Made by a program: the position numbers and the translations under genes | Source: Candidatus Woesearchaeota archaeon | GTDB lineage: Archaea > Nanobdellota > Nanobdellia > Woesearchaeales > ARS49 | Length of the DNA stretch: 64,000 bases | NCBI GenBank assembly: GCA_014729505.1 | Contig: WJJS01000001.1 | Span: 12,938 to 76,937 of the forward strand | Direction of reading: 5' to 3' | Shown here: in pieces, positions 1-64,000 of the stretch | Layout: every line of letters starts with the position of its first letter | Position numbering within the stretch: the first letter of the stretch is position 1 | The notes under the pieces: generated by a model | What the model saw: the letters and a program-made list of their open reading frames with translations, nothing else | Databases searched by the model: none | What the model was told of the DNA's origin: nothing

Positions 1-2013
1 AATAACAAGACGACCAGTGCATTTATTTTCCATAACCTTCTCAGCCCGTAGTAACAATTTCTCAGCAAACAACGGACAATCAATAACAAGACTTTCAAAC
101 TCCCCGCCCTCGCCAGCAACATTAAGACCTCTCTTTTCATGTAACCGCTGCAACTGTTTCACATCATCTCTGGTAATACTCCTGCCAAGCCACGACTCAT
201 CAAGACCATCACCAGCAATAGCAGTAAACCACAACACAAAACCATGATCGAGCAATTCGCGCATCTGCACCTCTTGAGGCTTATGCCACAAAGGAGAAAA
301 CATCTTGAGACCGAGCTCGTCACAAATACGCTCGATACGATCGCGCTGATATGTAGAAAACAAGGCCCCCGTTACGATACCTTGAATACCATACTGCTCT
401 TTTGCCGCACGAATAGTATGTTGCAGATCCAACAATTCCTTTTCCTTTTCACCAATAGTATTACCAATAACAAGAGGCAGACCCATTGATTGAGCCTGAA
501 GTGTTGTCAAATCAATAGTTGGCGTATGAAACATGAACGAATCAGGATTAGATGATTTCATCGTTATCAAACACGTCAACTCATAATTCTGCCTTTTCAT
601 AACATAAGCGGCATACGTACTGTCTTTACCTCCGCTAAATAGAACACCAAGCTTAACATTATGAGAAGGATAGAACTGAAGAAGATATTGTGACTTTAAG
701 AGTCCCTGTCGTTTTGCAAGTTTACCAATCGCATGATCAATTTTTGAACCGTACTGAGCAGCAATTTTCTTACGAGAAGCAAACTCCTCGGGAACACCCC
801 ATTCGCGAGCAATATCTCTTAACAATAACTTAGTAAGATCTCCAGAAATCTTATACTCGCCAGGAACACGCAACACATACTCGACAAGCGAACGATCAAG
901 AAAAGGAAGACGCAATTCAAGATGCAAAGCCATCGTAATAACATCATCACGATATAAATCACGCTCATACATCTTCAACAAACCCCACACACATTCCTTG
1001 TTCACATCCAGAGCCTTTTTATGACGTTCATACCCTGCAAAAATCTCCTCACTACCAAGACCAGAAAAAACAACCTTGCAACCATCCTCTTTAGCCAATT
1101 CACAAGCAAGAAAAAAAGTCAGTGCAACACCAACCTTCACCACATTAGAATCCTCAATAAGAGGAACAATACGAGACAAATACTGTGGAATATCATCTCT
1201 AGCAAGCTCGCGGACTTTAAGAGGTACGTCAAGAGCACGGGCAGCCCTTATAGCAGCATCAAGATCCTTAGCATTCGCATCTTTGATAGCCGCAGTGTAC
1301 AACGTGACTTCATGTCCATGATCCTTGAAATATTTAGCAAGAACAGTGCTATCCAAGCCACCACTAAACAACAATCCAATTTTTTGATGAGGAATTCGCT
1401 TTTTAATAGCCTCATCGAGCAAAGCTGCAGTTCTTGATTTAATACACTCATACGATTCAGTATGTTCGGGAAGATGCGTGACAAAAGAACGTTGTTGCCA
1501 AGAAACCGTATGAGAAGACACCTCAAAGAAAAGCAGTTGGCGAGGAATGAGTTCCTGCACATTTTCATACCCGAGATTCTCGAGCACTTTTTTTTCAGAA
1601 GCAAACGCAAAGACCTCGGTCGTATACACATACCACAATGGTTTGACACCAAACAAATCACGAGCAAGTAATAGTTGACCATCCCTTAGATACGCAAACG
1701 CAAAGACGCCGTCAAGAGAGGAGAGACACTCCTGACCGGACTCGTCGAGTACTCTGAGAAGAGCCTCCGCGTCATTTGCAGCATCAAGAACCAGTTCTTT
1801 CCAATTATAAATCTCACAATTAGCGACAAGCGTTCCACGACCAGACAAGGGCTGAGCAACATGATCAACAACAGCATGCAACGTATGACCAAGACAGCCG
1901 CCAGGCACCGGCTTCAATGCCTGTCCATCACGACCCCTCTCTTTAAGCAAACAAAGCGCTCTGCGTACCTGGGACTCTGCAGACGGGCCAAAAATACCTA
2001 CAATACCACACAT
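1..2013 (-). CDS. asnB: Glutamine-hydrolysing asparagine synthetase (AsnB) fused in-frame to a Dph6-like (MJ0570-family) PP-loop ATPase domain. The 3' end runs off the window start, so the CDS is partial.
   Basis: The minus-strand N-terminus reads MCGIVGIFG (Ntn Cys2). The AsnB PP-loop LFSGGLDSTVLA is near 1340-1375, and GLGSEEIFAGYERH and RDDVITMALHLELRLPFLD motifs follow. The same frame then continues without a stop or an internal start codon into NVKLGVLFSGGKDSTYAA ... VAGEGGEFESLVIDCPLF, which are diphthine-ammonia ligase-like motifs. I found no stop codon down to position 1. The ORF is absent from the supplied track, presumably because its stop lies outside the window. Confidence 0.6.
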   Translation of the reverse strand, partial: MCGIVGIFGPSAESQVRRALCLLKERGRDGQALKPVPGGCLGHTLHAVVDHVAQPLSGRGTLVANCEIYNWKELVLDAANDAEALLRVLDESGQECLSSLDGVFAFAYLRDGQLLLARDLFGVKPLWYVYTTEVFAFASEKKVLENLGYENVQELIPRQLLFFEVSSHTVSWQQRSFVTHLPEHTESYECIKSRTAALLDEAIKKRIPHQKIGLLFSGGLDSTVLAKYFKDHGHEVTLYTAAIKDANAKDLDAAIRAARALDVPLKVRELARDDIPQYLSRIVPLIEDSNVVKVGVALTFFLACELAKEDGCKVVFSGLGSEEIFAGYERHKKALDVNKECVWGLLKMYERDLYRDDVITMALHLELRLPFLDRSLVEYVLRVPGEYKISGDLTKLLLRDIAREWGVPEEFASRKKIAAQYGSKIDHAIGKLAKRQGLLKSQYLLQFYPSHNVKLGVLFSGGKDSTYAAYVMKRQNYELTCLITMKSSNPDSFMFHTPTIDLTTLQAQSMGLPLVIGNTIGEKEKELLDLQHTIRAAKEQYGIQGIVTGALFSTYQRDRIERICDELGLKMFSPLWHKPQEVQMRELLDHGFVLWFTAIAGDGLDESWLGRSITRDDVKQLQRLHEKRGLNVAGEGGEFESLVIDCPLFAEKLLLRAEKVMENKCTGRLVI

Positions 2014-2054
2014 ACCACAAGAACAGAAAAAACGGTTTAAAAAACCTCTGACAA

Positions 2055-3866
2055 TTATAGATTACTGCGCTCAAGAGCAAGATTATGCGCTTTGATATAA
2101 TTCTCAACAAAATGCTTCCAATCCGCAGTCTCGGCGAGCTTTTTTGCACTAATGCGGTTCTCTGTACGTTCATGCTTTGACAAATGAGCAAAATCGTACA
2201 TGACATCAGTGAGTTTTTGAATCGCCAACTCCTCAGATTGTTTACGAGGAATCACAAAAATACCAGGAAAACGACCCTTAGCCTTGTCCTGCACGTACGA
2301 GCCAAAACCGGCCACGTCAGTAGTAACCGCGCTTACCCCAAGAGCACTAGTCTCAAGAGGAGTATAGCCCCAGGGTTCATAAAATGAGGGAAAGATACCG
2401 AGATTTCCGGCATTCAATGATTCTCGATACGTCAAATCCAACAAACCATCCGCACCCGTCAGATAAATCGGGTAGAACACGACCTTTACAGGATCATCCT
2501 CGTCATTAGCAAGACCTTCTTGACCAAGCATTGATAGAATAGGATCGGACTCTTCATGGTACAAATCATGAGTAGCCACCGGCGGTTTTCCCGACTGTTT
2601 TAGGCGACGAATCTTCACTTTCAAATCCTGCAACAAATCCTTATCAAAAATATTCTCCTTAGAAATTTGCTTTCCAGACACCAGCAAGTACGTTAAAGTA
2701 TTGCGTAACTCCTCGCCGAGATCATCAATATCATCCTTAATATCAAAAAAGTGAGAACGATTCTCCAACAATTCTGATTTAATGCTCTTCATACCGGCAG
2801 GAACCCAAAAGAACGTGATGATTGTCTTATTGGTTTTTTCCTTTTTGAGCCTCTCATTAAGACGGCTCAAGGACTTAATCAGCACATCAATACCCTTATC
2901 ATGAAACTCGTACCTTCCAGCGATAAAATAAATCAGCGTGTTTTCCAAATCAAACTCGTAATAAGGAAAAAAATAGTACATAAGAAACGTATGAATGCGT
3001 TGCTTAAAGATACGATGACGCACAGCAGATTCATCAAGAGTGGGAAACTTCGCAAAATCAAGACCATTTGTCACAATCACGTCGGGTTTTCTACCCAAAA
3101 ACTTCTCAGCCTCGGCACCAGTAATCGCACTAACAGTCGTAAACACATCAGCCTCACGAGCACAAATACGCTCCATCTGCACCTTTGCCCACAAGCCAGG
3201 ACCATGACGCTGCGCTTCACTTGGAGAAATAGAATCAAGCTGGTAAATATCCACTTTATTTGTTGCAAGAGTCCTGCCAAGCATAGTAGCATGAGTGGTG
3301 AATACGGATCCAAGAGGGACATTTCTGTCTTTACAATAGAGTAAAGCCGCACCAGACATCCATTCATGAGTATGCAACACTGTTTTTTTGTTGAAGATAC
3401 CGGTCAATTCCTCAACAACACGACCAACCGCCCAGGCCCACACGACAGGCTCATCAAAATCGTGATACTGCGTCGACAAAGAATCAAGCTTGAAACGCTC
3501 CCATAACAAGGTTTTTATCTCATTATTCTTATACTGGAAATCAGTATAATCAACAAGCATAACCTTAGGGGTGCCCTTAATCAACCATTGACCAGTATGC
3601 ACTTCAATGCCGACTTGTTTTAACCGTTCAAAGCAATCTTTGCACTGTTCGGGTACGGGGGTCTCCTCAAAAATACCGCGCAATTTATCAGGAAAATACG
3701 GTCCGATAAGGTAATAATTCTCATAATTCTCCTGCATAGAAGGAGCTTTAGACGTGACAACAGTGTAGATACCGCCAACTTTATTGCACACTTCCCACGA
3801 CACTTCAAAGAGAAGATCAGCACGAGGATCCATACGCTCATTCACGACTGCCGCGTATATAAACAT
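2055..3866 (-). CDS. Glycogen synthase, eukaryote-type glycosyltransferase family GT3
   Basis: The N-terminal motif FEVSWEVCNKVGGIYTVVTSKAP...YYLIGPYF matches the GT3 glycogen synthase signature EVAWEVANKVGGIYTV. The protein is 603 aa. Confidence 0.75.
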   Translation of the reverse strand: MFIYAAVVNERMDPRADLLFEVSWEVCNKVGGIYTVVTSKAPSMQENYENYYLIGPYFPDKLRGIFEETPVPEQCKDCFERLKQVGIEVHTGQWLIKGTPKVMLVDYTDFQYKNNEIKTLLWERFKLDSLSTQYHDFDEPVVWAWAVGRVVEELTGIFNKKTVLHTHEWMSGAALLYCKDRNVPLGSVFTTHATMLGRTLATNKVDIYQLDSISPSEAQRHGPGLWAKVQMERICAREADVFTTVSAITGAEAEKFLGRKPDVIVTNGLDFAKFPTLDESAVRHRIFKQRIHTFLMYYFFPYYEFDLENTLIYFIAGRYEFHDKGIDVLIKSLSRLNERLKKEKTNKTIITFFWVPAGMKSIKSELLENRSHFFDIKDDIDDLGEELRNTLTYLLVSGKQISKENIFDKDLLQDLKVKIRRLKQSGKPPVATHDLYHEESDPILSMLGQEGLANDEDDPVKVVFYPIYLTGADGLLDLTYRESLNAGNLGIFPSFYEPWGYTPLETSALGVSAVTTDVAGFGSYVQDKAKGRFPGIFVIPRKQSEELAIQKLTDVMYDFAHLSKHERTENRISAKKLAETADWKHFVENYIKAHNLALERSNL

Positions 3867-3928
3867 TTAACACTCTTTATGAGTAATAAAATATTTCTGA
3901 ACATCTTTTTGTTCATCCAAGCATCTGT

Positions 3929-6550
3929 TCAGTATTTCCTGAACAGCTTCACGATTTCGCCGAAAATCAAAACACTGGACGCTACAGCAGCAGCAATCAT
4001 CCAATCCATAAATGAAAGCGGAATCGTCTCAAAAAGAGTATTGAAAATACCAAGATGCACACTTGCAATTTGCAAACCAAAACTGAGCAACACCGCACCA
4101 ATCAACCATTTGTTAGACCATAACCCTACCGTAAAAATTGATTTCGTCTCAGAACGCTGATTAAGCACGTTAAACAACTGGAAAAGAACCAAGGTAGTAA
4201 AAGCCATCGTTTGCGCATATGTTTTATTCACCTCAGGCTCGTACCATTCAAACACAAAAAGAGTGCCAGCCATCATCAAAAGGCCAATAAACAACATAAG
4301 ACCTGCCCTGCTCTTGTTAACAATCTTTTCATCAATATCGCGAGGCTTTCGCTCCATAACTCCCGGTTCTTTAGGATCAACACTTAAACTCGTCGCAGGC
4401 AATAAATCAGTGGCAAGATTAATCCACAAAATCTGTCTTGCAGTTAACGGATCAATAAGGCCGAGAAGCGTTGCCACAAAAATAGTCAAAATCTCGCCGA
4501 CATTGCTTGATAACAAGTATATGACAAACTTCTTGATGTTATCATAAATAACGCGACCTTCTTCAACTGCACGAACAATAGTTGCAAAATTATCATCGGC
4601 AAGAATCATATCGCTGGCCTGACGAGAAACATCAGTACCAGTGATACCCATTGCAATGCCAAGATCAGCCTTCTTTAAAGCAGGAGCATCATTAGCACCG
4701 TCACCCGTCATAGCAACAATATGCCTGTTCTTACGCAGTGCATCGACAATATGCAGTTTATCCTCTGGATTAACACGGGCATAAATACTAATCTTTTCAA
4801 CATCACGCGAAAGATTGATAGACTCAAGCTCTACACCCTCAATAGCCCTGCCCTCAAGACCAATCTGTTTACCAATCGCTTTAGCAGTACCGAGATGATC
4901 GCCAGTAATCATCACCACCTTGATACCTGCAGCATTGCACGTCTTAATTGCTTTTTTAACCTCCTCTCGAGGAGGGTCAATCATGCCCTGCAACCCAATA
5001 AAGATCATGCTCTTTTCAATATCATCATGACTCAATTCATCCTTGAACTCCTTATAACAAAAACCAAGAACGCGCAAAGCCTGACTGGTAAATTCATCAT
5101 TTGTTTCAAGAATATGATCCCGATCCTCTTTAGTCAGCCGACGAACCTTTCCATCAACCAACATATGAGTACAAAAACCAAGCACCACTTCAGGAGCGCC
5201 CTTCGTATACGCCGTCTTCTTACCTTCAAAAGTGGAATGAATCGTCGTCATACACTTGCGTTCAGAACTAAAATCGATTTCATCAACGCGCGTATTATCA
5301 GAACGCACCTTGTCAAGATCAATACCTGACTTTGCTGCACTGACCAATAAAGCACCTTCAGTAGGGTCACCGACAATACTATGACGGCCCTGCTCCACAT
5401 CAAGCTGGGCATTATTGTTCAACACTCCTGCACGCAATAACGTATCAAGAGAGGATGTCTCTTTGGAAAAATCACCCTTTGGTTCATAACCAGAACCAGT
5501 TACCTGAACCACCTGTCCATCAACATACAGTTTTTTAACAGTCATCTCGTTATGCGTCAGCGTACCCGTTTTATCGGTACAAATCACCGTACACGCGCCC
5601 AGCGTTTCAACACTTGGAAGCTTGCGCATCAACGCCTTCTTCTTAGCCATGCGCTGCACGCCAAGAGCAAAAGCAATAGTAACCACTGCAGGCAAACCCT
5701 CAGGAATAGCAGCGACTGCAAGGGCAACAGCCTTTTCAAACACTTCAAGAAGATTTTTACCCAACAACACATCAACGCCAATCATCACCATAGCGATCAA
5801 GACCACCGCAGCAGTAAGCTGATATGCCAGTTTCTTGAGATCCTTTTGTATCGGCGTGGGCTCGCTTTTTGTCTTTTTGAGCATAGTTGCAATCTTACCG
5901 ATCTCAGTACGCATGCCAGTAGAAGTGACAACCGCCTTGCCGTGACCGGCAGTAACTGTCGTGCCAGAAAACACCATATTCTTCTGATCACCAATAGACA
6001 AACGATCAGCAATTCTCTTCACATCCTTTTTAACAGGAACAGATTCCCCGGTCAAAGCCGCTTCCTGCGTTTGCACATTCACCGCATCAATAAGACGAGC
6101 ATCTGCAGGCACAATATTACCTGTCTCCAGCACAATAATATCGCCCTTCACCACTTCTTCAGCAGGAATTTCGCGCCGACGACCATCACGAATAACAATG
6201 GCCTTAGGACTCACCATCTTACGCAATGCTTCAATAGATTCCTCGGCCTTATACTCCTGCCAAAAACCAAACAACGCATTAGCAATAACAACAATTGTAA
6301 TAACGTAAAAATCAATAAACTCTTGTAAAAACAAAGAAATACCCATCGCTGCCAAGAGAATCCAGACAAGAGGACTTGTAAACTGATGCAAGAAGATCAC
6401 AAACGGACTTATCTTCTTTTCACGCTCAAGAGCATTTTTACCAAACTTTTGCAAACGCTCCTTAGCCTGAGATTGTGATAATCCTTCCTTAGAAGAAGCA
6501 ACCTTATCAAATACCTTCTCCAAAGGCAGTTGATACCACTCTTTTTCCAT
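3929..6550 (-). CDS. P-type cation-transporting ATPase (P2/Ca2+-type-like)
   Basis: Motifs [24 protein letters not shown] and [21 protein letters not shown] are present. The protein is 873 aa with multiple transmembrane segments. Confidence 0.9.
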
Positions 6551-6648
6551 ATCCTGATGTACGCGCTAATAATTATATAATAGTTTCTATACCTGCTCTG
6601 GCAGACGACAAAAAATTTATATGCGTTGCACGTAACCGTCTAATAAAA

Positions 6649-7491
6649 ATGGTGAATGCAAGCGACCTGCTCACAACAACATACGTAACCTGTGATGTAA
6701 ACGACAGAATCTCCTCATTATTAGGAAAAATGAAACGAGCACAGGAAGGAGCTGCAGTCGTAACAAAAAAAGGAAACTATCTTGGCATTGTACATCGCAG
6801 TGCATTTCTCGTCTCGCGAGCGCATGCCAGCGATACAAAAGTAGCAAATATTTACCAACGCCGAAGCAAAGCAAAATCAAACTTTTTTGTACCAACATTA
6901 TCACGCACTTCTTCACTGCCAGTCATGTGCAAACGCATGCTGCAAAGCAATTCACGCATGCTGCCCGTCATGGAAAAAGACCGACTAATAGGAGTAGTTA
7001 AAGATATGGAGTTACTTAAGGCGATAGCTCCAGATTTCTCATCAATACCTGCATTTGAACTGGCAAGCACAGATTCAATAACGGTGAGAGAAAACAACGT
7101 TATTTATGCGGCCATGACTGCTATGAAAAAACACAAGATCGGACACATTCCTGTAGTGGATAAGAACGGAAAACTGTTAGGAATCCTCAGCGGTTATGAT
7201 TATCTGGAAATGCACTTACACTCACGATCACGAATGCATCAGTCACGCAAAGGAACACATTCTGACTACAAAAACCGAGGATTTGATACGGGCGAAAAAA
7301 TAAGTCTTGGAGACTTACCAGTACGAGATTTTATGAGCGAAAAAGTAATCACTGCAACGCCGCGCACAACAATCGCACAATGCATACAACTCATGATAGA
7401 CAATAATGCGCACAGCATTGTTCTCACACGATACGACAAGCCAGTAGGAGTACTTACCTGTCACGATATATTTATTCACGCCGCTCAATAG
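6649..7491 (+). CDS. CBS-domain pair protein
   Basis: Repeated CBS-like segments are present, for example GHIPVVDKNGKLLGILSGYD. A TATA-like AT-rich stretch lies upstream at about 6600-6640. Confidence 0.65.
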   Translation: MVNASDLLTTTYVTCDVNDRISSLLGKMKRAQEGAAVVTKKGNYLGIVHRSAFLVSRAHASDTKVANIYQRRSKAKSNFFVPTLSRTSSLPVMCKRMLQSNSRMLPVMEKDRLIGVVKDMELLKAIAPDFSSIPAFELASTDSITVRENNVIYAAMTAMKKHKIGHIPVVDKNGKLLGILSGYDYLEMHLHSRSRMHQSRKGTHSDYKNRGFDTGEKISLGDLPVRDFMSEKVITATPRTTIAQCIQLMIDNNAHSIVLTRYDKPVGVLTCHDIFIHAAQ

Positions 7492-8320
7492 AAACGCCGG
7501 GAGTAAGAAGTTCCCGCGTAGATAAAGGACAGACAAACGAGGGCAACACTGGTTCTCCAGTACTTCGATTTTCAATTGTCGCGTCATGTCGTGATTGATC
7601 TCTTGAAAGAATGGCTCCGCGTGTTGCACGAAAATGAGTATACAAACGCGCAGCAAGTTCTTGCTCTGTAGGACCAACAATAGTATATTGTTGTCCATTG
7701 GACAATAAATGAACCTGCAACGGCATCTTATACGGCAAAACCAGTTCAGGACCATGAGCACTATTATCAAGATCCTGAGCAGACGCTGCAGAACCATTAG
7801 GATGCGAATGCCAGGTCAGTACATACTCGTGATTCGTTTGAGGACGACCATACGTGTGAGGCAAAATATGTTGACGAGCAACATGTTCAAGAACCTTACA
7901 ATCATCATCACTCCATTCATTTTTTGAAAGCAAAGGACGCGCTTTATCAATCGCTTCTACAACGCCAGTATTACCGGTACGCACGTGCACCCGGCGGGCG
8001 CGAGCAAACAGGCTCTTCATATTGTCAAGATGCTGTGCAGAACCCTCACGTAATTCATTGACATACTCGATCAAGTCAAGAAATTCATTACGCAAAGGAA
8101 CAACAATATAGCGTCCGTTACTCTCGCGGACAATACCGCCAGTTTCATACCCTTGTGTCAACTCGTGATTAGTCTGACTAAGCAAATCACTGCGTGTTTG
8201 ACTGTCCTCAAGCATTTGCATAACGCGAGGACGAATCTCGTCAAGAGAAATGGTGTGCTCGGGCGCGGTACAACCCGCAAGACCGGCCAGTACTATTGTT
8301 GCTAAACGTCGTCCACTCAT
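7472..8320 (-). CDS. Hypothetical lipoprotein with a lipobox and a possible JAMM-like HxH...S..D patch
   Basis: The N-terminus is MSGRRLATIVLAGLAGCTAP (lipobox LAGC). The internal WHSHPNGSAASAQD stretch resembles a metal-binding HxH motif but is imperfect. Confidence 0.45.
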   Translation of the reverse strand: MSGRRLATIVLAGLAGCTAPEHTISLDEIRPRVMQMLEDSQTRSDLLSQTNHELTQGYETGGIVRESNGRYIVVPLRNEFLDLIEYVNELREGSAQHLDNMKSLFARARRVHVRTGNTGVVEAIDKARPLLSKNEWSDDDCKVLEHVARQHILPHTYGRPQTNHEYVLTWHSHPNGSAASAQDLDNSAHGPELVLPYKMPLQVHLLSNGQQYTIVGPTEQELAARLYTHFRATRGAILSRDQSRHDATIENRSTGEPVLPSFVCPLSTRELLTPGVSIERRE

Positions 8321-8344
8321 AAAATATATATTGGGAAATATATG

Positions 8345-9133
8345 TTATAAAGGTTTCGGTGATTGGCGATACTGATAATAGAGTATTGCGCTGCCCGCGA
8401 TACACATAACGATATTGAACACCTGACCCAAGGTCAAACCAAGCAGACTTGGTTCGCCCACACGCAAAAACTCAGTACAAAAGCGAAACACTGCATATAA
8501 AATGAGCCAGATCGCAAGAAGACTTCCCGGACGAAGACCGCGATCACGCAAAAGCCACAGCACTACAAAAATAACAACATTATACGCGACTTCATACAAC
8601 TGGTTTGGATGACGAAACACCAATTGACCAAAAGCGTCAGTTTCACCACCAAAATTAACACCCCAGGGAAGCGACGTGACACGACCAAACAGTTCGCCAT
8701 TAATGAAATTACCCATCCTGCCAAAGGCTTGCCCAAGGGAAAGCGGCACAATCAAAAGATCGCCAAGCGAGAGCAACGATAAGCCAAAACGACGAGCAAG
8801 AATATACGCAGTAATAATCATCGCTACAAGAGAACCATGAAAACTAAGACCACCCTTCCAAATAGCAAGAATTTCAACAGGATGAGCAAAATAATAACCG
8901 GGCTGCCAAAACAGAACCTCAAACAGCCGCGCTCCAATAATCAACGCAACAACAAGCCAGACCATGAGCGAGTCCAACTGCTCAAGAGTAAGCGCAGTCT
9001 TTTCTTGACGAATACGACGACGAACATACCAGTACGCAAACAAAAAGGCCAAGACGTACATCACGCCATACCAATGAATCCTCAAAGGGCCAATACTAAT
9101 GAGGACCGGATCAATCGTGTGAATCCATACCAT
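8345..9133 (-). CDS. lgt: Prolipoprotein diacylglyceryl transferase
   Basis: ISIGPLRIHWYGVMYVLAF ... GRMGNFINGELFG matches the Lgt signature region. It is a polytopic membrane protein of 262 aa. Confidence 0.75.
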   Translation of the reverse strand: MVWIHTIDPVLISIGPLRIHWYGVMYVLAFLFAYWYVRRRIRQEKTALTLEQLDSLMVWLVVALIIGARLFEVLFWQPGYYFAHPVEILAIWKGGLSFHGSLVAMIITAYILARRFGLSLLSLGDLLIVPLSLGQAFGRMGNFINGELFGRVTSLPWGVNFGGETDAFGQLVFRHPNQLYEVAYNVVIFVVLWLLRDRGLRPGSLLAIWLILYAVFRFCTEFLRVGEPSLLGLTLGQVFNIVMCIAGSAILYYQYRQSPKPL

Positions 9134-9893
9134 ATGTAGCTAATGAAAAAAGACGAATAAATGATAAGAGCGGAAACAGCGCAAGACCAACAACAAATCC
9201 TGCAAAAGGACTTAACAGATTGACGCTATAGATAATGACCTGAGCGAAAGCAAGACTGCCGGCAATCACGACCATCATAGGAACAAAGAGTTTCCAACGT
9301 CGAAGCCCGAGACGAAACGCGTAACGCACATTCAAGGAACCATACGAAATAAGAGCGAAATACACAAGAGCGACAAGCAAGATATAGAACGGAATAAAAG
9401 GCCATACAGGTTTTGTCGTCGAAGTAAGCGATGCAATAAGAGTGTAGCGCAAATCAACATAGAGCAAAGCAAAAAACAACACAAGACCGGAGATAAACCA
9501 TGGCAGATTTACCAAAAAGAAACGAAGAAAAAACCTCTTGACTTCATACATAAGCAAGCGTCTAGACAAATGCCACGCCAAACCCTGAAGAACACCATAC
9601 ACGACGTAAGCAATCAAACCCGCAAGCAGCGTATATAGCACAAACCGCAGTACAAGAGGTTGCAAAGTGCTATGAGACACTAACGTCCACACACTAAACG
9701 AGTCAAGCTGTTGCAACACTTGACCGATACCAGTAGTCAGCGTAAAGGACAATTCCAGTAAACGATCAACAACAGGAGCAGTAGCAAAACCTAGCACAAA
9801 AAGAAAAGAGACATCAATAAGACCAAGAGCAAGCACCACTAACACATTGTTTTTCATCACTCGTGCAGTATAGTAAATACTCTTTTGTAACAT
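9111..9893 (-). CDS. Hypothetical polytopic membrane protein
   Basis: 260 aa and hydrophobic throughout. It is co-directional with lgt and overlaps it by 23 nt. Confidence 0.45.
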   Translation of the reverse strand: MLQKSIYYTARVMKNNVLVVLALGLIDVSFLFVLGFATAPVVDRLLELSFTLTTGIGQVLQQLDSFSVWTLVSHSTLQPLVLRFVLYTLLAGLIAYVVYGVLQGLAWHLSRRLLMYEVKRFFLRFFLVNLPWFISGLVLFFALLYVDLRYTLIASLTSTTKPVWPFIPFYILLVALVYFALISYGSLNVRYAFRLGLRRWKLFVPMMVVIAGSLAFAQVIIYSVNLLSPFAGFVVGLALFPLLSFIRLFSLATYGMDSHD

Positions 9894-9894
9894 A

Positions 9895-11898
9895 TTATTT
9901 CGAACTTTTGAGATACCAATTCCTCAAACGGACAACCTTATCAACAACAGAAGGATACATATAGAACTGACCATATTTTTTTGCAGTTTTACTCAGCAAC
10001 TTATCAAGCTCAAGCATTTTGTACATCACCTGAATAGCGTCCTTTTTGCGATCGTATCTAAACAATAATTTGACAAGTTCGACGCCATCATCAGGATGTT
10101 TGGTCAACTTGTAAAAAATCTCCGCGTGAGAAACAGCCTTATCAGGATCGCCCTTTTGCGCATACAGTATAGAGATTGCTCGATGATACTGGGCAATCCA
10201 GGGCTTCTTTTTATGAAACTCATCGAGCAACTGCATTGCCTCGTCTATTCTACCCTGCGCATGAAGAATCTCTGAGTGCGCATGAACAAGATCAAACTCG
10301 CGAGTCCAAGAAGGTGCTTTATCAAGCAAAGACAGTCCCTTTTTTGGTTTTCCAACAAACGCGAGCAACACTGCTTCCCACAAAAGAAGAAACTCATTAT
10401 GAGGCGCCCTCTTACGAGCTTGTTGTACCACTCGAAGAGCGCGATCGTGATTACCGACGTGACTTAACGCGTTTATCACATGCTCTTCATATTGAAGATC
10501 CTTCTTGTGATATGGCAATCCCCTCTCAAGATACGCCAAAGCCTTTTTTGCTTTACCGTCACTGCGAGCAATACGACTGCCAGTAAGATAGCCAGTCTGA
10601 TCCTTAGGATACCACTTGATAATTTTGTCAGCTATCGGATACGCTTTGCCAGGCTTACCGAAATGATCGAAATCTTCGAGAAGAACATACAATGCGCGAA
10701 AGTTTCTGGGAAACTTCATAAGGACTTTTTTTGCCAGATCGTAATACGAGGTCCAGTCATTGCATTTTCGCAGACACTCAAGAGCAGAAAGCCAATTATC
10801 CAGGGTAGGAGGTAAGGAAAGAAACACCTTAGCAGCTTCGCGAAACCGGCCGAGCTCACGCAAGCAGGTAGCCTTTGTTTCAAGCAACACTATTGAAGAA
10901 TACTGCTTTAACTTTTTGTTTATCTCCCGCAATTTCTCCCGTTCATTGCCCTGCGTAAACAAGACATGAGGGTACAATGATGGAAGTTTGTCAATCTCAG
11001 AAGCTCTCTTCGCATATTCATGCGCCTTTTTATTCTTGCCGATGGAGAAATACAACGCAGTCAATCGGTTACACACATCAGAATTTTCAGGTTGCAAGAC
11101 TGCAAGTTTTTCATAGTCAGCAATAGCTTTCTTGACTTGATCTGTTACCATAAACAAATCAGCTCGGGCAGTGAGAATGCCTTCATCAGGACCCATCAGA
11201 GATATTGCATGTGTAAGAAACTTCTCCGCTTCACTGAATTTTCCTTCGGCTTTAAGAGAATCCACATACACCACGTAATCATATTCTGCAAATGAAAAAT
11301 TCTCTGCAAACGCTTGAGCAAAAAACTTGTTGGCCTTTTTATGCTCATGATTGTCAAAATACCGGCGTGCAAGATCAAGAAGACTGCGTGCAAGACCAAA
11401 CTTACGATGAATTAACTTCAAGGTCTGCTTATACTTCTTGTCATTTCGAGCATAATAATACAGGTGAGCGAGATCTTCATAATGAGACACTTTAAATGGT
11501 TCGAGCTTGATGACTTTCTTCATCGCGCTAAGAGCTTTAGAACTGTTTGTTTCCCTAAACAACCAATACACACGAAGAGGCCAATACACATTATTTGGTT
11601 GCCTCCTCATATACCTACGCAAAAGCCTTTCTTCACCAACAGCGTCGTGAAGCTCCCTATAGACATCAACTTTACTTTGCATAACATCAATTTCTTCAAG
11701 ACCGCACTCTCTTGCTTTGTCAAGGATTGCCAAAGCCTCCTTTTTCTTTTTGAGCTTAGAGAGTAACTCTGCTTTTCTCTGCAAATACAAAGGATGGCGA
11801 GGATTCTTTTCCAAAGCTCTATTGACGATGCGAAGCTGTTGACTAGTTGGTAAGTACGGATTAACAAACGGGAACACGGAATAGGTACAAGTCTTCAT
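9895..11898 (-). CDS. TPR-repeat protein
   Basis: It contains many 34-aa TPR-like repeats rich in A, L, Y and K. The track ORF extends to 12060, but the N-terminal extension looks non-coding, so the probable start is the MKTCTYSVFPF ATG near 11898. Confidence 0.6.
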   Translation of the reverse strand: MKTCTYSVFPFVNPYLPTSQQLRIVNRALEKNPRHPLYLQRKAELLSKLKKKKEALAILDKARECGLEEIDVMQSKVDVYRELHDAVGEERLLRRYMRRQPNNVYWPLRVYWLFRETNSSKALSAMKKVIKLEPFKVSHYEDLAHLYYYARNDKKYKQTLKLIHRKFGLARSLLDLARRYFDNHEHKKANKFFAQAFAENFSFAEYDYVVYVDSLKAEGKFSEAEKFLTHAISLMGPDEGILTARADLFMVTDQVKKAIADYEKLAVLQPENSDVCNRLTALYFSIGKNKKAHEYAKRASEIDKLPSLYPHVLFTQGNEREKLREINKKLKQYSSIVLLETKATCLRELGRFREAAKVFLSLPPTLDNWLSALECLRKCNDWTSYYDLAKKVLMKFPRNFRALYVLLEDFDHFGKPGKAYPIADKIIKWYPKDQTGYLTGSRIARSDGKAKKALAYLERGLPYHKKDLQYEEHVINALSHVGNHDRALRVVQQARKRAPHNEFLLLWEAVLLAFVGKPKKGLSLLDKAPSWTREFDLVHAHSEILHAQGRIDEAMQLLDEFHKKKPWIAQYHRAISILYAQKGDPDKAVSHAEIFYKLTKHPDDGVELVKLLFRYDRKKDAIQVMYKMLELDKLLSKTAKKYGQFYMYPSVVDKVVRLRNWYLKSSK

Positions 11899-11953
11899 AG
11901 AGTAACACCTAAGTCGAGAAAAGTTTAAATAGTATAAAAACCATACTGTTTTC

Positions 11954-12124
11954 ATGGCCAAATTGACACTACGATGCACTTCATGCAACTGGAAATTCCG
12001 CAGAGTATACGAACCAAAACTGTGTCCTAATTGTGGCAAAGCCACCGTAGAAAAAGACAAACGTCAAGGCGCTTCTGACATTCTGCGAGAACTCGACGAG
12101 ATGCAGTCGGGTTTTGATCGCTAA
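11954..12124 (+). CDS. Small zinc-ribbon protein (CxxC...CxxC), 56 aa
   Basis: The sequence is MAKLTLRCTSCNWKFRRVYEPKLCPNCGKATVEKDKRQ.... It is below the ORF-track size cutoff and was found by manual translation. Confidence 0.45.
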   Translation: MAKLTLRCTSCNWKFRRVYEPKLCPNCGKATVEKDKRQGASDILRELDEMQSGFDR

Positions 12125-12159
12125 CTACATTCTTGTCTATTCTTTTTCAGAACACTATT

Positions 12160-13257
12160 CTACGACACTTCGTGAGTTTTGTACACCACATTAAGCGCAT
12201 CAAGATTGCGCAGCACATACATGCCATCATTTTCTACAGTGCCAAGATCACTCCATGTCGCCTGAATACCCTGATAGTACTGAGCCTCTTTATTGAACAA
12301 CACTGTTGGCGTAACGTTAATAGCATATCTTGACATCAAACGCTGACCATCAGGACTGGACACATCATAGGACACCTGACTCAAGAACACCATACCAAAA
12401 TTATCCTCAAAAATGGAAGTTACTGCGGAAGTATCAGAACAGGTCTCACACGTTTCATCAGTAAGAATAATCATAGTCGCTAATCCTCTCACGGTCTTTT
12501 CTTCACGATCAACATAGGGAGCAGGAGTATCACGAAGCACGTATTTACCATCTGACTCCACAGAACCAATACTCTGCCAGCCAGCACGAATAAACTCATA
12601 CTCAGAAGCATCATTTGAAAGAATAAGAGAAGGCGTTCTTGTAATATTATAATGATCAAGAAGACGCTGACCGTCAGCACTGGATGATTCAATCGTTTCA
12701 ATAGCTGAAAAGACCATCCCATTCAGTTCCAACTGCGAAAGCAAACGCTGAGTATCAAAACATTCAGGACAATTCTCATCCTCAAGAACAAGAGCAGTCA
12801 CCAAACCAAATACTTCGCCATCAAGATTAGAATACGGAACAAGAGAGTCAGACAAGACATAACCACTATCACTTTTTACAAACAAAGGAATCTGATCAAG
12901 ACGAGGATCAGCACCCTCAATAACAATAGCCGGCAATTTTTCAATAGAGAACTCCTCAATCAAAGATACTGCCTGGGCTTGCGTCTTATACTCCACTTCT
13001 TCAAAGACAAGACCTGCAAGTTCCAAAGCCTGAACAATCTCAGACGCGTTTACACACTGATCACAAAACGGTTGAATAACAGTTGCACGCAGTGAGGATG
13101 ATTCACTAGGCACAATGTCAATAACCGGTTCCTCGCCAGCGCGAGAAACGTAAAAAGACAAGATCACATTAGCCAACGTTGCAATAACAATCAAAACAAC
13201 GAGCAATACATGCAGCGTCGTCCACGGTGATTGCATCTTTTTTGCTGACATAGACAA
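12160..13257 (-). CDS. Membrane-anchored protein with three tandem thioredoxin-like CxxC repeats
   Basis: It has an N-terminal TM helix followed by three ~100-aa repeats, each with a CxxC pair (CDQC, CPEC, CETC). Each repeat also carries conserved G(M/L)VF ... DGQRL(L/M) ... Y(N/A)I..TP ... W..(I/L)G.VE.DG.YVL blocks. Confidence 0.6.
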   Translation of the reverse strand: MSMSAKKMQSPWTTLHVLLVVLIVIATLANVILSFYVSRAGEEPVIDIVPSESSSLRATVIQPFCDQCVNASEIVQALELAGLVFEEVEYKTQAQAVSLIEEFSIEKLPAIVIEGADPRLDQIPLFVKSDSGYVLSDSLVPYSNLDGEVFGLVTALVLEDENCPECFDTQRLLSQLELNGMVFSAIETIESSSADGQRLLDHYNITRTPSLILSNDASEYEFIRAGWQSIGSVESDGKYVLRDTPAPYVDREEKTVRGLATMIILTDETCETCSDTSAVTSIFEDNFGMVFLSQVSYDVSSPDGQRLMSRYAINVTPTVLFNKEAQYYQGIQATWSDLGTVENDGMYVLRNLDALNVVYKTHEVS

Positions 13258-13367
13258 AAACCATTAGAGGAGATATTTAAGTATTATCGTACTGCAGGCA
13301 CACTTTGCAATACCTATAAACAACCTGTATTGAAACATTTAAATAATCTGACGGACGAGAGACTCAT

Positions 13368-15044
13368 ATGGACCTGACAGATCTCATACGGGAACTGGCA
13401 CTGCGCAATGCCGCAAAATTTGGCAAAGCAAACGCTAACGCTGTACTGGGATCAGTACTCAAAGCACGACCAGAACAAAAACAACACATCAACCTTATCA
13501 AACAACACGTACAAGGCATTGTCAATGAAATCAACACTCTTGACAGCAAGACATTACAACAAGCAATCGCCGCGTTACCAGAAAAAGAAAAAGAAACGCC
13601 AAAAGAAAAAACACTCAAAGACCTGCCAAACGTCAGTAATAGTGTCATCATGCGCTTTGCACCATCACCCTCAGGACCGCTGCACATAGCACACGCTTAT
13701 GGACTCAGTCTGAATTATCATTATGCAAAGCGATACCATGGCACATTCCTCTTTCGCATAGAAGACACGAACCCAGAAAACATCTATGCGCCTGCATATG
13801 ATATGATGGTCGAAGATGCACAATGGCTTACGAATAACGGCATAGATCATGTCATCATACAATCAGACCGGTTAGGCCGGTATTATGACATTGCAGAACA
13901 ACTAGTCGACAAAGAGAAGGCATACGTTTGTACATGCAACAGCGATGAATTTCGCACACTTCTCTTCAAAAAAACAGCCTGTCCATGCCGCACGGCAGGA
14001 GTCAAAGAGCACCTTAAACGCTACGCAGCAATGTTTTCAAGCTACAAACCAGGAGAAGCCGTCTTACGAAGCAAAACAGATATCACACACAAAAATCCGG
14101 CCATGAGAGATTTTCCACTCATGAGAATAAACGAGCATCCACATCCGCGCACAGGCACAGAACACCGCGTTTGGCCACTCATGAATCTTGCAGTATTTGT
14201 CGACGACATGGATTACCACGTCACACACATCATTCGAGCAAAAGAACACCGTGATAATGCAGCACGACAAGAATTTCTCTACAACGCGTTTGACCATCCA
14301 GTACCAGTAACGCTCTTTGTTGGACGCATCAATTTTACTGATATGAAAGTTAGCTGTAGTGCAACAAAAGCAGCAATAGAAGAAGGAAAATATACGGGAT
14401 GGGAAGATATACGATTACCTTTTCTACGACCATTACGACGACGAGGATACCAACAAGAAGCATTTATGAAATACGCCATAGAGATAGGCATCAGTCAAGC
14501 AGACAAAACAGTCAAAAAAGAAGAATACTTCAAAACACTCAATGCATTCAACAAAGATATTATCGATGCACATGCGAACCGCTACTTTTTCTTGCACGAT
14601 CCCGTACCGGTACACATTACCGACGTGGAACAAAAAACAATAACAATAGCTCTACATCCCGATGTCAAAGACCGAGGACTGCGAACCTTTAAGATTAACG
14701 GACACTTTTTACTAGAACGAAAAGATGTAGAACAATTACCAGACGGATTGCACAGGCTCATGGACTGCCTGAACTTTATCAAAAAAGGACAACAATTCAC
14801 CTTTCATTCATTTGCCTATGACGTGTTCAAACAAGAAGGACAACACATACTCCACTGGCTACCAGCACAAGACACACAACAAGTAATTGTACACCAGCCC
14901 GACGGAAAACAATTACAGGGAGTTGGAGAAACAACATTACAGGAAGTAGAAATCGGATCACTCATACAGTTTGAACGATTCGGATTTGCACGACTGGACG
15001 CTCACACAAGACAAGCACTAGAATTCTGGTATGCTCACAGATAA
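13368..15044 (+). CDS. gltX: Glutamate--tRNA ligase (archaeal type)
   Basis: The class I HIGH motif sits in RFAPSPSGPLHIAHAYG. The protein is 558 aa. A TTTAAATA box lies about 25 nt upstream of the ATG. Confidence 0.9.
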   Translation: MDLTDLIRELALRNAAKFGKANANAVLGSVLKARPEQKQHINLIKQHVQGIVNEINTLDSKTLQQAIAALPEKEKETPKEKTLKDLPNVSNSVIMRFAPSPSGPLHIAHAYGLSLNYHYAKRYHGTFLFRIEDTNPENIYAPAYDMMVEDAQWLTNNGIDHVIIQSDRLGRYYDIAEQLVDKEKAYVCTCNSDEFRTLLFKKTACPCRTAGVKEHLKRYAAMFSSYKPGEAVLRSKTDITHKNPAMRDFPLMRINEHPHPRTGTEHRVWPLMNLAVFVDDMDYHVTHIIRAKEHRDNAARQEFLYNAFDHPVPVTLFVGRINFTDMKVSCSATKAAIEEGKYTGWEDIRLPFLRPLRRRGYQQEAFMKYAIEIGISQADKTVKKEEYFKTLNAFNKDIIDAHANRYFFLHDPVPVHITDVEQKTITIALHPDVKDRGLRTFKINGHFLLERKDVEQLPDGLHRLMDCLNFIKKGQQFTFHSFAYDVFKQEGQHILHWLPAQDTQQVIVHQPDGKQLQGVGETTLQEVEIGSLIQFERFGFARLDAHTRQALEFWYAHR

Positions 15045-15565
15045 GATTCTTCCAATTCCTTTATTTTATCCTTTAACAACTTAATATGCTTAGCAATATC
15101 TTTCATATCCTGAGCAGAATGCTCACCGGATTTTCTCTCTTCCTTATACTGTTTTTCCAACATCTCCAAACCTTCCTTAAGCTTGACCACTTCATACTTT
15201 TTAGGTTGAGTAACGGAGAAAATCTTTTCCTCAAGTTTTTTCAAACGCTTCTCACGATTCTCGCGCGTATCAAGATATCGAGACAATTTCTCCTGCAATT
15301 TATCAATCTTCATTAACAATTCATTATGTTCGCGTTCCTCCTGCATCTGGCGCGAAAGAATCTTCTTTTCATTCTCCAACGCTTCAGAAACAGTCGCTTC
15401 AAGCTGATGAATATCCTTTTCAAAAGTTTCAGGAGAAATAGTCTTCAGACGATTAATAGCCATACGAACCTTCTCACGAGAACGCTCGCGCTCTTCAAGA
15501 CGTTTATTGGATTGTCCTAAATAATACAAAAGCGTGCGAACCTTAGAAACATCAAATGCCAACAT
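15035..15565 (-). CDS. Coiled-coil protein, hypothetical
   Basis: 176 aa, heptad-rich and full of E, K and L, with no recognised catalytic motif. Confidence 0.45.
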   Translation of the reverse strand: MLAFDVSKVRTLLYYLGQSNKRLEERERSREKVRMAINRLKTISPETFEKDIHQLEATVSEALENEKKILSRQMQEEREHNELLMKIDKLQEKLSRYLDTRENREKRLKKLEEKIFSVTQPKKYEVVKLKEGLEMLEKQYKEERKSGEHSAQDMKDIAKHIKLLKDKIKELEESYL

Positions 15566-15566
15566 A

Positions 15567-15989
15567 TCACTTAGGAGGGGGAGGAGGAATATCGTTAGTC
15601 GTTACTTCAGGTTCTGGAGGTAGCGATCCAGACATGCCACCCTGCGTAATCGACTCATGAATATCAGTCAACGTAGGAGCAATCACTTCTTGAAGTACAT
15701 CAGTCATAGCACCAACCTGCTTTTCCAATCGATCAATACGATTAACCACTGGTTTAATCTTGTCAGCGAACAATAATCCACCCTCTTCAATATGAATTTC
15801 GCGCAACGCCTCTTCAAAAATGTTCAACAATTTCTCAATATTTCGATTCAACTCCACAATAGAAATATGCAATCGCTTTGTTGGCGTGATATCCATCTCT
15901 TTTAGCGATTCCAACTCTTTTTTGAGATCTGCAATTTCCTGGTGTGGAAGAAGTTCATAATGTTCGGTATCCTTAGCCATAACAGTCAC
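15567..15989 (-). CDS. Coiled-coil protein with a proline-rich C-terminus, hypothetical
   Basis: 140 aa, ending in ...DIPPPPPK. It is separated by 1 nt from the downstream coiled-coil gene. Confidence 0.45.
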   Translation of the reverse strand: MTVMAKDTEHYELLPHQEIADLKKELESLKEMDITPTKRLHISIVELNRNIEKLLNIFEEALREIHIEEGGLLFADKIKPVVNRIDRLEKQVGAMTDVLQEVIAPTLTDIHESITQGGMSGSLPPEPEVTTNDIPPPPPK

Positions 15990-16036
15990 CCTTTTTTTCC
16001 TTAATCAGGGGTAAACGCTATATAAACGTTTCGTCC

Positions 16037-16831
16037 CTATTTTCGCGTTGATTTCCTGCTTTTTTTCTTCGTTGCCTTCTTCTTTTTACGCGAAACAGAT
16101 TTTTTTGCGGTTTTCTTTACAGGTTTTTTTGCTTCTTTAGACCTGCCCGTTGATTTTTTAACATTTTTTTTACGCGCCTTGATCGAAGGAATAACCGGTT
16201 CTTCAGGTTCCACAAGAGGAGACTTACTGCGACGACGAGAACGCCAAGCGCCTACCATGATCATGATAAACACTCCAATGAGTACAATCATAAGAGCAGA
16301 AAAGAACGTCACGCCGGAGACTCCCTGAATGATGCCAGTAAAAAAATACCCTGTCCATGCAAGAGCAAACAGCACGTACAGTACCACCGCAATCGTCGCT
16401 ACCGCCTTGACCAAGAAGTCAGCAATCCTGCTTGACGGAAACATAAGCAAGATAGGCAACAATACCAAAACAAATGCGATAATAAGAAGAAAAAGCGATA
16501 CAATAAGAGCGACAACAAGGAAAAAAGACGTAACAGTCACATACGACCATGCAATAAGATGCTGCATATATGAAGCTTGAGCGCCAACAACGAGCGTTGT
16601 CACATACGTATATGCCGCAGCAAGAACCACACCAATAACACAGTATGACCAGCGAACTACAGCACGCGCAACAGGATGGGCAACGTCACGAAGACCTGCC
16701 TTAACAAAAGAAAACAACAACGCAGCAACAGCAATAATAATAGCGGATTCCCACAATACCGTAGAACTCACCGTTTGAGCGATATCATGAGGCCTCCACA
16801 ATAAGGAGAGAAAAGCATACCAGTCGATCAT
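16037..16831 (-). CDS. Polytopic membrane protein with a poly-Lys C-terminal tail
   Basis: About 6 TM helices are followed by KARKKNVKKSTGRSKEAKKPVKKTAKKSVSRKKKKATKKKSRKSTRK. Confidence 0.5.
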   Translation of the reverse strand: MIDWYAFLSLLWRPHDIAQTVSSTVLWESAIIIAVAALLFSFVKAGLRDVAHPVARAVVRWSYCVIGVVLAAAYTYVTTLVVGAQASYMQHLIAWSYVTVTSFFLVVALIVSLFLLIIAFVLVLLPILLMFPSSRIADFLVKAVATIAVVLYVLFALAWTGYFFTGIIQGVSGVTFFSALMIVLIGVFIMIMVGAWRSRRRSKSPLVEPEEPVIPSIKARKKNVKKSTGRSKEAKKPVKKTAKKSVSRKKKKATKKKSRKSTRK

Positions 16832-17517
16832 TTTTTATTCCTCTTTCTTACTTTACGAGTCCTGGTAGTATAAGTTTCTTTCGCTGCTGTCGCTCTACGA
16901 AAAAAACCAGAACCTCGCTCAAGAAGACGACCCCACACGCCACGAGCAGAACCGATCAGTGCTGCACCGATTACTGCAAACAATACAACAGCTGCAGAGG
17001 AAAAGCGACTGATCTCGTTTGCATGAGCAACAGAAGTAATATGAACGATCAAACCAAAAAGGAAGGAAACAAACGAAAAGATCCACGTACAAATGACGAT
17101 CCATCCAATTATTGAAGGCATTTTATCATTTTTAACTACTCCTCGATTTTCGAAGAATACATACGTCCTAAGAAACAGAAAGTAAAGACCTGCAAGGAGA
17201 ATACCATACACCCCGATAATCACTGTAACAGTCAACATTACATAGAGCAAAAAAGCCACATTGATCTGAAAATCCACCACGCCACTAAAAAGAGCGCTTG
17301 CCAGAGTGATATATACCCAGTATCCTAGAAGAAACGCTGCAGTAGCAGCAAAACGTACCGCCCTGGTCTTCAAAGAAATAAGGACTTCATGTTTGCGTTT
17401 TCCGCTGCCAAGCGCTGCAAGAGCGAGCAGAATCACCACACCAATAGAAATGGTGATGCCCTCAATAAAATGTGCGGGCGGCACAGCCACTGAAATGATA
17501 AAATCACTGAATGTCAT
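16828..17517 (-). CDS. Polytopic membrane protein with a basic C-terminal tail, possibly a paralogue of the downstream gene
   Basis: Hydrophobic, with a tail RRATAAKETYTTRTRKVRKRNKK. It overlaps the next gene by 4 nt. Confidence 0.5.
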   Translation of the reverse strand: MTFSDFIISVAVPPAHFIEGITISIGVVILLALAALGSGKRKHEVLISLKTRAVRFAATAAFLLGYWVYITLASALFSGVVDFQINVAFLLYVMLTVTVIIGVYGILLAGLYFLFLRTYVFFENRGVVKNDKMPSIIGWIVICTWIFSFVSFLFGLIVHITSVAHANEISRFSSAAVVLFAVIGAALIGSARGVWGRLLERGSGFFRRATAAKETYTTRTRKVRKRNKK

Positions 17518-17605
17518 AGTCTCTTTTTTATTGCAGGAAAAAGTTCAAAGTTATAAACTTTTCAGCGACAATTTTTTAAAGAATCCGATGAAAAAGCATC
17601 CGTAC

Positions 17606-17640
17606 GGGCCGGTAGCTCAACCTGGTAGAGTGCTCCGTTG
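17606..17640 (+). repeat. Direct repeat: duplicate of tRNA-Ala nt 1-35 (5' segment)
   Basis: GGGCCGGTAGCTCAACCTGGTAGAGTGCTCCGTTG is identical to 17730-17764. Confidence 0.85.
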
Positions 17641-17696
17641 CGATGCTTTCGCCCATCGACAGCGAGGTCCGATCTCACTTGCGTGAGATCCGACAG
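17641..17696 (+). repeat. Conserved ~55-nt hairpin element (copy 1), tRNA-associated
   Basis: CGATGCTTTCGCCCATCGACAGCGAGGTCCGATCTCACTTGCGTGAGATCCGACAG contains a 12-bp hairpin, TCCGATCTCAC/GTGAGATCCGAC. It matches 20053-20108 at about 85% identity. Confidence 0.7.
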
Positions 17697-17729
17697 TTTT
17701 ATGAATAGGTGTTTTTAGTATACGTTTAT

Positions 17730-17803
17730 GGGCCGGTAGCTCAACCTGGTAGAGTGCTCCGTTGGCTTCGGAGAGGCTGCGGGTTCAAATCCCGCTCGGT
17801 CCA
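17730..17803 (+). tRNA. tRNA-Ala (anticodon GGC), no intron
   Basis: Manual fold: acceptor GGGCCGG/TCGGTCC with G3:U70, D-arm GCTC-AACCTGGTA-GAGT, anticodon stem CTCCG/CGGAG with loop TTGGCTT, T-arm GCGGG-TTCAAAT-CCCGC and discriminator A. Confidence 0.85.
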
Positions 17804-17857
17804 TGGGTGGCCTTGACGCCCTTTTTTTGATCAAACTTTTTGTAAAAGTTTGCGGTT

Positions 17858-17879
17858 AGAGGCTGCGGGTTCAAATCCC
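17858..17879 (+). repeat. Partial duplicate of the tRNA-Ala 3' portion (variable arm plus 5' T-arm)
   Basis: AGAGGCTGCGGGTTCAAATCCC matches tRNA-Ala nt 44-65 but lacks the acceptor 3' strand. Confidence 0.7.
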
Positions 17880-18127
17880 TTCAGGCTCATCTTGAAACTG
17901 CTCGCGCAGTTTCGTGTTTTTTCACCTGCGATGAAATGCGGCACTCAACCAACTGCTGAAACCCCTCTCACACCATTCTTCAGACCAGTTCTCGACCACA
18001 CCATGGCCCGAACGGTGCGCTTGCTGCCTATAGTCGTCAACAACACGGTAGTTTTACCGGATCTTATCCTTCTTGTTTTACGATTTGTCCACAAGGTTTA
18101 TCAATGAGAGCGTGACAACACCATATT

Positions 18128-18754
18128 ATGGGGGCGTTACTCTTTGACTTTTGGGGAACATTGCTAGATCACGGCACGTACAGTCCTATTCGACAAACAT
18201 ACAAGATCATGCGACCACGCATGAGATTTGGTGATTTTGTTCCTCGATTCGAACAAGCTTTTATGACCGCCACATTCGAATCACAAGAACAGGCGTTTAA
18301 GGCGGCAGCAGAAGAACTCCACGTACGGCTCAAACCATTCATGGTTGACAAACTTATAGGTTTATGGAACAAAAGCCGTCTTCTCGCACAACCATACCCA
18401 GAAACATTTACTGTTCTTGAAGATCTCAAAAAAGAACACAAACTCGTCCTCTTGTCCAATACAGATTGTTTTGTAGAATCAGTGCTTAATAAATTTGAGA
18501 TAGAAAAATACTTCGATCTTATAGCACTATCATACCAAACCGGACTACTCAAGCAAGACGCGAAATCATTTGCATTAGTAGCAAAAAAACTGAAAATGAA
18601 AAAAAATGATCTCATCATGATTGGTGACAGCATGGAAACAGACATAAACGGAGCGGAACGCGCAGGAGTGCGAGCGATACTTGTAGATCGACGTGATCGA
18701 CGAGCACACGATCCAAAGATTGCAGATCTGACAGGACTCAAGGAGGTACTGTAA
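18128..18754 (+). CDS. HAD-superfamily hydrolase
   Basis: The N-terminus is LLFDFWGTLLD (motif I DxD-like) and the C-terminus is IMIGDSMETDINGAERAGV. Confidence 0.7.
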   Translation: MGALLFDFWGTLLDHGTYSPIRQTYKIMRPRMRFGDFVPRFEQAFMTATFESQEQAFKAAAEELHVRLKPFMVDKLIGLWNKSRLLAQPYPETFTVLEDLKKEHKLVLLSNTDCFVESVLNKFEIEKYFDLIALSYQTGLLKQDAKSFALVAKKLKMKKNDLIMIGDSMETDINGAERAGVRAILVDRRDRRAHDPKIADLTGLKEVL

Positions 18755-19161
18755 TGGACTGTTTGTTTTGCAAGATCGCGAAAAAAGAAATGCCAAGCGA
18801 AGTCCTCTACGAAGACGACGATATTTTTTGCTTCTTAGACATTAGGCCAATCAACAAAGGACACGCACTTATCATACCAAAACAACACCACGAAAACCTC
18901 TTTGATACGCCAGACGACTTGCTCAGCAAACTGATCATTACCGCCAAAAAACTAGGAAAGGTCATCCTGAACACCGTACAAGCTGACGGTCTTAATCTGG
19001 GCATGAACAACAAGCCAGCAGCAGGACAAGTAATTTTTCACACACACTTACATGTCATGCCGCGATTTGAAGATGACGGACATACACACTGGAAAGGAAA
19101 AGAAACAACAAAAACAGAGCGCGAAGCAGTAGCAGAAAAAATCAAAGAACAACTGCACTAG
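18754..19161 (+). CDS. HIT-family (histidine triad) protein
   Basis: CLFCKI at the N-terminus and HTHLHVMPR as the histidine triad. Confidence 0.8.
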   Translation: MDCLFCKIAKKEMPSEVLYEDDDIFCFLDIRPINKGHALIIPKQHHENLFDTPDDLLSKLIITAKKLGKVILNTVQADGLNLGMNNKPAAGQVIFHTHLHVMPRFEDDGHTHWKGKETTKTEREAVAEKIKEQLH

Positions 19162-19257
19162 CAAGAGCGCTATACTCCACATATTTCTTAAGTATACCTG
19201 CAGCTAAATGATAAAAATAGTCTGTGCGTTCTTTTTACTTCCATTCTTTTAAAAGAG

Positions 19258-19542
19258 GTGTTAATCGTGTCCCAAAAACAATTTACAACAGTATCGATCA
19301 TAGTCTTTCTCGTTTTGCTGAGCAGTACAGTACTCGCTATCTGCGATCAAACAATTGGAACATCAACAACGCTCAGTAGCGATATCGTGAACTGCAGCAC
19401 AACAAATGGGGTAACCATAAACTCGTCAAACGTCGTGCTGGATTGTGCAGGTCACACGATAATGAGCAATGGGACAGGTCTGCTCAATATTTACGGTGTG
19501 GAAGTAGAACCGGGATTAACAAATGTGACTATACAAAACTGA
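19258..19542 (+). CDS. Signal-peptide protein fragment, beta-helix-like start; possibly the 5' part of a disrupted surface protein
   Basis: A signal/TM segment is followed by CAGHTIMSNGTGLL, then a stop. Confidence 0.3.
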   Translation: MLIVSQKQFTTVSIIVFLVLLSSTVLAICDQTIGTSTTLSSDIVNCSTTNGVTINSSNVVLDCAGHTIMSNGTGLLNIYGVEVEPGLTNVTIQN

Positions 19543-19687
19543 AACATAAACGGATACTGCAGAACTACGCATTAATGGAGGAATTGTCAATATTAGACAA
19601 GGACGAAGCGTTAACGTAGATCTTGACAATGATAATAAAGCCGATCTGGTCATAACGACAACTAGCGTAGAGTACAGCACACTTGGA

Positions 19688-19936
19688 GTGACACTGAAAA
19701 AGTACGAAAAACCAGAACCGGTCATTACAGGAGAAGCCACGACAGAGGAACCAACAACAGAACCAGAACCTGAGCCGGTTGACGAACCAGTTGTGCAACC
19801 ACAGCCCGAACCTGAAAGCGACGAGCAAGCAGAGCCCGAACCAGAACCGCAACGTTCTGTTTTGCTTTACATCGTCATTGCAGGAGTAGGTTTAGTAGGC
19901 ATTGGCATTGTGGTGTGGTACTTATTCAAAAAATAG
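19688..19936 (+). CDS. PEPEP-linker plus C-terminal TM-anchor fragment; possibly the 3' part of a disrupted surface protein
   Basis: EPTTEPEPEPVDEPVVQPQPEPE is followed by LLYIVIAGVGLVGIGIVVWYLFKK. The frame is open from 19616 and the track start is a GTG. Confidence 0.3.
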   Translation: MTLKKYEKPEPVITGEATTEEPTTEPEPEPVDEPVVQPQPEPESDEQAEPEPEPQRSVLLYIVIAGVGLVGIGIVVWYLFKK

Positions 19937-20031
19937 AAGGCAGGAAAACCCCTGCTCATTTTTACTTTCTTTTTTCTCAAGAGTACAAAAACCTTTAAAA
20001 AAGACTTGTCTTCTCGAATATTCCAGAAGTA

Positions 20032-20046
20032 TGGTGGCGGAGTGGC
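20032..20046 (+). repeat. Direct repeat: duplicate of the tRNA-Met 5' end, including 4 nt of flank
   Basis: TGGTGGCGGAGTGGC is identical to 20132-20146. Confidence 0.8.
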
Positions 20047-20052
20047 ATATTC

Positions 20053-20108
20053 CGATGTTTTCCGCCATCGACACGGAGGTCCGATCTCGCTTGCGCGAGA
20101 TCCGACGG
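20053..20108 (+). repeat. Conserved ~55-nt hairpin element (copy 2), tRNA-associated
   Basis: CGATGTTTTCCGCCATCGACACGGAGGTCCGATCTCGCTTGCGCGAGATCCGACGG. Confidence 0.7.
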
Positions 20109-20135
20109 TAGTCAAGTAACACGAGTATCATTGGT

Positions 20136-20253
20136 GGCGGAGTGGCTTAGCCTGGTTAGAGCACCGCGCTCATAGGTCATACCTTTGAGCACTGAGCTTT
20201 CGAGCTATGACGAAGAAACGCGGGGGTCACGAGTTCAAATCTCGTCTCCGCCA
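20136..20253 (+). tRNA. tRNA-Met (CAT), elongator-like, with a 43-nt intron at 37/38
   Basis: Manual fold: acceptor GGCGGAG/CTCCGCC, D-arm GCTT-AGCCTGGTTA-GAGC, anticodon stem CCGCG with loop CTCATA|intron 20175-20217|A then CGCGG, variable GGGTC, T-arm ACGAG-TTCAAAT-CTCGT and discriminator A. Confidence 0.75.
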
Positions 20254-20396
20254 CTTTTTTATGGTGGGTGAGTGTAAGCGAACCCTCCTTTTTTTTCACA
20301 TTTTTCTCAAAAATTTGGTTTATTTTTTTGTCTTTGCCACTTTTTTTGTGCTGTTGAGCGTTAGCGAGGCGCACTTGTCATTTCACAGTACCATGC

Positions 20397-20759
20397 TCAA
20401 TCCTCAAAGGGATGAGAAAAAAGACGAAGATGCTGCTCAAGTTGGTGAGGATCCCAGATTTCAAGATGCGTAGAAAAAGGAATTATTTGACAGCGATTTG
20501 TCCACGGCCATGTTTCAGGATCGGGGAATCGCAGGTACGGATTGCAGACGACTTCATAGCGTTGCAGCACATCAAGATCAGGTGTTTGTTCAATGAGGTA
20601 TTCTTGATCTTTAGTAACAAGCAAGCCCATAACGAAAGCATCTTCAAGTACGCGGCATAACGTGTTGCGACCGTACCATCGACTGCATTCTTGAGGAAGC
20701 GCCAATTTATTATTACGATACGTGATAATGGGAGATAAGGGTATTGAGCGTCTTCGCAT
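20397..20759 (-). CDS. Hypothetical protein
   Basis: 120-aa ORF. An alternative overlapping frame (20483..20773) exists, so the call is weak. Confidence 0.3.
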   Translation of the reverse strand: MRRRSIPLSPIITYRNNKLALPQECSRWYGRNTLCRVLEDAFVMGLLVTKDQEYLIEQTPDLDVLQRYEVVCNPYLRFPDPETWPWTNRCQIIPFSTHLEIWDPHQLEQHLRLFSHPFED

Positions 20760-20866
20760 GACAATACAGACAAAAAAACGATTTATAAATGCCGCGATAA
20801 AAGGCCATTACAACCTAAACGTTTAAATAGAAAATTTGCCTAATTGGCAAAAAAGGAGGTGAATTC

Positions 20867-21232
20867 ATGGCAAAAAAACCATCAATGTGGAAGCAAGTAG
20901 GTAATTGGGCCTTTATAGGCGGTGTTATCCTTGCAGTAGTGATTGGACTATTTTCTAGTCAAGTCGGCAATCTTGGACCTACACTCACGACAGTACTCGT
21001 CATTTTAGGATTGATCGTAGGATTGCTCAATGTCCAACCAGACGAAGCACTACACTTTTTGGCAGCTGCAGTCTCAATTGTTGTCGTCGCAGAATTTGGC
21101 GGTGCAGGATTTGAGCAAGTACAAACAGTAGGACCTGCTCTATCAGGACTATTTATGTCGCTTAAGACGTTTGTCGTTCCGGCAACAGTCGTTGTGGCAT
21201 TAGCAGCACTCTTTAGTGTAGCACGAGACTAA
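20867..21232 (+). CDS. Small membrane protein, hypothetical
   Basis: 121 aa with 3-4 TM helices. A strong SD-like AGGAGGTG lies 7 nt upstream of the ATG. Confidence 0.55.
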   Translation: MAKKPSMWKQVGNWAFIGGVILAVVIGLFSSQVGNLGPTLTTVLVILGLIVGLLNVQPDEALHFLAAAVSIVVVAEFGGAGFEQVQTVGPALSGLFMSLKTFVVPATVVVALAALFSVARD

Positions 21233-21284
21233 GTCTCGTCTTTTTCTTTTTCTTTTCATAACATTTTTAAGGAGTATATTTGAC

Positions 21285-22355
21285 TTGCAGATCATGGTTT
21301 ATTCGCTAGTCAGACCGCTGCTTTTTCGCATGGACGCAGAAAAAGTACATCATCGCCTCGTCAGGTTAGGAACGATGCTCCAACAAGTTCCCCTCGTCTT
21401 GCCGGTGCTTCGCAGTATCTTCACGTATCAGCATCCCGCACTACACGTACAAGTGGACGGCGTAGCGTATGAAAACCCGATAGGGTTAGCAGCAGGTTTT
21501 GACAAAAACGGCGAAATACCTCGATTTATGAGCAGTTTTGGTTTTGGACACGTAGAAATAGGCTCTGTGACAAGTAAACAACACACAGGCAATCCAAAAC
21601 CGCGAGTGCATCGCGTAATAGAAGAACAAGCATTAGTTATCAATTATGGACTAGCAAATCACGGTGCTGCAACAGTAAAACGACGAATAGCAGCGTATGA
21701 TGAAAAGATGCCTATTGGAATTAGCATCGCAAAGACACCCCGCGTAGGAGGAGAACAAGGGATACGCGATTACGCACAATCATTTAGAGATCTATCCATG
21801 CATGGAACGTATACGACGATAAACATCAGTTGTCCAAATGTGGCAGACGGAGAAACGTATGGAGAGAATCCCCGATTATTGCGATCTTTATTGCAAACAC
21901 TCTCAAAAGAAAAAATCGTCTCACCCGTATATCTCAAACTCAAACCAGATTATTCGCACAAACAAATCGATGACATACTCGAGGTTATCAATTCGTTTCC
22001 GTTTGTAAAAGGAGTAATCATCGGCAATCTCACAAAAGAACGAAAAGGGGCAGTCGCGAAAAGAACAGAGTCGGGCGGTATCAGCGGAAAACCAACTAGA
22101 AACAAAAGCACAGCATTAATACGATACGTCTACAAGAAAACAAATGGTCAACTCACCATTATTGGGTGCGGCGGTATCTTTACTGCCCAAGACGCGTATG
22201 ACAAAATAACATCCGGAGCAAGCATGTTACAACTCATAACGGGCATGATCTATTTAGGACCTAGCACCATAAGAAACATCAATAAAGGGCTTGTTACACT
22301 GCTCGAACAAGACGGATTTAAAAGCATCACCGAAGCAACAGGTTCGCGAGCGTGA
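21285..22355 (+). CDS. pyrD: Dihydroorotate dehydrogenase (quinone), class 2
   Basis: The N-terminal membrane-association helix is followed by GLAAGFDKNGE and GFGHVEIGSVT.... The C-terminus is IIGCGGIFTAQDAYDKITSGAS. Confidence 0.85.
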   Translation: MQIMVYSLVRPLLFRMDAEKVHHRLVRLGTMLQQVPLVLPVLRSIFTYQHPALHVQVDGVAYENPIGLAAGFDKNGEIPRFMSSFGFGHVEIGSVTSKQHTGNPKPRVHRVIEEQALVINYGLANHGAATVKRRIAAYDEKMPIGISIAKTPRVGGEQGIRDYAQSFRDLSMHGTYTTINISCPNVADGETYGENPRLLRSLLQTLSKEKIVSPVYLKLKPDYSHKQIDDILEVINSFPFVKGVIIGNLTKERKGAVAKRTESGGISGKPTRNKSTALIRYVYKKTNGQLTIIGCGGIFTAQDAYDKITSGASMLQLITGMIYLGPSTIRNINKGLVTLLEQDGFKSITEATGSRA

Positions 22356-22413
22356 AAGAAAACCACGTTCAAATCCGTAAACTTCTTAACTGGGGCATTT
22401 TATGTGCATATAT

Positions 22414-22427
22414 GCCGACGTCGCATA
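22414..22427 (+). repeat. Direct repeat: duplicate of tRNA-Ser nt 1-14
   Basis: GCCGACGTCGCATA is also present at 22540 and 22756. Confidence 0.8.
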
Positions 22428-22437
22428 CTCTGCGTAT

Positions 22438-22462
22438 CGATGTTTTCCGCCATCGACACGGA
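22438..22462 (+). repeat. Partial copy (copy 3) of the conserved tRNA-associated element
   Basis: CGATGTTTTCCGCCATCGACACGGA matches the first 25 nt of the element at 20053. Confidence 0.6.
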
Positions 22463-22539
22463 CGCGCGGCATTCGCTATTGCTCAGCCCCGCAAGACACA
22501 AATCTTAAAAGGCAGTTCCTTTGTTACTCACTTATTCTT

Positions 22540-22718
22540 GCCGACGTCGCATAATCTGGTACGCTAAAAAACGCATTAGCGTTTTTGGCGCGCCGAAAAG
22601 CTTTGCTTTTCTCGCGTTGCGCCGGTCTTGAAAACCGGTTCCCTTGGGTGCTCGAAAATCTGCGATTTTCGGCACGTACAAAAGCTGACGCTTTTGTCCG
22701 TATCCCGTTTCAAATCCG
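22540..22718 (+). pseudogene. tRNA-Ser(TGA) pseudogene with two large insertions and a degenerate 3' end
   Basis: GCCGACGTCGCATAATCTGGTA, a 55-nt insertion, TTGCGCCGGTCTTGAAAACCGGTTCCCTTGGGT, a 52-nt insertion, then ATCCCGTTTCAAATCCG. The acceptor 3' strand is missing. Confidence 0.6.
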
Positions 22719-22755
22719 TAAACTTCTTAACTAGTGGCATTTCATGCGCATATAT

Positions 22756-22837
22756 GCCGACGTCGCATAATCTGGTATTGCGCCGGTCTTGAAAACCGGT
22801 TCCCTTGGGTATCCCGGTTCAAATCCGGGCGTCGGCG
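22756..22837 (+). tRNA. tRNA-Ser (TGA), class II with a long variable arm, no intron
   Basis: Manual fold: acceptor GCCGACG/CGTCGGC, anticodon stem CCGGT/ACCGG with loop CTTGAAA, variable arm TTCCCTTGGGTAT, T-arm CCCGG-TTCAAAT-CCGGG and discriminator G. Confidence 0.8.
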
Positions 22838-22891
22838 TTTCTATGACGCGAAAGCGTCATCCCATTTTTGAAGTAGTGATTTGAACCGGGG
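22833..22891 (+). repeat. Left copy of a perfect 59-nt direct repeat (last 5 nt of tRNA-Ser plus 54 nt downstream); att-like
   Basis: CGGCGTTTCTATGACGCGAAAGCGTCATCCCATTTTTGAAGTAGTGATTTGAACCGGGG is identical to 23742-23800. Confidence 0.85.
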
Positions 22892-23068
22892 CCAGTCAAG
22901 CTTTGCTTGACGTTGTCCTGGTTTCAAATCCGGGCGTCGGCGTTGTGGGCGCGTTAGCGCTCTTTTTTGTTGTTGTGATTTGAACCGGGGCCAGTCAAGC
23001 TTTGCTTGACGTTGTCCTGGTTTCAAATCCGGGTGTCGGCGTTGTGGGCGCGTTAGCGCTCTTTTTTT
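22843..23068 (+). repeat. Tandem repeat, ~99 nt x ~2.3. Each unit contains an inverted T-arm-like palindrome and ends with the tRNA-Ser 3' end sequence.
   Basis: The unit is TTGTGGGCGCGTTAGCGCTCTTTTTTGTTGTTGTGATTTGAACCGGGGCCAGTCAAGCTTTGCTTGACGTTGTCCTGGTTTCAAATCCGGG(C/T)GTCGGCG. GGGCGCGTTAGCGCTC followed by a T-run is terminator-like. Confidence 0.8.
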
Positions 23069-23135
23069 GATTGCTGCATCATTTCGAATCTAAACCATAA
23101 CCTTTATAAACTATGGCCACTATAGTAACTATAGT

Positions 23136-23336
23136 ATGCCAACAACTATCCAACTCAGCAAAGAAACCAAGAAGCTAATAAGCACGTTTGGTTCCAAAGA
23201 AGATACTTACGACACGATAATTAGAAGACTGTACAAATTAGCTGTTAAGGAGCAACTGAAAGAATTCTTGCTCTCATCAGAAGGAACAATGCCGATAGAT
23301 GAGGCGATTAAGAAAGCCAAGAAAAAATGGCAATAG
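23136..23336 (+). CDS. Small RHH/antitoxin-like protein (putative)
   Basis: 66 aa, MPTTIQLSKETKKLISTFGSKEDTYDTIIRRLYKL. It overlaps the next ORF by 10 nt. Confidence 0.4.
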   Translation: MPTTIQLSKETKKLISTFGSKEDTYDTIIRRLYKLAVKEQLKEFLLSSEGTMPIDEAIKKAKKKWQ

Positions 23337-23668
23337 TAGAGATTACGAAAACACTCTATGAACAGATAGATCGAAAATTCAAAGGAAAAAGTGTCAAAGT
23401 ATTACAACATTTGAAATCATTAGAAGAATCGCCAAAGAAAGGAAAACTCCTAGGAACCATAGGAGGAATAGTGATTAAAGAAGTAAAGTATGAAGGTTTC
23501 AGATTTTATTTCATCACCGACGGATTCAAACTCAAATATACCTCCTCTGAAGATCTTACCGACTTACTTTTGCGGGTTGTAAGAATGTCAGATAAGAAAC
23601 ATCAGCAACAGACTATCGACGAGATCAAACAGATTCTACTAACCATCGGTGTTGAAGGTTTGACTTGA
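23327..23668 (+). CDS. RelE/ParE-like toxin candidate (putative)
   Basis: KSLEESPKKGKLLGTIGGIVIKEVKYEGFRFYFITDG resembles the RelE/ParE core. This is sequence-pattern judgement only. Confidence 0.35.
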   Translation: MAIVEITKTLYEQIDRKFKGKSVKVLQHLKSLEESPKKGKLLGTIGGIVIKEVKYEGFRFYFITDGFKLKYTSSEDLTDLLLRVVRMSDKKHQQQTIDEIKQILLTIGVEGLT

Positions 23669-23741
23669 TAGCCTTCCTTGGCTTGATGTAATGCAAACCG
23701 CATGCACAGGTAAAAAATAACTCAAAAGAAGCCCAGAACCA

Positions 23742-23800
23742 ACCATACACCGGCGTTTCTATGACGCGAAAGCGTCATCCCATTTTTGAAGTAGTGATTT
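23742..23800 (+). repeat. Right copy of the perfect 59-nt direct repeat
   Basis: Identical to 22833-22891. Confidence 0.85.
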
Positions 23801-23854
23801 GAACCGGGGATCTTTGCTTGGCAGTATGCTGATGAAAATACGGCGTTTCAAGAA

Positions 23855-24286
23855 TTATATCAAACCAGTAATTGCTGCAGAGACAAAGAAAATGATGAGG
23901 AAAAAACCAAGCATAATCACATTTGCAGCGATCATGAACCCGAGCCAGACAAGACCGACAAGAGCGCCCTTACCGTAATCAACATGCAACATCCACGAAG
24001 GCAAAAGCAAATACAACGCGAGCTGTACGATCATACCAATAGCACTGATAATGATACTTGCAAACGAGCCCACATTCATAGCAAGCAATCCTATAAGAGC
24101 ACTGAACACGCCAAGAATCAGCGCAGGCCACAACGATTGCACATACGTTCGCGGCACATGAAAAATCTTCGCACTCAACCACAACAGCAAGGCACTAAGA
24201 GGAGTAAAGATAACAAAAACAACAAGAGAGACAATAAGTGTTCCAAGAAAACTCAGGTATGGCAGCTGAGGCTCAACGATCGTCAT
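23855..24286 (-). CDS. Hypothetical membrane protein
   Basis: 143 aa with 4 predicted TM helices. Confidence 0.5.
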   Translation of the reverse strand: MTIVEPQLPYLSFLGTLIVSLVVFVIFTPLSALLLWLSAKIFHVPRTYVQSLWPALILGVFSALIGLLAMNVGSFASIIISAIGMIVQLALYLLLPSWMLHVDYGKGALVGLVWLGFMIAANVIMLGFFLIIFFVSAAITGLI

Positions 24287-24382
24287 AGTAGTGGAAAGCA
24301 GACGTCACATAAAAACTTTGCTAGAGAACATTCTAGATCTATAACTATTGTACACTGCTCGAAAAACAATGAAGATCACGTT

Positions 24383-24625
24383 TCACTCGATATCCTCATC
24401 AGCTAACAACGCTGGTTCAGTAAAACCCTGCAGCATATCAAGAATCTGAATAATATAATCCTCGTCCACCTCAGTAAACTCATTACCCTGCATACTGTCA
24501 AGAAAATCCTGAAATAATTTAAAAATCTGAGCCTTTTTCATACCTTTCTCAGACAAATCAAGAACTACTTGCTGCAAAGCTTGCAGAGGGTCAGCAGAAC
24601 GAAGAGCGTTTTTTATTTGTCGCAT
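24383..24625 (-). CDS. Small acidic hypothetical protein
   Basis: 80 aa. Its ATG overlaps the S10 stop codon. Confidence 0.4.
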   Translation of the reverse strand: MRQIKNALRSADPLQALQQVVLDLSEKGMKKAQIFKLFQDFLDSMQGNEFTEVDEDYIIQILDMLQGFTEPALLADEDIE

Positions 24626-24948
24626 TAGACATCAATCATTTCGATTTCAATCTTTACAGATTCTGCGGGAATTTGAATACGCATAACGAGTCGCAAAGCG
24701 CGCTCATCAAGACCAAGATCGATTAATCGCTTGAAAATACGCATTTCATAGCGTTCCCACGTCGCAGTACCATCACCAGAAGTTGCCTTACGGGTAGTCA
24801 GACGAAGTTTCTTAGTAGGAAGAGGTACGGGCCCGCGCATTTCTGCACCGGTTTTTTCAGCTATATCAGAGATTGCCTTGCAGATATCGTTCAACTTGTC
24901 GATATCGATACTGGTTAGTTTTATTCGGGCCTTTTGCATGGTAAACAA
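24625..24948 (-). CDS. rps10: 30S ribosomal protein S10 (uS10)
   Basis: KARIKLTSIDIDKLNDICKAISDIAEKTGAEMRGPVPLPTKKLRLTTRKA. Confidence 0.85.
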   Translation of the reverse strand: MFTMQKARIKLTSIDIDKLNDICKAISDIAEKTGAEMRGPVPLPTKKLRLTTRKATSGDGTATWERYEMRIFKRLIDLGLDERALRLVMRIQIPAESVKIEIEMIDV

Positions 24949-24965
24949 AAAAATAAAAGGGCTAT

Positions 24966-26255
24966 TTAAGCCTTTTTAACAAGATCAACACAGACGCCAG
25001 CAGCGACTGTCTTACCACTGTCACGAACAGCAAAGCGGGACAATTTTGGATTGTCCTTTTGCGTCTCAATGACCAACGCTTGTACCGGCTTGAACTTGAT
25101 GATCGCAATGTCTCCATTCTTGACAAAATCAGGCTTTTCCTGAAGCGTCTCACCAGTAGCAGGGTTTAGTGTCTTTACGATCTCTGTTACTCTACACGCG
25201 ACCTGAGCCGTGTGAATGTGGAACACAGGTGTGTAGCCGATAGTGATCACAGATGGGTGATCCATTACCACTACTTGACCGGTAAACTCCGTAGCAACTG
25301 TAGGCGGATTGTCTGTATGTCCTAGCACATCTCCACGAGCGATATCCTTAATACCAATACCACGAACGGAGAATCCAACATTATCGCCGGGCAGAGCCTT
25401 TTGCATTTGCTGGTGGTGCATCTCAATGGACTTACACTCTCCAGTCACTCCCTTACCTTCACGACCAGGAGTTACAATAACCTTATCACCGACCTTCATT
25501 ACTCCAGTCTCAACTTTACCAACGGGAACAACGCCAATACCCTTGATGTTATACACGTCTTGCAAAGGCAAGCGGAGAGGAAGATCCGTAGGTTTTTCAG
25601 GAACATTCAAACTGTTCAATGCGTCAAGCAGTGTCTTACCCTGGTACCAAGGCATCTTGTCAGATTTCTTGACAACATTATCGCCTTTTAGAGAAGCAAT
25701 AGCAACAAATTGTACGTCGTCAACCTTCCAACCGGCTGTCGTTAGAGTCTTCTTGACATCTTCAACAACCTTCTTGAACTTGTCTTCAGAGTACTCAACT
25801 CCGCTGATATCCATTTTGTTAACAGCAACGATAAGCTGGCTAACGCCAAGGATCTTTGACAATCGGGAATGCTCAATCGTTTGAGCATTAACACCGTCAT
25901 TAGCAGCGACAACAAGCACGGCAGCATCCGCTTGAGATGTTCCCGTAATCATGTTTTTGACAAAATCCCTGTGTCCAGGAGCGTCAATGATCGTAAAATA
26001 GAACTTGTCTGATTTGAATTCTTTGTGCGCAAGATCGATAGTTACACCGCGCTCCTGCTCTTCCTTTAATCCATCCATAACAAAAGCAAACTCAAAACCG
26101 CCCTTACCGAGCTGTTCAGCTTTCTCTTTGAGTTTACGCATTGCTTGCTCATCAATGTTTCCACTATCGAAAAGCAATCGTCCAACCGTCGTGGACTTTC
26201 CGTGGTCAACGTGTCCAATGAACACGAGATTCATGTGTGGTTTATCTTCAGCCAT
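24966..26255 (-). CDS. tuf: Translation elongation factor 1-alpha
   Basis: [25 protein letters not shown] and NKMD motifs. The protein is 429 aa. Confidence 0.95.
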
Positions 26256-26346
26256 TGTAAGTTACCCCCTCTTCTCTTGAGTATACCTGAAAAGATTTTA
26301 TGACCCTATATAAATGTTACTGTTAATGTGAGATGCTCTTCTCGTC

Positions 26347-28515
26347 CTATTGCGCGTCGGTCAAACCCTTTCTCTCACGGATTTGTTTGACAACCTTGTC
26401 CTGCAATTCTCCTGGGAGCCGTTCAAAGACCTGATCGACGAGAGAACTGTTTCCACGACCGCCAGTCGCACTACGCAATTCTGAACTCCATCCAAACATC
26501 TCGGCGACAGGAAGCTTTGCACGAATCATCACCATAATATTCTCCTGATTCATATCAAGCAATTGTCCGCGTTTGTTACTGATCAATTTACTGACATCGC
26601 CCATATGCTCGACGGGAGCATCGATTTGGTGAATTTGCTTAGGTTCGTAAAGCACAGGAGTTGCCGCCATGATAGCCTGACGAATACCGTCGCGAACAGC
26701 AGGATACATCTGCGCAGGACCGCGGTGGATCGCATCCTCGTGAAGCTTTGCATCCATCAAAGAAACCTTCACTTTAACACAAGGCTCTCGCGCAACAGGA
26801 CCTGCATTCATAACATCTTCAAACATGTCAAGAACCATTTCCATAATCTCGTTAATCTGCACAATTCCTCTCGTCAAATCAAGAAAGACACAACCGTTAT
26901 GGATATCCTTAACACTCAATGCAACCTTGTTATCCCAACCGCAAGCAACAAGCACGTCACGCATTTCCAGATCTTTCTTTTTAACGCGACCTTCACTAAT
27001 CTTACCTTCTCTGATAGCATCAATAACTTCTTGTTCGAGAGGTTCAACCTTGAAGTACAACTTGTTGTGCTTATTAGGAGATTTTCCTTCAAAAGTATCA
27101 GATTCTCTTGTAACATTTTCACGATACACGACGATAGGAGGACTAGTTTTTACCTCAACACCCTTCTCAGACTTAATACGATTCTCAATAATTTCAAGAT
27201 GCAATTCTCCCATGCCGTGAATCAAGTGTTCGCCTGTCTCCTCATTGATCTCGACTTTAAGCGTAGGATCCTCCTTGACAACCATTCTCAACACTTCAAT
27301 AAGTTTTGGAAGATCGCTAGGTTTTTTTGCCTCAATAGCTTTAGAGACAACAGGCTCAAAAATGTGTGTGATCTCTTCAAAAGGCTCGGTAGGTTCTGTA
27401 GTAATCGTCTCACCAGGAAACGCTTTGACGCCAGCCAAACCAATAACATTACCAGCAGGACTACTCGGCACAATATCACGCTTTGCACCATTAAAGACAA
27501 AAACCTGCTGAATACGACTGGGCATCTTGGCGCGATTCAAATATACACTATCGCCTTTACTAATAGTGCCGGAAAAAATGCGACCACAGGAAATCTCACC
27601 AGCCTGAGGATCGACGACAACCTTAGTGATACAAATAAAAGTAGGCCCTTTTGGATTTGCTGCAAGAAGAGACTTGCCCTCCTCACTTTCAAGATCTCCC
27701 TTCCACAATTTAGGAATGCGATATTTTTGAGCCTGCGTAGGACTTGGATGATGTCGAATACACATGTTAAGAATCACTTCATGAATAGGTGCTTTTTTCT
27801 GCAAGACCTTATACGCTTCACCGCCCTGTTCATATGCATCAATAATATCCTTAAACCCAATATTATTTCTTTGCATATACGGAACTGAAAGTGCCCAATT
27901 ATGAAATGCACTGCCAAAAGCAACAGTACCATTTTGTACATCAACCTGCCACTCCTTCTTATATTCTGCAGGAGCAATGTTTGCGATAAGCTTATTCACT
28001 TCACCAATCACCTTCAAAAAACGCTCCTGCATTTTGTCAGGGGCAAGCTGCAATTCCTTTATCAAACGATCAACCTTATTGATGAACAAAACAGGCTTAA
28101 CACGCTCTTTTAGAGCCTGACGCAAAACCGTCTCGGTTTGAGGCATAATACCCTCAACAGCACACACAAGAACAATCGCACCGTCAATAGCGCGCATAGC
28201 ACGCGTTACGTCACCGCCAAAATCAACGTGACCCGGCGTATCAATAAGATTAATCAAATATTCCTTGCCATCAAACTGATGCACCATTGACACTGCAGCA
28301 CTATCAATAGTAATACCACGAGCCTTTTCATCCTCATGAAAATCAAGAGCGCAAGCCTTACCAGCGAGTAACTCACTCATCATGCCAGCTCCCGCTAAGA
28401 GATTATCAGAAAATGTAGTCTTACCGTGATCAATGTGAGCACAAGTACAAATATTACGGATTTGATCGGGCTTGCTAGAAATTTCTGCAACCCTTTCTGA
28501 CATCTTTTTAGCCAT
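26347..28515 (-). CDS. fusA: Translation elongation factor 2
   Basis: AHIDHGKTTFSDNLL and DTPGHVDF motifs. The protein is 722 aa. Confidence 0.95.
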   Translation of the reverse strand: MAKKMSERVAEISSKPDQIRNICTCAHIDHGKTTFSDNLLAGAGMMSELLAGKACALDFHEDEKARGITIDSAAVSMVHQFDGKEYLINLIDTPGHVDFGGDVTRAMRAIDGAIVLVCAVEGIMPQTETVLRQALKERVKPVLFINKVDRLIKELQLAPDKMQERFLKVIGEVNKLIANIAPAEYKKEWQVDVQNGTVAFGSAFHNWALSVPYMQRNNIGFKDIIDAYEQGGEAYKVLQKKAPIHEVILNMCIRHHPSPTQAQKYRIPKLWKGDLESEEGKSLLAANPKGPTFICITKVVVDPQAGEISCGRIFSGTISKGDSVYLNRAKMPSRIQQVFVFNGAKRDIVPSSPAGNVIGLAGVKAFPGETITTEPTEPFEEITHIFEPVVSKAIEAKKPSDLPKLIEVLRMVVKEDPTLKVEINEETGEHLIHGMGELHLEIIENRIKSEKGVEVKTSPPIVVYRENVTRESDTFEGKSPNKHNKLYFKVEPLEQEVIDAIREGKISEGRVKKKDLEMRDVLVACGWDNKVALSVKDIHNGCVFLDLTRGIVQINEIMEMVLDMFEDVMNAGPVAREPCVKVKVSLMDAKLHEDAIHRGPAQMYPAVRDGIRQAIMAATPVLYEPKQIHQIDAPVEHMGDVSKLISNKRGQLLDMNQENIMVMIRAKLPVAEMFGWSSELRSATGGRGNSSLVDQVFERLPGELQDKVVKQIRERKGLTDAQ

Positions 28516-28527
28516 AGTCTATCACCT

Positions 28528-28713
28528 TTACTTAGACGGTTTAAGCTTACGAGCTTCTGCCGTCCATTTAACATTACGAGGTTTGCGCTTGAGTTTTACA
28601 TGACTCTTCTCACACTTCCTTTTACAAAAGTGCAATTCCTTGCCATCGTTTTTTACAAACAACATGCCCGTTCCCGGAGGAATGGACATCCCACAAAAAG
28701 CACACGTAGCCAT
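28528..28713 (-). CDS. rpl24e: 50S ribosomal protein L24e
   Basis: MATCAFCGMSIPPGTGMLFVKNDGKELHFCKRKC. Confidence 0.85.
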   Translation of the reverse strand: MATCAFCGMSIPPGTGMLFVKNDGKELHFCKRKCEKSHVKLKRKPRNVKWTAEARKLKPSK

Positions 28714-28995
28714 CTACTTCCTCCCCCGACCGCCACGAGACAACGGACGAGCCTCAAGTTCAGTTTCACGAAGCATCAAAATATCATCGATTTGCACAGG
28801 ACCGCGCACATTACGACGAAGAACCTTATCCTTATCACGACCATCAAGGACACGACAACGTACTTGAATAGCCTCCCCACGAGTGCCTGTACGACCAATC
28901 ACTTCTTCAACACGTGCAGGAACAGCAGGGCTGAAGCGAACGCCGCCTTTTTTCTCTTCCTTTTGATCCTTACGCACTGGTTTTTTTGCTGCCAT
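28714..28995 (-). CDS. rps28e: 30S ribosomal protein S28e
   Basis: [59 protein letters not shown]. Confidence 0.85.
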
Positions 28996-28996
28996 T

Positions 28997-29329
28997 TTAC
29001 GCTGCCTTTAGATTTTGTTGGATTTCTTGAATAACCTTCTTAGCATCGCCCTCGGCGATAATTGCTACTGCCGCTGTAGACACCGGAAGACCGGCAGCAG
29101 TGCCAAGATCTTCCTTATTATCAATCTCGACACAAACAATATTCTTCTCCTTAGCAAGAAGAGGCAAATGCATCACAATTTCAGGTGGCGACACATTCTT
29201 TGCAAACGCTACAAGTTTAGCCGTACCACGCTCAAGAGCTTTTGTAACCTCATTTGAACCCTTCTTGAGTTTTCCTGTATTTTTTGCGATCTCAATCGCT
29301 TCCAAGACTTTATCGGTAAGTTCACTCAT
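28997..29329 (-). CDS. rpl7ae: 50S ribosomal protein L7Ae
   Basis: [46 protein letters not shown].... GGAGGGG lies 6 nt upstream of this ATG. The longer track ORF (to 29470) looks like a spurious N-terminal extension. Confidence 0.85.
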
Positions 29330-29463
29330 GATACCCCTCCGGAGATTAGAAACCTCCTCGGCCAAAGGCCTCATTGGATACCAATTTGAGCAAGACGGTG
29401 GTATATAAAAGTATCGTCTATAATCGAGAAGTATATAAACCAATTTTGTTTCATAAGGAACAC

Positions 29464-29703
29464 ATGGCAAAAAAGAGATGGAAAACAGTACTCATATACG
29501 TAGCATTCATATTTTTGGGACTATTGTGGGGAGTGATAGAAGAATTCTACATGGAACCAAGCAATGAAGAAAAACTCGACGAGTATATCTCTTGCGGTCT
29601 TGAAATGAACTGGTGCATAAACGACTGCTACGGAAACTTTGCATGCAAAGAAGACTGCATACAACAAAGAATTATTTGTGACAAAGAGACACTTGATCAA
29701 TGA
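29464..29703 (+). CDS. Small Cys-rich protein with an N-terminal TM anchor (paralogue 1)
   Basis: MAKKRWKTVLIYVAFIFLGLLWG... with 6 Cys (CG..C..C.....C...C....C). I chose an internal ATG start. Confidence 0.45.
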   Translation: MAKKRWKTVLIYVAFIFLGLLWGVIEEFYMEPSNEEKLDEYISCGLEMNWCINDCYGNFACKEDCIQQRIICDKETLDQ

Positions 29704-29963
29704 AAAAAAATATCATATTCATAGCTAGCGGATTGCTTCTTTTGTTACTATTTTTTATTGGCGCAAGCATATGGGCAACACATTATTTCGCCCAGAACAT
29801 TGAAAAAGAACTCGAAGGAGCCCGAGGATGTCGCACAAGTTTTGAACGATGCTACAACGAATGCACAGACTATATGCGAGAACAATGTGTACATACTTGT
29901 TTAAGTAACAGATATTTGTGTGAAGAAAGAACATTGGGTTGGGAAGCGCCGACGCCAGGGTAA
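29700..29963 (+). CDS. Small Cys-rich protein with an N-terminal TM anchor (paralogue 2)
   Basis: MKKNIIFIASGLLLLLLFFIGASIW..., then CR...C..C...........C..C. Same architecture as the upstream gene. Confidence 0.45.
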   Translation: MKKNIIFIASGLLLLLLFFIGASIWATHYFAQNIEKELEGARGCRTSFERCYNECTDYMREQCVHTCLSNRYLCEERTLGWEAPTPG

Positions 29964-29999
29964 TATTTAAATACTGACACAAGACGTTCAAAGAATTAC

Positions 30000-30107
30000 G
30001 CGCAGATAGTACAATGGCTAGTATAGCGGCCTTCCACTGCACGGCAGAAGCAAGCCGTTGATCCGGGTTCGAAAATGAATCTTTCATCGAATGTCCCGGT
30101 CTGCGCA
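30000..30107 (+). tRNA. tRNA-Gly (TCC) with two introns: 16 nt at 37/38 and 20 nt in the T-loop (59/60)
   Basis: Manual fold: acceptor GCGCAGA/TCTGCGC, D-arm GTAC-AATGGCTA-GTAT, anticodon stem GCGGC with loop CTTCCA|intron 30037-30052|A then GCCGT, T-arm CCGGG-TTCGAA|intron 30074-30093|T-CCCGG and discriminator A. Confidence 0.7.
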
Positions 30108-30111
30108 TTTT

Positions 30112-30614
30112 TTACTTTTTACAACGAGCATTGTTTTGTCTCCAAACGCAATATGCTGCATATTTTTCCTTCTTTATGTGGTGATTAAAACCGATGAGTT
30201 GGAAAAGTAAATAGTCTTTAGCTGGAATTCGTAGAGTAAAACAATGCTTGTGTTTTGGATTGGTCGAATATCTTGTGTGCCACGTAGAACTTATGCCTTC
30301 TGCAAGAAGCATTTGTTGAACTTGACGTCTTGCATCCTCGTTGGGATTATAGGCAATGATGCTACTTCTATAAACGGCACCCTCATCATCGAAGAACGCT
30401 CTTAACCCGTCCGCCTTAGAATTTTATCTTTTGTGATTTCTTTCGAGATTGTCCAAGGGCGATCAAGAGTATATCCAAGTTCACATATCTTCTCAAAAAG
30501 AAGTCGATTAGCTACTTGAAGGCGATGTTTATTCCTTCCAAAATAGATGTAGATTCCCGGCAAAACTTTTCGAACTGCCGCGGCTGCAGAACAGTTGAAC
30601 ATAGGAGCAGACAC
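30112..30614 (-). pseudogene. Frameshifted gene remnant (two ORFs, 30402..30614 and 30112..30401, in different frames); function unknown, possibly a mobile-element-derived fragment
   Basis: Manual translation shows the upstream ORF ending ...KDKILRRTG* and the downstream frame open from codon SKADGLRAFFDDEG.... It sits next to tRNA-Gly. Confidence 0.3.
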
Positions 30615-30889
30615 GGGCTACTACAAGGACTATATTGCAGAACCTGAAAATGTACGAAAGAAACTTGAAAAAGAAGCCGCAGAAAGGGTCTTACTGTTTC
30701 AAATCGCGTCTGAAGATGGAGCGGACATGAACCGGATAGATGGCGGAAAAATTGTACGTTTATATCCGGAAAAACCATCTCAAGAACAAGGATTTTTCTC
30801 GCGAGTATTGCACGATGCAAACACATTAAAGCCCAAAGCTTTATATAATAATTGATAATTTATACCTTATAATATAGGGGGGGAATAAT

Positions 30890-31126
30890 ATGCCATACGA
30901 TAAAAGTCTTGATAAACAGCTCTTTAGTGAGTCAGTAGAATTTGAAACCACGAGACTAACAGTTAGTGTATTCTCGTACAACGACGGAACACCAAAAATC
31001 CAGATCGCCAGAGAAAATAAGAACCGCGACGGAGAATGGCAGTTTGCAAAGCTTGGCCGCATGGTCAAAGCAGAAGCTGAAGCCGTCTTACCACTACTCA
31101 AGAAAGCGGTAGAATCACTCGATTAG
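30890..31126 (+). CDS. PC4/YdbC-like ssDNA-binding small protein (putative)
   Basis: LTVSVFSYNDGTPKIQIARENKNRDGEWQFAKLGRMVKAEAEAVLPLL resembles the PC4/DUF3276 pattern. Confidence 0.4.
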   Translation: MPYDKSLDKQLFSESVEFETTRLTVSVFSYNDGTPKIQIARENKNRDGEWQFAKLGRMVKAEAEAVLPLLKKAVESLD

Positions 31127-31470
31127 CGCGATAAGTGCACTTCAGTAGCATTGTCGCCAGATCCTATAACGACATAAACATCAGTACGTTCTTGATCGAA
31201 AAACACGGTGTACGGCAACGTTCCCCCATCAGATTGAAGAGCAGTCGTCGCGTAGCACATCGATTTATTCTTATATGCTGTCATACCCTGAATAACGGTT
31301 TTCACACCATCTTCAGTCGTTAATTCTCCTGCTTTACACCACTCCGTGGAAGGAGCGGATGGTGCAGTTATGACTCCAGCATTCTTGGAACTCGTCGTTT
31401 TCAGCGTTTGCTGACAAGCGCTCATCAACAATAAAGACACTAGGATCATCACTACACACAATCGTTTCAT
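31123..31470 (-). CDS. Small secreted or lipoprotein-like protein
   Basis: MKRLCVVMILVSLLLMSACQ is a signal peptide with a Cys after the hydrophobic core. Confidence 0.45.
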   Translation of the reverse strand: MKRLCVVMILVSLLLMSACQQTLKTTSSKNAGVITAPSAPSTEWCKAGELTTEDGVKTVIQGMTAYKNKSMCYATTALQSDGGTLPYTVFFDQERTDVYVVIGSGDNATEVHLSR

Positions 31471-31505
31471 GAACGAGCACCTGTATTTTCCAGTATATAA
31501 GTTTA

Positions 31506-32186
31506 ATGGCTTTGCTCATAAGGTATATAAGGGAAAGACACATCACTATAGCAAAAGAGATGGCCTTAGAAACATTTCACCACTATCAGCACCTGTATGA
31601 AGAATTCTTCAGTGTTCGATTCAAACCAATACCCATAGTTGATATTGTCGAAGACTACGACCTCGTCGCAGGAAGCGTGCGCATCCACGAAAACGCATCA
31701 CGATGGTACTTCTTCATCCCAGAACGACTCACCGAATGGGAACTCTTTGTACTGCTTGAAACAAAACAATGGCTCAGTCCCAACACAGAAAAAGTTGTTA
31801 TACGAAACAAGATAAAAGAATTGACAACAAGAAAAGGAATAGCTGAAGCGAGGGCACAACATTTGTACGACTTATTCATGCAAGTCACCTGTGGATATGG
31901 ATTACTCGAAGTATTGCTTGGCGATGCGAAACTCAAAGCCATACGCATTCACACACTCAACAAGGTAAGCACGGTAAAAGTTGACATTGAACACTACGGG
32001 GAATGTAACACGAACCTTCTATTTACCAAAGAATTTATTGACACACTCTCAAAAAAATTACGACACGAGCGATGCGCAGGACTCGAACCATGCTCTATTC
32101 GCATAGGCGATATCCCGGTTAGCGCGCACGTCAAAGACGAAGCAGGACAACACCTGCACTCAAGGACTATTAAAATAAAGAAATAG
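31506..32186 (+). CDS. Hypothetical protein
   Basis: 226-aa ORF with no recognised motifs. Confidence 0.35.
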   Translation: MALLIRYIRERHITIAKEMALETFHHYQHLYEEFFSVRFKPIPIVDIVEDYDLVAGSVRIHENASRWYFFIPERLTEWELFVLLETKQWLSPNTEKVVIRNKIKELTTRKGIAEARAQHLYDLFMQVTCGYGLLEVLLGDAKLKAIRIHTLNKVSTVKVDIEHYGECNTNLLFTKEFIDTLSKKLRHERCAGLEPCSIRIGDIPVSAHVKDEAGQHLHSRTIKIKK

Positions 32187-32199
32187 CAATGCTCAGCAA

Positions 32200-33807
32200 T
32201 CAGGACTCTGGCGGCATATTATGCTCGGTTTCTTGACCTGAAGCAATCACGTCATCAATGCGAAGAATCATCTGTGCCACTTCTGAAGCAGCTGTAATCG
32301 CCTGAGTCTTAATGCGCAGGGGCTCGATTACGCCAGCATCAAAACTGTTTACGATTTTACCCGCATGCACATCAATGCCAGCCTTTTTACTGCCAGCATC
32401 ATGAGCCGCTTTTAATTCGGTCAACACATCAATAGGATCAAGACCTGCATTTTCCGCAAGCGTCCGAGGAATGATTTCCAGTGATTGAGCAAAAGCCTGC
32501 ACAGCCAACTGTTCACGACCACTCAACGTTTCTGCATACACACGAAGACCTCGAGCAAGTTCTATCTCTGTAGCACCGGCACCAGTAACCACTTTACCAA
32601 GCTTGAGCGCAGCAGCAATATCACCAATAGCATCAGTCAACGCGCGTTTAGCCTCGTCAGCGATATGATCAGTTCCTCCGCGCACAAGAATAGAAACAGA
32701 CTTAGGATTAGTGCATTCAGTAACAAAAATCATCTCCTCACCAGCAATACGACGTTCAGTCACCTGGCCAGCAGCACCCAAATCCTCAGCACTCAAATCT
32801 TCAAGATTAGACACGACACGACCGCTAGTTGCAAGCGCCAACGATTCCATATCACTTTTCTTTACACGACGACAAGCAAGAATACCCTCCTTAGCAAGAA
32901 AATGCTGCGCAATATCATCAATACCCTTTTGACAAAACAACACCGACGCGCCAGTAGCCTTCACTTTAGAAACCATAGCACGGAGCATTTTCTCTTCTTG
33001 ATCAATAAACGCCTGCATCTGTGACGGATCAGTAATGGAGATCTTTGCATCGATCTCAGTATTTCGAATCTCAAAAGCTGCATCAACAAGAGCAACCTTC
33101 GCATTCTTAACAATTCTTGGCATCGACGGATGAACAGCTTCCTTTTCAATAATAATGCCTTCAATAAGTTCGCTGTCTTCAACACCGCCACCAGCCTTTT
33201 TCTCGATCTTTACATGATCATCATCAAACTCAAAAACGCCGTCTTTTTGTTCAGCAACACGAAGCACTGCACGAACGGCGATTGTAGAAAGTTTTTCCTG
33301 AGCAGATTCTGCACCCTTACCATTAATTGCAGTCATTCCAATCTTAATAAGCGTATCAGTATCATCTCGAGCAATATCATCAGCAAACTCTGCGAGCAAC
33401 TCATGAGCCTTAACCGTAGCCATGCGATAGCCACGAGCAATCACTGTTGGATGAATATCCTGATCAAGCAAATTCTCAGACTGTTTGAGCAGTTCACCAG
33501 CAATAACAACAGCAGTTGTGGTACCATCACCGATCTCCTCCTCTTGAGTTCTCGACACCTCTACAAGCATCTTCGCAGCAGGATGATTAACCTGCATCTC
33601 TTCTAGAATAGTCACACCATCATTAGTGATCGTAATCTCGCCCATACTGTCAACGAGCATCTTATCCATACCCTTAGGACCGAGTGTTGTACGAACAGCC
33701 TCAGCAAGCGCTTTAGCCGCAAGAATATTATTACGTTGTGCAGATCGTCCAGTCACACGCTGCGATCCTTCAGGCAAAATAAATATAGGTTGCATTTCTT
33801 TTGACAT
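32200..33807 (-). CDS. ths: Thermosome subunit (group II chaperonin)
   Basis: [30 protein letters not shown] and the GDGTTT ATP-binding motif. The protein is 535 aa. Confidence 0.95.
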
Positions 33808-33863
33808 ACTAATCCCCCGTGTATACCATCACTATCACTTTCTTTTAAACGTTTCGTCTGCCC

Positions 33864-35107
33864 ATGCAATGCAAAGACAATAATAAAGTTTATAGCAAAC
33901 GTCATGTTCTTACCAGTATGCGCGTTTTTGAAAGAGGGGAACTGAGACTCTTATGGCCGTTTTATGCCGATTATCTACTATCACAACTACTCTTTTTTGC
34001 ACCAGCGTTTTACATCGTGTATTTTCTGGATATTGGCCTGTCCTTGTTTCAGTTAGGACTTGTTATGGCTGCAGCACCACTGGCAGGTCTGCTCTTTGAG
34101 ATTCCAACAGGAGCCGTAGCAGATCTGTACGGGAGAAAATTTTCAGTCCTGCTAAGCTTTCTACTGGTAGCAGCAGGTTATTTGCTTCTCTTCTTCTTTA
34201 CAAGTATCCCAGCACTTATTGCCATTTTTGCGTTAATCGGATTTGCAGGAACATTCTGGTCGGGAGCAAAAGATGCGTGGGTTGTTGATCTTATAGGAAA
34301 AAGAAAAACATTACTCCAAATTATTTTGCAAAAGCAGATTTTCTCAGCAGTCTTGGACTAGTCATATCAGGCATCCTTGGAGCGTTCATTGTTGAAGTCA
34401 TTGGCCTACGATCCATATGGTTATTTGCTGCAGGTGCGTACGCGATATCATTTGTAGTTCTACTCACAGCCCCTGAACGTTATCGCAGACGACACACTTC
34501 ATTTAGTCGAGCTCTTAAAACTGTAACACAACAAAGCGGGGATGCGTTACGATACTGTCGAATGCACCACATACTTTACGCATTTTTCATTGCAAGCGCT
34601 CTTTGGCTTATCGCAGGAGCAATAGGAGGAGTCATGGCATGGACACCCTTTCTTATCGAACTTGGTTTTGCAGAACAACACTTTGGCTACTTGTGGAGTG
34701 CGATGGCCGTAGTACAAATGATGGGACTTGCCATCTCACAATTCGCTCTAAAAACGATCTCGTCTCGAAAAGTGATCATTGTTGCCCAGTCATTGTTTGC
34801 TGCAACTCTCCTTGCCGTGTATTGGGTATCTTCACTGCCGTTTGCGTTGTTACTGGTACTGTTTAGCATCTTATTTGCCTCAGCAAAAGCACCTTCATTA
34901 AACGTGTTCTTTCATCGGTTTACTCCTTCATACATGAGAGCAACCATCGGTTCAGTCAAGGCAACACTCGGCGCAGCTATAGCCATACTCATGATGCCGA
35001 TTTCAGGACATTTTATTGACACTATAGGTGCTCAAAACGCATTATTTAGCGCGGGACTTGCATTACTGCCTGCAGTAGGGATATACCTGCTAATGAAAGA
35101 ACACTAA
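33864..35107 (+). pseudogene. MFS transporter interrupted by a frameshift in an A-rich run near 34296-34310 (pseudogene or sequencing error)
   Basis: The N-terminal-half ORF (to 34361) and the C-terminal half (the frame is open from 34289) are both polytopic. The second frame reads ...LSSLGLVISGILGAFIV, continuous with the 34562 ORF. Confidence 0.6.
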
Positions 35108-35133
35108 ATCTTTAAATAGTTCCTTTCACTGAT

Positions 35134-36117
35134 TTGACCAAAAAGAGAATGTATGATATCATTACTATAGGATCCGGTACTGTCGACGTATTTGTAGAAA
35201 CAGAAGACAAGCAAATAGTGCCGCACAACAATCATCAAGACGTTTGCTATCACATCGGGGACAAAGTACTCATCAAACGATTGCAGCACAGCACCGGTGG
35301 CGGAGGAACAAACAGTGCTGTAGGATTCTCGCGTATGGGACTCAACACTGGCTGGATAGGTCAAGTAGGCCAAGACGCGAATATGCACTATATTATGGAA
35401 ACGCTGCAACAAGAACGCGTCACCTTTCTTGGCAACTGTTCAAAGGGTATGAGCGGTTACAGCGTTATACTCGTCGGACTGCGAAAAGACAGAACGATAC
35501 TTACCTACAAAGGAATCAACAATATGCTTGCCGTAAAGGACAAGGATCTCAAACAATTGAAAACGAAATGGTTCTATTTCTCATCAATGATGGACAAAAG
35601 CTTACGCACGCAAAAAAAGATAGCACAACACGCTAAGAAAAAAGGCATACGATATGCGTACAATCCGAGCTGTTACCTCGCAGAAAAAGGAATGAGAGTG
35701 CTCGGACCCATTGTACGAGGAGCCACAGTGCTTGTAATGAACGCACAAGAAGCAGCATACTTGCTTGACACTTCGCCACAACAAAAAGCAGAGAATGCCA
35801 GAGCACTCACCAAGTACGGCCAGTACGGTATTGTCACCGACGGGCCGCGGGAAGGCTATGCAAGCGACGGTACTCATCTGTACGTGTGGAAACCACGAAA
35901 AGCAAAAATCGTCGAAACAACAGGAGCAGGAGACAGTTTTGCTGTTGGAGTTGTCACAGGCATTATCAAAGGCATGACCCTAGCACAATCACTACAATTA
36001 GGCTATGCAAATGCAGTTTCAGTACTCGGAGAGATCGGTGCAAAAAACAACTTGCTCACATATCGTAATGCTCGACGAGAACTAAGGGAACATCCAGTGA
36101 GGGTAAAACGAATATGA
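35134..36117 (+). CDS. PfkB-family carbohydrate or nucleoside kinase
   Basis: GGGGTNSAVGFSRMG and the C-terminal TTGAGDSFAVG motif. Confidence 0.8.
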   Translation: MTKKRMYDIITIGSGTVDVFVETEDKQIVPHNNHQDVCYHIGDKVLIKRLQHSTGGGGTNSAVGFSRMGLNTGWIGQVGQDANMHYIMETLQQERVTFLGNCSKGMSGYSVILVGLRKDRTILTYKGINNMLAVKDKDLKQLKTKWFYFSSMMDKSLRTQKKIAQHAKKKGIRYAYNPSCYLAEKGMRVLGPIVRGATVLVMNAQEAAYLLDTSPQQKAENARALTKYGQYGIVTDGPREGYASDGTHLYVWKPRKAKIVETTGAGDSFAVGVVTGIIKGMTLAQSLQLGYANAVSVLGEIGAKNNLLTYRNARRELREHPVRVKRI

Positions 36118-37028
36118 TTATATCACTCAAACGTATGCTTGCACAAGCGAACAAGAAAAACTACGCTGTTGGCGCGTACAACATCAATAACATGGAATTT
36201 GTCCAAGCAGTTGTCAGCGCAAGCGAAAAAATGAACAGTCCAGCAATAATCTCGACAACAGAGGGAGCAATACGTTACGCAGGCATGCCATACCTGAAAA
36301 CGCTCGTCTACACGGCAGCAGCACACACAAAAATACCTATCACGTTTCATCTCGATCACGGAAGAGATTTTACGGTGATCAAACAAGCGATAAAAGCGGG
36401 ATACTCCTCAATAATGTATGACGGCAGTCATCTGCCTTTCAAAGAAAATGTTCGCAACACTGCAAAAGTCGTGCGATGGGCGCACAAAAAAGGAGTCAGC
36501 GTTGAAGGAGAACTAGGAACTATAGGTGGTGCAGAAGATCTCGTCAGTTCAAGAGAAATTATCTATACCGATCCAGACACTGCAAAAGAGTTCGTCGAAA
36601 AAACAGGAGTTGATGCACTCGCAATTGCTATTGGGACCAGTCACGGCGCGTACAAATTTTCAAGCACACCAACACTTGATATTGCGCGCCTCAAAACAAT
36701 AAAAAAACTCACTAAACTACCGCTCGTACTGCACGGCGCAAGTGAAGTACCACAATATCTGGTACGACAAGCGAACCGCTATGGAGCAACACTTGGCAAA
36801 GCTCGAGGAGTGCCAGACGCACAAATACGACAAGCAGTCAAGCACGGCATCAATAAAGTCAACGAGGATACGGACTTGCGCTTAGCATTTCTAGCCTCAA
36901 CTAGAAAAACACTCGTAAAACAACCAAGCGTATTTGATCCGCGAAAAATCCTTGGACCCGCACGAGATTACGTACAAAAAATCGTCGAGGATCGCATCAA
37001 ACTTTTAGGGAGTAAAGGTAAAGCATGA
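36114..37028 (+). CDS. fba: Class II fructose-bisphosphate aldolase
   Basis: NINNMEFVQAVV...HLDHG.... Confidence 0.8.
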   Translation: MIISLKRMLAQANKKNYAVGAYNINNMEFVQAVVSASEKMNSPAIISTTEGAIRYAGMPYLKTLVYTAAAHTKIPITFHLDHGRDFTVIKQAIKAGYSSIMYDGSHLPFKENVRNTAKVVRWAHKKGVSVEGELGTIGGAEDLVSSREIIYTDPDTAKEFVEKTGVDALAIAIGTSHGAYKFSSTPTLDIARLKTIKKLTKLPLVLHGASEVPQYLVRQANRYGATLGKARGVPDAQIRQAVKHGINKVNEDTDLRLAFLASTRKTLVKQPSVFDPRKILGPARDYVQKIVEDRIKLLGSKGKA

Positions 37029-37465
37029 AGGTTATACTAGGAGCAGATCATGCAGGATTCGCACTCAAAGAACACCTAAAAAAATACTTGAGCGCAAAAG
37101 GATACGACGTAATTGATCTTGGTGCAACAGTTCTCAAACCACGCGATGATTACCCAGACTATGCTGCTCGAGTTGCAAAACGCGTCGTAAAGCATAACGA
37201 ACCAGGCATTCTGGTGTGCGGCAGTTCTGAAGGCGTCTGCATTGCAGCAAACAAATTCAAAGGCATACGAGCAGTCTCGGCATGGTCAAAAAAAGTAGCA
37301 AAACTATCAAGAGAGCACGATAATGCAAACATACTCTGCTTATCAGGGTGGTTGCTCAGTAAAGAAAAGGCAAGCGGTATAGCTGACACGTTCTTAAGCA
37401 CGGCTTTTTCTAAGGAACCACGGCATGTCCGCCGTCTCAAAAAGATCGAAAAACTAGAACAATGA
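37025..37465 (+). CDS. rpiB: Ribose-5-phosphate isomerase B
   Basis: MKVILGADHAGFALKEHLKKYLSAKGYDVIDLG and GILVCGSSEGVCIAANK. Confidence 0.8.
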   Translation: MKVILGADHAGFALKEHLKKYLSAKGYDVIDLGATVLKPRDDYPDYAARVAKRVVKHNEPGILVCGSSEGVCIAANKFKGIRAVSAWSKKVAKLSREHDNANILCLSGWLLSKEKASGIADTFLSTAFSKEPRHVRRLKKIEKLEQ

Positions 37466-38088
37466 TACGCGTCATCCCCGCAGTCAATGCCACAACAATG
37501 CTGGCTTTACGAAAAAACATCTCAATCGCAGAAACACTCAGTCCACTTATTGACGTCGATATTTGTGATGGAAGATTCGTCGCGCGAAAAACGGTTTCCT
37601 TAACTCAATTACGAGGTCTGACAACAAAAAAGTTGAGCATTGATTATATGGGTCAACATCCAGCACGTGCGTTTGTTCGACTGCCAAAAAACACGTATCG
37701 TTTTGTGTTCCACGTCGAGGTAGCCAATGATATCGATGCTCTTATACGACGCTGTAAAGCACATAAGATCATTGCATCAATAGGATTGAATCCCGAGACT
37801 CCTGTTTCGAGTATCGCAAAGTATCTGGGTAAAGGAGTGCAGGTTCATCTCCTCACAGTACATCCAGGAAAAAGCGGACAAGAACTCATCCCTTCAGTAT
37901 TGCAAAAGGTGCGAAAGATCAAAAAGATACGGGAAGACACAAGGATTGGTATTGACGGAGGAGTAAACCTCAAGACCGCGAAACTGATCAAACGATATCC
38001 GCTCAACTATGTCTCAGCAACGTCAGCAATCTTTGGCGCAAAAGACCCAAAGAACGCGTTTAGGGAACTTAAGAAGGCGCTCAACTAG
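37462..38088 (+). CDS. Ribulose-phosphate 3-epimerase-like TIM-barrel protein
   Basis: IDVDICDGRFV ... GIDGGVNLKTAKLIKRYPLNYVSATSAIFGAKDP follows the Rpe pattern. The exact family is uncertain. Confidence 0.55.
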   Translation: MIRVIPAVNATTMLALRKNISIAETLSPLIDVDICDGRFVARKTVSLTQLRGLTTKKLSIDYMGQHPARAFVRLPKNTYRFVFHVEVANDIDALIRRCKAHKIIASIGLNPETPVSSIAKYLGKGVQVHLLTVHPGKSGQELIPSVLQKVRKIKKIREDTRIGIDGGVNLKTAKLIKRYPLNYVSATSAIFGAKDPKNAFRELKKALN

Positions 38089-38127
38089 ATTTTTTTTCCT
38101 TTTTCGTATATGTGAATGCAATTAACA
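38087..38127 (+). repeat. 41-nt direct repeat (copy 1), a duplicated ferredoxin 3'-end remnant
   Basis: TTTTTCCTTTTTCGTATATGTGAATGCAATTAACAGGAC is identical to 38219-38259. On the - strand it encodes a remnant ...PVNCIHIYEKGKKI*. Confidence 0.75.
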
Positions 38128-38209
38128 GGACGAGCATTCTGCCGCTGTTTTTGCCCAGCGGTTGCAATGCGTGACGCTCGGCTTTGCCTCGATCACGCAG
38201 TTAGAATTT

Positions 38210-38467
38210 CTAGATTCTTTTTTTTCCTTTTTCGTATATGTGAATGCAATTAACAGGACAACACTCTGCGGCGTCCATATTATCTTTGAGATCATCGAGT
38301 TCGAGATGTTCTTCAAGACCGACCTTTTTGGCTCCCTTCAAATCAACTTTGCCATCATCACTTATCGTCCAAAATTCTTCAGCAATAGCAGTACAACTAC
38401 CACAACCAATACATTCAGAACGCTCATGAACAATCCTGAACTTTTTATCTTTGTTTTTCTCAGGCAT
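38210..38467 (-). CDS. 4Fe-4S ferredoxin
   Basis: ECIGCGSCTAI plus AECCPVNC. The protein is 85 aa. Confidence 0.75.
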   Translation of the reverse strand: MPEKNKDKKFRIVHERSECIGCGSCTAIAEEFWTISDDGKVDLKGAKKVGLEEHLELDDLKDNMDAAECCPVNCIHIYEKGKKRI

Positions 38468-38492
38468 AGCAACACTCCCGAAATATTACTTT

Positions 38493-38732
38493 TTAATTGT
38501 TTCGCCAGACATGAGTAATGGCGCCAAGCGTATTGAGCAACAGCACAAGACTAGAGAGAAACAGCAATGCAAGAGCGATCATCAAAAACATCTCATCATC
38601 GACGTACAACCCCTGAAGAACTAAGGTTCCTTTCTTGAGCAAAAAAATAACTGCTGATGCTACTAAGGAAAGAATGCCGAGAATAAGCGAGAGTACCTCT
38701 CTAAAAATGCTGCTGTTCTGTAACAAGGTCAT
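38493..38732 (-). CDS. Small membrane protein, hypothetical
   Basis: 79 aa with 2 TM helices. Confidence 0.4.
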   Translation of the reverse strand: MTLLQNSSIFREVLSLILGILSLVASAVIFLLKKGTLVLQGLYVDDEMFLMIALALLFLSSLVLLLNTLGAITHVWRNN

Positions 38733-38826
38733 AAGACTGAGAAGACAAGGACAACATATAAATTTTGCTTATCCTTATTGAGTAATCAACAGCAAGATTA
38801 AATACTATTATCCCATCGCGGTACGC

Positions 38827-39483
38827 ATGTGTGGCCGCTACGCAATAGTCCAACAAAAAAACGATCTTGAAACATTCTATGACGCCAACATGAAAGCAGC
38901 ATGGAAACCGCGATACAACGCAGCACCCACACAAGAATTACCACTAGTGCTTGACGCAGATCCTGCGCATATCGTAGTCGCTCGATGGGGACTTATTCCT
39001 TTTTGGGCAAAAGACGACAAGATAGGAGCACGACTCATCAACGCACGAAGCGAAACTGTGGCAGAAAAACCGACTTTTCGAACATCGTTTAAGAAACGAC
39101 GATGCCTCATTCCCGCTACACATTTTTACGAATGGAAGAAAACAACAAGCATCAAGAAACCATTTGCAATTCATCTGAAGTCAAAAGAGTTGTTTTCATT
39201 TGCAGGACTGTGGGATGAATGGAAGAGTTCTAAAGGAGAATTGATTCGCACGTTTACAATATTGACGTGCGGTCCTAACAGTGTAATGAAAAAGATCCAT
39301 GATCGCATGCCGGTCATACTCAAAAAATCTGACGAAGAGGCGTGGATGAATCCTACGAGCTCAGAGACTGCACTGCAGAAGTTGTTGAAACCTTTTTCAT
39401 CGTCGCAACTCGTCGCGTACGAGATCAGCACGCTTGTCAACTTGCCGACAAACGACAACCCTGCAGTAGTACAACCAGTCTAA
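38827..39483 (+). CDS. SOS-response-associated peptidase (SRAP/YedK/HMCES family) abasic-site processing protein
   Basis: The N-terminus is MCGRYA (Cys2 nucleophile). The protein is 218 aa and matches the DUF159 pattern. Confidence 0.8.
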   Translation: MCGRYAIVQQKNDLETFYDANMKAAWKPRYNAAPTQELPLVLDADPAHIVVARWGLIPFWAKDDKIGARLINARSETVAEKPTFRTSFKKRRCLIPATHFYEWKKTTSIKKPFAIHLKSKELFSFAGLWDEWKSSKGELIRTFTILTCGPNSVMKKIHDRMPVILKKSDEEAWMNPTSSETALQKLLKPFSSSQLVAYEISTLVNLPTNDNPAVVQPV

Positions 39484-39535
39484 TCTCTACATTCTTTCTC
39501 ACAAGTCACAAGACACGACTTCGCAGCGCTTTTTA

Positions 39536-40006
39536 GTGACTACGCTTTTGTTTTTTGTCATGGGGTTATTAGGGGTGCGAGGAGAACAACGTATCATCAA
39601 TGATCATATTCTCTACTATGCCGTTTATCACACGCCGTGTTTATTGATCGACGCAGCAAACTGTGCAAACCCACACAAACTATATCCTCTGGCACGTGAA
39701 GAACAACTCTACAACATCCACGTTATTGAAGTCGAACTACTCTACGTTTTTCGCGACGTCCTACTGCGCTGTCACCGCTTTGCACAACAACGAGCAGTGC
39801 GCCACATACTCCTCACGACATTCAACCAACTCTTTCACTATCAAGACGCCAAAGAAAACGACAACATCCACGAACATGCATGGGAATTGCTGCGCACACT
39901 AGGACAACGCTATGACGTACGCGTCGGCATACATCACCGTCACGAAGCGCGCGCAAGACGATTTTGTGACGCGATCATTACGCAGCACTCTCTGGCGGGA
40001 TATTGA
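39536..40006 (+). CDS. Hypothetical protein
   Basis: 156 aa and His-rich, with no recognised motifs. Confidence 0.35.
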   Translation: MTTLLFFVMGLLGVRGEQRIINDHILYYAVYHTPCLLIDAANCANPHKLYPLAREEQLYNIHVIEVELLYVFRDVLLRCHRFAQQRAVRHILLTTFNQLFHYQDAKENDNIHEHAWELLRTLGQRYDVRVGIHHRHEARARRFCDAIITQHSLAGY

Positions 40007-40009
40007 ATT

Positions 40010-40324
40010 ATGGGACATACCGTATGGAGCCAACGGATGAATGCAGAGCGCATCATCACAGAACTACTTCGTTACAAGAAAGCATTGCGAAGCGAACAAC
40101 AAGCACTGTTTGACGAATTACTGAAACGATCCATGAATCATCTCGGTACCATAAGTTACGCAAACAGCATGCACACCTGGGCATTACTGCTCTTATCAAT
40201 ACTACTAGAACAAGAACAACGCATAAAGAAACTAGAACATGTGGTTAATAGATACCTATCAAAAAAAGAACAAGATCGTCGTGTGGCTGAAAACGAAAAC
40301 GACGAATATGCATCGAACCTATGA
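40010..40324 (+). CDS. Hypothetical protein; 3' end overlaps the polymerase gene start, so the extent is uncertain
   Basis: 104-aa ORF that overlaps 40239..42794 by 86 nt in another frame. Confidence 0.3.
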   Translation: MGHTVWSQRMNAERIITELLRYKKALRSEQQALFDELLKRSMNHLGTISYANSMHTWALLLLSILLEQEQRIKKLEHVVNRYLSKKEQDRRVAENENDEYASNL

Positions 40325-42794
40325 GTACTCTGTCACACTCTACGCACACGAAGATGCACGAGAATTCCTTACAACGAACAAGATTGCTTTTACAGAACAA
40401 CTCAAAAAAGATCCTTTTCGCAACAAGAAACATGTTCTTGCCATAACGTTATCATGCGAACGACTCGCACCATTTGTAAGATGGTTTGAACTCGGCACCA
40501 AACACCGCATACCGCTTTACAATGCAGATATCACGCCGGAACAACGCTTTCTTTACGAGAACAAGCTAGTACCGTGCAGCAACGTGCGAGACGTTGATGG
40601 GAGACTTGTACACGTCAACGAATCCGCACCACCGCTAAGCACTGTTCATTTGCGATGCGCCACACAAGGACCTATTACACGATTAGAATACCAGGATCAC
40701 ACTATCGTAGGCGAGGAACGAGAAGTACTCGCGCATTTTACGCAACGCTTCAGACAGGACGATCCAGATGTACTACTTATGCGACGAGCATACAAAGCAG
40801 TACCACATCTCTTTGAACGGTTACGTGCGAACGGATTGCACGTGCCTTTTCATCGATGGGATGAGATACCGCTGCGCCACCGCGGCGGCAAGACACACTT
40901 CAGTTACGGAAGAGTATATTATCAAGATCACTCGTTTCAACTGCGAGGACGATTACTCGTTGACACGGCAAGCAGTGTAGGATCAACATGCTCTGTACCT
41001 GCAATCATCGAACTTGCACAGCTCACAGGCACTCGATTCCAACGCGTAGCAGCACGCAGTTTCGGTGCCTCATTTCAACTTCAACTCGTCAAAGAACTGC
41101 TCGCCCAAGATCTGCTTGTGCCATACAAGGAAAAACCCTTTGATGAACCGCTGCGCATGACAGAGTTATTCGACGCAGACAGAGCAGGACATACCTTTGA
41201 TCCTCAACTAGGATTTCACAATGATGTTGTAGCAATAGACTTCTCAAGCATGTATCCATGGATCATCCACAACTACAACATCAGCGCAGATACCATACTC
41301 ACAAAAAAAGGAAAGAAGACCAAGATTCCTGCAGTACCAATTGATGTAACCACACAATATCAAGGAGTGATACCAAAAGCAATCAAACCATTGTTAGATC
41401 GACGCATGTACTACAAAAAACATCCGACGCCGGAAAACAAACGACGAGCAATAGGACTAAAAACACTGCTCGTGACCTGTTATGGTTATCTGCGATTTCG
41501 CGAATTTAAAATGGGACTTGCCACATCACACATGGCAATTTGTTCATACGCGCGAGAACTCCTCCTACAATCAGCAACGCTTGCAGAAGAACAAGGCTTT
41601 CGCGTCATTCACGGCATCATCGATTCACTCTACATATCAAAAAAAGACATTACCACAACAGAAGTCGAAACATTTCGAAAAGAACTAGAACACATGAGCG
41701 GTATACCCGTTGCCTGCGATGGCATCTTCAAATGGATCGTGTTTCTTTCACGACGACATGACAACACTGTCGGAGTGCCGGCCCGTTATTTTGGCGCATA
41801 TAAAAATGGTGGCATTAAAGCAAGAGGTATTGAAGTACGACAATCGAGTGCGCCGCTACTTATACGACGATTCCAACAAAACGTGTTAGAAGAGCTCGCA
41901 GCGTTTTCAACGAAAAGAGCGATACAGGATCACTTGCCACAAGTCATGAAACGCGCACGAGCAGTCCTGCACGATCTGCCTGCGACGCCACGAGAAGAAC
42001 TGTGTTGCAGAATACGCATCAGTAAGACCACGTATTCTCGAAACATTCCACAACGGCAAGTGATACGCTTGTTAACACAACAAGGGAGAGACATTATCGC
42101 TGGACAGGTCATACGGTTCTGGTACAGTGCGAATGGACCGTTACTAGTCGATATGACTGGAAGGCCAGACTACAAAAAATATCGCGATTTGTTATTACGC
42201 GCAATACACTCAGTGTACCAGCCTTTCGGTTATACTACCAAACAACTACAACACCTCCTATTAGACGAATATCAAAGCGTTCTGCAAGATTTTGCGCGAC
42301 AACAGATCCGCTACGAATACGTGCCTATGAAAAAACACTATGCACAAAAACGAGGACTGTCAGAGAGAATCCTGCGACAACGACTGGAACGACAAGGATG
42401 GACGGTGTGGCGCGGCGGCAGCATACATATTACTCGTTATGAAGAACTGTATCCCAACGTACGACGAAAGTACGAATTACTCATCCGTCTGCTTGACGAT
42501 CATAAGCCAGACACAAAAGAAATACTGCAATATTATTGCATGATACAGCACGGCATGCCAGATTTTCTCTGCTACAAAAATGGACGATTCAAATTTGTTG
42601 AATGCAAATTGCAATACGAGCAATTAAGTCATCGACAAAAACGCTGCATTATGAAGCTACAAGACCTGGGATTTGATGTGGAAGTTCACAAACTCGTTGA
42701 CAAACGCACAAAAATGAGAGAGGCACTAGTTGACATGTTTACCAATTGCAAAATAGTACGAGAACGACAACTAGCCCTACTCTCAACATGGTGA
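40239..42794 (+). CDS. Divergent family-B DNA polymerase (exonuclease-dead, motif C degenerate; PolB2/Dpo2-like) fused to a C-terminal PD-(D/E)xK Hjc/VRR-NUC-like nuclease domain
   Basis: The PolB N-terminus is WLIDTYQKKNKIVVWLK.... The exonuclease region is present but Exo I reads LRCAT, not FDIET, and Exo II has no YN..FD. GRLLVD and motif A DFSSMYPWII are present. Motif B is K..LVTCYGYL, the KxY region is YFGAYKNGGIKARGIEVRQSS, and motif C is IHGIIDSLY (vs YGDTDS). The C-terminal domain reads ERILRQRLERQGWTVWRGG ... GMPDFLCYKNGRFKFVECK (D...E-x-K). Confidence 0.65.
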   Translation: MWLIDTYQKKNKIVVWLKTKTTNMHRTYEYSVTLYAHEDAREFLTTNKIAFTEQLKKDPFRNKKHVLAITLSCERLAPFVRWFELGTKHRIPLYNADITPEQRFLYENKLVPCSNVRDVDGRLVHVNESAPPLSTVHLRCATQGPITRLEYQDHTIVGEEREVLAHFTQRFRQDDPDVLLMRRAYKAVPHLFERLRANGLHVPFHRWDEIPLRHRGGKTHFSYGRVYYQDHSFQLRGRLLVDTASSVGSTCSVPAIIELAQLTGTRFQRVAARSFGASFQLQLVKELLAQDLLVPYKEKPFDEPLRMTELFDADRAGHTFDPQLGFHNDVVAIDFSSMYPWIIHNYNISADTILTKKGKKTKIPAVPIDVTTQYQGVIPKAIKPLLDRRMYYKKHPTPENKRRAIGLKTLLVTCYGYLRFREFKMGLATSHMAICSYARELLLQSATLAEEQGFRVIHGIIDSLYISKKDITTTEVETFRKELEHMSGIPVACDGIFKWIVFLSRRHDNTVGVPARYFGAYKNGGIKARGIEVRQSSAPLLIRRFQQNVLEELAAFSTKRAIQDHLPQVMKRARAVLHDLPATPREELCCRIRISKTTYSRNIPQRQVIRLLTQQGRDIIAGQVIRFWYSANGPLLVDMTGRPDYKKYRDLLLRAIHSVYQPFGYTTKQLQHLLLDEYQSVLQDFARQQIRYEYVPMKKHYAQKRGLSERILRQRLERQGWTVWRGGSIHITRYEELYPNVRRKYELLIRLLDDHKPDTKEILQYYCMIQHGMPDFLCYKNGRFKFVECKLQYEQLSHRQKRCIMKLQDLGFDVEVHKLVDKRTKMREALVDMFTNCKIVRERQLALLSTW

Positions 42795-42882
42795 TTTTTA
42801 TCACCGAACGGTGTCGGCCTACTCGTGTCTTTCTTACGAATTCTTTTTATAGAAAGAATGATTTAGATACGGTGGGGGTATA

Positions 42883-43659
42883 ATGCACAAAGCATTAACG
42901 ATAGTATTGCTAGGAATTCTTCTAGTTGGATGCTCAACAACACTAGACACGTCGTCGACAAATCCGCCAACAGCGCCGCACTCAACTTCAAGTCCTCCAA
43001 CAACACAACACCCCGCAACAGAGAACAATTCACAACACACCACAACACAAAATGATTCACAATATCCGACAACGCAGAACGATTCACAACACACGGCAAC
43101 CAATGACTACGTTGCGGGACGAGAACTCTTCAAACTACAACGGGATTCAGACAGTGCACTGGGACAACGAGTAACAGACTTTTTCCCACTTCCTGCAGGA
43201 GCAGTTCTTGTCGAGACAAGACATTTTGGAGCGCAACAATTCAAAGCAAATCTTGTATCAAAAACAGGAGACATATTTCCTTTAGTCAATGATGAAGGAT
43301 ACATTCTTACCACTACGCTGCACTCTTTTGCGGCAGGCCAGTACCTGCTAGACATGATCATCAATGGCGAAGTTACCTTTATCATACGAACACCGGACAT
43401 AGAAGAAGCAACATCATGGAGCGGAGCCGGCAAGAAGTTCACCCCCTTCTTTACACTTTCAGGAACCAACACCTTTGAGATGTCGTTTCAAGGAAATGGA
43501 TTATACATCGTGTCACTATACAATCAAGCAGGAGAACGCATCGCCGTACTTGCACAAGGCGACACCACAGAAAAAACAAACACTGACGTAACCGTACCAC
43601 AAGGACTCTATCTGTTAGGTATAGAATCAACAGGAGTCTGGGACATACAACTCAAATAA
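42883..43659 (+). CDS. Lipoprotein with a Thr/Gln-rich repeat linker
   Basis: MHKALTIVLLGILLVGCSTT (lipobox LVGC) and repeats TTQNDSQ(Y/H)(P/T)TTQNDSQHTAT. Confidence 0.55.
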   Translation: MHKALTIVLLGILLVGCSTTLDTSSTNPPTAPHSTSSPPTTQHPATENNSQHTTTQNDSQYPTTQNDSQHTATNDYVAGRELFKLQRDSDSALGQRVTDFFPLPAGAVLVETRHFGAQQFKANLVSKTGDIFPLVNDEGYILTTTLHSFAAGQYLLDMIINGEVTFIIRTPDIEEATSWSGAGKKFTPFFTLSGTNTFEMSFQGNGLYIVSLYNQAGERIAVLAQGDTTEKTNTDVTVPQGLYLLGIESTGVWDIQLK

Positions 43660-43671
43660 TTCCAACTACTT

Positions 43672-44157
43672 CTAATTAAGAGCGACAATCGCCGTATTAA
43701 GAAGAGTGGCAAACAAAACCCAGAACGCATAAGGAAGCAACAACCACAACGTGACCTTATTCACACGATAAAATGCGCTTATCATACCAACAATCGCGCC
43801 GTTGAGCAGAATAATGTCAACCAGCGCCGCCAAAGGATTCTGCAAACCAAAAAATAAGATACTCCATAACATATTAAGAACCCAATGAGCTGCAAACCAG
43901 TACGACGCGTTCTTATCAGGCCAGACAAGATAGAGTGCAATACCAATAAGCGTGAATAAGGTAAGCCACACCGGGCCAAACAACCATGAAGGAGGTTGAA
44001 ATGCGGGAAAGGTCAATGTCAAATACCACGTTCTCACACTACTCGCGGTAAAAAAACTTCCAATAAATCCCGCTGCATGGGAGATAAGCAAGCACAGAGC
44101 AAGAGTACGCCATCGCATACGTATAAGAAAGCTCCAGAGTTTTTTAAGATTATGCAA
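43672..44157 (-). CDS. tspO: TspO/MBR family tryptophan-rich sensory protein
   Basis: 161 aa with 5 TM helices and Trp-rich TspO-like motifs. Confidence 0.7.
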   Translation of the reverse strand: MHNLKKLWSFLIRMRWRTLALCLLISHAAGFIGSFFTASSVRTWYLTLTFPAFQPPSWLFGPVWLTLFTLIGIALYLVWPDKNASYWFAAHWVLNMLWSILFFGLQNPLAALVDIILLNGAIVGMISAFYRVNKVTLWLLLPYAFWVLFATLLNTAIVALN

Positions 44158-44209
44158 CAGTAGATTTTTATGTACAAAGACGCTTTACCACCAAAAAAAA
44201 GAGGAAGTC

Positions 44210-44617
44210 ATGGCGTACAACATTATTTACAGAGGATCCCCATCGTTTCGAGGATACCTCGTCTGGTTTATCGTAGCGTTCTCGCTCATTGCGCTAGGCT
44301 ATGTCGTACACCCGTTACTCATACTCTTATCCCTGCCCTTCTTCATGATACCCCTCATCGACAAATTACGACACACCTACATCATTGCCACAAACGAAAT
44401 AGTGCAACGCACAGGCATAATCCGCACGGTTACACAATCAGCAACATTTAAACACATTACAGGCTTAACAGTACACCAAGGAATAGCGGGAAAAATACTT
44501 GGTTATGCAACAATAACGATCGACACTTCAGGCGGAGCAACAAACAAAGAATTCAGCTGGAAATTCGTAAGAAAAGCACACGATATCAGCATGATGATAC
44601 GCAAAAAAATACAATAA
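44210..44617 (+). CDS. Membrane protein with a bacterial-PH-like (YdbT/DUF304-type) domain
   Basis: Two N-terminal TM helices are followed by YIIATNEIVQRTGIIRTVTQSATFKHITGLTVHQGIAGKILGYATITIDTSGG. Confidence 0.45.
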   Translation: MAYNIIYRGSPSFRGYLVWFIVAFSLIALGYVVHPLLILLSLPFFMIPLIDKLRHTYIIATNEIVQRTGIIRTVTQSATFKHITGLTVHQGIAGKILGYATITIDTSGGATNKEFSWKFVRKAHDISMMIRKKIQ

Positions 44618-44659
44618 TATTTTATACTGAGACAGTACCAAAAATTTTGAGGTGATACC

Positions 44660-44854
44660 GTGTTAGAAAACCATGTCTATAATCTAATGCAGCAACTCGT
44701 TGAAGAACACAAAAGTCTGTGGCGCATCAAGAAATTCTACACCAAAGATGCGGGAAAGTGCAAAGATTGCAAAGCGTTTTGGGCAAAAATGAAAAAAGAC
44801 AAAGAAGACCATATCAAAGAACTGCGAGGCCTTATAAAGAAACACCTGAAATGA
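44660..44854 (+). CDS. Small hypothetical protein (64 aa)
   Basis: Its stop overlaps the ATG of the next gene (ATGA). Confidence 0.35.
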   Translation: MLENHVYNLMQQLVEEHKSLWRIKKFYTKDAGKCKDCKAFWAKMKKDKEDHIKELRGLIKKHLK

Positions 44855-45369
44855 TTGATTTTTCGCGAGTACCGGATCTGGCACGAGATCCATCGTACTC
44901 CTTTTTACTTCTCACGACACAACAGTCATCACTGCAACTTCCAAAACAACGTACCGCATATCTAGGACTACTCATTCCAGTAACAGGAAATGCCATACGC
45001 GTTGAAGAAACACTCGTCGGTATTTTATACCTGGGGCCAGAAGACGTGCGCATCAAAAAACTCTTACCATCAAACGAAAAAGAAGAACAACAACTGCAGG
45101 AAATAACACACGCCATAGAAGAAACACTAAACGAAAACAAGACGTTAACTATACCACAGGACCTGCTGCTTTTTCTCACAACACAAGAAGCACAAGCAGG
45201 ATATCCTATGAACCGAGTAGGAGAAGAACTACAGTACGAAGGGACGTTTCCTACGAGATTATGGTACGTGGCAAAAGAAGAAAAAAATCCGCCAGTATAC
45301 ATAGCCATACAAAGCACCATTGGTGGAGAATACGTAGGAATATTTATTGCAACGCGACCACGAACCTAG
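44851..45369 (+). CDS. Hypothetical protein
   Basis: The start was chosen at MIDFSRVPDL, overlapping the upstream stop. The longer track ORF from 44719 overlaps the upstream gene. Confidence 0.4.
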   Translation: MIDFSRVPDLARDPSYSFLLLTTQQSSLQLPKQRTAYLGLLIPVTGNAIRVEETLVGILYLGPEDVRIKKLLPSNEKEEQQLQEITHAIEETLNENKTLTIPQDLLLFLTTQEAQAGYPMNRVGEELQYEGTFPTRLWYVAKEEKNPPVYIAIQSTIGGEYVGIFIATRPRT

Positions 45370-45794
45370 AGAAAACGCGTAATACGATCAATCAAACGCT
45401 TCATAACCTTCTCAGAAAGAACACGATTACTCTCCTTAGGCAAACCCTTGAACTGTTCATCAACAAAAGATTCACCTTCAAAAGACACTTCATTCTTATA
45501 GCGAGGAATAATATGAAAATGAAAATGACGCACACTATTGTTAGTCTGCATGTAATTAAACCAATCAGGATGAAACGCTTGTTGTAACGCAGATTCAATC
45601 CTTTTAAGAATGCGAAACGCTTCAATCAGCTCTTCTTCACAAAGAGAAGTGAACCCTTCCTTATGCTCCTTATGAACCAAAACACTAGCCCCGGGAAGAA
45701 ACTGACTAAGATTTAAACGAAACACCCAATTACCAAAATCCTTGACAAAAGTAATATCTTGCTTGTTTCTCAATTGACAAAAGATGCAGGTCAT
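45366..45794 (-). CDS. HIT-family protein (second copy)
   Basis: MTCIFCQL...HFHFHIIPR. The start was chosen at the internal ATG. Confidence 0.7.
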   Translation of the reverse strand: MTCIFCQLRNKQDITFVKDFGNWVFRLNLSQFLPGASVLVHKEHKEGFTSLCEEELIEAFRILKRIESALQQAFHPDWFNYMQTNNSVRHFHFHIIPRYKNEVSFEGESFVDEQFKGLPKESNRVLSEKVMKRLIDRITRFL

Positions 45795-46024
45795 GGGATA
45801 GTAGAAAGAGAAAAACAATAAATAAGTTTTGAATTCATTTTAGCGCAGTAGTACCTATGAGATCTACTTCCATATACAATTCTTCCTGTCTACCGATTAC
45901 AGAAATCGTCTTTTTCTCTATACTACTCATTTTGCTACAGTACTGCCAATGCAGGACTACTTTCGAAAGCCCAAGGTATGTTCAACGGGATTGCAGTACT
46001 AACGTTATTATCGTTGAATAAGAA

Positions 46025-46106
46025 TCCCCGCCCCCGGACTCAGCGTTAACCTGCGGTTAACTGGCTGCAGAAAACACTTCGTGTTTTTGCAGTGAACCAG
46101 GAACCT
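46025..46106 (-). repeat. Partial duplicate of the tRNA-Tyr 3' portion (variable arm to 3' end) with a 50-nt hairpin-rich insertion in the T-loop
   Basis: The minus strand reads AGGTTCCTGGTTCA, then a 50-nt insert, then AGTCCGGGGGCGGGGA. Perfect palindrome TGAACCAGGAACCTGGTTCA is on the plus strand at 46093-46112. Confidence 0.65.
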
Positions 46107-46144
46107 GGTTCAAGCCTTGTAAGATATTGTTTCCAAAAAGAAAA

Positions 46145-46268
46145 GTCCCCGCCCCCGGACTTGAACCAGGAACCTCGCGGTGACGGCTGACTCGCCTTCA
46201 CGTCTCGAGCGTTGCTCGGAATCAGTTGAGTTTCTACAGCCGCGCGCTCTACCATTGAGCTAGGCGGG
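46145..46268 (-). tRNA. tRNA-Tyr (GTA) with a 51-nt intron at 37/38
   Basis: Manual fold on the minus strand: acceptor CCCCGCC/GGCGGGG (C1:G72, archaeal Tyr identity), D-arm GCTC-AATGGTA-GAGC, anticodon stem CGCGG with loop CTGTAG|intron|A then CCGCG, T-arm CCTGG-TTCAAGT-CCGGG and discriminator A. Confidence 0.75.
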
Positions 46269-46346
46269 GATAGACGAGAAAAAAAACTACGGGGTTTAAA
46301 AGGGTTTTGGACGAAAAGACATAAATATCCCTTGCTTTGAGCCTTT

Positions 46347-46664
46347 TTGATCATGACACCTCTCGATTATCTGGCAGTCTTTGAAGAACTTCGACGATAC
46401 GACGATGATCTTCCTAATAGAGAATTTGATGACTGGCATCCGTCATGGCCCAAACTGAAAGGCAGAGGCAATTCAATAGTGGGGTTACTACTCTATTTGC
46501 ATTTAGGACAAAGGCAGGGTTTGTTTGGAGATGAAGTAGAAGGTTGCCTTAGGCACGAATGGAGTGTGAAATCAGGACGTTATACGACGCCAGAAGAGAT
46601 AAAGTTGATCAACAGAACCTTAGACTATGTTATAGAGTATCTGCGAGAAACTACTTCACGATAA
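46347..46664 (+). CDS. Hypothetical protein
   Basis: 105-aa ORF. Confidence 0.35.
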   Translation: MIMTPLDYLAVFEELRRYDDDLPNREFDDWHPSWPKLKGRGNSIVGLLLYLHLGQRQGLFGDEVEGCLRHEWSVKSGRYTTPEEIKLINRTLDYVIEYLRETTSR

Positions 46665-48057
46665 ACTGCGCTTTATTTGACTGTACAGAGCCCTTCTTGT
46701 CACCAGCACTGAAATGAACAATGATAGGATCGAGCGTGATTGTTCCAATCATTTGCACACGACTGCGAATCTTATACGTGACAAAGACTTCTTGACGACC
46801 TTCAACATTTTTGAATTCCCACTTAATACGAGTGCCAAGCGTGTCATGAGTGGACTTACTCTTCAAGGTCGCAACAGCAGAGGGTTTAACATGTCCAGGA
46901 CCGAATTCGCTTAGCACTTCAAAGACCTTTGGCACTTTTTCCACCAAGGAAATATCAACAGGAGAACGCGATCTATTGCGCACCTGTACATGAATAGAGA
47001 GCTCCTTACCACCATGATGGCGACGAATATTCTTCTTGACGACAACAGGAGCGCGAAACATATAATACGCTCCAAGCGCCAGTAACGCGATAATAATGAA
47101 AATAAGAATAGGCCAGTAATTTTTTGAGACCACAATAGTCTTGGATTCTTCAGGATCTAACTGAACAGTCCACACATACACACCGTCTTCTCGCTCAACT
47201 GAAGGCTCAGTCGATGAAAATAAGTTATCAAACCAGCTAACATCAAAACGATACGTATGACGCTTCACATCATTACCATTGTTTGTAAGCGTCACCACAT
47301 CGCGTGTTCGCAAAAATGATGAAGAGGATTGCAACTCTTCGGCTACCTCGCCGTATTCTGCCACTCTAAAAGCAACAGGCGAAGCTTCCATGCGAATCGT
47401 ACGATTCTCGTGTTCAGTAACCAGTGTTGCGCGCAGTTCATCCTCTTGAGGACGAAGGTCAGGATCGAGATCTGCAGTAAACGTGACTGTTTTTGTCTCG
47501 TCAGGACCCAACGTTACCGCGTGCTGGGCATTAATCAAATTACTGCGCACGTACAAGGTCATTTCAGTGATGTTACGTGGGTTCAAGTTTTCCATTTCAA
47601 GAGAATATGTTATGGGTTGTCGAGGATCAACAGACTCGGCAATATGTACTGTGGAACGCACTGAAGGCGTATACAAACGAGGAGTATCCACTAGCGGTTT
47701 CAAACCGACTAGAGGAGTCTCTTTTTTGACAACGCCAAATTGTCGGGCACTAAACGTGATAGGAATAAGATAAAATGCAGGATCATCAACATGCACTTGA
47801 CGAATACGCAATTTTGTAGTTAAACCCTGCGGCGGAACCCGAAGAACGTCTTTTGTAGAGACATCCCAGCGAATGTCAAGGGTGTACATAGTAATATAGA
47901 CCGTTTCACTCGAGTCATGAGTAATAGTCATATCAAATTCTGCAGTTTCATTCATGCGGATCGAGCGTTCATCAGGAGAAATCTGCACATCAAAAGAAAA
48001 CGCAGCAACACCAAACGCGCACAACAACAAGATGACCAATACAGTAATTCGTTTCAC
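46651..48057 (-). CDS. Surface or membrane-anchored protein, hypothetical
   Basis: An N-terminal signal peptide and a C-terminal TM segment WPILIFIIIALLALGAYYMF. The protein is 468 aa. Confidence 0.5.
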   Translation of the reverse strand: MKRITVLVILLLCAFGVAAFSFDVQISPDERSIRMNETAEFDMTITHDSSETVYITMYTLDIRWDVSTKDVLRVPPQGLTTKLRIRQVHVDDPAFYLIPITFSARQFGVVKKETPLVGLKPLVDTPRLYTPSVRSTVHIAESVDPRQPITYSLEMENLNPRNITEMTLYVRSNLINAQHAVTLGPDETKTVTFTADLDPDLRPQEDELRATLVTEHENRTIRMEASPVAFRVAEYGEVAEELQSSSSFLRTRDVVTLTNNGNDVKRHTYRFDVSWFDNLFSSTEPSVEREDGVYVWTVQLDPEESKTIVVSKNYWPILIFIIIALLALGAYYMFRAPVVVKKNIRRHHGGKELSIHVQVRNRSRSPVDISLVEKVPKVFEVLSEFGPGHVKPSAVATLKSKSTHDTLGTRIKWEFKNVEGRQEVFVTYKIRSRVQMIGTITLDPIIVHFSAGDKKGSVQSNKAQFIVK

Positions 48058-48106
48058 AAGACTACCTCTTTACTGTTAGGTACATGATTCATTTATATAA
48101 ACATTT

Positions 48107-50149
48107 CTACTGTAAGCGACTGACATTCTCATATTTCGAGATGGACACTACATGATCTGCAAAACTCTCAATCTTTCGCTCATGACTTACAATAATTACT
48201 TGGTCAAGCTCAAGAGAGTCAAGGACCTCGCGCAAACGATCAAGCTGCTGGGACGAAAAACCATCGGTGGGCTCGTCAAGAATCAGCACATCCCTCGTCT
48301 TAATAGTAGTAATCAAGTTATTAATGACCTTAGTTAGCGCAAGACGATACGCGAGCGCACAAGCGGTACGCTCACCGCCACTCAAATTATCAATCGTTGT
48401 CTCATAACCATTTTGCTCAATAATAGGTGTGAACTCATCATCAAGACGTGCAGAAAACAAATCATCATCAACAAGAGCCGCAAACCACTCGGCAAACAAA
48501 TCATTAAAATTGTGATAAATACGCGCTAACACCTGCTTTTCAATATCCTGCATGAGCGGAATAAAATAACGCGACAACCAGTCACGCGTTTGAGAAACAT
48601 AACGCATCTTCTTTTGAGCCTTCACCTTTTCCTCGATCTCCTTATCAAGCGAATCAATTGTTTGAGAGAGAAGATCAGCTCGCTGAGCAAGCGCCGCAAC
48701 ACGCGCATGCAATTCCTGAAACGCACTAAGAGCAGTATCAAGACGTTTTTTCACCTCCTGCATCGCTTCAGGAACACCAGGAGTAATACGTTGACGCAAA
48801 AGTGCCAGTTCGTTCTTATGATCTTTTTCCAAGGTCATGAACTTCTCCAAGCGGGACTTCAATGTGAGAAGTTCCTTTTCTTGCTCTTGGCGCTGCGCAA
48901 CCTTTGCACGAACTTGCGCTTGAGCCTTTTCCTTTTCAAACATTTCTTGCAGCGCGGACCGAATATCCGAACACCTTTTTTCCAACTGTTCTTTTTGCTC
49001 CTTTTGCGACAATATCTTATCCTGCATACGCTGCAATTTTTGAGACTCCCGCTCAGCAATATTTTGCTTATGCTCTACAGACACGTTCTGCAAACAAGTC
49101 GGGCACTGAGACAAATTATTAATCGCCTGCTTCAACTCCTCGCTCTGCGAGATATGAGTACTACACACGGTGAGTCGCTCACGCACAGATGTTAATTCCT
49201 GCTCGACACTCTTTTGCTCCTCTTCGATCTTTTTGCGCTGCTCAGCAAGCTTCTCCTCGGTCAAGTGAGGCTCCAAAGGCACAGACACTGCCTGTGTCAA
49301 CACCGCGATACGAGAACGAAGATCCTCAGAAAATTGCGAAGTCTGAACGCATTTCTCTTCGAGAAGACGAATTTTTGTAATAAGTTCTTGTTGTTCTTTT
49401 GCAACGCGTTCCCTTTCTGCCACTTCCTTTTTTATCGTCTCAACCACTTGAAACGCAGAATCCTTTTGCGCCTTGACATCACGAAGCGATGCGATAGTGT
49501 GCGCATGATCCTTCTTCTTTTCTTGGAGTCCTTGTTGTTTTACAACAATATCCTTTGTAAACCCTTCAAGGTTGCGCTGCTTGTCACGAAGCGTGCGCAG
49601 GTAAGGCTGCGCATTATCACAAATACGCTTATACTTGTCAATATCAAAGATCTTTCGAAGCACATTAATCCTTGTCTCAGCACTCTCAGTCAAAATCCGC
49701 TTCATCTGCTCTTGAGGAGTATAAACCGTATACCGGTAAATCAACGTTTTACTCTTTGTCAGCATATCTTGAGGGTAGCCAAGCAAGTCAAGAATGCGCA
49801 CCTTGAGTTCAGTAGGAGTCAAATTATGCACGACACCATCAATAATAAGCACGCCTTCATCTTGATCAACAGTTCCTCGAGACGCTTTTAGAGATCGCTT
49901 GATAAACACATGCTGACCGTTCACGTTGAACTCGAGCGTCACAGATCCCTTTTTTGTACCATGACGAAGCAAAGCATTACCTGATAACATACCCCGAAGA
50001 ATGCCAAACAATGAAAACTCAATTGCGAGAAGAACCGTAGATTTGCCAGCACCAATATCGCCCTGCAACAATACCTTTCCTTGAGAAAATGATAACTTCT
50101 CATTAACATAAGAACGGATATTTTCCAGTTGTAAAGAGAGCAATCGCAT
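48107..50149 (-). CDS. rad50: DNA double-strand break repair ATPase Rad50
   Basis: Walker A QGDIGAGKST, a long coiled coil with zinc-hook CPTC, signature LSGGERTACALAYRLAL and Walker B ILDEPTDGFS. The start was chosen at MRLLSLQLENIRSY. Confidence 0.85.
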   Translation of the reverse strand: MRLLSLQLENIRSYVNEKLSFSQGKVLLQGDIGAGKSTVLLAIEFSLFGILRGMLSGNALLRHGTKKGSVTLEFNVNGQHVFIKRSLKASRGTVDQDEGVLIIDGVVHNLTPTELKVRILDLLGYPQDMLTKSKTLIYRYTVYTPQEQMKRILTESAETRINVLRKIFDIDKYKRICDNAQPYLRTLRDKQRNLEGFTKDIVVKQQGLQEKKKDHAHTIASLRDVKAQKDSAFQVVETIKKEVAERERVAKEQQELITKIRLLEEKCVQTSQFSEDLRSRIAVLTQAVSVPLEPHLTEEKLAEQRKKIEEEQKSVEQELTSVRERLTVCSTHISQSEELKQAINNLSQCPTCLQNVSVEHKQNIAERESQKLQRMQDKILSQKEQKEQLEKRCSDIRSALQEMFEKEKAQAQVRAKVAQRQEQEKELLTLKSRLEKFMTLEKDHKNELALLRQRITPGVPEAMQEVKKRLDTALSAFQELHARVAALAQRADLLSQTIDSLDKEIEEKVKAQKKMRYVSQTRDWLSRYFIPLMQDIEKQVLARIYHNFNDLFAEWFAALVDDDLFSARLDDEFTPIIEQNGYETTIDNLSGGERTACALAYRLALTKVINNLITTIKTRDVLILDEPTDGFSSQQLDRLREVLDSLELDQVIIVSHERKIESFADHVVSISKYENVSRLQ

Positions 50150-50195
50150 AGTAAGAGGAAGAGGCAAAAGAGTATATAAGCACTGTTGGCGAGAA

Positions 50196-51122
50196 CTATA
50201 TATCTTTTGGCACCACAAACTGTCTATGGTGTTCAAGAGCAGTAATGAAGCGTTTTATTCTGTCAATACTAAGGTCTGATTGTCCAAACTGTCGACGAAG
50301 AGTCACCGACAAGACCGTGCCGCGCTCGTAACGACAGGTACTAGTATCAGTGAAAAAATAGTACTTGCCGTTAATCTTTTTTAGAGCGATAAGATGATGA
50401 TGTGCGCCATCCTTACAAAGCCATATCGGTCTTTTATGATTAAGATCAGAATACCACTGCGTAATTGAATCAACAACAACGTCGAGCTTCACTTTTTGAA
50501 CCTGTTGCAGGGTCTTAAAGAATTTTGGAGCGTGCTTTCTAATAGCTGCACGATTTCTTGTGTTCATGGCCCTAGAAAGAGCACAGGCAGCAGAACAAGG
50601 AGTGTGAGAGATAAAAGGAAATTTTCTCATCAGTTTCTCACGACGGGAAAAATACTCGTAATACGAATATTTCTTTTCAAGATACTTCTCTTCTTGCTCA
50701 CGAATAAACTCCCGAACACAACAAGCAGGATACCCATACAGTTTGCCAGCAATTTTATGAGCTGCTGTTTGACGGCCGCGCTTTATTTCAGACAAATAGT
50801 TCTCAAAAAGCTTTTTCTGCTTTTTTGAAGAAAAAACGTCAAAACCGTACCACGTACCTGCCATTTCCCACTCAATAATATTCTTATGAATACGCGCAAT
50901 CTGTTCAAACGATTTAGGATGGCTCACAGAGAAAAGACAGTTATTTTCCTGCAGATGAAACTGGAAATGCCTGCGCTCATCCAAAGTTGTGGGCGTGATA
51001 CGAAACTGAAGATAGGTAGCAGGCTTTAAACCTGCGGCAAAAAGAAGCAAACGCATACGCGCAGCAGTATCAAGGGCAGGCGTATCCTCTGCAAAGTCAA
51101 GAAACCTCCTCTTTTTATCCAT
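50196..51122 (-). CDS. Hypothetical protein immediately upstream of rad50 (not a recognisable Mre11)
   Basis: 308 aa with no metallophosphoesterase motifs. It contains YGYPACCVREF. Confidence 0.4.
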   Translation of the reverse strand: MDKKRRFLDFAEDTPALDTAARMRLLLFAAGLKPATYLQFRITPTTLDERRHFQFHLQENNCLFSVSHPKSFEQIARIHKNIIEWEMAGTWYGFDVFSSKKQKKLFENYLSEIKRGRQTAAHKIAGKLYGYPACCVREFIREQEEKYLEKKYSYYEYFSRREKLMRKFPFISHTPCSAACALSRAMNTRNRAAIRKHAPKFFKTLQQVQKVKLDVVVDSITQWYSDLNHKRPIWLCKDGAHHHLIALKKINGKYYFFTDTSTCRYERGTVLSVTLRRQFGQSDLSIDRIKRFITALEHHRQFVVPKDI

Positions 51123-51199
51123 GATCAGTGGTACGACAACGCAGTATATATTTGTTTTGGACCAAAAAGTTTAAGAATCCATTAAAAATCAATTGTCAC

Positions 51200-52063
51200 A
51201 TGAAATTTCTCGCCATCGGTGATCTGCACGGCGCCATACCAAAGATTCACTTCAAGAATTTTCAGGCGGTTATTGCGCCAGGAGACTTTTGTTCAGATGC
51301 ACCACGACAATACATGTTTCAAGCATTACAATATAATTTGTCACATCCCACAAAAAAAGAAAAACAATGGTATGATATTGTAGGCAAACGCAAAGCAAAA
51401 GCAATGATTGAACAAAGCCTTGCAGACGGCAGAGTCATAGTAGAACGACTCAACGCTCTGAACGTACCTGTATATGTCGTACCAGGAAACTGGGACTGGA
51501 CACCAAAAGATGACAGCGATTGGCATTATTACAGAAAGCATCACTGGACAGCACTTCTTGAAGGATTAGAAAATATAATCGATTGCCATCATCGCCTCGT
51601 CGATGCAGGAACATTTGATATCATAGGACACGGCATTATTTCAGGACCGGAATATCCGCAACACAAAAAAGATCAACAACAACTCACTGCAAAACAACGA
51701 AAAGAAAAACGACGCGAGTACGACAGACAATATCGCAAACTGGACCGTTTATTTCAGCAATCACAAAAACCAGTACTTTTTATTTCTCACAATGTGCCTT
51801 ATGGCACGCCATTTGACAAGATCAACAATCCGTCCTCGCCACGAGACGGAGAACACGTAGGGTCAGTACTTGCAAGAAGAATGAGTCTCAAATATTCGCC
51901 GCTGCTAGGCATCGCAGGACACATGCACGAATATTTTGGCAAGTGCAGACTTGGAAAAACAACGTGGATTGATACCGGTTTTGGCTCAGATGTCAATGTA
52001 GCAATTGACGCAGCACCGCGAAAAATCCGTAAGATAGTTTTCAAAGGGAACACTGCAGTATAA
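51200..52063 (+). CDS. Calcineurin-like metallophosphoesterase (Mre11/SbcD-related fold); motif III is GNWD, not GNHD
   Basis: LAIGDLHG, APGDFCSD, VVPGNWD and GHMHEYFG motifs. It is divergent to the rad50 operon. Confidence 0.55.
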   Translation: MKFLAIGDLHGAIPKIHFKNFQAVIAPGDFCSDAPRQYMFQALQYNLSHPTKKEKQWYDIVGKRKAKAMIEQSLADGRVIVERLNALNVPVYVVPGNWDWTPKDDSDWHYYRKHHWTALLEGLENIIDCHHRLVDAGTFDIIGHGIISGPEYPQHKKDQQQLTAKQRKEKRREYDRQYRKLDRLFQQSQKPVLFISHNVPYGTPFDKINNPSSPRDGEHVGSVLARRMSLKYSPLLGIAGHMHEYFGKCRLGKTTWIDTGFGSDVNVAIDAAPRKIRKIVFKGNTAV

Positions 52064-52123
52064 AACGCCCCAACTTTTTTATAGATCCAGACCTCCAAAG
52101 AAAAATAAGATAAAAAAACACAG

Positions 52124-52525
52124 GTGAAGCTAATGAAACTCGATAAGAAACACGAAATTGCACTTCAAGAAGTCGCAGACGCGCATTTTGCTCTTCAACA
52201 GCGATTAAACGAAATCGTCTTTTTAGAAGGTGCAAAACTCTTTGAACCAATAAAAGACATGAGTCTTGATCCGGGCGACATCGTCAAGATTGAAAACCAA
52301 CTCTTTAAACTCCTCGAACAGTACCCTGAATTCAACGGATACCTTGATGCAAGAAAAAAAGCACTGCCCGCCATGCTCGATTTAATGACTAAAATGAAAA
52401 AGGCAAAAAAAGACGATTGGAAACAACTTGTCGAGACAGAACTGGGATTGGAGATTTCTAAAGGAGTACGACTCATGGCAAGCAAAATGGGCATCTCCTA
52501 CGGTTCAAAAGTGTACATCCAGTGA
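52124..52525 (+). CDS. Hypothetical protein
   Basis: 133-aa ORF. Confidence 0.35.
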   Translation: MKLMKLDKKHEIALQEVADAHFALQQRLNEIVFLEGAKLFEPIKDMSLDPGDIVKIENQLFKLLEQYPEFNGYLDARKKALPAMLDLMTKMKKAKKDDWKQLVETELGLEISKGVRLMASKMGISYGSKVYIQ

Positions 52526-53574
52526 AACGAATCGTAGTTGTTGGCGGCGGATTTGCAGGAGCATATATCTGCAAAAAACTCGAAAACGCATTCGATGTCA
52601 CACTCATCGATACAAAAAACTATTTCGAATTTACGCCTTCCATTCTGCGATGTTTAGTTGAACCAGACCATCTACGAAAAATACAAGCACTGCACAGAGA
52701 GTATCTTGCAAAAACCACTGTATTGCAGGACACGGTTATTTCCATACCTCAACTGGAATGCAAAAAAAACCGTGAAGTACGTACAAACTCACAAACGTAC
52801 GGTTACGATTATCTCGTACTCTGCACAGGATCATCGTATAGTCTGCCAATAAAAGACCGAGAAGTCATAGCGGCAACGAGAGCAGAAGAACTAACACGTT
52901 ATCATCGCAGGCTTGAAAAATCAAAAAGTGTTCTTGTCATTGGAGGAGGACTTGCAGGTGTTGAAATGGCAGCAGAACTCTGCACTGTCTTTGCAGATAA
53001 AGCAATTATTCTGGCAGACTCCCATAACGTCCTAATGAGTCGCGCACCAAAAAAAGCACAACAATACGCACAACGATTTTTAGAAAAATACGACGTAGAA
53101 CTTATCTTTGGAGAACGAGTAAAGGAACACAAAAAAGGAGCATTCATCTGTGAGAGCGGCCGCCGCATTAGCGCAGACTTTGCCATACTCTGTACAGGCA
53201 TCAAGCCAAACTTTGATTATCTAAAAGAACACAAAAAAGTGCTGAGCAAACGAAAATATGTCAACGTCAAAGACACACTACAAATCAAAGGACACCCATG
53301 TATTTTTGCAGCAGGCGATATTACGGCAATAAAAGAAGAAAAAACAGCACAAAACGCAGAAGAACACGCAAAAATTGTGGTCAAAAATATTATGAACCTG
53401 GAAAAAGGCGAAACATTACAGCACTACGAGTCCAAGAAGCGCACAATGGTCATCAGTCTTGGAAAACATAATGGAATACTGATCAAGAAAAAATGCGTCT
53501 GGACAGGACTACTGCCAGGACTTCTCAAACGAGCAATAGAGAAAAAAACAATGTGGCGTTATCGATATTTGTAG
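52522..53574 (+). CDS. FAD/NAD(P)-binding oxidoreductase, NDH-2 or pyridine nucleotide-disulfide family
   Basis: RIVVVGGGFAGAY at the N-terminus and VLVIGGGLAGVEMAAEL as a second Rossmann motif. Confidence 0.7.
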   Translation: MKRIVVVGGGFAGAYICKKLENAFDVTLIDTKNYFEFTPSILRCLVEPDHLRKIQALHREYLAKTTVLQDTVISIPQLECKKNREVRTNSQTYGYDYLVLCTGSSYSLPIKDREVIAATRAEELTRYHRRLEKSKSVLVIGGGLAGVEMAAELCTVFADKAIILADSHNVLMSRAPKKAQQYAQRFLEKYDVELIFGERVKEHKKGAFICESGRRISADFAILCTGIKPNFDYLKEHKKVLSKRKYVNVKDTLQIKGHPCIFAAGDITAIKEEKTAQNAEEHAKIVVKNIMNLEKGETLQHYESKKRTMVISLGKHNGILIKKKCVWTGLLPGLLKRAIEKKTMWRYRYL

Positions 53575-53901
53575 TAACAGTAGTTTTTTTTTTCGAGAAT
53601 ACAGGTTGTTGCGTTACAGGTTATACCTCAAGCCAGTACCAGAATTTTCTACCGTAGCGCTTATCGCAGCCCTGATGGTAGTTGTTGGAGGTTTCTTGAT
53701 AGTAAGGCGGCAAGCTTAAGGATTTTGGCCTAATCCGCTCAATTTTGGCCCGTTATCACCAACTAGGCCTTAAAAAGGGTAAGATTTATAAACCCCCTCA
53801 AGTTTTTTTGGAAAAAATGGCGGGTAGACATAATTCTCACTGAACTGCAAACTATGTGAGTGAGACGTCTATCACACGTGAGGAGTCATAATGACCCTTG
53901 C

Positions 53902-54025
53902 GCCCTGGTAGTGTAGTGGCCTATCATGAAGCCCTGTCGAGACGAAAACCGTCGCATAAAGGCTTCGACCCGGGTTCAAAGACGGCGTCGGGTTAACCGA
54001 TCCGCTGAAATTCCCGGCCAGGGCG
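53902..54025 (+). tRNA. tRNA-Asp (GTC) with two introns: 20 nt at 37/38 and 30 nt in the T-loop (59/60)
   Basis: The exons read GCCCTGG TA GTGT AGTGGCCTA TCAT G AAGCC CTGTCG|...|A GGCTT CGAC CCGGG TTCAAA|...|T CCCGG CCAGGGC G. They are near-identical to a typical archaeal tRNA-Asp. Confidence 0.7.
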
Positions 54026-54063
54026 TGTGCTCAGCATCCAGCATGCTGGGAGTATACAACAAA

Positions 54064-54179
54064 GGGCCGGTAGCTCAGCCTGGTAGAGCACCTGACTTTT
54101 ATGAAAGTCAAGGACATCAGGTGGTCGCGAGTTCAAAACGATCCCGCGTATGCGGTTCGTGAACGTCTCGTCCGGCCCA
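54064..54179 (+). tRNA. tRNA-Lys (TTT) with two introns: ~14 nt at 37/38 and ~28 nt in the T-loop (59/60)
   Basis: GGGCCGG TA GCTC AGCCTGGTA GAGC A CCTGA CTTTTA|...|A TCAGG TGGTC GCGAG TTCAAA|...|T CTCGT CCGGCCC A. Confidence 0.65.
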
Positions 54180-54187
54180 TTTTTACT

Positions 54188-54433
54188 ATGGCAAAAACAA
54201 CCTTCGACGTATCCAAACACGTGCTTGTACCAAAGCACAAAAAGGTGAGTGAAAAGGAGAAAAAAGAATTACAAGAGCGATACTCCCCCTCACTAAAAGA
54301 ACTGCCGCGCATCCTACAAAACGATCCTGCAATACAACATCTCGACATCAAAGAGAACGACGTTATCAAGATCGAACGCAAAAGCATGACTGCAGGAACG
54401 ATCACTTTCTATCGGAGGGTATCGAATGGTTGA
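54188..54433 (+). CDS. rpoH: DNA-directed RNA polymerase subunit H (Rpo5)
   Basis: MAKTTFDVSKHVLVPKHKKVSEKEKKELQERY...DVIKIERKSMTAGTITFYRRV. The track ORF start at 54101 overlaps tRNA-Lys, so the ATG at 54188 was chosen. Confidence 0.8.
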   Translation: MAKTTFDVSKHVLVPKHKKVSEKEKKELQERYSPSLKELPRILQNDPAIQHLDIKENDVIKIERKSMTAGTITFYRRVSNG

Positions 54434-55910
54434 TCAAACACGACTCATTTTACAAAAATTCTTTGAAGAACACAGCTTTGTAGAAAGCGATATTGAATCA
54501 TTCAACCAATTCGTTGACCAACAATTACAGGAAATCATTGACGAAAACAGAGTAATTGAACCTGCGATTATCCCACCGAACGTTGAAAGCTTCAAAATAC
54601 GACTCGACAAAGTATGGGTAACAAAACCAGAAATTACCGAAGCAGACGGCTCGAAACGAATGGTTTATCCGCAAGAAGCAAGACTTCGAAAACTCAGTTA
54701 CGCAGCACCCATCTATCTGGAGATAAGTTCTCACATCAATGACGTACAACGAGAAACGTTTACGACACAAATAGGCAACCTGCCCATTATGCTCAAGAGC
54801 AATTACTGCCACCTCAATAGGTTAAACAGAGACGAACTCTTTGCCAAAGGAGAAGATCCTGATGATCCTGGCGGATACTTCATTATCAACGGTACAGAAA
54901 GAGTACTCGTCAATATTGAAGACCTGGGAGCAAACCGTTTTCTCGTCGAGCGTACGGGAGGAGTATCAAAATACACCGGCAAACTATTCAGTGAAGCGGG
55001 ATCGTACAAAATACCTCACATGATCGAAAGACTCAAAGACGGCATCTTCTACCTCTCATTTACACGAGTAAAACGCATACCGCTGATACTCGTACTCAAA
55101 GCTCTTGGTTTGACAAAAGATGAAGATATCGTACGAACAGTCTCAGACAAAAAACAATACGATGAAGTCCTCATTAACATTTTCGAATACGTCGGTGTAA
55201 AAAATGCAGAAGACGCAATCGATACAATGGCCAAAAAAATTGGCATCACACAAACAAAGGACATACGATTACAACGCATGAGCGAAATCATCGATCGATT
55301 CCTCTTGCCACACCTAGGAACAGAAAAAAGCGACCGCATCAAAAAAGCACATAACTTATGCAAAATGGTGCGCAAGTTTATCGATGTATCAAATGGCAAA
55401 ATGCGAACAGATGACAAAGATCATTATCTCAATAAACGAGTAAAAATGAGCGGCGATCTCCTGGCAGATCTATTGCGCACAAACATCAAAGTACTCATCA
55501 GCGATCTGCTTTACAACTTTCAGCGCATCGTCAAAAGAGGAAAATTTCCAAGCATCAAAGTAATCATCAGAGACCAACTACTCACCATGAGAATATACGG
55601 AGCGATGGCTACAGGAAACTGGGTTGGGGGACGAAAAGGAATAAGCCAACGAATACAACGAACAAACCATCTCAACACCATCAGCTATCTTCAAAAGGTA
55701 GTATCACCACTTTCAACATCACAGGAAAACTTCCTAGCACGTGAACTTCATGCTACACATTTAGGACGACTCTGTCCAAGTGAAACGCCGGAAGGAACAA
55801 ACATCGGGCTACGAAAGAATCTAGCACTACTTGCTTCTGTAAGTAAAGAAGGCAATGAAGAAGAAGTGCACAAAGCATTGCAAGGATTAGGGCTGCGAGG
55901 TTTTGAGTAA
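54426..55910 (+). CDS. rpoB2: DNA-directed RNA polymerase subunit B'' (Rpo2 N-terminal part)
   Basis: 494 aa. Its start overlaps the rpoH stop. Typical B'' N-terminal motifs are present. Confidence 0.9.
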   Translation: MVDQTRLILQKFFEEHSFVESDIESFNQFVDQQLQEIIDENRVIEPAIIPPNVESFKIRLDKVWVTKPEITEADGSKRMVYPQEARLRKLSYAAPIYLEISSHINDVQRETFTTQIGNLPIMLKSNYCHLNRLNRDELFAKGEDPDDPGGYFIINGTERVLVNIEDLGANRFLVERTGGVSKYTGKLFSEAGSYKIPHMIERLKDGIFYLSFTRVKRIPLILVLKALGLTKDEDIVRTVSDKKQYDEVLINIFEYVGVKNAEDAIDTMAKKIGITQTKDIRLQRMSEIIDRFLLPHLGTEKSDRIKKAHNLCKMVRKFIDVSNGKMRTDDKDHYLNKRVKMSGDLLADLLRTNIKVLISDLLYNFQRIVKRGKFPSIKVIIRDQLLTMRIYGAMATGNWVGGRKGISQRIQRTNHLNTISYLQKVVSPLSTSQENFLARELHATHLGRLCPSETPEGTNIGLRKNLALLASVSKEGNEEEVHKALQGLGLRGFE

Positions 55911-57716
55911 ATGGCAACAGAAGTATTTCTCAACGGAAAATATGTCGGTACCGTCGACAATCACAGGGATTTTTTAGACTCGCTCAAGACAGAACGACGA
56001 CGAGGAGCAATCAGTAACAACGTCAATGTACAATACGAAGAACACCTTGATCGCATCCATGTGGAAACCACCAGAGGTCGAACGAGACGACCACTCATCG
56101 TTGTACAAGACGGAAAAAGTCTTATCACCGATGAGATAATCCAACAACTGCAAAAAGGAGAACTCACCTGGAATAATCTAGTGGAGAAAGGTATTATCGA
56201 ATACCTTGATGCAGCAGAAGAAGAAAACGCACTCGTAGCGTTTTACGAAAGAGAACTCACACCATCACACACCCACCTGGAAGTCTCACCATTAGCAATG
56301 TTTGGACTTGTCACATCAATGGTTCCCTACGGCAATTTCAGTCAATCAGCACGATTACTCATTGGAGCAAAAAATCAAAAATACGGAATAGGACTGTACA
56401 CGGCAAACTATCTTCACCGTCTAGATATGGATGTCAATATTCTTCACTACCCGCAAATGCCCATAGTACAATCACTCACACATGGCATATCACGAAATGA
56501 AAAACACCCTGCAGGGCAAAACGTTGTCGTCGCAGTCATGAGCTACAAAGGATACAACATTGAAGACGCAATAATCATCAACAAAGGCAGTGTCGATTTC
56601 GGCTTTGCACGATCTACCTATTTTCGACCGGCAGTTGCAGAAGAACTACGCTACAGCGGAGGACTCACAGACCAGGTCAGTGTGCCGGACAAAGAAGTCA
56701 AAGGCTACAAGTCAGAACGCGATTATCGACATTTAGAAGATGATGGAATAGTATATCCAGAAGCGGTTGTCGGACCAGAAGATGTCATTATCGGAAAAAC
56801 AAGTCCGCCACGATTCCTTTCCTCGCTCGACGAGTACAGCCTTGCAGGAAACATACGACGTGAAAGCTCAGTAGGTCTTAAACACGGAGAAAACGGCGTG
56901 GTCGACTTTGTTGTGCTTACAGAAAACGGAGAAGGAAACAAACTCGTACAAGTCAGACTGCGCGATCAACGATTGCCAGAAATCGGTGACAAATTCACAA
57001 GCCGCGCAGGACAAAAAGGAATAGTCGGACTCATTGTTCCAGAAGCGGATCTTCCTTTCACATCAAACGGTATGACGCCAGACATTATCTTCAGTCCACA
57101 CTCCATACCCGGACGTATGACCGTATCACACTTACTGGAAATGCTCGGCGGAAAAACAGGAGCTCTTGGAGCGCGAAAAGTTGATGCAACATCCTTTAGT
57201 CCAGAACCGGAAGAGCGCATACGACAAGAACTGCTCAGTTTAGGATTCCGTGAAGACGGCACAGAAACACTCTACAATGGTCAGACAGGAGAACGCATAC
57301 AAGCAAAAATCTATGTCGGCTCCATGTACTACCTAAAACTACGACACCTCGTCGCAAACAGAATACAATCACGTGCAAGAGGACCAATACAACTCCTTAC
57401 AAGACAACCAACAGAAGGACGTGCAAAAGAAGGAGGACTTCGACTGGGAGAAATGGAAAAGGACACGCTTGTTGCTCACGGTGCATCACTACTCCTCAAA
57501 GAACGATTTGACTCTGACCAAACACTTGTACCAGTCTGTGAAAGCTGCGGAGTCATAGCAATTCATGACAGTGTAAAAAACAAACGACATTGCCCAATCT
57601 GCGGAGAAGGAGTCGAAGTCTCAGATATCGAGATAAGCTATGCATTCAAACTCATACTGGACGAATTCAAAAGCCTAGGATTATATCCAAAAATGATATT
57701 GGAGAGTAAATACTAA
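55911..57716 (+). CDS. rpoB1: DNA-directed RNA polymerase subunit B' (Rpo2 C-terminal part)
   Basis: 601 aa. GDKFTSRAGQKG motifs and the C-terminal zinc ribbon CESCG...CPICG. Confidence 0.9.
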   Translation: MATEVFLNGKYVGTVDNHRDFLDSLKTERRRGAISNNVNVQYEEHLDRIHVETTRGRTRRPLIVVQDGKSLITDEIIQQLQKGELTWNNLVEKGIIEYLDAAEEENALVAFYERELTPSHTHLEVSPLAMFGLVTSMVPYGNFSQSARLLIGAKNQKYGIGLYTANYLHRLDMDVNILHYPQMPIVQSLTHGISRNEKHPAGQNVVVAVMSYKGYNIEDAIIINKGSVDFGFARSTYFRPAVAEELRYSGGLTDQVSVPDKEVKGYKSERDYRHLEDDGIVYPEAVVGPEDVIIGKTSPPRFLSSLDEYSLAGNIRRESSVGLKHGENGVVDFVVLTENGEGNKLVQVRLRDQRLPEIGDKFTSRAGQKGIVGLIVPEADLPFTSNGMTPDIIFSPHSIPGRMTVSHLLEMLGGKTGALGARKVDATSFSPEPEERIRQELLSLGFREDGTETLYNGQTGERIQAKIYVGSMYYLKLRHLVANRIQSRARGPIQLLTRQPTEGRAKEGGLRLGEMEKDTLVAHGASLLLKERFDSDQTLVPVCESCGVIAIHDSVKNKRHCPICGEGVEVSDIEISYAFKLILDEFKSLGLYPKMILESKY

Positions 57717-60406
57717 TGCCAGAAGAAGTCAAACCGGACGAAGAAGTAAAAACTGAAGACACTGAAGACTCAGAGGTTGATGACGAAGAACAAAAAAACA
57801 TCCTTCGAGAATCACTCTCACGAGAACGAATGGAAGGACTGCAGCGTCACGTCTCAAAGAAAGTTAACAGCATAGTCTTTGGGATACTCAGTCCGAAAAT
57901 GATTCGAAAAATGGCAAGTGTCAAAGTAGTCACACCAGAACTCTACGACAAAGAAGGATATCCTGTCGACGGCGGACTCATGGACGTGCGTTTAGGAGTC
58001 ATTGATCCTGGACTGCGCTGCAAAACCTGCGGCAGCAAACTCAAGGAATGTATCGGACACTTCGGATACATAGAACTGGCACGACCGGTCATACACATCA
58101 GTTACATCAAAATCGTCTATTTACTATTACGAAGCACCTGCGGCGACTGTGGACGAGTCCTCATACCAGAAGATAAGATCCGCAAATACTCGAAATATCT
58201 CGAACGCATCGAACAACAAGAAGGAATCGCTGCAAAACGAAACGCCGTCAAGGAAATCGTCGACACATTCAAAAAAGTCAACAAATGCCCGCACTGCAGT
58301 GCAAAACAAGAAAAAATCGTTTTAGAAAAACCAAGCACATTTATCGAAGGAGAAAAAAGACTCACGCCAATAGATGTACGCAGTCGCTTAGAAAAAATAC
58401 CTGATGAGGATCTGCCACTTTTTGCAATCAACCCTGAAATGGGACGGCCAGAATGGTTAGTACTAACAATACTTGCAATACCTCCAGTAACAGTGCGCCC
58501 GTCAATAACACTGGAGAGCGGGGAGCGAAGCGAAGACGATCTCACACACAAATTAGGAGATATCGTCCGTATAAATCAACGATTATTTGAAAACATCAAT
58601 GCAGGAGCGCCGGAAATCATTATCGAAGACCTATGGGATCTATTACAGTATCACGTGACAACATTCTTTGATAACGGCGTAGCACAACTACCTCCGGCAC
58701 GTCACAGAAACGGACAACCACTCAAAACAATAACGGAGCGTATTAAGAGTAAAGAAGGACGAATACGCCGAAACCTTGCAGGTAAGAGAACTAATTTCTG
58801 TGCAAGAACTGTCATCAGCCCGGATCCAATGCTTAAGATCAACGAAGTAGGAGTGCCAAAAATCATGGCTAAAAAACTCACAGTTCCAGAAGTGATCAAT
58901 GAATGGAACATGGCGTACCTCAAGAAATTCGTTGAAAACGGTCCAGACAAATACCCAGGATCAAACTATATCATCAGACCTGACGGTAAACGAAAAAAGA
59001 TTACAGACGAAACAAAAGAAGCAGCACTAGAAGAATTGCAACCGGGTTACATCGTTGAACGACATCTTCTCGACGGTGATGTTGCGTTATTTAACCGCCA
59101 ACCTTCACTGCACAGAATGTCAATGATGTGCCACAAAATAAAAGTGCTGCCTTACAAAACATTGCGATTAAATCCTGCAGTATGTGCACCATACAACGCA
59201 GACTTCGACGGGGATGAGATGAACCTGCACGTACCACAAACAGAAGAAGCACGAGCCGAAGCAGAAATACTCATGGATGTACAAACACAACTCATCAGTC
59301 CGGGTTATGGACGAAGTGCTGTTGGCTGTATTCATGACGGAATTTCAGGAAACTATGTGCTAACAAAAGATCTGGAATTTGATCGACAAACAGCAATAGA
59401 CATTCTCAGTTCCATTGGATACTTTGACTTTTCAAAATTACCACACAAGAAAAAAATAAGCGGAAAAGAAATATTCAGCGCACTTTTACCAAAAGATTTC
59501 AATTATGTAGGAACAACAAAACAAGGAGAAAAAGTGACGGTACGCGACGGACAAATCATTGAAGGAGTAATGGACATAAAAGCAATCGGCGGAGAAGGAA
59601 ACGGAGATCTTCTGCGACTATTGCACAAACAATATGGTCCGGCAGCAACAGTAGAAATGTTGCACTACATCTTTAAGCTTGGCATCGAAGTACTTCTTCG
59701 CACCGGTCTCACAAGTGCTATCGGCGATGTTGATCTGCCACCATCAGCTCGAAAAGAGATCAATGAACTGCTTACAAAAGCAGAAGAGGAAGTGCAAGGT
59801 TTTATCGACGCATACGAAGCAGGAACACTCGAAGCATTTCCAGGACGAACAGTCAAACAAACACTGGAATTAAAGATCATCCAGGTTCTCAACAAAGCAA
59901 GAAACGGCTGCGGTAATGTAATAAAGAATAATGTGCATGAAAACTTCAACAGTCACGTTCTTATCAATAGCGGAGCTCGAGGAAACATACTCAACGTTGT
60001 ACAAATGTCTGCTTGTGTAGGACAGCAGGCACTGCGAGGAAGCAGAATAGACAAAGGCTACTCGGGACGAACACTGTCGTGCTTTAAAAAAGGAGATCTC
60101 TCGCCGGCAGCAAGAGGTTTTGTACGCACAGGATTCAAAAACGGACTCAACCCAAAGGAATTCTTTTTCCACGCGATTACAGGAAGAGATGCACTGATGG
60201 ATACTGCGCTTAGAACGCCAAAATCCGGATACCTTTATCGACGATTAGCAAATGCCCTGCAAGATCTACGGGTTGAATATGATAATACCGTACGCGATGC
60301 AAACGGCATGATTATCCAATTCGAATACGGTGAAGACGGCATTGACGTTTCGCGAAGCGAAAGCGGAACAATAGATGTTAAACGCATAGTGGAGTTGATC
60401 AAATAA
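57716..60406 (+). CDS. rpoA1: DNA-directed RNA polymerase subunit A' (Rpo1N)
   Basis: 896 aa with the NADFDGDEMN catalytic motif. Confidence 0.95.
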   Translation: MPEEVKPDEEVKTEDTEDSEVDDEEQKNILRESLSRERMEGLQRHVSKKVNSIVFGILSPKMIRKMASVKVVTPELYDKEGYPVDGGLMDVRLGVIDPGLRCKTCGSKLKECIGHFGYIELARPVIHISYIKIVYLLLRSTCGDCGRVLIPEDKIRKYSKYLERIEQQEGIAAKRNAVKEIVDTFKKVNKCPHCSAKQEKIVLEKPSTFIEGEKRLTPIDVRSRLEKIPDEDLPLFAINPEMGRPEWLVLTILAIPPVTVRPSITLESGERSEDDLTHKLGDIVRINQRLFENINAGAPEIIIEDLWDLLQYHVTTFFDNGVAQLPPARHRNGQPLKTITERIKSKEGRIRRNLAGKRTNFCARTVISPDPMLKINEVGVPKIMAKKLTVPEVINEWNMAYLKKFVENGPDKYPGSNYIIRPDGKRKKITDETKEAALEELQPGYIVERHLLDGDVALFNRQPSLHRMSMMCHKIKVLPYKTLRLNPAVCAPYNADFDGDEMNLHVPQTEEARAEAEILMDVQTQLISPGYGRSAVGCIHDGISGNYVLTKDLEFDRQTAIDILSSIGYFDFSKLPHKKKISGKEIFSALLPKDFNYVGTTKQGEKVTVRDGQIIEGVMDIKAIGGEGNGDLLRLLHKQYGPAATVEMLHYIFKLGIEVLLRTGLTSAIGDVDLPPSARKEINELLTKAEEEVQGFIDAYEAGTLEAFPGRTVKQTLELKIIQVLNKARNGCGNVIKNNVHENFNSHVLINSGARGNILNVVQMSACVGQQALRGSRIDKGYSGRTLSCFKKGDLSPAARGFVRTGFKNGLNPKEFFFHAITGRDALMDTALRTPKSGYLYRRLANALQDLRVEYDNTVRDANGMIIQFEYGEDGIDVSRSESGTIDVKRIVELIK

Positions 60407-61533
60407 TGGTACATAAAGATCTCGAAGAATACGCAGGCGTATTACCGCCAAAACTCCTAGAAGAGATTGAAGAACAGGCGCCTGCAAGCAAGCGAAAAAA
60501 AGTCGGACAAATCGTTTACGATGAGTACATGAAAGCGCGAGTAGATGCAGGAGAAAGCGTAGGTCTTATCAGTGCTGAATCAATAGGAGAGCAGGCAACA
60601 CAGATGACGCTTAACACCTTCCACTTTGCAGGAGTCGCAGAAATGAACGTCACCATGGGATTGCCTCGAATCATTGAAATCCTTGACGCGAGAAAAGCAA
60701 TCAAAACACCAAAAATGGAAATTTATCTTAACAGTCCTTACAACAAAGGAAAGGACATCAGACAAATAGCGCTCTCAATCAAAGATACCAGACTGGGAGA
60801 ACTGGTCAGCGAGTATGCAATCAACATCTTTGAATTCGTCATCGACATCCATCTCAATGCAGAAAAGATGCAACTGCTAAGCCTAACACCTGCAAAAATA
60901 AGCAAGCTCCTTGACAAAGCACTGGGAAAAGTCACCAAAATAACAGATGCAGGAGAAAACAAAATTTCACTGCAACTCAAGGCAAAAGAAGACCGCAATC
61001 TCAACACACTCTACAAACTCAAAGAAAAAATAAAGGATGTACACGTAAAAGGAATCAAAGGCATACGACAAGTCCTGCCAGTACGACGACAAGATGAATT
61101 CATCATCATCACCGCAGGAACAAACCTGAAAAAAGTCCTCGCCCTTGAATTTGTTGATCCAACACGAACTATCACCAATGACGTTCACGAATTTGCAAAA
61201 GTGATGGGCATCGAAGCTGCACGACATTTGATCATTGAAGAAGTCTACCGCGTAATCGAAGCACAAGGATTGAGCGTGGATATCCGCCACATCATGCTTG
61301 TTGCAGATACCATGTGCGTGACAGGAGAGATCAAAGGAATAACGCGATACGGTGTTGTAAGCGAAAAATCAAGCGTGCTTGCACGAGCATCCTTTGAAAC
61401 GCCAATAAGACACCTCATCAATGCAGCATTACTCGGAGAAGTCGATAAGCTTAATAGTGTTGTTGAAAATGTCATGCTGAACCAGCCAGTACCCATAGGA
61501 ACTGGACTACCACAACTACGAGTCAAGGAATAA
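60406..61533 (+). CDS. rpoA2: DNA-directed RNA polymerase subunit A'' (Rpo1C)
   Basis: 375 aa. Its start overlaps the rpoA1 stop. Confidence 0.9.
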   Translation: MVHKDLEEYAGVLPPKLLEEIEEQAPASKRKKVGQIVYDEYMKARVDAGESVGLISAESIGEQATQMTLNTFHFAGVAEMNVTMGLPRIIEILDARKAIKTPKMEIYLNSPYNKGKDIRQIALSIKDTRLGELVSEYAINIFEFVIDIHLNAEKMQLLSLTPAKISKLLDKALGKVTKITDAGENKISLQLKAKEDRNLNTLYKLKEKIKDVHVKGIKGIRQVLPVRRQDEFIIITAGTNLKKVLALEFVDPTRTITNDVHEFAKVMGIEAARHLIIEEVYRVIEAQGLSVDIRHIMLVADTMCVTGEIKGITRYGVVSEKSSVLARASFETPIRHLINAALLGEVDKLNSVVENVMLNQPVPIGTGLPQLRVKE

Positions 61534-61793
61534 TGGATAACGAAGAAATACGAAACCTGTTTAAAGACGGCAAACTCGTTATAGGCACTGATAGAGTACT
61601 CAAAGGAGTGCGCGAAGGTACCATAACAAAAGTCATTGCTGCAAAAAACTGTCCAGAAGAAACGCTCAAAGAACTTGCACATTACAAAAAGCTAACTACT
61701 ATCGATATAGAACACTCAGACCTTACAAACGAACAACTTGGCGTACTGTGCAAGAAACGCTTTTCTATAGCTCTTATCGGCGTACTTGCATGA
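61533..61793 (+). CDS. rpl30e: 50S ribosomal protein L30e
   Basis: 86 aa, LVIGTDRVLKGVREGTITKVIAAKNCP. Confidence 0.8.
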   Translation: MDNEEIRNLFKDGKLVIGTDRVLKGVREGTITKVIAAKNCPEETLKELAHYKKLTTIDIEHSDLTNEQLGVLCKKRFSIALIGVLA

Positions 61794-62227
61794 AACGCAT
61801 ATTCGACACCCAAACCATGCAAGTAATGCGTATGTTTGAACAGATAACACACGCGAATCTCAAAGACTGTTTCACCGAAGACGAGATACAATATTTTATC
61901 GTCGAAGAACACCAAATAGGCAAAGCAGTTGGAAAACAAGGGCGCAACCTCAAAAAATTAGAGAAAGCTTTAAAAAGGAAAGTCAAAATCGTTGAATACA
62001 GTAGCGATCTTGCGACATTTGTTCGCAATCTCTATTATCCTACCAAGATAGAAGATATCGTCGTGGAGGAAGAGACAGTAACCATCATGCCAGCAGATCT
62101 GCAGGCGCGAGGATACCTGATCGGGCGTGGCGCAAACACGCTTAGACGAATCGAACGGATCGTACAACGCTACTTTGATATTAAAGAAATTAAAATCGCA
62201 CCATGGTCAAAAAAGCAAGAGGCTTAA
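61790..62227 (+). CDS. nusA: Transcription elongation/termination factor NusA (archaeal KH-domain type)
   Basis: [19 protein letters not shown] and [20 protein letters not shown] motifs. The ATG overlaps the L30e stop, and the track alternative start is 61748. Confidence 0.8.
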
Positions 62228-62640
62228 ACGCAGGCAGCAAATTACGACAGCGACGAGAACGATTCCGCTGGAGTCAAAAAACATGGGTACGAAAATTTTT
62301 GGACCTGAAACGAAAATCCGACCCTCTGGAAGCTGCACATCAAGCTAAAGGTATTGTTCTTAAAAAAGTGCAAGTAGAAGCAAAACAACCAAACTCAGGT
62401 CTTCGAAAATGTGTCAGAGTACAATTGACGAAAAACAGCCGACAAGTCACTGCAATGCTTCCAGGAGACAAAGCAAAAGATTTTGTTGACGAGCACGACG
62501 AAGTCATCATCCAATGTATTGGAGGAGCAAAAGGTCGGGCAAAAGGAGATCTTGGAGGAGTGCGCTGGGAAGTAACACATGTTAACGGACAAAGCCTCAA
62601 GGATTTGCGCAAAGGAAAGATAGAGAAGGCAAGAAAATAA
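62203..62640 (+). CDS. rps12: 30S ribosomal protein S12 (uS12)
   Basis: [29 protein letters not shown]. Confidence 0.9.
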
Positions 62641-63236
62641 TGGATATACTCGTGTTTGACAAATGGAGTGCAAAAGATCTGGCAGTTGAAGATCCAGGTC
62701 TGCAACGATATATCACACTTGATCCTGCGTATCGAAGCAAGACAGGAGCGCGATACGGCGGCCGACGATTCTACAAATCAAAAATCTTTATTGTAGAACG
62801 CTTAATCAACAAACTCATGGTACCGGGACATCGGGGGAAAAAACACAAAATCACGAGCGGACATGTCACAGGCAAAGCAGCAAATGCACGACGCATCGTC
62901 GAAGAAGCATTCGAACTCGTTGAAAAACGCACAAAAAAGAACCCTGTCGAAGTCTTTGTCAAAGCACTGGAAAACGGAGCTCCACGAGAAGAAATACTCA
63001 CGATCGAGTACGGTGGTGCCAGATATCCAAAAGCAGTAGATGTAGCACCACAACGACGCGTTGATTATGTACTGCGACTCCTCGTCCATGGATCGTTTGA
63101 CCGCTCCTTTAACAAAAAGAAAAGCATGGCACAAGCACTGGCAGACGAAATCGTCGCAGCATATTCTATGAGTGCAGACAGTACTGCTATTTCCAAAAAA
63201 AACGACGTCGAACGACAAGCAGACAGCAGCAGGTAG
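62640..63236 (+). CDS. rps7: 30S ribosomal protein S7 (uS7)
   Basis: 198 aa and S7-like throughout. Confidence 0.85.
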   Translation: MDILVFDKWSAKDLAVEDPGLQRYITLDPAYRSKTGARYGGRRFYKSKIFIVERLINKLMVPGHRGKKHKITSGHVTGKAANARRIVEEAFELVEKRTKKNPVEVFVKALENGAPREEILTIEYGGARYPKAVDVAPQRRVDYVLRLLVHGSFDRSFNKKKSMAQALADEIVAAYSMSADSTAISKKNDVERQADSSR

Positions 63237-63282
63237 TTGTCCGATCAGTAGTTTTTTATAACACAGAATACTCAATGCACAT

Positions 63283-64000
63283 ATGAAAAGAGGTCTTATA
63301 CTGGTAGTATTGCTCTGCGTTCTCAATATTGTTATAGCCGAGACTACAGGCGGCACTACAGAAACAGGCCACTTCAGTCAATCAGGACAACTCCTCAACA
63401 TCAATGATCAAGATAATGACGGGGTAGTTGATAGCAGCGATCGTTGCCAAAACACGAGAGAAGAATCAGTAACCCTGCAAGGATGCGCAGAAGAACAACT
63501 CCTTGAAGAAGCACGCTTTACCGTTCCCCTCACAGAAGGAGTAAACGAGATCGCACCAGAAGACACCATTGGTACGGTTCCAGAAGATTTCACCGTTATC
63601 ATCATCAAAGAAGGAGACTTCTACACCCTACACGTTGACAGTCTGGACAATGAACCACTACTGCTAGAAGAAGGAAAAACCATACGAGTACACAGTGTCA
63701 CACATACCGTTGCATCCATTGCTGAAAATGCAGTAGAATTTTCATGGGAATACGCGCCGGACTTCACCCCACATTCATTGTGTCAACAAGTGTATCTCAC
63801 CTACTTGCCCATTTCAACAACAGAAGTACTGGCGCATCCCACCTGCTACGTTCAAGATGGAAAGGAACTCATCGTATACACTACAAAAATCACGTGCACG
63901 CACCGCGTTACTGACACGGTTATTCTCAGTGATGATCGGGCATGCGAACTTGCAGGACTAGGAACTGCATGCATGCGAAACGAACAATGCAGTACAGGTT
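63283..64000 (+). CDS. Secreted hypothetical protein (partial; continues beyond the window end)
   Basis: MKRGLILVVLLCVLNIVIAETTGG is a signal peptide. The frame stays open to position 64000 (manual translation). It is not in the ORF track because no stop lies in the window. Confidence 0.5.
   Translation, partial: MKRGLILVVLLCVLNIVIAETTGGTTETGHFSQSGQLLNINDQDNDGVVDSSDRCQNTREESVTLQGCAEEQLLEEARFTVPLTEGVNEIAPEDTIGTVPEDFTVIIIKEGDFYTLHVDSLDNEPLLLEEGKTIRVHSVTHTVASIAENAVEFSWEYAPDFTPHSLCQQVYLTYLPISTTEVLAHPTCYVQDGKELIVYTTKITCTHRVTDTVILSDDRACELAGLGTACMRNEQCSTG

Follow-up and report, generated by a model that had tools for sequence, protein, structure and literature searches.

tRNA fragments produced by integration are common and non-functional (PMC9897764). 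In Haloquadratum, repeats of 22 and 43 nt from tRNA 3′ ends mark the ends of prophages (PMC3119063), and a 44-nt tRNA repeat is described for SSV1 (PMC3293823). In Caldiarchaeum, a 5′ tRNA fragment lies upstream of an intact gene, and intron gain is attributed to the attP of a mobile element, the proposed cause being recombination of attachment sites that carry the insertion with sites that lack it (PMC3293823). How interrupted, split and permuted archaeal tRNA genes originated is a long-standing question, for which there is one concrete model, drawn from that single locus. The Woesearchaeota locus described here and its parallels form a much denser record of tRNA-gene disruption, with gene fragments on both sides, breakpoints at defined loops, intron-sized hairpin modules at recurrent positions and element families of ∼100 nt that are common to different tRNAs. 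If these elements are mobile, they would offer a testable mechanism for the entry of foreign sequence into tRNA genes, and would account for the tRNAs that standard tools overlook or count wrongly in DPANN genomes.

Anatomy of the tRNA-Ser(UGA) locus

The locus lies in a metagenome-assembled genome (MAG) of Candidatus Woesearchaeota, within a stretch of 64,000 nucleotides that was analysed as a whole and is called the window here. Its sole intact tRNA-Ser(UGA) gene is also, according to both ARAGORN and Rfam, the only functional-looking tRNA-Ser copy at the locus; tRNA models were the only Rfam matches at gathering thresholds, at E ≤ 5 in the surroundings of the locus and at 10 related loci. 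The repeats around this gene are real and not due to chance; a motif search gave 3 matches against 0.06 expected. From the pyrD stop codon (22353–22355) to the intact gene, the features are:

22366–22377, forward strand: T-loop fragment no. 1 (CGTTCAAATCCG), matching linear nucleotides 62–72 of tRNA-Ser, 10 nt past the pyrD stop
22378–22413, forward strand: leader copy A, 36 nt, differing from leader copy B by 3 substitutions and 1 indel
22414–22427, forward strand: 14-nt tRNA-Ser 5′ fragment (nucleotides 1–14)
22428–22539, forward strand: C region, 112 nt, with a 25-nt copy of the C element and a TATA-like box
22506–22515, forward strand: TATA-like box TCTTAAAAGG, ∼35 nt before the truncated tRNA-Ser copy
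22540–22561, forward strand: truncated copy, segment 1 (nucleotides 1–22), identical to the intact gene
22562–22616, forward strand: insertion 1 at D-loop position 21/22, 55 nt in two hairpins, with a T5 run and without BHB or target duplication
22617–22649, forward strand: truncated copy, segment 2 (nucleotides 23–55), identical to the intact gene
22650–22701, forward strand: insertion 2, 52 nt, two hairpins, at the variable arm/T-stem junction with a 2-nt ambiguity; no BHB
22702–22718, forward strand: truncated copy, segment 3 (nucleotides 56–72), which is also T-loop fragment no. 2; G53 replaced by T, ends in the T-loop
22719–22755, forward strand: leader copy B, between the truncated copy and the intact gene
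22756–22837, forward strand: intact tRNA-Ser(UGA), 82 nt, CCA not encoded (ARAGORN; Rfam RF00005, 58.5 bits)

The upstream repeat begins within the tRNA T-loop (TTCAAATCCG) and not as a leader. It is a 62-nt junction composed of a T-loop piece, the 36-nt leader and nucleotides 1–14 of the tRNA, and it is present twice (22366–22427 and 22708–22769, 92% identical, BLAST E = 3e-18) with a period of 342 nt. Together with the T that precedes it, the 14-nt 5′ fragment forms a 15-nt direct repeat with 22539–22553. Within the C region, 25 nt (22438–22462) match 20053–20077 exactly, a site upstream of tRNA-Met and 2.4 kb away; the C element is also found upstream of tRNA-Ala, and a conserved 57-nt element precedes three different tRNAs in the window. 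In public genome contigs, among which the source genome was not included, the C element gave chance bacterial matches only, and in viral contigs it gave no match. A resemblance of TTCCGCCA to the 3′ end of tRNA-Met, and its ability to pair with the 5′ fragment, led us to consider the C element as a tRNA-Met copy with a deletion, but the similarity is weak and the tRNA-Ala version of the element does not fit. The TCTTAAAAGG box is a putative promoter, by analogy with the boxes upstream of other tRNAs.

The truncated tRNA-Ser copy (22540–22718) covers nucleotides 1–72 of 82, ends in the T-loop, and has neither the 3′ strand of the T-stem nor the 3′ acceptor strand. It agrees with the intact gene at 71 of 72 positions; the sole change, of the conserved G53 to T, breaks the conserved G53–C61 pair. 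Segment 2 comprises the 3′ strand of the D-stem, the anticodon arm with TGA, and the variable arm. While the tRNA-derived parts differ by 1 change in 72 nt, the duplicated leader has 4 changes in 36 nt. For neither insertion were convincing terminal inverted repeats or target duplications found, the best terminal match being 5–9 of 14, and the window's modules showed no sequence homology to modules in other loci.

Much of this upstream arrangement had been described in the first-pass annotation, and we recovered the first leader copy next to the pyrD stop, the 14-nt tRNA fragment and partial element copy that follow it, the 55- and 52-nt interruptions and the intact gene behind them. Other details changed. 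The leader had been called triplicated and has two copies; its ∼50-nt repeat does occur twice, as part of the 62-nt unit that starts in the T-loop. The upstream copy, described as full-length and decayed, stops after nucleotide 72 and is hardly decayed, with its one change from the intact gene. The span given for the locus, 22362–22849, cuts off the downstream half (22839–23809), which contains:

22833–22891, forward strand: 59-nt exact direct repeat, copy 1, from the tRNA's last 5 nt (GGCG and the T after it) to the end of inverted T-arm piece no. 1
22839–22877, forward strand: trailer 1, a terminator-like hairpin TATGACGCGAAAGCGTCAT with a T run behind it
22865–23062, forward strand: two tandem 99-nt units, 96% identical (TRF score 378)
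22878–22891, forward strand: inverted T-arm piece no. 1 (GATTTGAACCGGGG), complementary to the tRNA's CCCGGTTCAAATC at 13 of 13 positions
22892–22918, forward strand: hairpin CCAGTCAAGCTTTGCTTGACG, with the apical AAGCTTTGCTT in common with hairpin 2 of insertion 1
22892–23750, forward strand: 859-bp segment between the 59-nt repeats, holding two 3′ fragments and two small ORFs
22919–22944, forward strand: orphan 3′ fragment no. 1, from the T-loop to the tRNA 3′ end plus TT, a 22-nt exact repeat of 22818–22839
23136–23336 and 23327–23668, forward strand: overlapping small ORFs of 66 and 113 aa in the 859-bp insert
23751–23809, forward strand: 59-nt exact direct repeat, copy 2, beyond which the chromosomal sequence is unique

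Each 99-nt unit consists of an inverted T-arm piece, a hairpin, a 3′ fragment, and a terminator-like hairpin GGGCGCGTTAGCGCTC with a T run, and the 22-nt 3′ repeat is present in three copies at the locus. Between the hairpin at 22892–22918 and hairpin 2 of insertion 1, the changes in the stem are compensatory. The two small ORFs had no NCBIfam or PHROG match, and DUF7557 appeared below threshold only. Overall, the breakpoints of the locus comprise five direct and three inverted T-loop pieces and one break at nucleotide 14, together with the D-loop break at 21/22 in the truncated copy.

Recurrence of the layout at other tRNA genes

The layout of the tRNA-Ser locus recurs at many tRNA genes of related and unrelated microbes. 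All four tRNAs of the window (Ser, Ala, Met and Tyr) are accompanied by fragments of themselves. Upstream, tRNA-Ala has a 35-nt 5′ repeat and tRNA-Met a 15-nt 5′ repeat, each with a C element; downstream, tRNA-Ala is followed by a 22-nt copy, and tRNA-Tyr by an inverted T-arm piece and a T-arm/3′ copy that is split by a 52-nt module. Modules of this two-hairpin, ∼50-nt class also interrupt the T-loop of the fragments downstream of tRNA-Tyr and of relatives' tRNAs.

Among relatives, self-fragments are found in L008 at tRNA-Met and tRNA-Ser and in L009 at tRNA-Gly, where 5′ and 3′ copies are nested. In L109, a truncated copy upstream of tRNA-Ser carries a two-hairpin insertion of ∼50 nt at the same D-loop site, with only 18 nt between the upstream fragment and the intact gene. 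In L125, an intact tRNA-Ser has an intron, built of two hairpins, at a canonical position. L022 and L109 have a near-identical 75-nt module at the same T-loop position beside two different tRNAs. The nested layout as such is seen in independent assemblies from other samples (L008, L009, L019, L022 and L109). We compared synteny, as the first-pass annotation had proposed, using pyrD and EF-1alpha: tRNA-Ser lies between pyrD and S10/EF-1alpha in L008 only, where the upstream copies are absent from the orthologous tRNA-Ser and tRNA-Met, and this synteny is lost in L009–L012.

In a metagenome scan, an inverted T-loop, hairpins and a 3′-end copy lay behind more than 100 tRNAs, and in a metagenome sample 82 of 141 tRNAs had a downstream direct copy of 14–25 nt that starts in the T-loop. 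The intervening elements are mostly 85–110 nt long and homologous across tRNA types (Pro/Met 88% identical over 145 nt, Pro/Ser 90% over 101 nt), and they adjoin tRNAs in 150 of 155 places. The spacing is stereotyped, with the inverted piece 40–60 nt past the tRNA in distant taxa. The middle segment of tRNA-Ser had no match in metagenome contigs. By rough placement, the tRNA parts of GC-rich loci are 75–95% identical to Halobacteria replicons.

Origin of the flanking copies

With a probability of about 60%, we favour the reading that the flanking copies have no function and are left over from recurrent insertion, of the mobile-element type, at tRNA loops. Mobile DNA would integrate into the tRNA gene, and the part of the tRNA beyond the breakpoint would be carried in or duplicated, so that the intact gene is regenerated and the displaced piece is left as a direct repeat. 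Such events would have taken place on both flanks of tRNA-Ser. On the 5′ flank, the 15-nt repeat of the tRNA start brackets the 112-nt C region, and duplication of the T-loop/leader junction would have given the 3′-truncated copy ahead of the intact gene; on the 3′ flank, the corresponding products would be the two 99-nt units, each with the tRNA's final 22 nt at its end, and the 59-nt repeat around the 859-bp insert. Tolerance of the copies would follow from the way in which RNase P and tRNase Z work: both recognise the folded tRNA body and release the intact tRNA from any longer precursor. That the copies lack a function is our inference, as is their origin from mobile DNA and not from errors of replication. 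If they are mere scars, the lesson is one for annotation: such fragments are not to be called genes or multi-intron pseudogenes.

The hallmark of attachment-site duplication is present at the locus, in that exact repeats of tRNA ends flank inserted DNA and the intact gene is regenerated. Such direct repeats in the window measure 22 and 59 nt on the 3′ side and, on the 5′ side, 15 nt (Ser, Met) and 35 nt (Ala). The locus had earlier been read as a layered record of repeated recombination at one tRNA; loop-clustered breakpoints, duplicated junctions and tandem 3′-end copies such as integrative elements leave agree with the layering, while the presence of the pattern at all four window tRNAs and in relatives removes its peculiarity to one tRNA. 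Other observations count against integration. The DNA between repeats, 36–112 nt or 859 bp, is far below the size of an autonomous element, insertions 1 and 2 have no target duplication or terminal inverted repeats, and the direct–inverted–direct order of the T-arm pieces is not a classical integrase product. No integrase or recombinase domain was found in ten mid-sized window ORFs or in the ORFs beside the locus, and no attP-like copy in viral contigs and phage records. The locus itself had no BLAST match among phage records; against viral sequences, the tRNA-Ser 3′ end matched unrelated phage tRNA arrays only and the 5′ end nothing.

A more specific proposal, which we make tentatively and with appreciable doubt, is that the flanking units form a hitherto undescribed class of DNA elements, miniature and non-autonomous, with the loops of tRNA genes as their special target. 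A downstream unit would consist of a terminator hairpin, an inverted T-loop piece, one or more hairpin modules and a tRNA 3′-end copy, and an upstream unit of the conserved 57-nt C element and a tRNA 5′-end copy, while the two-hairpin modules of ∼50 nt would land in the D- and T-loops of redundant copies. Folding of the inverted T-loop piece with the direct T-arm copy would create an attachment site in hairpin form, similar to the T-arm, which a host or helper recombinase would insert. Each insertion would duplicate a tRNA end, so that the gene survives and the site is restored for the next insertion. Elements of this kind would have a wide distribution that takes in DPANN archaea, haloarchaea-like genomes and some bacteria, and they would lead directly to the disruption of tRNA genes and to insertions that resemble introns. 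Among established classes, a MITE or cut-and-paste transposon was rejected, as there are no terminal inverted repeats and the duplications measure 0, 2, 14–15, 35, 22 and 59 nt. In a comparison with PATEs (IS200/IS605-derived), the two hairpins and the lack of target duplication fit; the modules are only 50–55 nt long, have differing left flanks (GGTA, GGGT, TTCA) and show no mutual sequence similarity.

The truncated copy could also be a working multi-intron or split tRNA-Ser gene from which the insertions are spliced out, its missing 3′ end coming from one of the downstream orphan 3′ fragments or, in a variant, leader B and most of the intact gene serving as a giant third intron. The exons are better conserved than the leader, and when they are joined to the orphan 3′ fragment, 205 nt downstream, ARAGORN calls a tRNA-Ser. 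The 21/22 site is common to L109 and lies beside the known non-canonical intron sites 20/21 and 22/23 (PMC4090602), the two-hairpin intron of tRNA-Ser in L125 occupies a canonical position, and DPANN splicing endonucleases with the L3 loop have been linked to more disrupted tRNA genes (PMC5829648). The inverted T-arm piece before each orphan 3′ fragment pairs with the T-arm of the copy at 12 of 13 positions. The conserved exons, the D-loop site common to L109, and the TATA-like box upstream would also suit a copy that is still in use. We nevertheless consider such a gene improbable. At the inferred junctions, insertion 1 scores 1/5 (outer), 3/4 (central) and 2/6 (inner) for the BHB motif, and insertion 2, at three possible junctions, reaches at most 3/5, 2/4 and 2/6. 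The real introns of window tRNA-Met, window tRNA-Tyr and L008 tRNA-Met, which served as controls, score 5/5 and 2–3/4 for the outer and central helices, and 6/6, 1/6 and 5/6, respectively, for the inner. Neither a BHB nor a relaxed motif (hBH / HBh′) was found at the junctions of either insertion, nor BHB geometry at the T-loop modules. The window's two real introns show this geometry, and its absence from the insertions leaves the multi-intron reading unsupported. The complementarity is one between exon sequences and lacks bulges, insertion 1 has a run of five T (T5) as against T3 at most in the real introns, no 3′ end is present in the copy, and G53T disrupts the T-stem pair noted above. ARAGORN called no tRNA in the truncated copy, whether the insertions were kept or removed. 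A complete intron-less gene with the same anticodon, 37 nt downstream, makes a second tRNA-Ser gene redundant, and the fragments at some other tRNAs, only 11–15 nt long, are unable to encode anything. The alternative raised by the first-pass annotation, a heavily intron-loaded gene, is therefore unsupported, including by the BHB search that it had suggested, and the insertions, which it had placed at non-canonical intron positions, adjoin listed sites without being identical to them. Stitching in series of strain variants during assembly is a more remote prospect still: the source is a MAG and population heterogeneity at tRNA loci is documented (PMC3293823), but typical reads are longer than the repeats, the TTCAAATCCG/TAAAC junction is found in two different left-hand contexts, and the same nested layout is present in the independent assemblies.

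Replication errors, with no mobile element involved, are another candidate origin: fork stalling with template switching, or slippage between short repeats, at a highly structured and heavily transcribed gene would yield direct and inverted partial duplications and short patches copied from nearby loci. The direct, inverted, direct order of the T-arm pieces, the exact tandem 99-nt units, the T-loop/leader junction duplicated with a period of 342 nt, the exact 25-nt patch from upstream of tRNA-Met, the variable repeat lengths (15, 35, 22 and 59 nt) and the lack of a recombinase gene among the ORFs scanned are all consistent with this origin. It is made unlikely by the same elements, up to 90% identical, at different tRNA types and contigs, each flanked by the local tRNA's 3′ end, which indicates the spread of a defined sequence and not local copying errors; the conserved 57-nt element upstream of three different window tRNAs and the stereotyped spacing in distant taxa likewise argue against it. 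Equally unlikely, in our estimate, is that the copies are kept for an action in cis, either as precursor RNA structures for processing or termination, with the inverted T-arm piece pairing with the downstream T-arm copy rather than invading the tRNA, or as decoy or blocked attachment sites that shield the real gene from integrating elements. In favour of such an action, the architecture recurs widely in stereotyped form, the inverted piece follows the T-stem sequence of its own tRNA (CCGGG in the window, CTG in L008), and hairpin changes are compensatory (GATCTCAC/GTGAGATC versus GATCTCGC/GCGAGATC, and GAAAAGC/GCTTTTC versus GTCAAGC/GCTTGAC). The original TATA-like boxes are found upstream of the 5′ fragments, so that these are probably transcribed as long leaders, and protection against integration by gene disruption is an idea of Randau and Söll, as it is cited in PMC3293823. 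However, between relatives the layout alone is conserved and the sequence is not, copy number and composition vary by tRNA and by genome, L008 manages without upstream copies at its orthologous tRNA-Ser and tRNA-Met, no Rfam family matches, and tracking of the local tRNA is equally expected of recent copies.

Comparison with known systems

The attP(+) site of CTX phage (XerCD) and integron attC are attachment sites formed by folded hairpins. We assume that an inverted T-loop piece and a direct T-arm copy, tens of nucleotides apart, could fold as single-stranded DNA and mimic the target in the same manner. The likeness presumably extends to integration that restores a usable site, making tandem arrays possible, and to hairpins in which a mismatch or bulge recurs at one position close to the base; on the other side, we take the T-loop sequence to be off the integron core consensus and the elements here to be far smaller than known members. 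Casposons insert at the ends of archaeal tRNA genes with a 14–15-bp target duplication, and the 5′ repeats of tRNA-Ser and tRNA-Met are 15 nt. Here, the insertions are on the 5′ side. A casposon was rejected, as there are no terminal inverted repeats, no Cas1 among the ORFs scanned, and other repeats of 22, 35 and 59 nt.

Split tRNAs, as in Nanoarchaeum equitans and Caldivirga, resemble the locus in the separately encoded tRNA pieces in a DPANN archaeon and in a sequence before the 3′ piece that is complementary to the end of the 5′ piece. Unlike those systems, a complete gene for the same tRNA is present here, the complementarity is that of T-arm exons without a BHB, and the pieces overlap rather than abut. 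Genes with multiple BHB introns, and the intron transposition of Thermoproteales (PMC4090602), share with it clean insertions of ∼50 nt without target duplication, located in the D-loop, at the variable/T junction and in the T-loop, and, for transposed introns, a near-identical module at two different tRNAs, as with the 75-nt module of L022 and L109. In contrast to those genes, BHB motifs are absent, the hosts of the insertions are truncated fragments instead of complete genes, and the positions 21/22, ∼47/48 and 57/58 adjoin listed intron sites and do not coincide with them.

Integrative viruses and plasmids (with SSV1- and pNOB8-type integrases, and haloarchaeal prophages) likewise have an exact 3′ copy, starting in or near the T-loop, behind the intact tRNA, which is 22 nt long here, and form tandem arrays through repeated events. 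They differ in having 5–50 kb between repeats, against 36–112 nt or 859 bp here, where no integrase was found, an inverted T-arm piece precedes each 3′ copy, fragments lie on the 5′ side too, and one family of mini-elements is found at many tRNAs. At the Caldiarchaeum subterraneum tRNA-Thr (Sugahara et al. 2012, PMC3293823), 1.8 kb and a recombinase gene separate the copies, compared with the 36-nt spacer here, and the BHB intron sits in the functional gene, whereas here insertions without BHB sit in the truncated copy. In both loci, a 5′ tRNA fragment forms an upstream direct repeat, and one copy only carries a D-arm insertion, at 24/25 in Caldiarchaeum and at 21/22 in the Woesearchaeota tRNA-Ser.

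The tRNA-Ser locus and both of its flanks

The window is archaeal, with a G+C content of 43%. Its pyrD and EF-1alpha match proteins of a Candidatus Woesearchaeota MAG without a difference, and the closest relatives after that share 56% identity for pyrD and 84–86% for EF-1alpha. Rfam finds four tRNA genes in it; default ARAGORN calls only tRNA-Ala and tRNA-Ser and misses both intron-containing tRNAs (Met and Tyr), and with introns enabled it labels tRNA-Met(CAU) as Ser(cga). We also observed a 27-nt tandem repeat of 3.4 copies (CACAACACACCACAACACAGAACGATT; 43004–43094) inside or beside an ORF at 42883–43659. The genes used in the analysis are:

17730–17803, tRNA-Ala(GGC)
20136–20253, tRNA-Met(CAU), with a 43-nt canonical intron
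21285–22355, pyrD
22756–22837, tRNA-Ser(UGA), intact
24966–26255, minus strand, EF-1alpha
46146–46269, minus strand, tRNA-Tyr(GUA), with a 52-nt canonical intron

Upstream of tRNA-Ser, we recovered several features of the first-pass annotation: a duplicated leader stretch (22366–22427, again at 22708–22769; 62 nt, 92% identity, E 3e-18), a 14-nt tRNA-Ser 5′ fragment after the first leader copy (22414–22427), and a second tRNA-Ser copy that starts at 22540, is interrupted by 55 nt (22562–22616, insertion 1) and 52 nt (22650–22701, insertion 2), and is followed by the intact gene. The partial hairpin-element copy was also recovered as 25 nt at 22438–22462, identical to 20053–20077; it is only the first 25 nt of a conserved element found upstream of tRNA-Ala and tRNA-Met, and the first 15 nt of the repeated tRNA start flank its region on both sides. 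However, the leader had been called triplicated, and its copies number two; nor is the repeat purely leader, as it starts within the T-loop (TTCAAATCCG), so the duplicated unit is a broken T-loop/leader junction. The interrupted copy, previously described as full-length but decayed, is instead truncated and well preserved: it stops at nucleotide 72 of 82, which leaves the T-stem and the acceptor stem each with no 3′ strand, and matches the intact gene at 71 of 72 positions, the sole change being G53 to T. Its tRNA-derived parts carry 1 change in 72 nt, compared with 4 in 36 nt in the leader repeat. A TATA-like box lies upstream of this truncated copy.

The structure extends downstream of tRNA-Ser, beyond the interval originally annotated:

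22865–23062, two tandem 99-nt units, 96% identical
22833–22891 and 23751–23809, a 59-nt exact direct repeat bracketing an 859-bp segment
23136–23336, small ORF (66 aa)
23327–23668, small ORF (113 aa), overlapping the previous one by 10 nt

Each 99-nt unit is made up of a T-arm-complementary piece (GATTTGAACCGGGG) and a hairpin (CCAGTCAAGCTTTGCTTGACG), then the terminal 22 nt of tRNA-Ser (TTCAAATCCGGGCGTCGGCGTT), and a terminator-like hairpin followed by a T run. The 859-bp segment includes these units, its own TATA-like box and the two small ORFs, which have no NCBIfam or PHROG match and reach DUF7557 below threshold at best; the layout of this overlapping pair resembles that of a toxin–antitoxin pair.

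Splicing motifs at the insertions

Since the insertions could be read as introns of a multi-intron gene, as the first-pass annotation had allowed, we wrote out the archaeal bulge–helix–bulge (BHB) geometry and scored it as outer, central and inner helix pairs, with three real introns as controls (tRNA-Met and tRNA-Tyr of the window, and tRNA-Met of L008, a relative's contig). The controls showed 5/5 outer pairs, 2–3/4 central pairs and correct spacing, with inner helices of 6/6 (window tRNA-Met), 1/6 (window tRNA-Tyr) and 5/6 (L008). The central helix has just 2–3 of 4 pairs in both of the window's canonical introns, so relaxed motifs are in use in this lineage at canonical positions too. While the real introns passed, BHB prediction failed at both insertions: insertion 1 scored 1/5, 3/4 and 2/6 (outer, central, inner), and insertion 2 at most 3/5, 2/4 and 2/6 over three possible junctions. 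The T-loop insertions of the downstream fragments scored equally poorly.

Insertion 1 also contains a T5 run, compared with at most T3 in the real introns, and ARAGORN calls no tRNA from the truncated copy, spliced or unspliced, unless an orphan 3′ fragment is grafted on. Published non-canonical intron sites include 20/21, 22/23 and 45/46; the insertion sites, 21/22 and about 47/48, adjoin sites on this list but match none (PMC4090602). The sequence therefore does not support a multi-intron tRNA-Ser gene, which is an unlikely reading.

Each insertion self-folds into two adjacent hairpins, a typical hairpin having a 2–5-bp base, one mismatch or bulge, a 7–8-bp stem and a 3–4-nt loop, and no target duplication was found for these two-hairpin insertions. 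Only three hairpins in the whole window combine 12-nt arms mismatched at the fourth pair with a 4-nt loop: insertion 2 contains one, and the elements that precede tRNA-Ala and tRNA-Met contain one each. Two-hairpin modules can be genuine introns in this clade: on the relative's contig L125 (361–490, minus strand), an intact tRNA-Ser(UGA) has a 45-nt canonical-position intron made of two hairpins, with a central BHB helix of 4/4 by hand count and a second hairpin (CGAAACCGCAGGTTTCG) that resembles the second hairpin of the module downstream of the window's tRNA-Tyr.

Fragments at other tRNA genes

Self-derived pieces flank all four tRNAs of the window:

17606–17640, first 35 nt of tRNA-Ala, upstream of the gene
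17606–17728, fragment and conserved element ahead of intact tRNA-Ala
17858–17879, 22 nt of the tRNA-Ala variable/T-arm region, 54 nt past the gene
20033–20047, 15 nt of the tRNA-Met start
20033–20135, fragment and conserved element ahead of intact tRNA-Met
46025–46114, minus strand, structure downstream of tRNA-Tyr

The Ala and Met 5′ copies are followed by the same element of ∼57 nt (CGATGYTTTCSSCCATCGACA..GAGGTCCGATCTCRCTTGCGYGAGATCCGAC), which occurs at full length nowhere else in the window; between the two, a pair in its long hairpin has changed in a compensatory way from A-T to G-C (GATCTCAC/GTGAGATC versus GATCTCGC/GCGAGATC). TATA-like boxes of the kind usual for tRNA genes in this group (YTTWAAAA, ∼28–40 nt upstream) precede the 5′ fragments and not the intact genes, which suggests that insertion separated each promoter from its gene and that the inserted fragments and elements form long transcribed leaders. 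At tRNA-Ala and tRNA-Met the fragment still has the original TATA-like box ahead of it, so a long pre-tRNA leader probably includes the shared element. The downstream tRNA-Ala copy breaks directly after the T-loop (TTCAAATCCC/TTCAGG junction). Downstream of tRNA-Tyr, an inverted T-arm piece (CTTGAACCAGG) directly adjoins a second T-arm and 3′ end, copied from the gene; a two-hairpin module of 52 nt, at which a BHB is absent, interrupts this copy between A57 and A58.

Similar structures are found in relatives. On L008, which is syntenic and has a 56% identical pyrD, tRNA-Ser and tRNA-Met both lack upstream copies; downstream, tRNA-Ser has an inverted T-arm piece and then TCCCAGTTCA, a two-hairpin module of 50 nt and AATCTGGGC..., and tRNA-Met has a copy of its own 3′ end. 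On L009 (EF-1alpha 84% identical), tRNA-Gly(UCC) (1958–2311) is nested, with a copy of its 5′ part upstream and one of its 3′ part downstream. Its upstream copy comprises nt 1–26, a 50-nt two-hairpin insertion (26/27) and the anticodon arm up to the intron, with a TATA-like box upstream of this outer copy, and one of two hairpins ahead of the 3′ copy (CCGAAAAGCTTGCTTTTCG) resembles the second hairpin of insertion 1. L109 (5291–5670, minus strand) has a truncated copy upstream of tRNA-Ser(UGA) with a ∼50-nt two-hairpin insertion at the window's D-loop site, the copy breaking in the anticodon loop 18 nt before the intact gene. L074 carries a 5′ fragment of 15 nt, similar to the ones at tRNA-Met and tRNA-Ser in the window.

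We then scanned metagenome contigs for a T-loop with its reverse complement 38–63 nt later, which gave at least 120 loci. Among the matches listed, just 4 were convergent tRNA pairs, and in about 100 an inverted T-loop piece lay downstream of a tRNA; across all fetched loci, 82 of 141 tRNAs had a downstream direct copy and 93 of 141 an inverted one, and among tRNAs not selected by the pattern, 18 of 53 had downstream direct copies, several in tandem. The direct repeats, again among the matches listed, are 14–25 nt long and begin in the T-loop, 15–25 nt from the 3′ end, with mostly 85–110 nt between tRNA and repeat. The stereotyped layout is tRNA, hairpin, inverted T-loop piece, one or more hairpins, and a direct copy of the T-arm/3′ end, often in tandem (for example L016 1250–1561, minus strand; L020; L015 8300–8800; L080 6300–6864, minus strand; survey contigs L013–L132), and we found no description of it in the literature searched. 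In a GC-rich version, the hairpin loops read GAACAAC..GTGA, in which tandem G-A pairs might form. The GC-rich part of the sample comes from hypersaline sites, with tRNAs 75–95% identical to those of Halobacteria; some matches encode CCA and look bacterial.

Among the matches listed, the intervening elements show homology between tRNA types and between contigs, and of the 155 places where their homologues occur (832 kb), 150 are no more than 450 nt from a tRNA. Examples of the identity between tRNA types are 88% over 145 nt (Pro/Met), 90% over 101 nt (Pro/Ser), 83% (Leu/Val) and 91% over 57 nt (Val/Phe), and no Rfam family covers these elements. In the Pro/Ser pair, a near-identical 75-nt module sits at TTCA^AATC in the T-loop of the 3′ copies found downstream of tRNA-Ser on L109 and of tRNA-Pro on L022 (4400–4709, minus strand), with flanks that follow the local tRNA. 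No homologues of the window's own modules were found in the survey loci, so only the architecture is common to both.

Origin of the flanking units

The proposed record of repeated recombination is supported, and extends to the other tRNAs of the window, to relatives and to metagenome contigs. Events would have recurred on both sides of tRNA-Ser, each regenerating the intact gene and leaving a displaced piece behind. Homology of the elements across tRNA types, with flanks matching the local tRNA, argues that defined sequences have spread, which points away from mere local copying errors. Some features would also fit a function for the truncated copy or the flanks: the copy has changed less in its tRNA-derived parts than the leader repeat has, L109 has an insertion at the same D-loop site, a TATA-like box lies ahead of the copy, and hairpins carry compensatory changes. 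These features could reflect recency, gene conversion or selection. The tRNA-Ser locus is best filed as a form of tRNA-gene fragmentation by mobile DNA, and the small units beside the tRNAs have a fair chance of being a new class of miniature element that targets tRNA genes. More speculatively, in single-stranded DNA the inverted piece could pair with the direct copy of the T-arm and so mimic a T-arm; CTX phage and integron cassettes use a folded-hairpin attachment site.

Two negative results sit poorly with a classical integrase: no recombinase was found among ten mid-sized ORFs of the window and neighbouring genes, and no viral or plasmid attP match to the locus among viral contigs and phage records. 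Exact repeats of a tRNA 3′ end are a textbook mark of integrative elements, and the tRNA-Ser locus shares them. Haloquadratum prophage ends have 22- and 43-nt tRNA 3′ repeats (PMC3119063), SSV1 has a 44-nt tRNA repeat (PMC3293823), and integration-derived tRNA fragments are common (PMC9897764). In Caldiarchaeum, a 5′ fragment lies upstream of intact tRNA-Thr, and an attP with an extra insertion was proposed to explain intron gain (Sugahara et al., PMC3293823). The tRNA-Ser locus fits with explanations of this integrative-element type, although, unlike classical integrase products, it has tiny units, variable repeat lengths, an inverted T-arm piece ahead of the 3′ copies, and two-hairpin insertions without target duplication.

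Follow-up and report, generated by a model that had tools for sequence, protein, structure and literature searches.

In a Woesearchaeota archaeon that is represented by a single metagenome-assembled genome, a tRNA-Ser(UGA) gene is surrounded by partial copies of itself, and one of the downstream units holds a complete toxin-antitoxin (TA) operon. The reading that we favor, and hold tentatively, is that the flanks are the debris of repeated recombination events that started or ended in the tRNA gene, mostly in its T-loop, and that the operon was cargo. Because a self-contained TA pair sits among copies of the tRNA's tail, the locus looks like a field of recombination scars with a captured addiction module, not like an integron. 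All coordinates are those of the window, which is the entire 64-kb stretch of DNA that we analyzed, and all of these features are on the + strand:

22368 to 22435, + strand: upstream copy with a T-loop piece, the promoter, and tRNA-Ser positions 1-22 (5' fragment 1, 22414-22435); repeat families D3, D6, and D8, with a blastn match to tRNA positions 1-19
22438 to 22462, + strand: first 25 nt of the filler CE57, directly 3' of 5' fragment 1; matches the copy upstream of tRNA-Met at 25/25 nt
22540 to 22718, + strand: pseudo-tRNA-Ser ("copy A"), ending in the T arm
22709 to 22755, + strand: second copy of the T-loop piece and promoter, directly 5' of the intact tRNA-Ser; repeat families D6 and D8
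22756 to 22837, + strand: intact tRNA-Ser(TGA) without an intron (Rfam RF00005, 58.5 bits)
22818 to 22922, + strand: unit a, 105 nt from T-loop to T-loop, with the T-loop through the 3' end, the T1 hairpin, an inverted T-arm (22876-22891), and the inner hairpin GTCAAGCTTTGCTTGAC
22833 to 22891, + strand: left copy of a perfect 59-nt direct repeat; it covers the tRNA's last 5 nt, the T1 trailer hairpin and T5 run, and the inverted T-arm
22923 to 23021, + strand: unit b, 99 nt, with a tRNA 3' fragment, the T2 hairpin GGGCGCGTTAGCGCTC and a T6 run, an inverted T-arm (22975-22990), and the inner hairpin
23022 to 23102, + strand: start of unit c, with a 3' fragment (one mismatch), the T2' hairpin with its T7 run, and, at about 23084-23097, a degenerate inverted T-loop (CATCATTTCGAATC); alignment A5
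23103 to 23135, + strand: putative TA promoter and operator, with the TATA box TTTATAAA (23103-23110) and two palindromic ACTATAGT repeats (23119-23135)
23136 to 23336, + strand: gene for a 66-aa putative antitoxin, DUF7557 (PF24434, 21.7 bits, cut-off 25)
23327 to 23668, + strand: gene for a 113-aa RelE/ParE-superfamily protein, a putative toxin; shares 10 nt with the 66-aa gene
23669 to 23750, + strand: right flank of the operon, 82 nt; the flanks of homologous operons show no resemblance to it (alignment A4)
23751 to 23809, + strand: right copy of the perfect 59-nt direct repeat
23810 to 23860, + strand: degenerate continuation of the unit (ATCTTTGCTTGGCAG...GCGTTTCAAGAAT), up to the stop codon of a 143-aa minus-strand gene (family D7, 75%; alignment A5)

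ARAGORN places the same tRNA-Ser(TGA) at 22755-22838. Downstream of it is a row of units that run from T-loop to T-loop, with lengths of 105, 99, about 709, and about 115 nt. A unit contains the last 20-26 nt of the tRNA, a trailer with a GC hairpin and a T-run, and an inverted copy of the T-loop or T-stem that lies 61 nt past the T-loop. The block TTCAAATCCGGGCGTCGGCGTT, which runs from the T-loop to the 3' end, is common to the repeats, and a 22-nt block from the T-loop to the tRNA's 3' end occurs three times. The copies are more decayed the farther they are from the tRNA (alignment A5).

Part of this row is a 99-nt tandem repeat (22865-23067) with about 2.1 copies and 96% matches. An earlier note on this DNA had found the tandem and counted about 2.3 copies, which is too many. 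The full units are 22865-22963 and 22964-23062, and the copies have 4 differing positions. Each unit does contain what the note had listed: an inverted T-arm palindrome (GTGATTTGAACCGGGG, in 3 exact copies, where 0.38 would be expected even at 3 mismatches), the tRNA's 3' end (TTCAAATCCGGGCGTCGGCG), and a GC hairpin with a T-run behind it. The region folds far more strongly than shuffled sequence does (z = -7.3).

No perfect 59-nt direct repeat would be expected by chance. The repeat exists, as the note had said, and it begins with the last 5 nt of the tRNA, which are its only overlap with the gene. The second copy was misplaced (at 23742-23800 instead of 23751-23809), so the note's end coordinate truncates it. 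The 59 nt form the core, conserved without a mismatch, of a longer unit that has otherwise diverged; beyond a 7-nt gap, similarity resumes at 75% (family D7; alignment A5). The note had considered that the repeat might simply be part of a larger segmental duplication, and this is half right, as the repeat does belong to a larger family of repeated units. If one 59-nt copy and the insert are taken away, the remainder is the tRNA, T1, the inverted T-loop, and a degenerate fragment, which is the simple layout seen in the relatives L008 and L045.

The earlier note had overlooked the pieces of tRNA-Ser upstream of the gene, a repeat with 341-nt spacing, and partial copies at tRNA-Ala, tRNA-Met, and tRNA-Tyr that are like those of tRNA-Ser. 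The 341-nt-spaced repeat comprises the T-loop piece, the promoter, and the tRNA's 5' end. In copy A, the order is tRNA positions 1-22, a 55-nt insert (22562-22616), positions 23-55, a 52-nt insert (22650-22701), and positions 54-72. Each insert has two hairpins, and T4-T5 runs lie inside. Copy A lacks the 3' end, its T stem is damaged, and it received no tRNA score at E ≤ 10 in an Rfam search. No bulge-helix-bulge was found at the borders of its inserts by a strict scanner, which also missed the genuine introns of tRNA-Met, tRNA-Tyr, tRNA-Asp, and tRNA-Lys.

More broadly, partial self-copies flank 4 of the 6 tRNA genes that we examined in the window. The two genes with T-loop introns (tRNA-Asp and tRNA-Lys) are without such copies, which with n = 6 is only a hint; their introns hold a short complement of the T-loop, TGAA(C). 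CE57 is a 57-nt filler that is common to the tRNA-Ala, tRNA-Met, and tRNA-Ser loci. The 5' fragments break at position 22 in tRNA-Ser, 14 in tRNA-Met, and 35 in tRNA-Ala, and of these only 35 is a classical crossover site. At tRNA-Ser and tRNA-Tyr, an inverted T-arm abuts a direct T-arm, and at tRNA-Met, the 5' fragment can pair with the start of the filler. A perfect 42-nt repeat with an 86-nt hairpin filler is also present at a site without a tRNA (38090/38218).

Several other identities for these pieces were discarded. CE57 does not appear to be a decayed tRNA 3' half (no alignment was above z = 2.5), and two matches to its core in viruses were chance matches to GC-rich coding DNA. A C/D-box guide RNA for Cm56 was rejected, as we saw no C or D boxes by eye beside the inverted T-loop, and so was a minus-strand tRNA, whose T stem cannot form. 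Metagenome scans with the repeat 22-mer and with CE57 gave no matches.

Two other Woesearchaeota also have the unit after their tRNA-Ser(UGA). Among the matches listed from a scan of a genome collection with an anticodon-arm 22-mer, which were mostly from bacteria and haloarchaea and included one Woesearchaeota, the unit is present at 8 of 31 other archaeal loci (all 8 are haloarchaeal) and at 0 of 65 bacterial loci. (The 22-mer is poorly selective because it is too conserved.) In haloarchaea, the units recur every 100-144 nt in up to three copies, and haloarchaeal isolate genomes carry the equivalent type of unit with repeats of about 60 nt. Among Halorubrum species, there is clean presence or absence of a short unit beside a conserved downstream flank.

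The inverted T-loop lies at a fixed 61-64 nt in two phyla, and in 13 of 15 units (counted manually) it matches the T-loop variant of its own unit. This is expected if the two are partner sites that need an identical crossover sequence. Layout and spacing are kept in several genera of haloarchaea and in three Woesearchaeota whose PyrD identity is no higher than 56%. The structure of the hairpin is kept across these archaea and its sequence varies; the T2 hairpin of unit b is similar to the trailer of the tRNA-Ser of L008. In several species, the unit is visibly decaying (L044 and L028). L008 is the closest syntenic relative that we found. Its tRNA-Ser is at the matching syntenic position, between PyrD (56% identical) and S10, and has no TA pair, but this relative is distant and rearranged.

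The two small overlapping ORFs of 66 and 113 aa are as the earlier note described them, and they are the only genes within the direct repeats. The note had called the pair promoterless, which is incorrect because it has its own conserved TATA box and operator. Both the TATA box and the operator repeats, which are of the CTATAG type and were also detected as a 9-nt tandem, are conserved in four genomes (the window, L001, L004, and L007; alignment A3). Judging from the sequence, the mRNA would be leaderless.

The 66-aa protein is a borderline member of DUF7557 by sequence: it falls below the cut-off itself, and about a third of its 448 homologues have a precomputed match to PF24434. We suspect that it has an RHH fold. 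The 113-aa protein itself matches nothing in Pfam, NCBIfam, or PADLOC, and an exact-protein look-up found no identical record. Of 34 members of its family, 5 match PF05016 (ParE_toxin; best 4.5e-9) and 2 match PF05973. PDB sequence profile searches with both proteins gave no match. An earlier AF2 model of the 113-aa protein, from a shallow alignment, had a pLDDT of 60, which made its fold search meaningless; the current model has a pLDDT of 88.5. Its top Foldseek match is an archaeal RelE (1wmi_A, probability 1.00, TM 0.73), and 6 of the 7 best-ranked chains are RelE, HigB, or ParE toxins. So the predicted structure best matches the RelE/ParE fold, in agreement with the note, and the protein is a putative toxin.

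The 113-aa family is narrow and unannotated (133 clusters at 50% identity), and the protein is unusually conserved (64-78% identity). Across Woesearchaeota, the pair has 64-85% identity and is found in unrelated contexts, and the 66-aa gene and the toxin gene are linked in every case. These other operons have their own conserved promoter and operator, with no repeats and no tRNA-Ser nearby. The family was absent from the viral contigs that we scanned. Our literature searches turned up no account of DUF7557 or of the repeat units.

How might the operon and the tRNA fragments have come together? Our data establish the anatomy of the locus, the family of the protein, the autonomy of the operon, the unit's recurrence in other archaea, and its gain or lack from species to species. 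To these we add, by inference, a recombinase, circular intermediates, and an order of events, as follows. Circular DNAs with a T-arm-like core would recombine with the T-loop of the tRNA gene in the manner of Campbell. The enzyme would be a tyrosine-integrase-like protein that is encoded elsewhere. The bulk of the element DNA would be lost afterwards, and the short leftovers would be amplified and homogenized by unequal crossing-over and gene conversion, which would account both for the 96% tandem and for the perfect match of the 59-nt repeat. The operon might have been retained as cargo because its loss is penalized. That serial events at tRNA-Ser had left these remains was the fallback explanation of the earlier note, and it fits best: the repeated block runs from the T-loop to the 3' end, the copies decay with distance from the tRNA, and the L008 site has no TA pair. 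For T-loop-targeting integrases, this block is the classical identity block (Williams 2002, via PMC9897764 and PMC8371274).

Our searches also gave reasons for caution about recombination scars. None of the 35 largest ORFs in the window matches an integrase, transposase, or other recombinase family (the note had also seen no integrase), and none was found in 4.5 kb beside the tRNA-Ser of Halorubrum laminariae L023. No virus or plasmid with a matching attP was found in the viral, phage, and plasmid collections that we searched, and BLAST of the Halorubrum unit against phage and plasmid collections found nothing useful. In viral scans, the 16-mer of the inverted T-arm had 13 raw matches; for the tRNA-Ser 3' end, the sole match was a haloviral tRNA array; and the haloarchaeal pattern of a trailer plus inverted T-loop had 81 random matches, none of which adjoined a tRNA-Ser 3' end. 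Other observations against recombination scars are that the 59-nt repeat does not begin in the T-loop, that the units, at about 100 bp, come close to the smallest circles that a recombinase could physically make, that the 5' break positions vary, that a similar repeat exists away from tRNAs at 38090/38218, and that the GC content of the insert is that of its surroundings.

Some of these observations would suit an account without any recombinase, which we consider less probable and still worth weighing. If tRNA genes are fragile sites, then staggered breaks or stalled forks might be repaired by fill-in, template switching, and snap-back synthesis, and the TA operon might have been captured in one such repair. 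This predicts partial duplications of 17-60 nt with hairpin-rich or palindromic filler, and the fillers here are nearly all short hairpins. The palindromic junctions at tRNA-Ser, tRNA-Tyr, and tRNA-Met, the varied break points, and the 42-nt repeat with its hairpin filler at the non-tRNA site also point this way. But repair leaves unexplained why CE57 is at three different tRNA loci, why the inverted T-loop has a fixed spacing in two phyla, and why bacteria lack the unit. That regular spacing might instead reflect function. The trailer hairpin and inverted T-loop could be a cis-element of archaeal tRNA-Ser(UGA), either for an alternative pairing in the pre-tRNA (3' processing or termination) or as a pair of protein-binding sites, with the repeats and the TA operon as secondary accidents. 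The conserved layout, the hairpins that keep their structure as their sequence changes, the inverted copy that tracks the T-loop variant, and the T-loop complements in the introns of tRNA-Asp and tRNA-Lys are consistent with this. We think it quite improbable: the element is missing from many haloarchaeal tRNA-Ser(UGA) loci, is decaying in L044 and L028, and matches no Rfam family, and the inverted copy may escape transcription in the window because T5 runs precede it.

The earlier note's main proposal was an integron-like array, in which the 99-nt units are folded sites of the attC type, the TA pair is a promoterless cassette, and an integrase acts in trans. The units are indeed imperfect palindromes that fold strongly, and PMC9668308 reports integrons in Archaea, including DPANN. 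This reading fails because we found neither an integrase nor features of attC. There is no IntI among the 35 largest ORFs, the R'/R'' motifs of attC are absent, and no GTTRRRY/RYYYAAC pair is at the unit borders (the GTT heptamers read GTTGTCC, GTTGTGG, and GTTAGCG). The arms of the palindromes are copies of the T-arm of this very tRNA, a conserved promoter comes with the operon, and homologous operons elsewhere are without such sites. TA cassettes are common in integrons, yet on the defining features that we tested, the integron is refuted. It is just as hard to believe that splicing endonuclease and ligase join the fragments into a functional tRNA-Ser of the split or multi-intron kind. The genome does have multi-intron tRNAs, including some with T-loop introns, and the insertions in copy A are clean and of intron-like size, but an intact intron-less tRNA-Ser with the same anticodon adjoins the fragments, and copy A has a damaged T stem, no 3' end, and T4-T5 runs in its inserts. 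Finally, the insert could be an assembly artefact (a mis-threaded loop or a strain chimera) because the 59-nt repeat and the 99-nt period equal assembler k-mer sizes; both numbers are default k values of MEGAHIT. We have one metagenome-assembled genome, with no second assembly on record. However, the tandem copies differ at 4 positions, the other repeats have unrelated lengths (17, 22, 38, and 42 nt), and isolate genomes of haloarchaea carry equivalent units, so we consider an artefact very unlikely.

Returning to recombination scars, tRNA genes are the main docking sites of archaeal mobile elements, and Reiter in 1989 and Williams in 2002 reportedly described partial tRNA gene copies that integrative elements had left behind. 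As in the attL and attR scars of integrative elements (surveyed in PMC9897764), the direct repeats consist of the 3' portion of the tRNA, beginning at the T-loop, the intact gene is at one end with displaced fragments beyond it, and arrays grow by reuse of the site. The scale is different: those repeats are 9-23 kb apart, versus 40-80 nt here, or 0.86 kb with the TA operon. Also, our locus has no integrase, each unit has an inverted T-loop at a fixed distance, and there are 5' fragments with CE57 filler. For the 5' side, there is a parallel at tRNA-Thr of Caldiarchaeum subterraneum, where a 5' fragment is followed first by a 1.8-kb insert with a recombinase and then by a tRNA whose intron content has changed (PMC3293823). 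There, too, a 5' fragment is upstream of the functional copy, and old and new copies differ in introns or inserts, as copy A does. That insert encodes a recombinase and occurs six times in its genome (PMC3293823), whereas those here are 37-104 nt and non-coding.

The other comparisons are also partial. With Pyrococcus horikoshii RelE-RelB (PDB 1wmi), ParE/ParD, and HigB, our pair shares the fold of the 113-aa protein, a small overlapping upstream partner, and palindromic promoter repeats. Unlike in those systems, the partner is DUF7557 rather than RelB or ParD, the toxin function is putative, and the 113-aa family is narrow and unusually conserved, and the window's protein has no Pfam, NCBIfam, or PADLOC match. 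Integron cassettes, including those that PMC9668308 reports from Archaea, similarly alternate short palindromic sites with cargo, carry TA cargo, and would be mobilized in trans; they differ in having IntI, attI, and an attC signature, while here the cargo's promoter is its own and the sites are derived from a tRNA. Like the T-loop introns of archaeal tRNAs, the units carry, a few tens of nt past the T-loop, a short stretch complementary to it. At tRNA-Ser, however, this complement, of 9-13 nt, lies outside the complete gene, and a duplicate 3' end comes after it. It has been proposed that introns and splits defend tRNA genes against the docking of mobile elements.

A bolder interpretation, which we consider unlikely, is that the T-loop-to-T-loop units of about 100 nt are themselves minimal insertion units without coding capacity, of a class that has yet to be described. 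They would dock at T-arms, would be moved in trans by a T-loop-specific recombinase, could carry cargo such as a TA operon, and would be common to Woesearchaeota and Halobacteria; a second unit of this kind would be CE57, inserted with duplicated 5' ends at tRNA-Ala, tRNA-Met, and tRNA-Ser. If so, these units would in effect be an archaeal, tRNA-anchored counterpart of integron cassettes. Because the unit recurs in cultivable haloarchaea, its origin and any function are testable genetically. If the units are only scars, then they are still a caution for tRNA annotation and for calling the boundaries of islands in DPANN genomes. The analysis also defines a previously unannotated RelE/ParE-like family with a DUF7557 partner, which is widespread and unusually conserved in Woesearchaeota.

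The tRNA-Ser locus is on a 79-kb contig of a Candidatus Woesearchaeota metagenome-assembled genome, and the gene order is PyrD, tRNA-Ser, two small genes, a 143-aa membrane protein (minus strand), S10, aEF-1alpha, and aEF-2. NCBI has entries that are 100% identical to PyrD and to the products of the two small genes (66 aa, locus tag GF342_00200, and 113 aa, GF342_00205). GC content is about 43% throughout the window, without any deviation at the locus. In L008, the closest syntenic relative that we found (its PyrD is 56% identical), the neighbourhood is the same, with tRNA-Ser(TGA) between PyrD and S10, and the two small genes are missing. We found no close relative that would permit a comparison at the DNA level. 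Between S10 and the gene for the 143-aa protein lies an ORF of 80 aa (24383-24625, minus strand), which we do not take for an integrase remnant; its match to Pfam Integrase_2 was not significant (E = 0.036, 13.6 bits).

Features at the tRNA-Ser locus
21285-22355: PyrD, the upstream neighbour of tRNA-Ser
22414-22435: 5' fragment of tRNA-Ser; the promoter region is copied along with it
22540-22718: pseudo-copy of tRNA-Ser; two clean inserts (52-55 nt, two hairpins each) interrupt it, and it stops within the T arm
22756-22837: intact tRNA-Ser(TGA)
22833-22891 and 23751-23809: copies of a perfect 59-nt repeat
22865-23067: 99-nt tandem, 2.1 copies, 96% identity

Each 99-nt unit downstream of tRNA-Ser has four elements: the 3' end of the tRNA (TTCAAATCCGGGCGTCGGCG), a GC hairpin and then a T-run, an inverted T-arm (GTGATTTGAACCGGGG, with three exact copies), and an inner hairpin. 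The first three had been described in an earlier note from sequence alone, and are confirmed. That note's perfect 59-nt direct repeat is present as well, but its second copy had been placed 9 nt too far left. The tandem of 99-nt units is real, with 2.1 copies instead of about 2.3. The note would have counted it as refuting if the 59-nt repeat were simply part of a larger segmental duplication, and the repeat does belong to a larger family of repeated units, as the perfectly matching centre of a longer unit that has diverged (repeat family D7, alignment A5). When the repeat region was folded and compared to shuffled sequence, z was -7.3.

The tRNA-Ser pieces upstream of the intact gene had been overlooked. 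A T-loop piece with a promoter block occurs there twice, at a spacing of 341 nt, and none of the pieces scores as a tRNA. The distance from a promoter-like TTAAAAG box to the gene is the same for the pseudo-copy as for the gene in L008, which suggests that the disrupted copy may be the older one.

The 113-aa protein has no match in Pfam, PADLOC, or NCBIfam. It has over 1,500 homologues in Woesearchaeota and Nanoarchaeota (112-113 aa, 64-78% identity). An exhaustive profile search yielded no more than 133 clusters at 50% identity, which marks the family as narrow. G39, R59, K90, and Q93 are invariant. A structure predicted from a diverse alignment (pLDDT 88.5) is most similar to archaeal RelE (1wmi_A; probability 1.00, TM 0.73, rmsd 2.6), and the other best matches are M. 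tuberculosis RelE1, HigB2, ParE, and HigB. Profile hits to toxin families are absent for the window's protein and present for divergent members of its family, which match ParE_toxin (5/34, best 4.5e-9) or Gp49 (2/34). Together with the structural matches, these hits uphold the RelE/ParE-like core that had been proposed.

About a third of the 448 homologues of the 66-aa protein match DUF7557, and the window's copy scores slightly under the Pfam cut-off; judging from sequence, an RHH fold is plausible. The two genes are always linked and overlapping; elsewhere the contexts of the pair are unrelated, and neither tRNA-Ser nor flanking repeats accompany it. The pair had been thought to be promoterless, but a TATA box and CTATAG repeats precede the ATG in four genomes (the window, L001, L004, and L007), as TTTAtAaACTATgG..ACTATAGc..CTATAGtATG. 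In the aligned flanks of homologous operons, nothing is conserved past the stop codon. The operon is thus a self-contained module, about 570 nt long, that carries a promoter of its own. The CTATAG repeats are likely to be its operator.

The repeat structures are not peculiar to tRNA-Ser: related structures are found at the window's tRNA-Ala, tRNA-Met, and tRNA-Tyr genes. The 5' fragments of tRNA-Ala and tRNA-Met are followed by CE57, a conserved 57-nt element, and that of tRNA-Ser by the first 25 nt of it.

Features at other tRNA genes, and copies of CE57
17603-17889: tRNA-Ala(GGC) region; first 35 nt copied 124 nt upstream, positions 43-64 copied 86 nt downstream
17641-17697: CE57, Ala copy
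20032-20049 and 20244-20367: tRNA-Met(CAT, one intron); first 14 nt copied 100 nt upstream
20053-20109: CE57, Met copy
22438-22462: CE57, Ser copy (first 25 nt)
46025-46114: 3' flank of tRNA-Tyr(GTA), minus strand; inverted T-arm CTTGAACCAGG abuts a direct T-arm fragment
53900-54026 and 54064-54180: tRNA-Asp(GTC) and tRNA-Lys(TTT); both have two introns, one canonical and one in the T-loop

The arrangement at tRNA-Ala gives the impression that an older copy received a complete gene cassette in its anticodon loop. At tRNA-Met, the ancestral promoter precedes the gene in L008 but the 5' fragment in the window, so CE57 and the duplicated 5' end are an insertion; a decayed copy of the 3' end and trailer of tRNA-Met (74% identical) lies 86 nt downstream. 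The direct fragment at tRNA-Tyr is broken within the T-loop by a 52-nt two-hairpin insert, after which AGTCCGGGGGCGGGGA completes the fragment. We looked for flanking fragments at tRNA-Asp and tRNA-Lys and found none. ARAGORN, and Rfam at its gathering threshold, missed both of these genes, and ARAGORN calls both once the introns are removed in silico.

CE57 (CGATGyTTTC..CCATCGACA..GAGGTCCGATCTCrCTTGCGyGAGATCCGAC) is identical at 49/57 positions between its Ala and Met copies, and the differences include one compensatory change (A-T to G-C) in the second hairpin. It had no match in Rfam, and metagenome scans found nothing; in viral scans its core gave just two hits, both by chance, to GC-rich coding sequence.

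Some other observations are worth recording. In L008 (1838-1957), a sequence made up of the 3'-terminal 19 nt of tRNA-Met and TTTT (ATCTCCCCGCCGCCATTTT) is repeated 81 nt downstream, with two-hairpin filler between. Just past the ribulose-phosphate 3-epimerase gene, a perfect 42-nt direct repeat (38090-38259, spacing 128 nt, 86-nt hairpin-rich filler) has the tRNA loci's pattern of a long repeat plus small filler, yet the site is not a tRNA. An MFS transporter (33864-35107) seems to be split into two ORFs (165 and 181 aa) that lie 200 nt apart; we found no repeats at the break, so a frameshift or a pseudogene could explain it. In an 851-aa ORF (40239-42794), a region of family B DNA polymerase is joined to a VRR-NUC nuclease domain at the C-terminus.

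In L008 and in L045 (another Woesearchaeota), a hairpin comes after tRNA-Ser(TGA); at 61-62 nt past the T-loop there is an inverted T-loop, and beyond it a decayed piece of direct T-loop. As controls, we used 111 tRNA-Ser(TGA) loci, mostly among the matches listed by a genome scan with an ill-chosen query. Among these 111 loci, only the three Woesearchaeota, seven Halorubrum/Haloarculaceae loci (at the same offset), and one bacterial terminator had an inverted match of at least 8 nt; a second direct copy from T-loop to 3' end within 400 nt was present at 8/31 archaeal and 0/65 bacterial loci. The haloarchaeal units run from 3' end to trailer hairpin, GGATTCGAA at +63-64, spacer, and next 3' end, with periods of 100-144 nt and three copies in one genome. 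Haloarchaeal tRNA-Ser(TGA) genes have one or two extra copies of their 3' end and trailer, with GGATTCGAA 63-64 nt past each T-loop (L022 at 3927-4090, L120, L083, L061, L099, L125, L127, L034, and L100). Depending on the Halorubrum species, the unit is present, decayed, or absent, and the adjoining flank is conserved. In 13/15 units, the inverted copy agrees with the G or A variant of its own T-loop (Fisher p ~0.007, with non-independent lineages). We found no description of the extra 3'-end copies at haloarchaeal tRNA-Ser(TGA) in the literature that we searched.

How did the locus arise? The earlier note's integron reading fails every defining feature tested. As that note had said, there is no integrase, at least among the 35 largest ORFs of the 64-kb window, and our virus and plasmid searches turned up no attP that matches. 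The repeats could have originated without any recombinase, by repair or template switch, which we consider rather unlikely. It is more doubtful still that the hairpin and the inverted T-loop have a functional role. An assembly artefact is unlikely. The best-supported reading, which we hold tentatively and at somewhat less than even odds, is a field of recombination scars anchored at T-loops and locally amplified, with a putative addiction module as surviving cargo; a recombinase and its intermediates would have left these scars. As the comparison across archaea shows, the downstream unit reaches beyond this genome and is older than it.

Follow-up and report, generated by a model that had tools for sequence, protein, structure and literature searches.

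A PolB2-type polymerase fused to a FAN1-like VRR-NUC domain in a predicted DNA-damage-tolerance operon of Woesearchaeota

Background

The closest described counterpart of the locus analysed here is the operon of the PolB2 "mutasome", a damage-tolerance system whose three core genes encode iRadA, PPB2 and the family-B polymerase PolB2 (Makarova et al. 2014, PMC4104785; Timinskas et al. 2025, PMC11791011). The enrichment of SRAP genes beside polB2, as well as the exact order SRAP-iRadA-PPB2-PolB2, has been published (Timinskas et al. 2025, PMC11791011), with the upstream SRAP gene tabulated for Halobaculum, Methanoregula, Chloroflexota and Elusimicrobiota. PolB2 proteins bear a D(K/R) motif (PMC7544198, PMC11791011), which in published models contacts the N-terminal arm of PPB2, and a motif C of the form HGIIDSLWV or HGIVDCLWV, with IID in S. 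islandicus. The S. islandicus enzyme (Dpo2) is reported to be an active extender in translesion synthesis (TLS) (PMC8764526, PMC7390963) that is required for targeted mutagenesis (PMC8764526, PMC11791011). The searchable text and supplements of PMC11791011 contain none of the terms "nuclease", "VRR", "DPANN", "Woesearchaeota" or "Nanoarchaeota".

Results and discussion

The operon and its small proteins

The window, a stretch of 64,000 nucleotides from a Candidatus Woesearchaeota archaeon, contains at positions 38827-42794 of the + strand four co-directional ORFs, which encode an SRAP protein, two small proteins and a family-B polymerase of 851 aa that bears a VRR-NUC domain at its C-terminus. 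An earlier note on this DNA had claimed four such genes, and every one of the ORFs was found, but its description of the two small products as unknown proteins has to be abandoned, as they are iRadA and PPB2, both established and conserved partners of PolB2. Similarly, the pairing of SRAP with PolB, which the note had counted, together with the fused nuclease, as unusual, had already been published as enriched (PMC11791011). The block is thus the PolB2 mutasome operon, with the same three core genes in the order '1a' and SRAP upstream; the identity of its parts is well supported.

The SRAP gene (38827-39483, + strand) encodes a 218-aa member of the SRAP/YedK/HMCES family of abasic-site proteins, as the note had proposed. 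The Pfam SRAP model matches residues 1-205 (E=2.8e-74), and the relatives in PDB include 2f20 (E=3e-38), HMCES (1e-20) and YedK (2e-15). The N-terminus, MCGRY, places the nucleophile Cys2 directly after the initiator Met, an arrangement typical, by sequence, of the proteins that protect abasic sites in single-stranded DNA by covalent attachment. With this residue and a full-length Pfam match the protein resembles E. coli YedK and human HMCES; we detected no difference from them, and by sequence it appears to be an ordinary family member. An SRAP gene adjoins PolB2 in 18 of 46 related loci and is found in none of 31 control loci (p=2e-5). Since it is missing from the other 28 PolB2-related loci, we regard SRAP as accessory to the system and not as one of its core components.

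The second ORF (39560-40006, + strand) encodes iRadA, an inactivated RadA/Rad51 paralogue of 148 aa. The NCBI annotation and the family alignment favour the ATG start at 39560, the alternative being a GTG at 39536 (156 aa). The protein consists of the Rad51/RadA core without the ATP-binding loop: it has neither a Walker A GK[ST] nor a DNA-binding domain at its N-terminus; compared with the published mutasome iRadA proteins it is a minimal version. The third ORF (40010-40324, + strand) encodes a small, helical protein of 104 aa, which hhalign matched to 11 published PPB2 sequences (99.0%, E=3.6e-18, 79 columns starting at residue 1). It belongs to arCOG07300 (Pfam DUF8156), and its homologues carry precomputed assignments to the Pfam family PF26485. 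In 27 homologues the N-terminal arm MGHT is conserved, with G2 and H3 invariant and T4 present in at least 90%. This arm corresponds to the MG(R/H)T of the described operons, with which this operon and its relatives also have in common the polymerase motifs D(K/R) and HGI(I/V)D, the lack of conserved carboxylates in Exo I/II, occasional fusions of iRadA with PPB2, and a clamp-binding-like motif at the PolB2 C-terminus. The order iRadA-PPB2-PolB2 is kept in 34 of the 46 related loci. Unlike in the described operons, PolB2 here extends about 170 residues further, into a VRR-NUC nuclease. The operon itself was already known, but an intact FAN1-like VRR-NUC domain on the C-terminus of PolB2 we found described in no paper.

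The polymerase moiety

The polB2 gene (40239-42794, + strand; 851 codons and a stop) begins within the PPB2 ORF, whose 3' end it overlaps by 86 nt, and its product matches the Pfam models DNA_pol_B and VRR_NUC. We consider this ORF to be real, because an identical NCBI protein exists (GF342_00350) and because about 50 full-length homologues (42-50% identity) come from independent metagenomes; the same observations exclude an assembly artefact as its origin.

The DNA_pol_B match (E=7e-14) covers residues 280-632. The preceding region (residues 1-300; 40239-41138, + strand) includes a degenerate 3'-5' exonuclease that lacks the carboxylates of Exo I and Exo II: the Pfam exonuclease-domain model gives no match to the 851-aa protein at E<=1, the Exo II segment "YNGDSFD" of Deep Vent polymerase (5h12) is replaced by "RRAYK-A" in the HMMER alignment, and in 49 aligned homologues no acidic position of the Exo I segment is conserved. 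The N-terminus is colinear with that of a published euryarchaeal PolB2 (27% identity, E=5e-33). The PolB2-specific D(K/R) motif is represented by D314-R315 (41178-41183, + strand), with D314 invariant and R315 shared by 90% or more of the 49 sequences, in a context (ADRGG) that also occurs in published PolB2 sequences. Motif A, VAIDFSSMYPW (41229-41261, + strand), aligns with DFSSMYP of solved PolBs and contains the catalytic D334, which is invariant together with F335, S337 and P340. Motif C, HGIIDS (residues 458-463; 41610-41627, + strand), aligns with YGDTDS of 5mdn, so that Ile takes the place of the first Asp in DxD and D462 is kept; H458, I460 and D462 are invariant. The polymerase is therefore, by its sequence hallmarks (no conserved Exo I/II carboxylates, the D-R motif, the motif A Asp and HGIID), an exonuclease-dead enzyme of the PolB2/Dpo2 type. 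On all three points, the loss of the exonuclease, the HGIIDS string and the assignment to PolB2/Dpo2, the note had judged correctly; its exact reading of the Exo I DxE as RCA is tentative.

The loss of the first Asp of motif C and of conserved Exo I/II carboxylates would also be expected if the polymerase were inactive and served only as a scaffold, binding DNA and PCNA so as to bring the nuclease into place, and for a long time the prediction for PolB2 was inactivity (Rogozin 2008, as cited in PMC4104785). We find this improbable: D334, D462, H458 and the residues of the motif B/KxY region are invariant in 49 sequences, primer-independent PolBs that likewise lack the first Asp are active, and S. 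islandicus PolB2, also with IID, is reported in PMC8764526 to be an active TLS extender. The Dpo2 proteins of S. islandicus and S. solfataricus, which are damage-inducible, share with the window polymerase the IID motif C, the loss of the proofreading site and probably the role, predicted for the window protein, in extending mismatches and lesions; they lack the nuclease domain and their kinship is distant (the euryarchaeal PolB2 N-terminus is 27% identical to the window protein).

At the junction between polymerase and nuclease we found a PCNA-box-like motif, QSVLQDFA (residues 679-686; 42273-42296, + strand), in which Q679 is invariant. The pattern Qxx[LIVM]xx[FYW] occurs at this position in 47 of 49 fused proteins, with 5.6 expected from shuffled sequences, and among 55 relatives of non-fused size, 42 have the same motif close to their C-terminus. 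The junction motif is predicted to mediate PCNA binding.

The VRR-NUC domain

The extra C-terminal domain of about 170 aa (residues ~680-851) was described in the note as a PD-(D/E)xK nuclease, and this holds: residues ~689-843 (42303-42767, + strand) form a genuine VRR-NUC domain, which includes a helical insertion, is matched by Pfam VRR_NUC over residues 763-816 above the gathering score (E=6.6e-7; 29.8 bits versus 23.8) and has its catalytic residues intact. The best NCBIfam model scores under its own curated cut-off. The catalytic core P-D775 ... E788-C-K790 (42561-42608, + strand) lies in PDFLCYKNGRFKFVECK, the string quoted in the note, which is indeed present at residues 774-790; it aligns with the "GLPD...VEVK" segment of human FAN1, and we take D775, E788 and K790 to be the counterparts of FAN1 D960, E975 and K977. 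These three residues are invariant in both the fused (49) and the stand-alone (58) sets, as is E709 in the GLSE of the first helix (42363-42365, + strand). Q800 (42636-42638, + strand), in the LSxxQ helix that follows ExK, is also invariant and aligns with LSHKQ of FAN1. From the invariance of the E, D, ExK and Q residues we infer that the domain is very probably a catalytically active nuclease. The protein ends with QLALLSTW (42768-42791, + strand), a second, weaker PIP-like motif with an invariant Q844; QxxL occurs within the last 30 residues of 48/49 fused and 42/58 stand-alone proteins, and an aromatic residue at +6 is present in only 19/49 fused proteins.

FAN1 is the best match of the domain in PDB, both in sequence and in fold, and the domain is not an ordinary PolB thumb extension, which the note had named beforehand as the alternative. 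FAN1 combines the activities of a 5' flap endonuclease and a 5'-3' exonuclease and acts alongside translesion polymerases in crosslink repair. The human protein and its Pseudomonas aeruginosa homologue share with the window domain the PD...ExK...LSxxQ core and additional helices outside the minimal VRR-NUC core, and the PDB entry 9gy0, FAN1 with a 5' flap and PCNA, parallels the PIP-like motifs of the window protein. Because the Pfam scan of the window protein revealed nothing similar to the UBZ, SAP and TPR modules of FAN1, and because a polymerase thumb precedes the domain, we call it FAN1-like rather than a FAN1 orthologue. The restriction-endonuclease-like fold and the catalytic motif are also common to minimal prokaryotic and phage VRR-NUC proteins (4qbn, 4qbo, 4qbl) and to archaeal Hjc, which give fold matches too; the free Woesearchaeota homologues are small and single-domain like the former. 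The domain could accordingly be a Holliday-junction or four-way-junction resolvase of the Hjc or minimal VRR-NUC type, tethered to PolB2 e.g. for recombination-dependent restart, which would work as a dimer, with symmetric junctions and not flaps as its substrates; we regard this as fairly unlikely.

Fused and split forms

The 46 PolB2-related loci comprise 21 with fused and 25 with non-fused PolB2. In sister genomes the nuclease is a separate gene of ~170 aa and PolB2 stops just after the Qxx[LI]xx[FY] motif; we consider the polymerase and the nuclease a true fused-or-split pair. The fusion is a lineage-wide feature of Woesearchaeota/Nanoarchaeota. The organisms that carry members of the block are uncultivated. 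Our literature searches turned up no account of a PolB2-VRR-NUC fusion, in agreement with the note, which knew of no described PolB fused to VRR-NUC/Hjc; the fusion occurs beyond the window genome, and public databases already tag such proteins with both Pfam domains.

Some observations would fit a housekeeping nuclease gene that became fused to its neighbour, was tolerated and acts apart from bypass. The free nuclease gene was found in 32 loci, 31 of them without a nearby PolB2 gene, and shows no conserved neighbours; most MAGs with this gene revealed no PolB2 among the retrieved loci, as judged with two peptide patterns; and fused and free forms interleave in trees. Such uncoupled coexistence is nevertheless very improbable. 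PolB2 is the sole multi-domain partner of this nuclease subfamily in an exhaustive HMMER search of 1.84 billion representative proteins, the junction is fixed right after the PIP-like motif (in the 47 proteins mentioned above), the fusion has been kept with all catalytic residues across sequences just 42-50% identical, and no MAG in the sample has both fused and free copies. Non-fused PolB2 and the free nuclease occur together in five MAGs, in one of them on the same contig, beside SRAP.

From this fusion/split logic we suggest that nuclease and polymerase are coupled. As the note had argued, a DNA-damage-tolerance role is the best reading, and the block is probably a chromosomal operon of Woesearchaeota (DPANN) that combines incision with lesion bypass. 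By analogy with the model put forward for PolB2 complexes elsewhere, PolB2 may be joined by iRadA and a trimer of PPB2; the complex, tethered to PCNA via the junction motif, would extend primers across or past lesions such as abasic sites, and the FAN1-like nuclease would cut branched or flapped DNA met or made by lesion synthesis. As hypothetical substrates we consider 5' flaps produced by strand displacement, junctions at forks or gaps, or the strand that carries an SRAP-DNA crosslink. A single PCNA-bound machine could thus combine incision with bypass or gap filling.

Genomic context

The GC content of 38827-42794 is 45.2%, compared with 43.2% for the window (98.7th percentile of equal-sized sliding windows). 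The note had remarked on this excess, which is real, about 2 points, and had seen in it a possible horizontal origin, an argument that is weak given the size of the excess, the lack of mobility genes and terminal repeats, and the housekeeping flanks. PolB2 operons have been reported to move horizontally among archaea, and the genomic context of the operon varies between relatives, yet we give almost no credence to a recently acquired gene of a mobile element or virus (casposon, pPolB plasmid or provirus). A search of 2.9 million viral contigs gave only one distant match (26% identity). We saw no sign of a casposon or viral pPolB: there is no Pfam match to protein-primed PolB, no Cas1, integrase or capsid gene among the neighbours and no pair of terminal inverted repeats around the block. 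The neighbouring genes encode aEF-2, the thermosome, sugar-phosphate enzymes, TspO, a Rad50-like ATPase and RNA polymerase B.

A family B2 polymerase fused to a VRR-NUC nuclease

Four co-directional ORFs occupy window positions 38827-42794 on the plus strand, as had been read from the sequence, and the last of them (ORF4, 40239-42794 (+)) encodes an 851-aa protein in which a family B DNA polymerase is followed by a VRR-NUC nuclease domain. The product is identical to the NCBI "hypothetical protein" GF342_00350 from Candidatus Woesearchaeota archaeon, which assigns the window to a DPANN archaeon. The fused nuclease is the new element of this block, while its other components, namely SRAP, iRadA, PPB2 and PolB2, are already known. 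The author of the earlier note knew of no described PolB with a VRR-NUC or Hjc fusion, and we likewise found no description of the PolB2-VRR-NUC fusion in the searchable literature and no mention of it in the key PolB papers (PMC4104785, PMC7544198, PMC11791011). A dinoflagellate-virus paper that features VRR-NUC and PolB fusions turned out to concern unrelated proteins (Bro-N-VRR-NUC and helicase-pPolB). Public databases already tag the fused proteins with both Pfam domains. What we describe is a domain fusion specific to one lineage of uncultivated archaea, for which we infer a function.

We assign the polymerase to the B2 group (PolB2), a placement that rests on its signatures and on operon context. 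It matches the Pfam DNA_pol_B model (E=7e-14), and the best NCBIfam models (NF004416 and NF004418) score under their curated cut-offs. With a published Methanomicrobiales PolB2, ORF4 aligns colinearly from its first residue (27% identity, E=5e-33); with solved B1/B3-type enzymes, significant alignment starts only at about residue 239. Motif C reads HGIIDS (residues 458-463), not YGDTDS, as was noticed at first inspection; it aligns to the YGDTDS of a solved archaeal PolB, so that the second Asp alone is retained, and H458, I460 and D462 do not vary among 49 homologues. A conserved His combined with just one Asp in motif C, a D(K/R) motif and a degenerate exonuclease domain are listed as features of the B2 group (Kazlauskas et al. 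2020, PMC7544198; Timinskas et al. 2025, PMC11791011), and published PolB2 versions of motif C include HGIIDSLWV, HGIVDCLWV and, in S. islandicus, IID (PMC11791011). The D(K/R) motif, in the loop before motif A, corresponds to D314-R315 in 'DADRAGHTFDP', opposite which a published PolB2 has 'TADRGGMMFQP' in the alignment; D314 is shared by all 49 homologues and R315 by at least 90% of them.

The Pfam exonuclease-domain model has no match on ORF4. Exo II of Deep Vent polymerase (5h12), 'YNGDSFD', aligns to 'RRAYK-A' with the carboxylate replaced, and the Exo I segment contains no conserved acidic residue in the 49 homologues; an invariant Asp (D242) persists near the Exo III position. Judged from these alignments, the proofreading exonuclease site is lost, in line with the initial reading that its catalytic residues are gone. 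A polymerase with a single Asp in motif C might be catalytically dead and serve as a scaffold, an alternative that we consider quite improbable; S. islandicus PolB2 is described as an active, damage-induced mismatch and lesion extender (PMC8764526, PMC7390963).

The C-terminal domain has the restriction endonuclease-like fold and the PD-(D/E)xK core that had been proposed for it. Pfam VRR_NUC (PF08774) matches residues 763-816 (E=6.6e-7, 29.8 bits versus a gathering score of 23.8; free nuclease homologues reach 32-33 bits), and the catalytic string PDFLCYKNGRFKFVECK is located at residues 774-790. FAN1 is the best PDB sequence match of residues ~680-851, with GMPD...FVECK...LSHRQ aligned to GLPD...LVEVK...LSHKQ, and other PD-(D/E)xK nucleases ranked lower among the matches. 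Three helices interrupt the core between its first strand and the PD strand, and it is probably because of them that the domain matches FAN1 over a longer stretch than it does minimal enzymes. FAN1 acts both as a 5' flap endonuclease and as a 5'-3' exonuclease, and one of the matched entries (9gy0) contains FAN1 bound to a 5' flap and PCNA. The likeness is confined to the nuclease domain; ORF4 is not a FAN1 orthologue, as the UBZ, SAP and TPR modules are absent by Pfam and the nuclease is preceded by the palm and thumb of a PolB.

Residues E709, D775, E788, K790 and Q800 are invariant in the 49 fused homologues, which are only 42-50% identical overall, and likewise in an alignment of the window domain with 58 free homologues; because of this invariance in both sets, the nuclease is very likely catalytically active. 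The domain could instead be an Hjc-like junction resolvase that is merely tethered to PolB2, which we regard as unlikely. The Pfam model of the Holliday-junction resolvase Hjc (PF01870) gave no match, and Hjc was not the best fold match.

Polymerase partners encoded in the operon

Makarova et al. (2014, PMC4104785) and Timinskas et al. (2025, PMC11791011) reported that polB2 shares a conserved operon with the genes of an inactivated RadA, iRadA, and of a small protein of helical structure, which corresponds to arCOG07300 and is now named PPB2 (PMC11791011). PolB2, iRadA and three copies of PPB2 are predicted to form a heteropentamer (PMC11791011). For comparison, 78 related loci were taken from contigs representing one genome per species, and local profile searches served to annotate them; an alignment-based query retrieved these loci, while a single-protein query gave none. 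The order iRadA-PPB2-PolB2 is found in 34 of the 46 PolB2 loci, and in the window both genes lie directly upstream of polB2. The two small ORFs of the block, initially regarded as unknown, are these two partners, even though searches with ORF2 and ORF3 sequences against Pfam, NCBIfam and PDB gave no meaningful match; the sole profile match of ORF2, a de novo designed protein (7uek), was dismissed.

ORF2 (39536-40006 (+)) is iRadA. It encodes 156 aa from a GTG codon, but the NCBI annotation and the family alignment favour the ATG at 39560, which yields a protein of 148 aa that begins at the core and has no N-terminal helical domain. An AlphaFold2 model built from 22 homologues (pLDDT 94) has the Rad51/RadA ATPase-core fold, and at the P-loop position, i.e. 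the first strand-helix junction, the sequence is GVRGEQRIIN, without GK[ST]. Comparison of the ORF2 family with the profile of published iRadA sequences by hhalign gave probabilities of 93% and 92% (E=3e-7 and 7e-7, 103-118 columns), and matches to single published sequences were weak (E=0.12 and 0.38). The iRadA and PPB2 comparison profiles comprised 11 sequences each, taken from the Timinskas supplement.

By its profile, ORF3 (40010-40324 (+), 104 aa) is PPB2: its family aligns with the published sequences at 99.0% (E=3.6e-18) over 79 columns from residue 1. Its homologues are tagged as DUF8156 (PF26485) in precomputed Pfam annotations. The N-terminus reads MGHT, and among 27 homologues, which share a conserved core of ~78 aa, G2 and H3 are invariant and T4 is present in at least 90%. 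An MG(R/H)T motif of PPB2 has been described (PMC11791011), and in published models the N-terminal 'MGRT' arm contacts the PolB2-specific D(K/R) motif (PMC11791011). In seven distinct loci (L001/L004, L011, L015, L020, L026, L030 and L031 in our collection) iRadA and PPB2 form a single fused ORF of 223-282 aa, as is also described in the literature for PolB2 operons elsewhere.

polB2 starts within the PPB2 gene, whose last 86 nt (40239-40324) it shares, and comparable overlaps exist in related loci (including L005, L007, L008, L013 and L029), which suggests translational coupling. The variable tail of PPB2 is conserved to some extent, and this conservation is probably imposed by the N-terminal coding sequence of polB2 in the other frame.

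ORF1 (38827-39483 (+), 218 aa) contains a full-length SRAP domain of the YedK/HMCES type (Pfam E=2.8e-74, profile positions 1-212 of 214), and its N-terminus, MCGRY, retains the nucleophile Cys2, as the initial identification implied. SRAP proteins shield abasic sites (PMC11791011). An SRAP gene was found within ~1.2 kb of PolB2 in 18/46 PolB2 loci versus 0/31 control loci (Fisher p=2e-5), mostly directly downstream of the polymerase in related loci and upstream of it in the window. The neighbourhood, whose conservation had been suggested as a check, thus recurs in part of the related loci, and the pairing, first thought unusual, is not. Enrichment of SRAP near polB2 has already been reported by Timinskas et al. 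(2025, PMC11791011), who also tabulated the exact order SRAP-iRadA-PPB2-PolB2 for haloarchaea, Methanoregula, Chloroflexota and Elusimicrobiota. The link between SRAP and PolB2 is real, but already published.

Fused and free forms of the nuclease

About 50 database proteins of ~820-870 aa carry both the polymerase and the VRR-NUC domain, and related polymerases of ~660-760 aa are without the nuclease. The nuclease also occurs as a free gene that encodes ~155-230 aa with 45-66% identity to the window domain, and nearly all of these proteins bear the label Woesearchaeota or Nanoarchaeia. When 1.84 billion representative proteins were searched exhaustively with HMMER, 49 representatives of the nuclease family were recovered at E<=1e-30; PolB2 fusions account for every long architecture in this set, and the remaining proteins have 95-295 aa. 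The mean identity of the window domain is 51% to the fused and to the free class alike, which indicates one orthologous nuclease that exists in either a fused or a free form. Neighbor-joining trees of the polymerase and nuclease parts gave no resolution between a single and multiple origins of the fusion.

The retrieved loci comprise 21 with a fused protein, 25 with a non-fused PolB2 and 32 with a free nuclease, 31 of the latter without a nearby PolB2 gene. A non-fused PolB2 and a free nuclease occur together in five MAGs. Among the retrieved loci, a small and pattern-limited sample, no MAG contains both a fused and a free copy, and the exclusion of one form by the other within a MAG is suggestive only. 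L035 (7905-14156 in its contig), from one of these five MAGs, is the only retrieved locus with a split nuclease near the polymerase: non-fused PolB2 (7905-10115), SRAP (11293-11865 (-)) and the free VRR-NUC (13662-14156) are found within ~6 kb, with SRAP between the other two. Clustering of the genes around the 32 free nucleases revealed no conserved neighbour (at most five loci share one). A fusion in which the polymerase and nuclease are functionally uncoupled is in our view very unlikely.

The attachment point of the nuclease is also conserved. Q679, directly before the nuclease, is invariant in 49/49 fused proteins, and the junction motif Qxx[LI]x[DE][FY] is present in 47/49 of them versus 5.6 expected by shuffling, as well as near the C-terminus of 42/55 relatives of non-fused size. 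This motif resembles the canonical PCNA-interacting box and is presumed to bind PCNA; Timinskas et al. (2025, PMC11791011) reported motifs of this kind at the C-termini of certain PolB2 or iRadA proteins. Since the junction and the C-termini of non-fused polymerases share the motif, the nuclease is joined directly after the presumed clamp-binding tail of the polymerase. Fused and free nucleases alike terminate in a second QxxL motif, weaker than the first, that includes an invariant Gln (Q844).

Six operon-bearing contigs (L011, L023, L027, L036, L038 and L040) come from MAGs labelled Acidobacteriota, Omnitrophota, "bacterium" or Candidatus Brocadia, among them a 2.0-Mb Omnitrophota contig (L023), and many other operon contigs are labelled "uncultured Methanosarcinales". 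These labels could reflect mis-binning, mislabelling or a real transfer to bacteria.

Proposed function

The composition of the PolB2 mutasome is so far known from genomics and AlphaFold models only. A conserved fusion with a split counterpart, in which the FAN1-like nuclease is catalytically intact, serves as a "Rosetta stone" clue: it suggests a mechanistic tie between DNA incision and PolB2-dependent lesion bypass in one archaeal lineage, and it predicts an extra mutasome partner in genomes with the free nuclease. On balance we favour, with moderate confidence, the interpretation of the block as a damage-tolerance PolB2 mutasome operon with a nuclease-fused polymerase that may couple incision and lesion bypass; true mechanistic coupling of this kind we rate lower, as somewhat less likely than not. 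The Woesearchaeota enzyme would be a PCNA-tethered machine in which lesion extension is coupled to structure-specific incision; the nuclease could remove flaps displaced by PolB2, open a stalled fork or a gap, or excise the strand that carries an SRAP crosslink.

More tentatively, and with rather less confidence, we propose that the FAN1-like VRR-NUC is an integral catalytic module, either fused or as a free subunit, of the PolB2 mutasome of Woesearchaeota and related DPANN. Such a PCNA-tethered "cut-and-bypass" machine would combine incision at 5' flaps, fork junctions or an SRAP-DNA-crosslinked strand with translesion extension. To our knowledge, no other prokaryotic translesion polymerase has a built-in structure-specific nuclease. 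If the proposal is true, the machine would correspond in function to the way in which eukaryotes pair FAN1 with Pol zeta, a TLS polymerase of the B family. The operon also shows small-genome DPANN archaea to maintain and elaborate a dedicated damage-tolerance system, and the fusion provides a concrete, testable lead on how the PolB2 mutasome handles damaged DNA.

Genomic setting

The operon is surrounded by ordinary chromosomal housekeeping genes: aEF-2, a thermosome subunit, a PfkB kinase, a class II aldolase, RpiB, ribulose-phosphate epimerase and ferredoxin on the 5' side, and TspO, a HIT protein, a Rad50-like ATPase, a metallophosphoesterase and RNA polymerase subunit B on the 3' side. The higher local GC content, from which a horizontal origin had been considered possible, is confirmed, but its excess is small: the block has 45.2% GC versus 43.2% for the window, which ranks at the 98.7th percentile among windows of equal size and makes the shift real yet modest. 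We reject horizontal origin as the main explanation in view of this small excess, the housekeeping flanks, the lack of flanking inverted repeats and a single distant viral match. That the block is a mobile element, such as a casposon or a viral pPolB, is extremely unlikely: ORF4 has no pPolB Pfam match, there are no Cas1, integrase or capsid genes nearby, no terminal inverted repeats flank the block, and 2.9 million viral contigs (IMG/VR) yielded one distant match only.

TATA-like A/T-rich stretches lie ~25 nt 5' of the ATG codons of SRAP and iRadA, and T-runs follow the polB2 stop. Just 5' of the operon there is a perfect 42-nt direct repeat (TTTTTTTTCCTTTTTCGTATATGTGAATGCAATTAACAGGAC) at window 38090-38131 and 38218-38259; the copies are 128 nt apart, the first after the epimerase stop codon and the second within the 3' end of the minus-strand ferredoxin gene. 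It is possibly a duplication or an assembly artefact. Just downstream of the operon, a 258-aa ORF (42883-43659) without a Pfam match contains three imperfect 27-nt tandem repeats (43004-43100) that encode a repeated Thr/Gln-rich peptide (TTQNDSQ...).

A second, putative DNA-repair locus lies 5-9 kb downstream of the operon and comprises a Rad50-like SMC/AAA_23 ATPase (709 aa, 48107-50236 (-)) and a calcineurin-like phosphoesterase (51128-52063 (+)) that could be Mre11-like. Adjacent ORFs at 33864-34361 and 34562-35107 correspond to the two halves of the MFS_1 transporter model, N-terminal and C-terminal respectively, and may represent a split or frameshifted transporter gene. Rfam detects two tRNAs of 118 nt (20136-20253 (+)) and 124 nt (46146-46269 (-)), which ARAGORN does not report and which are probably intron-containing archaeal tRNAs; the latter is accompanied by a 24-nt near-repeat and a short hairpin.
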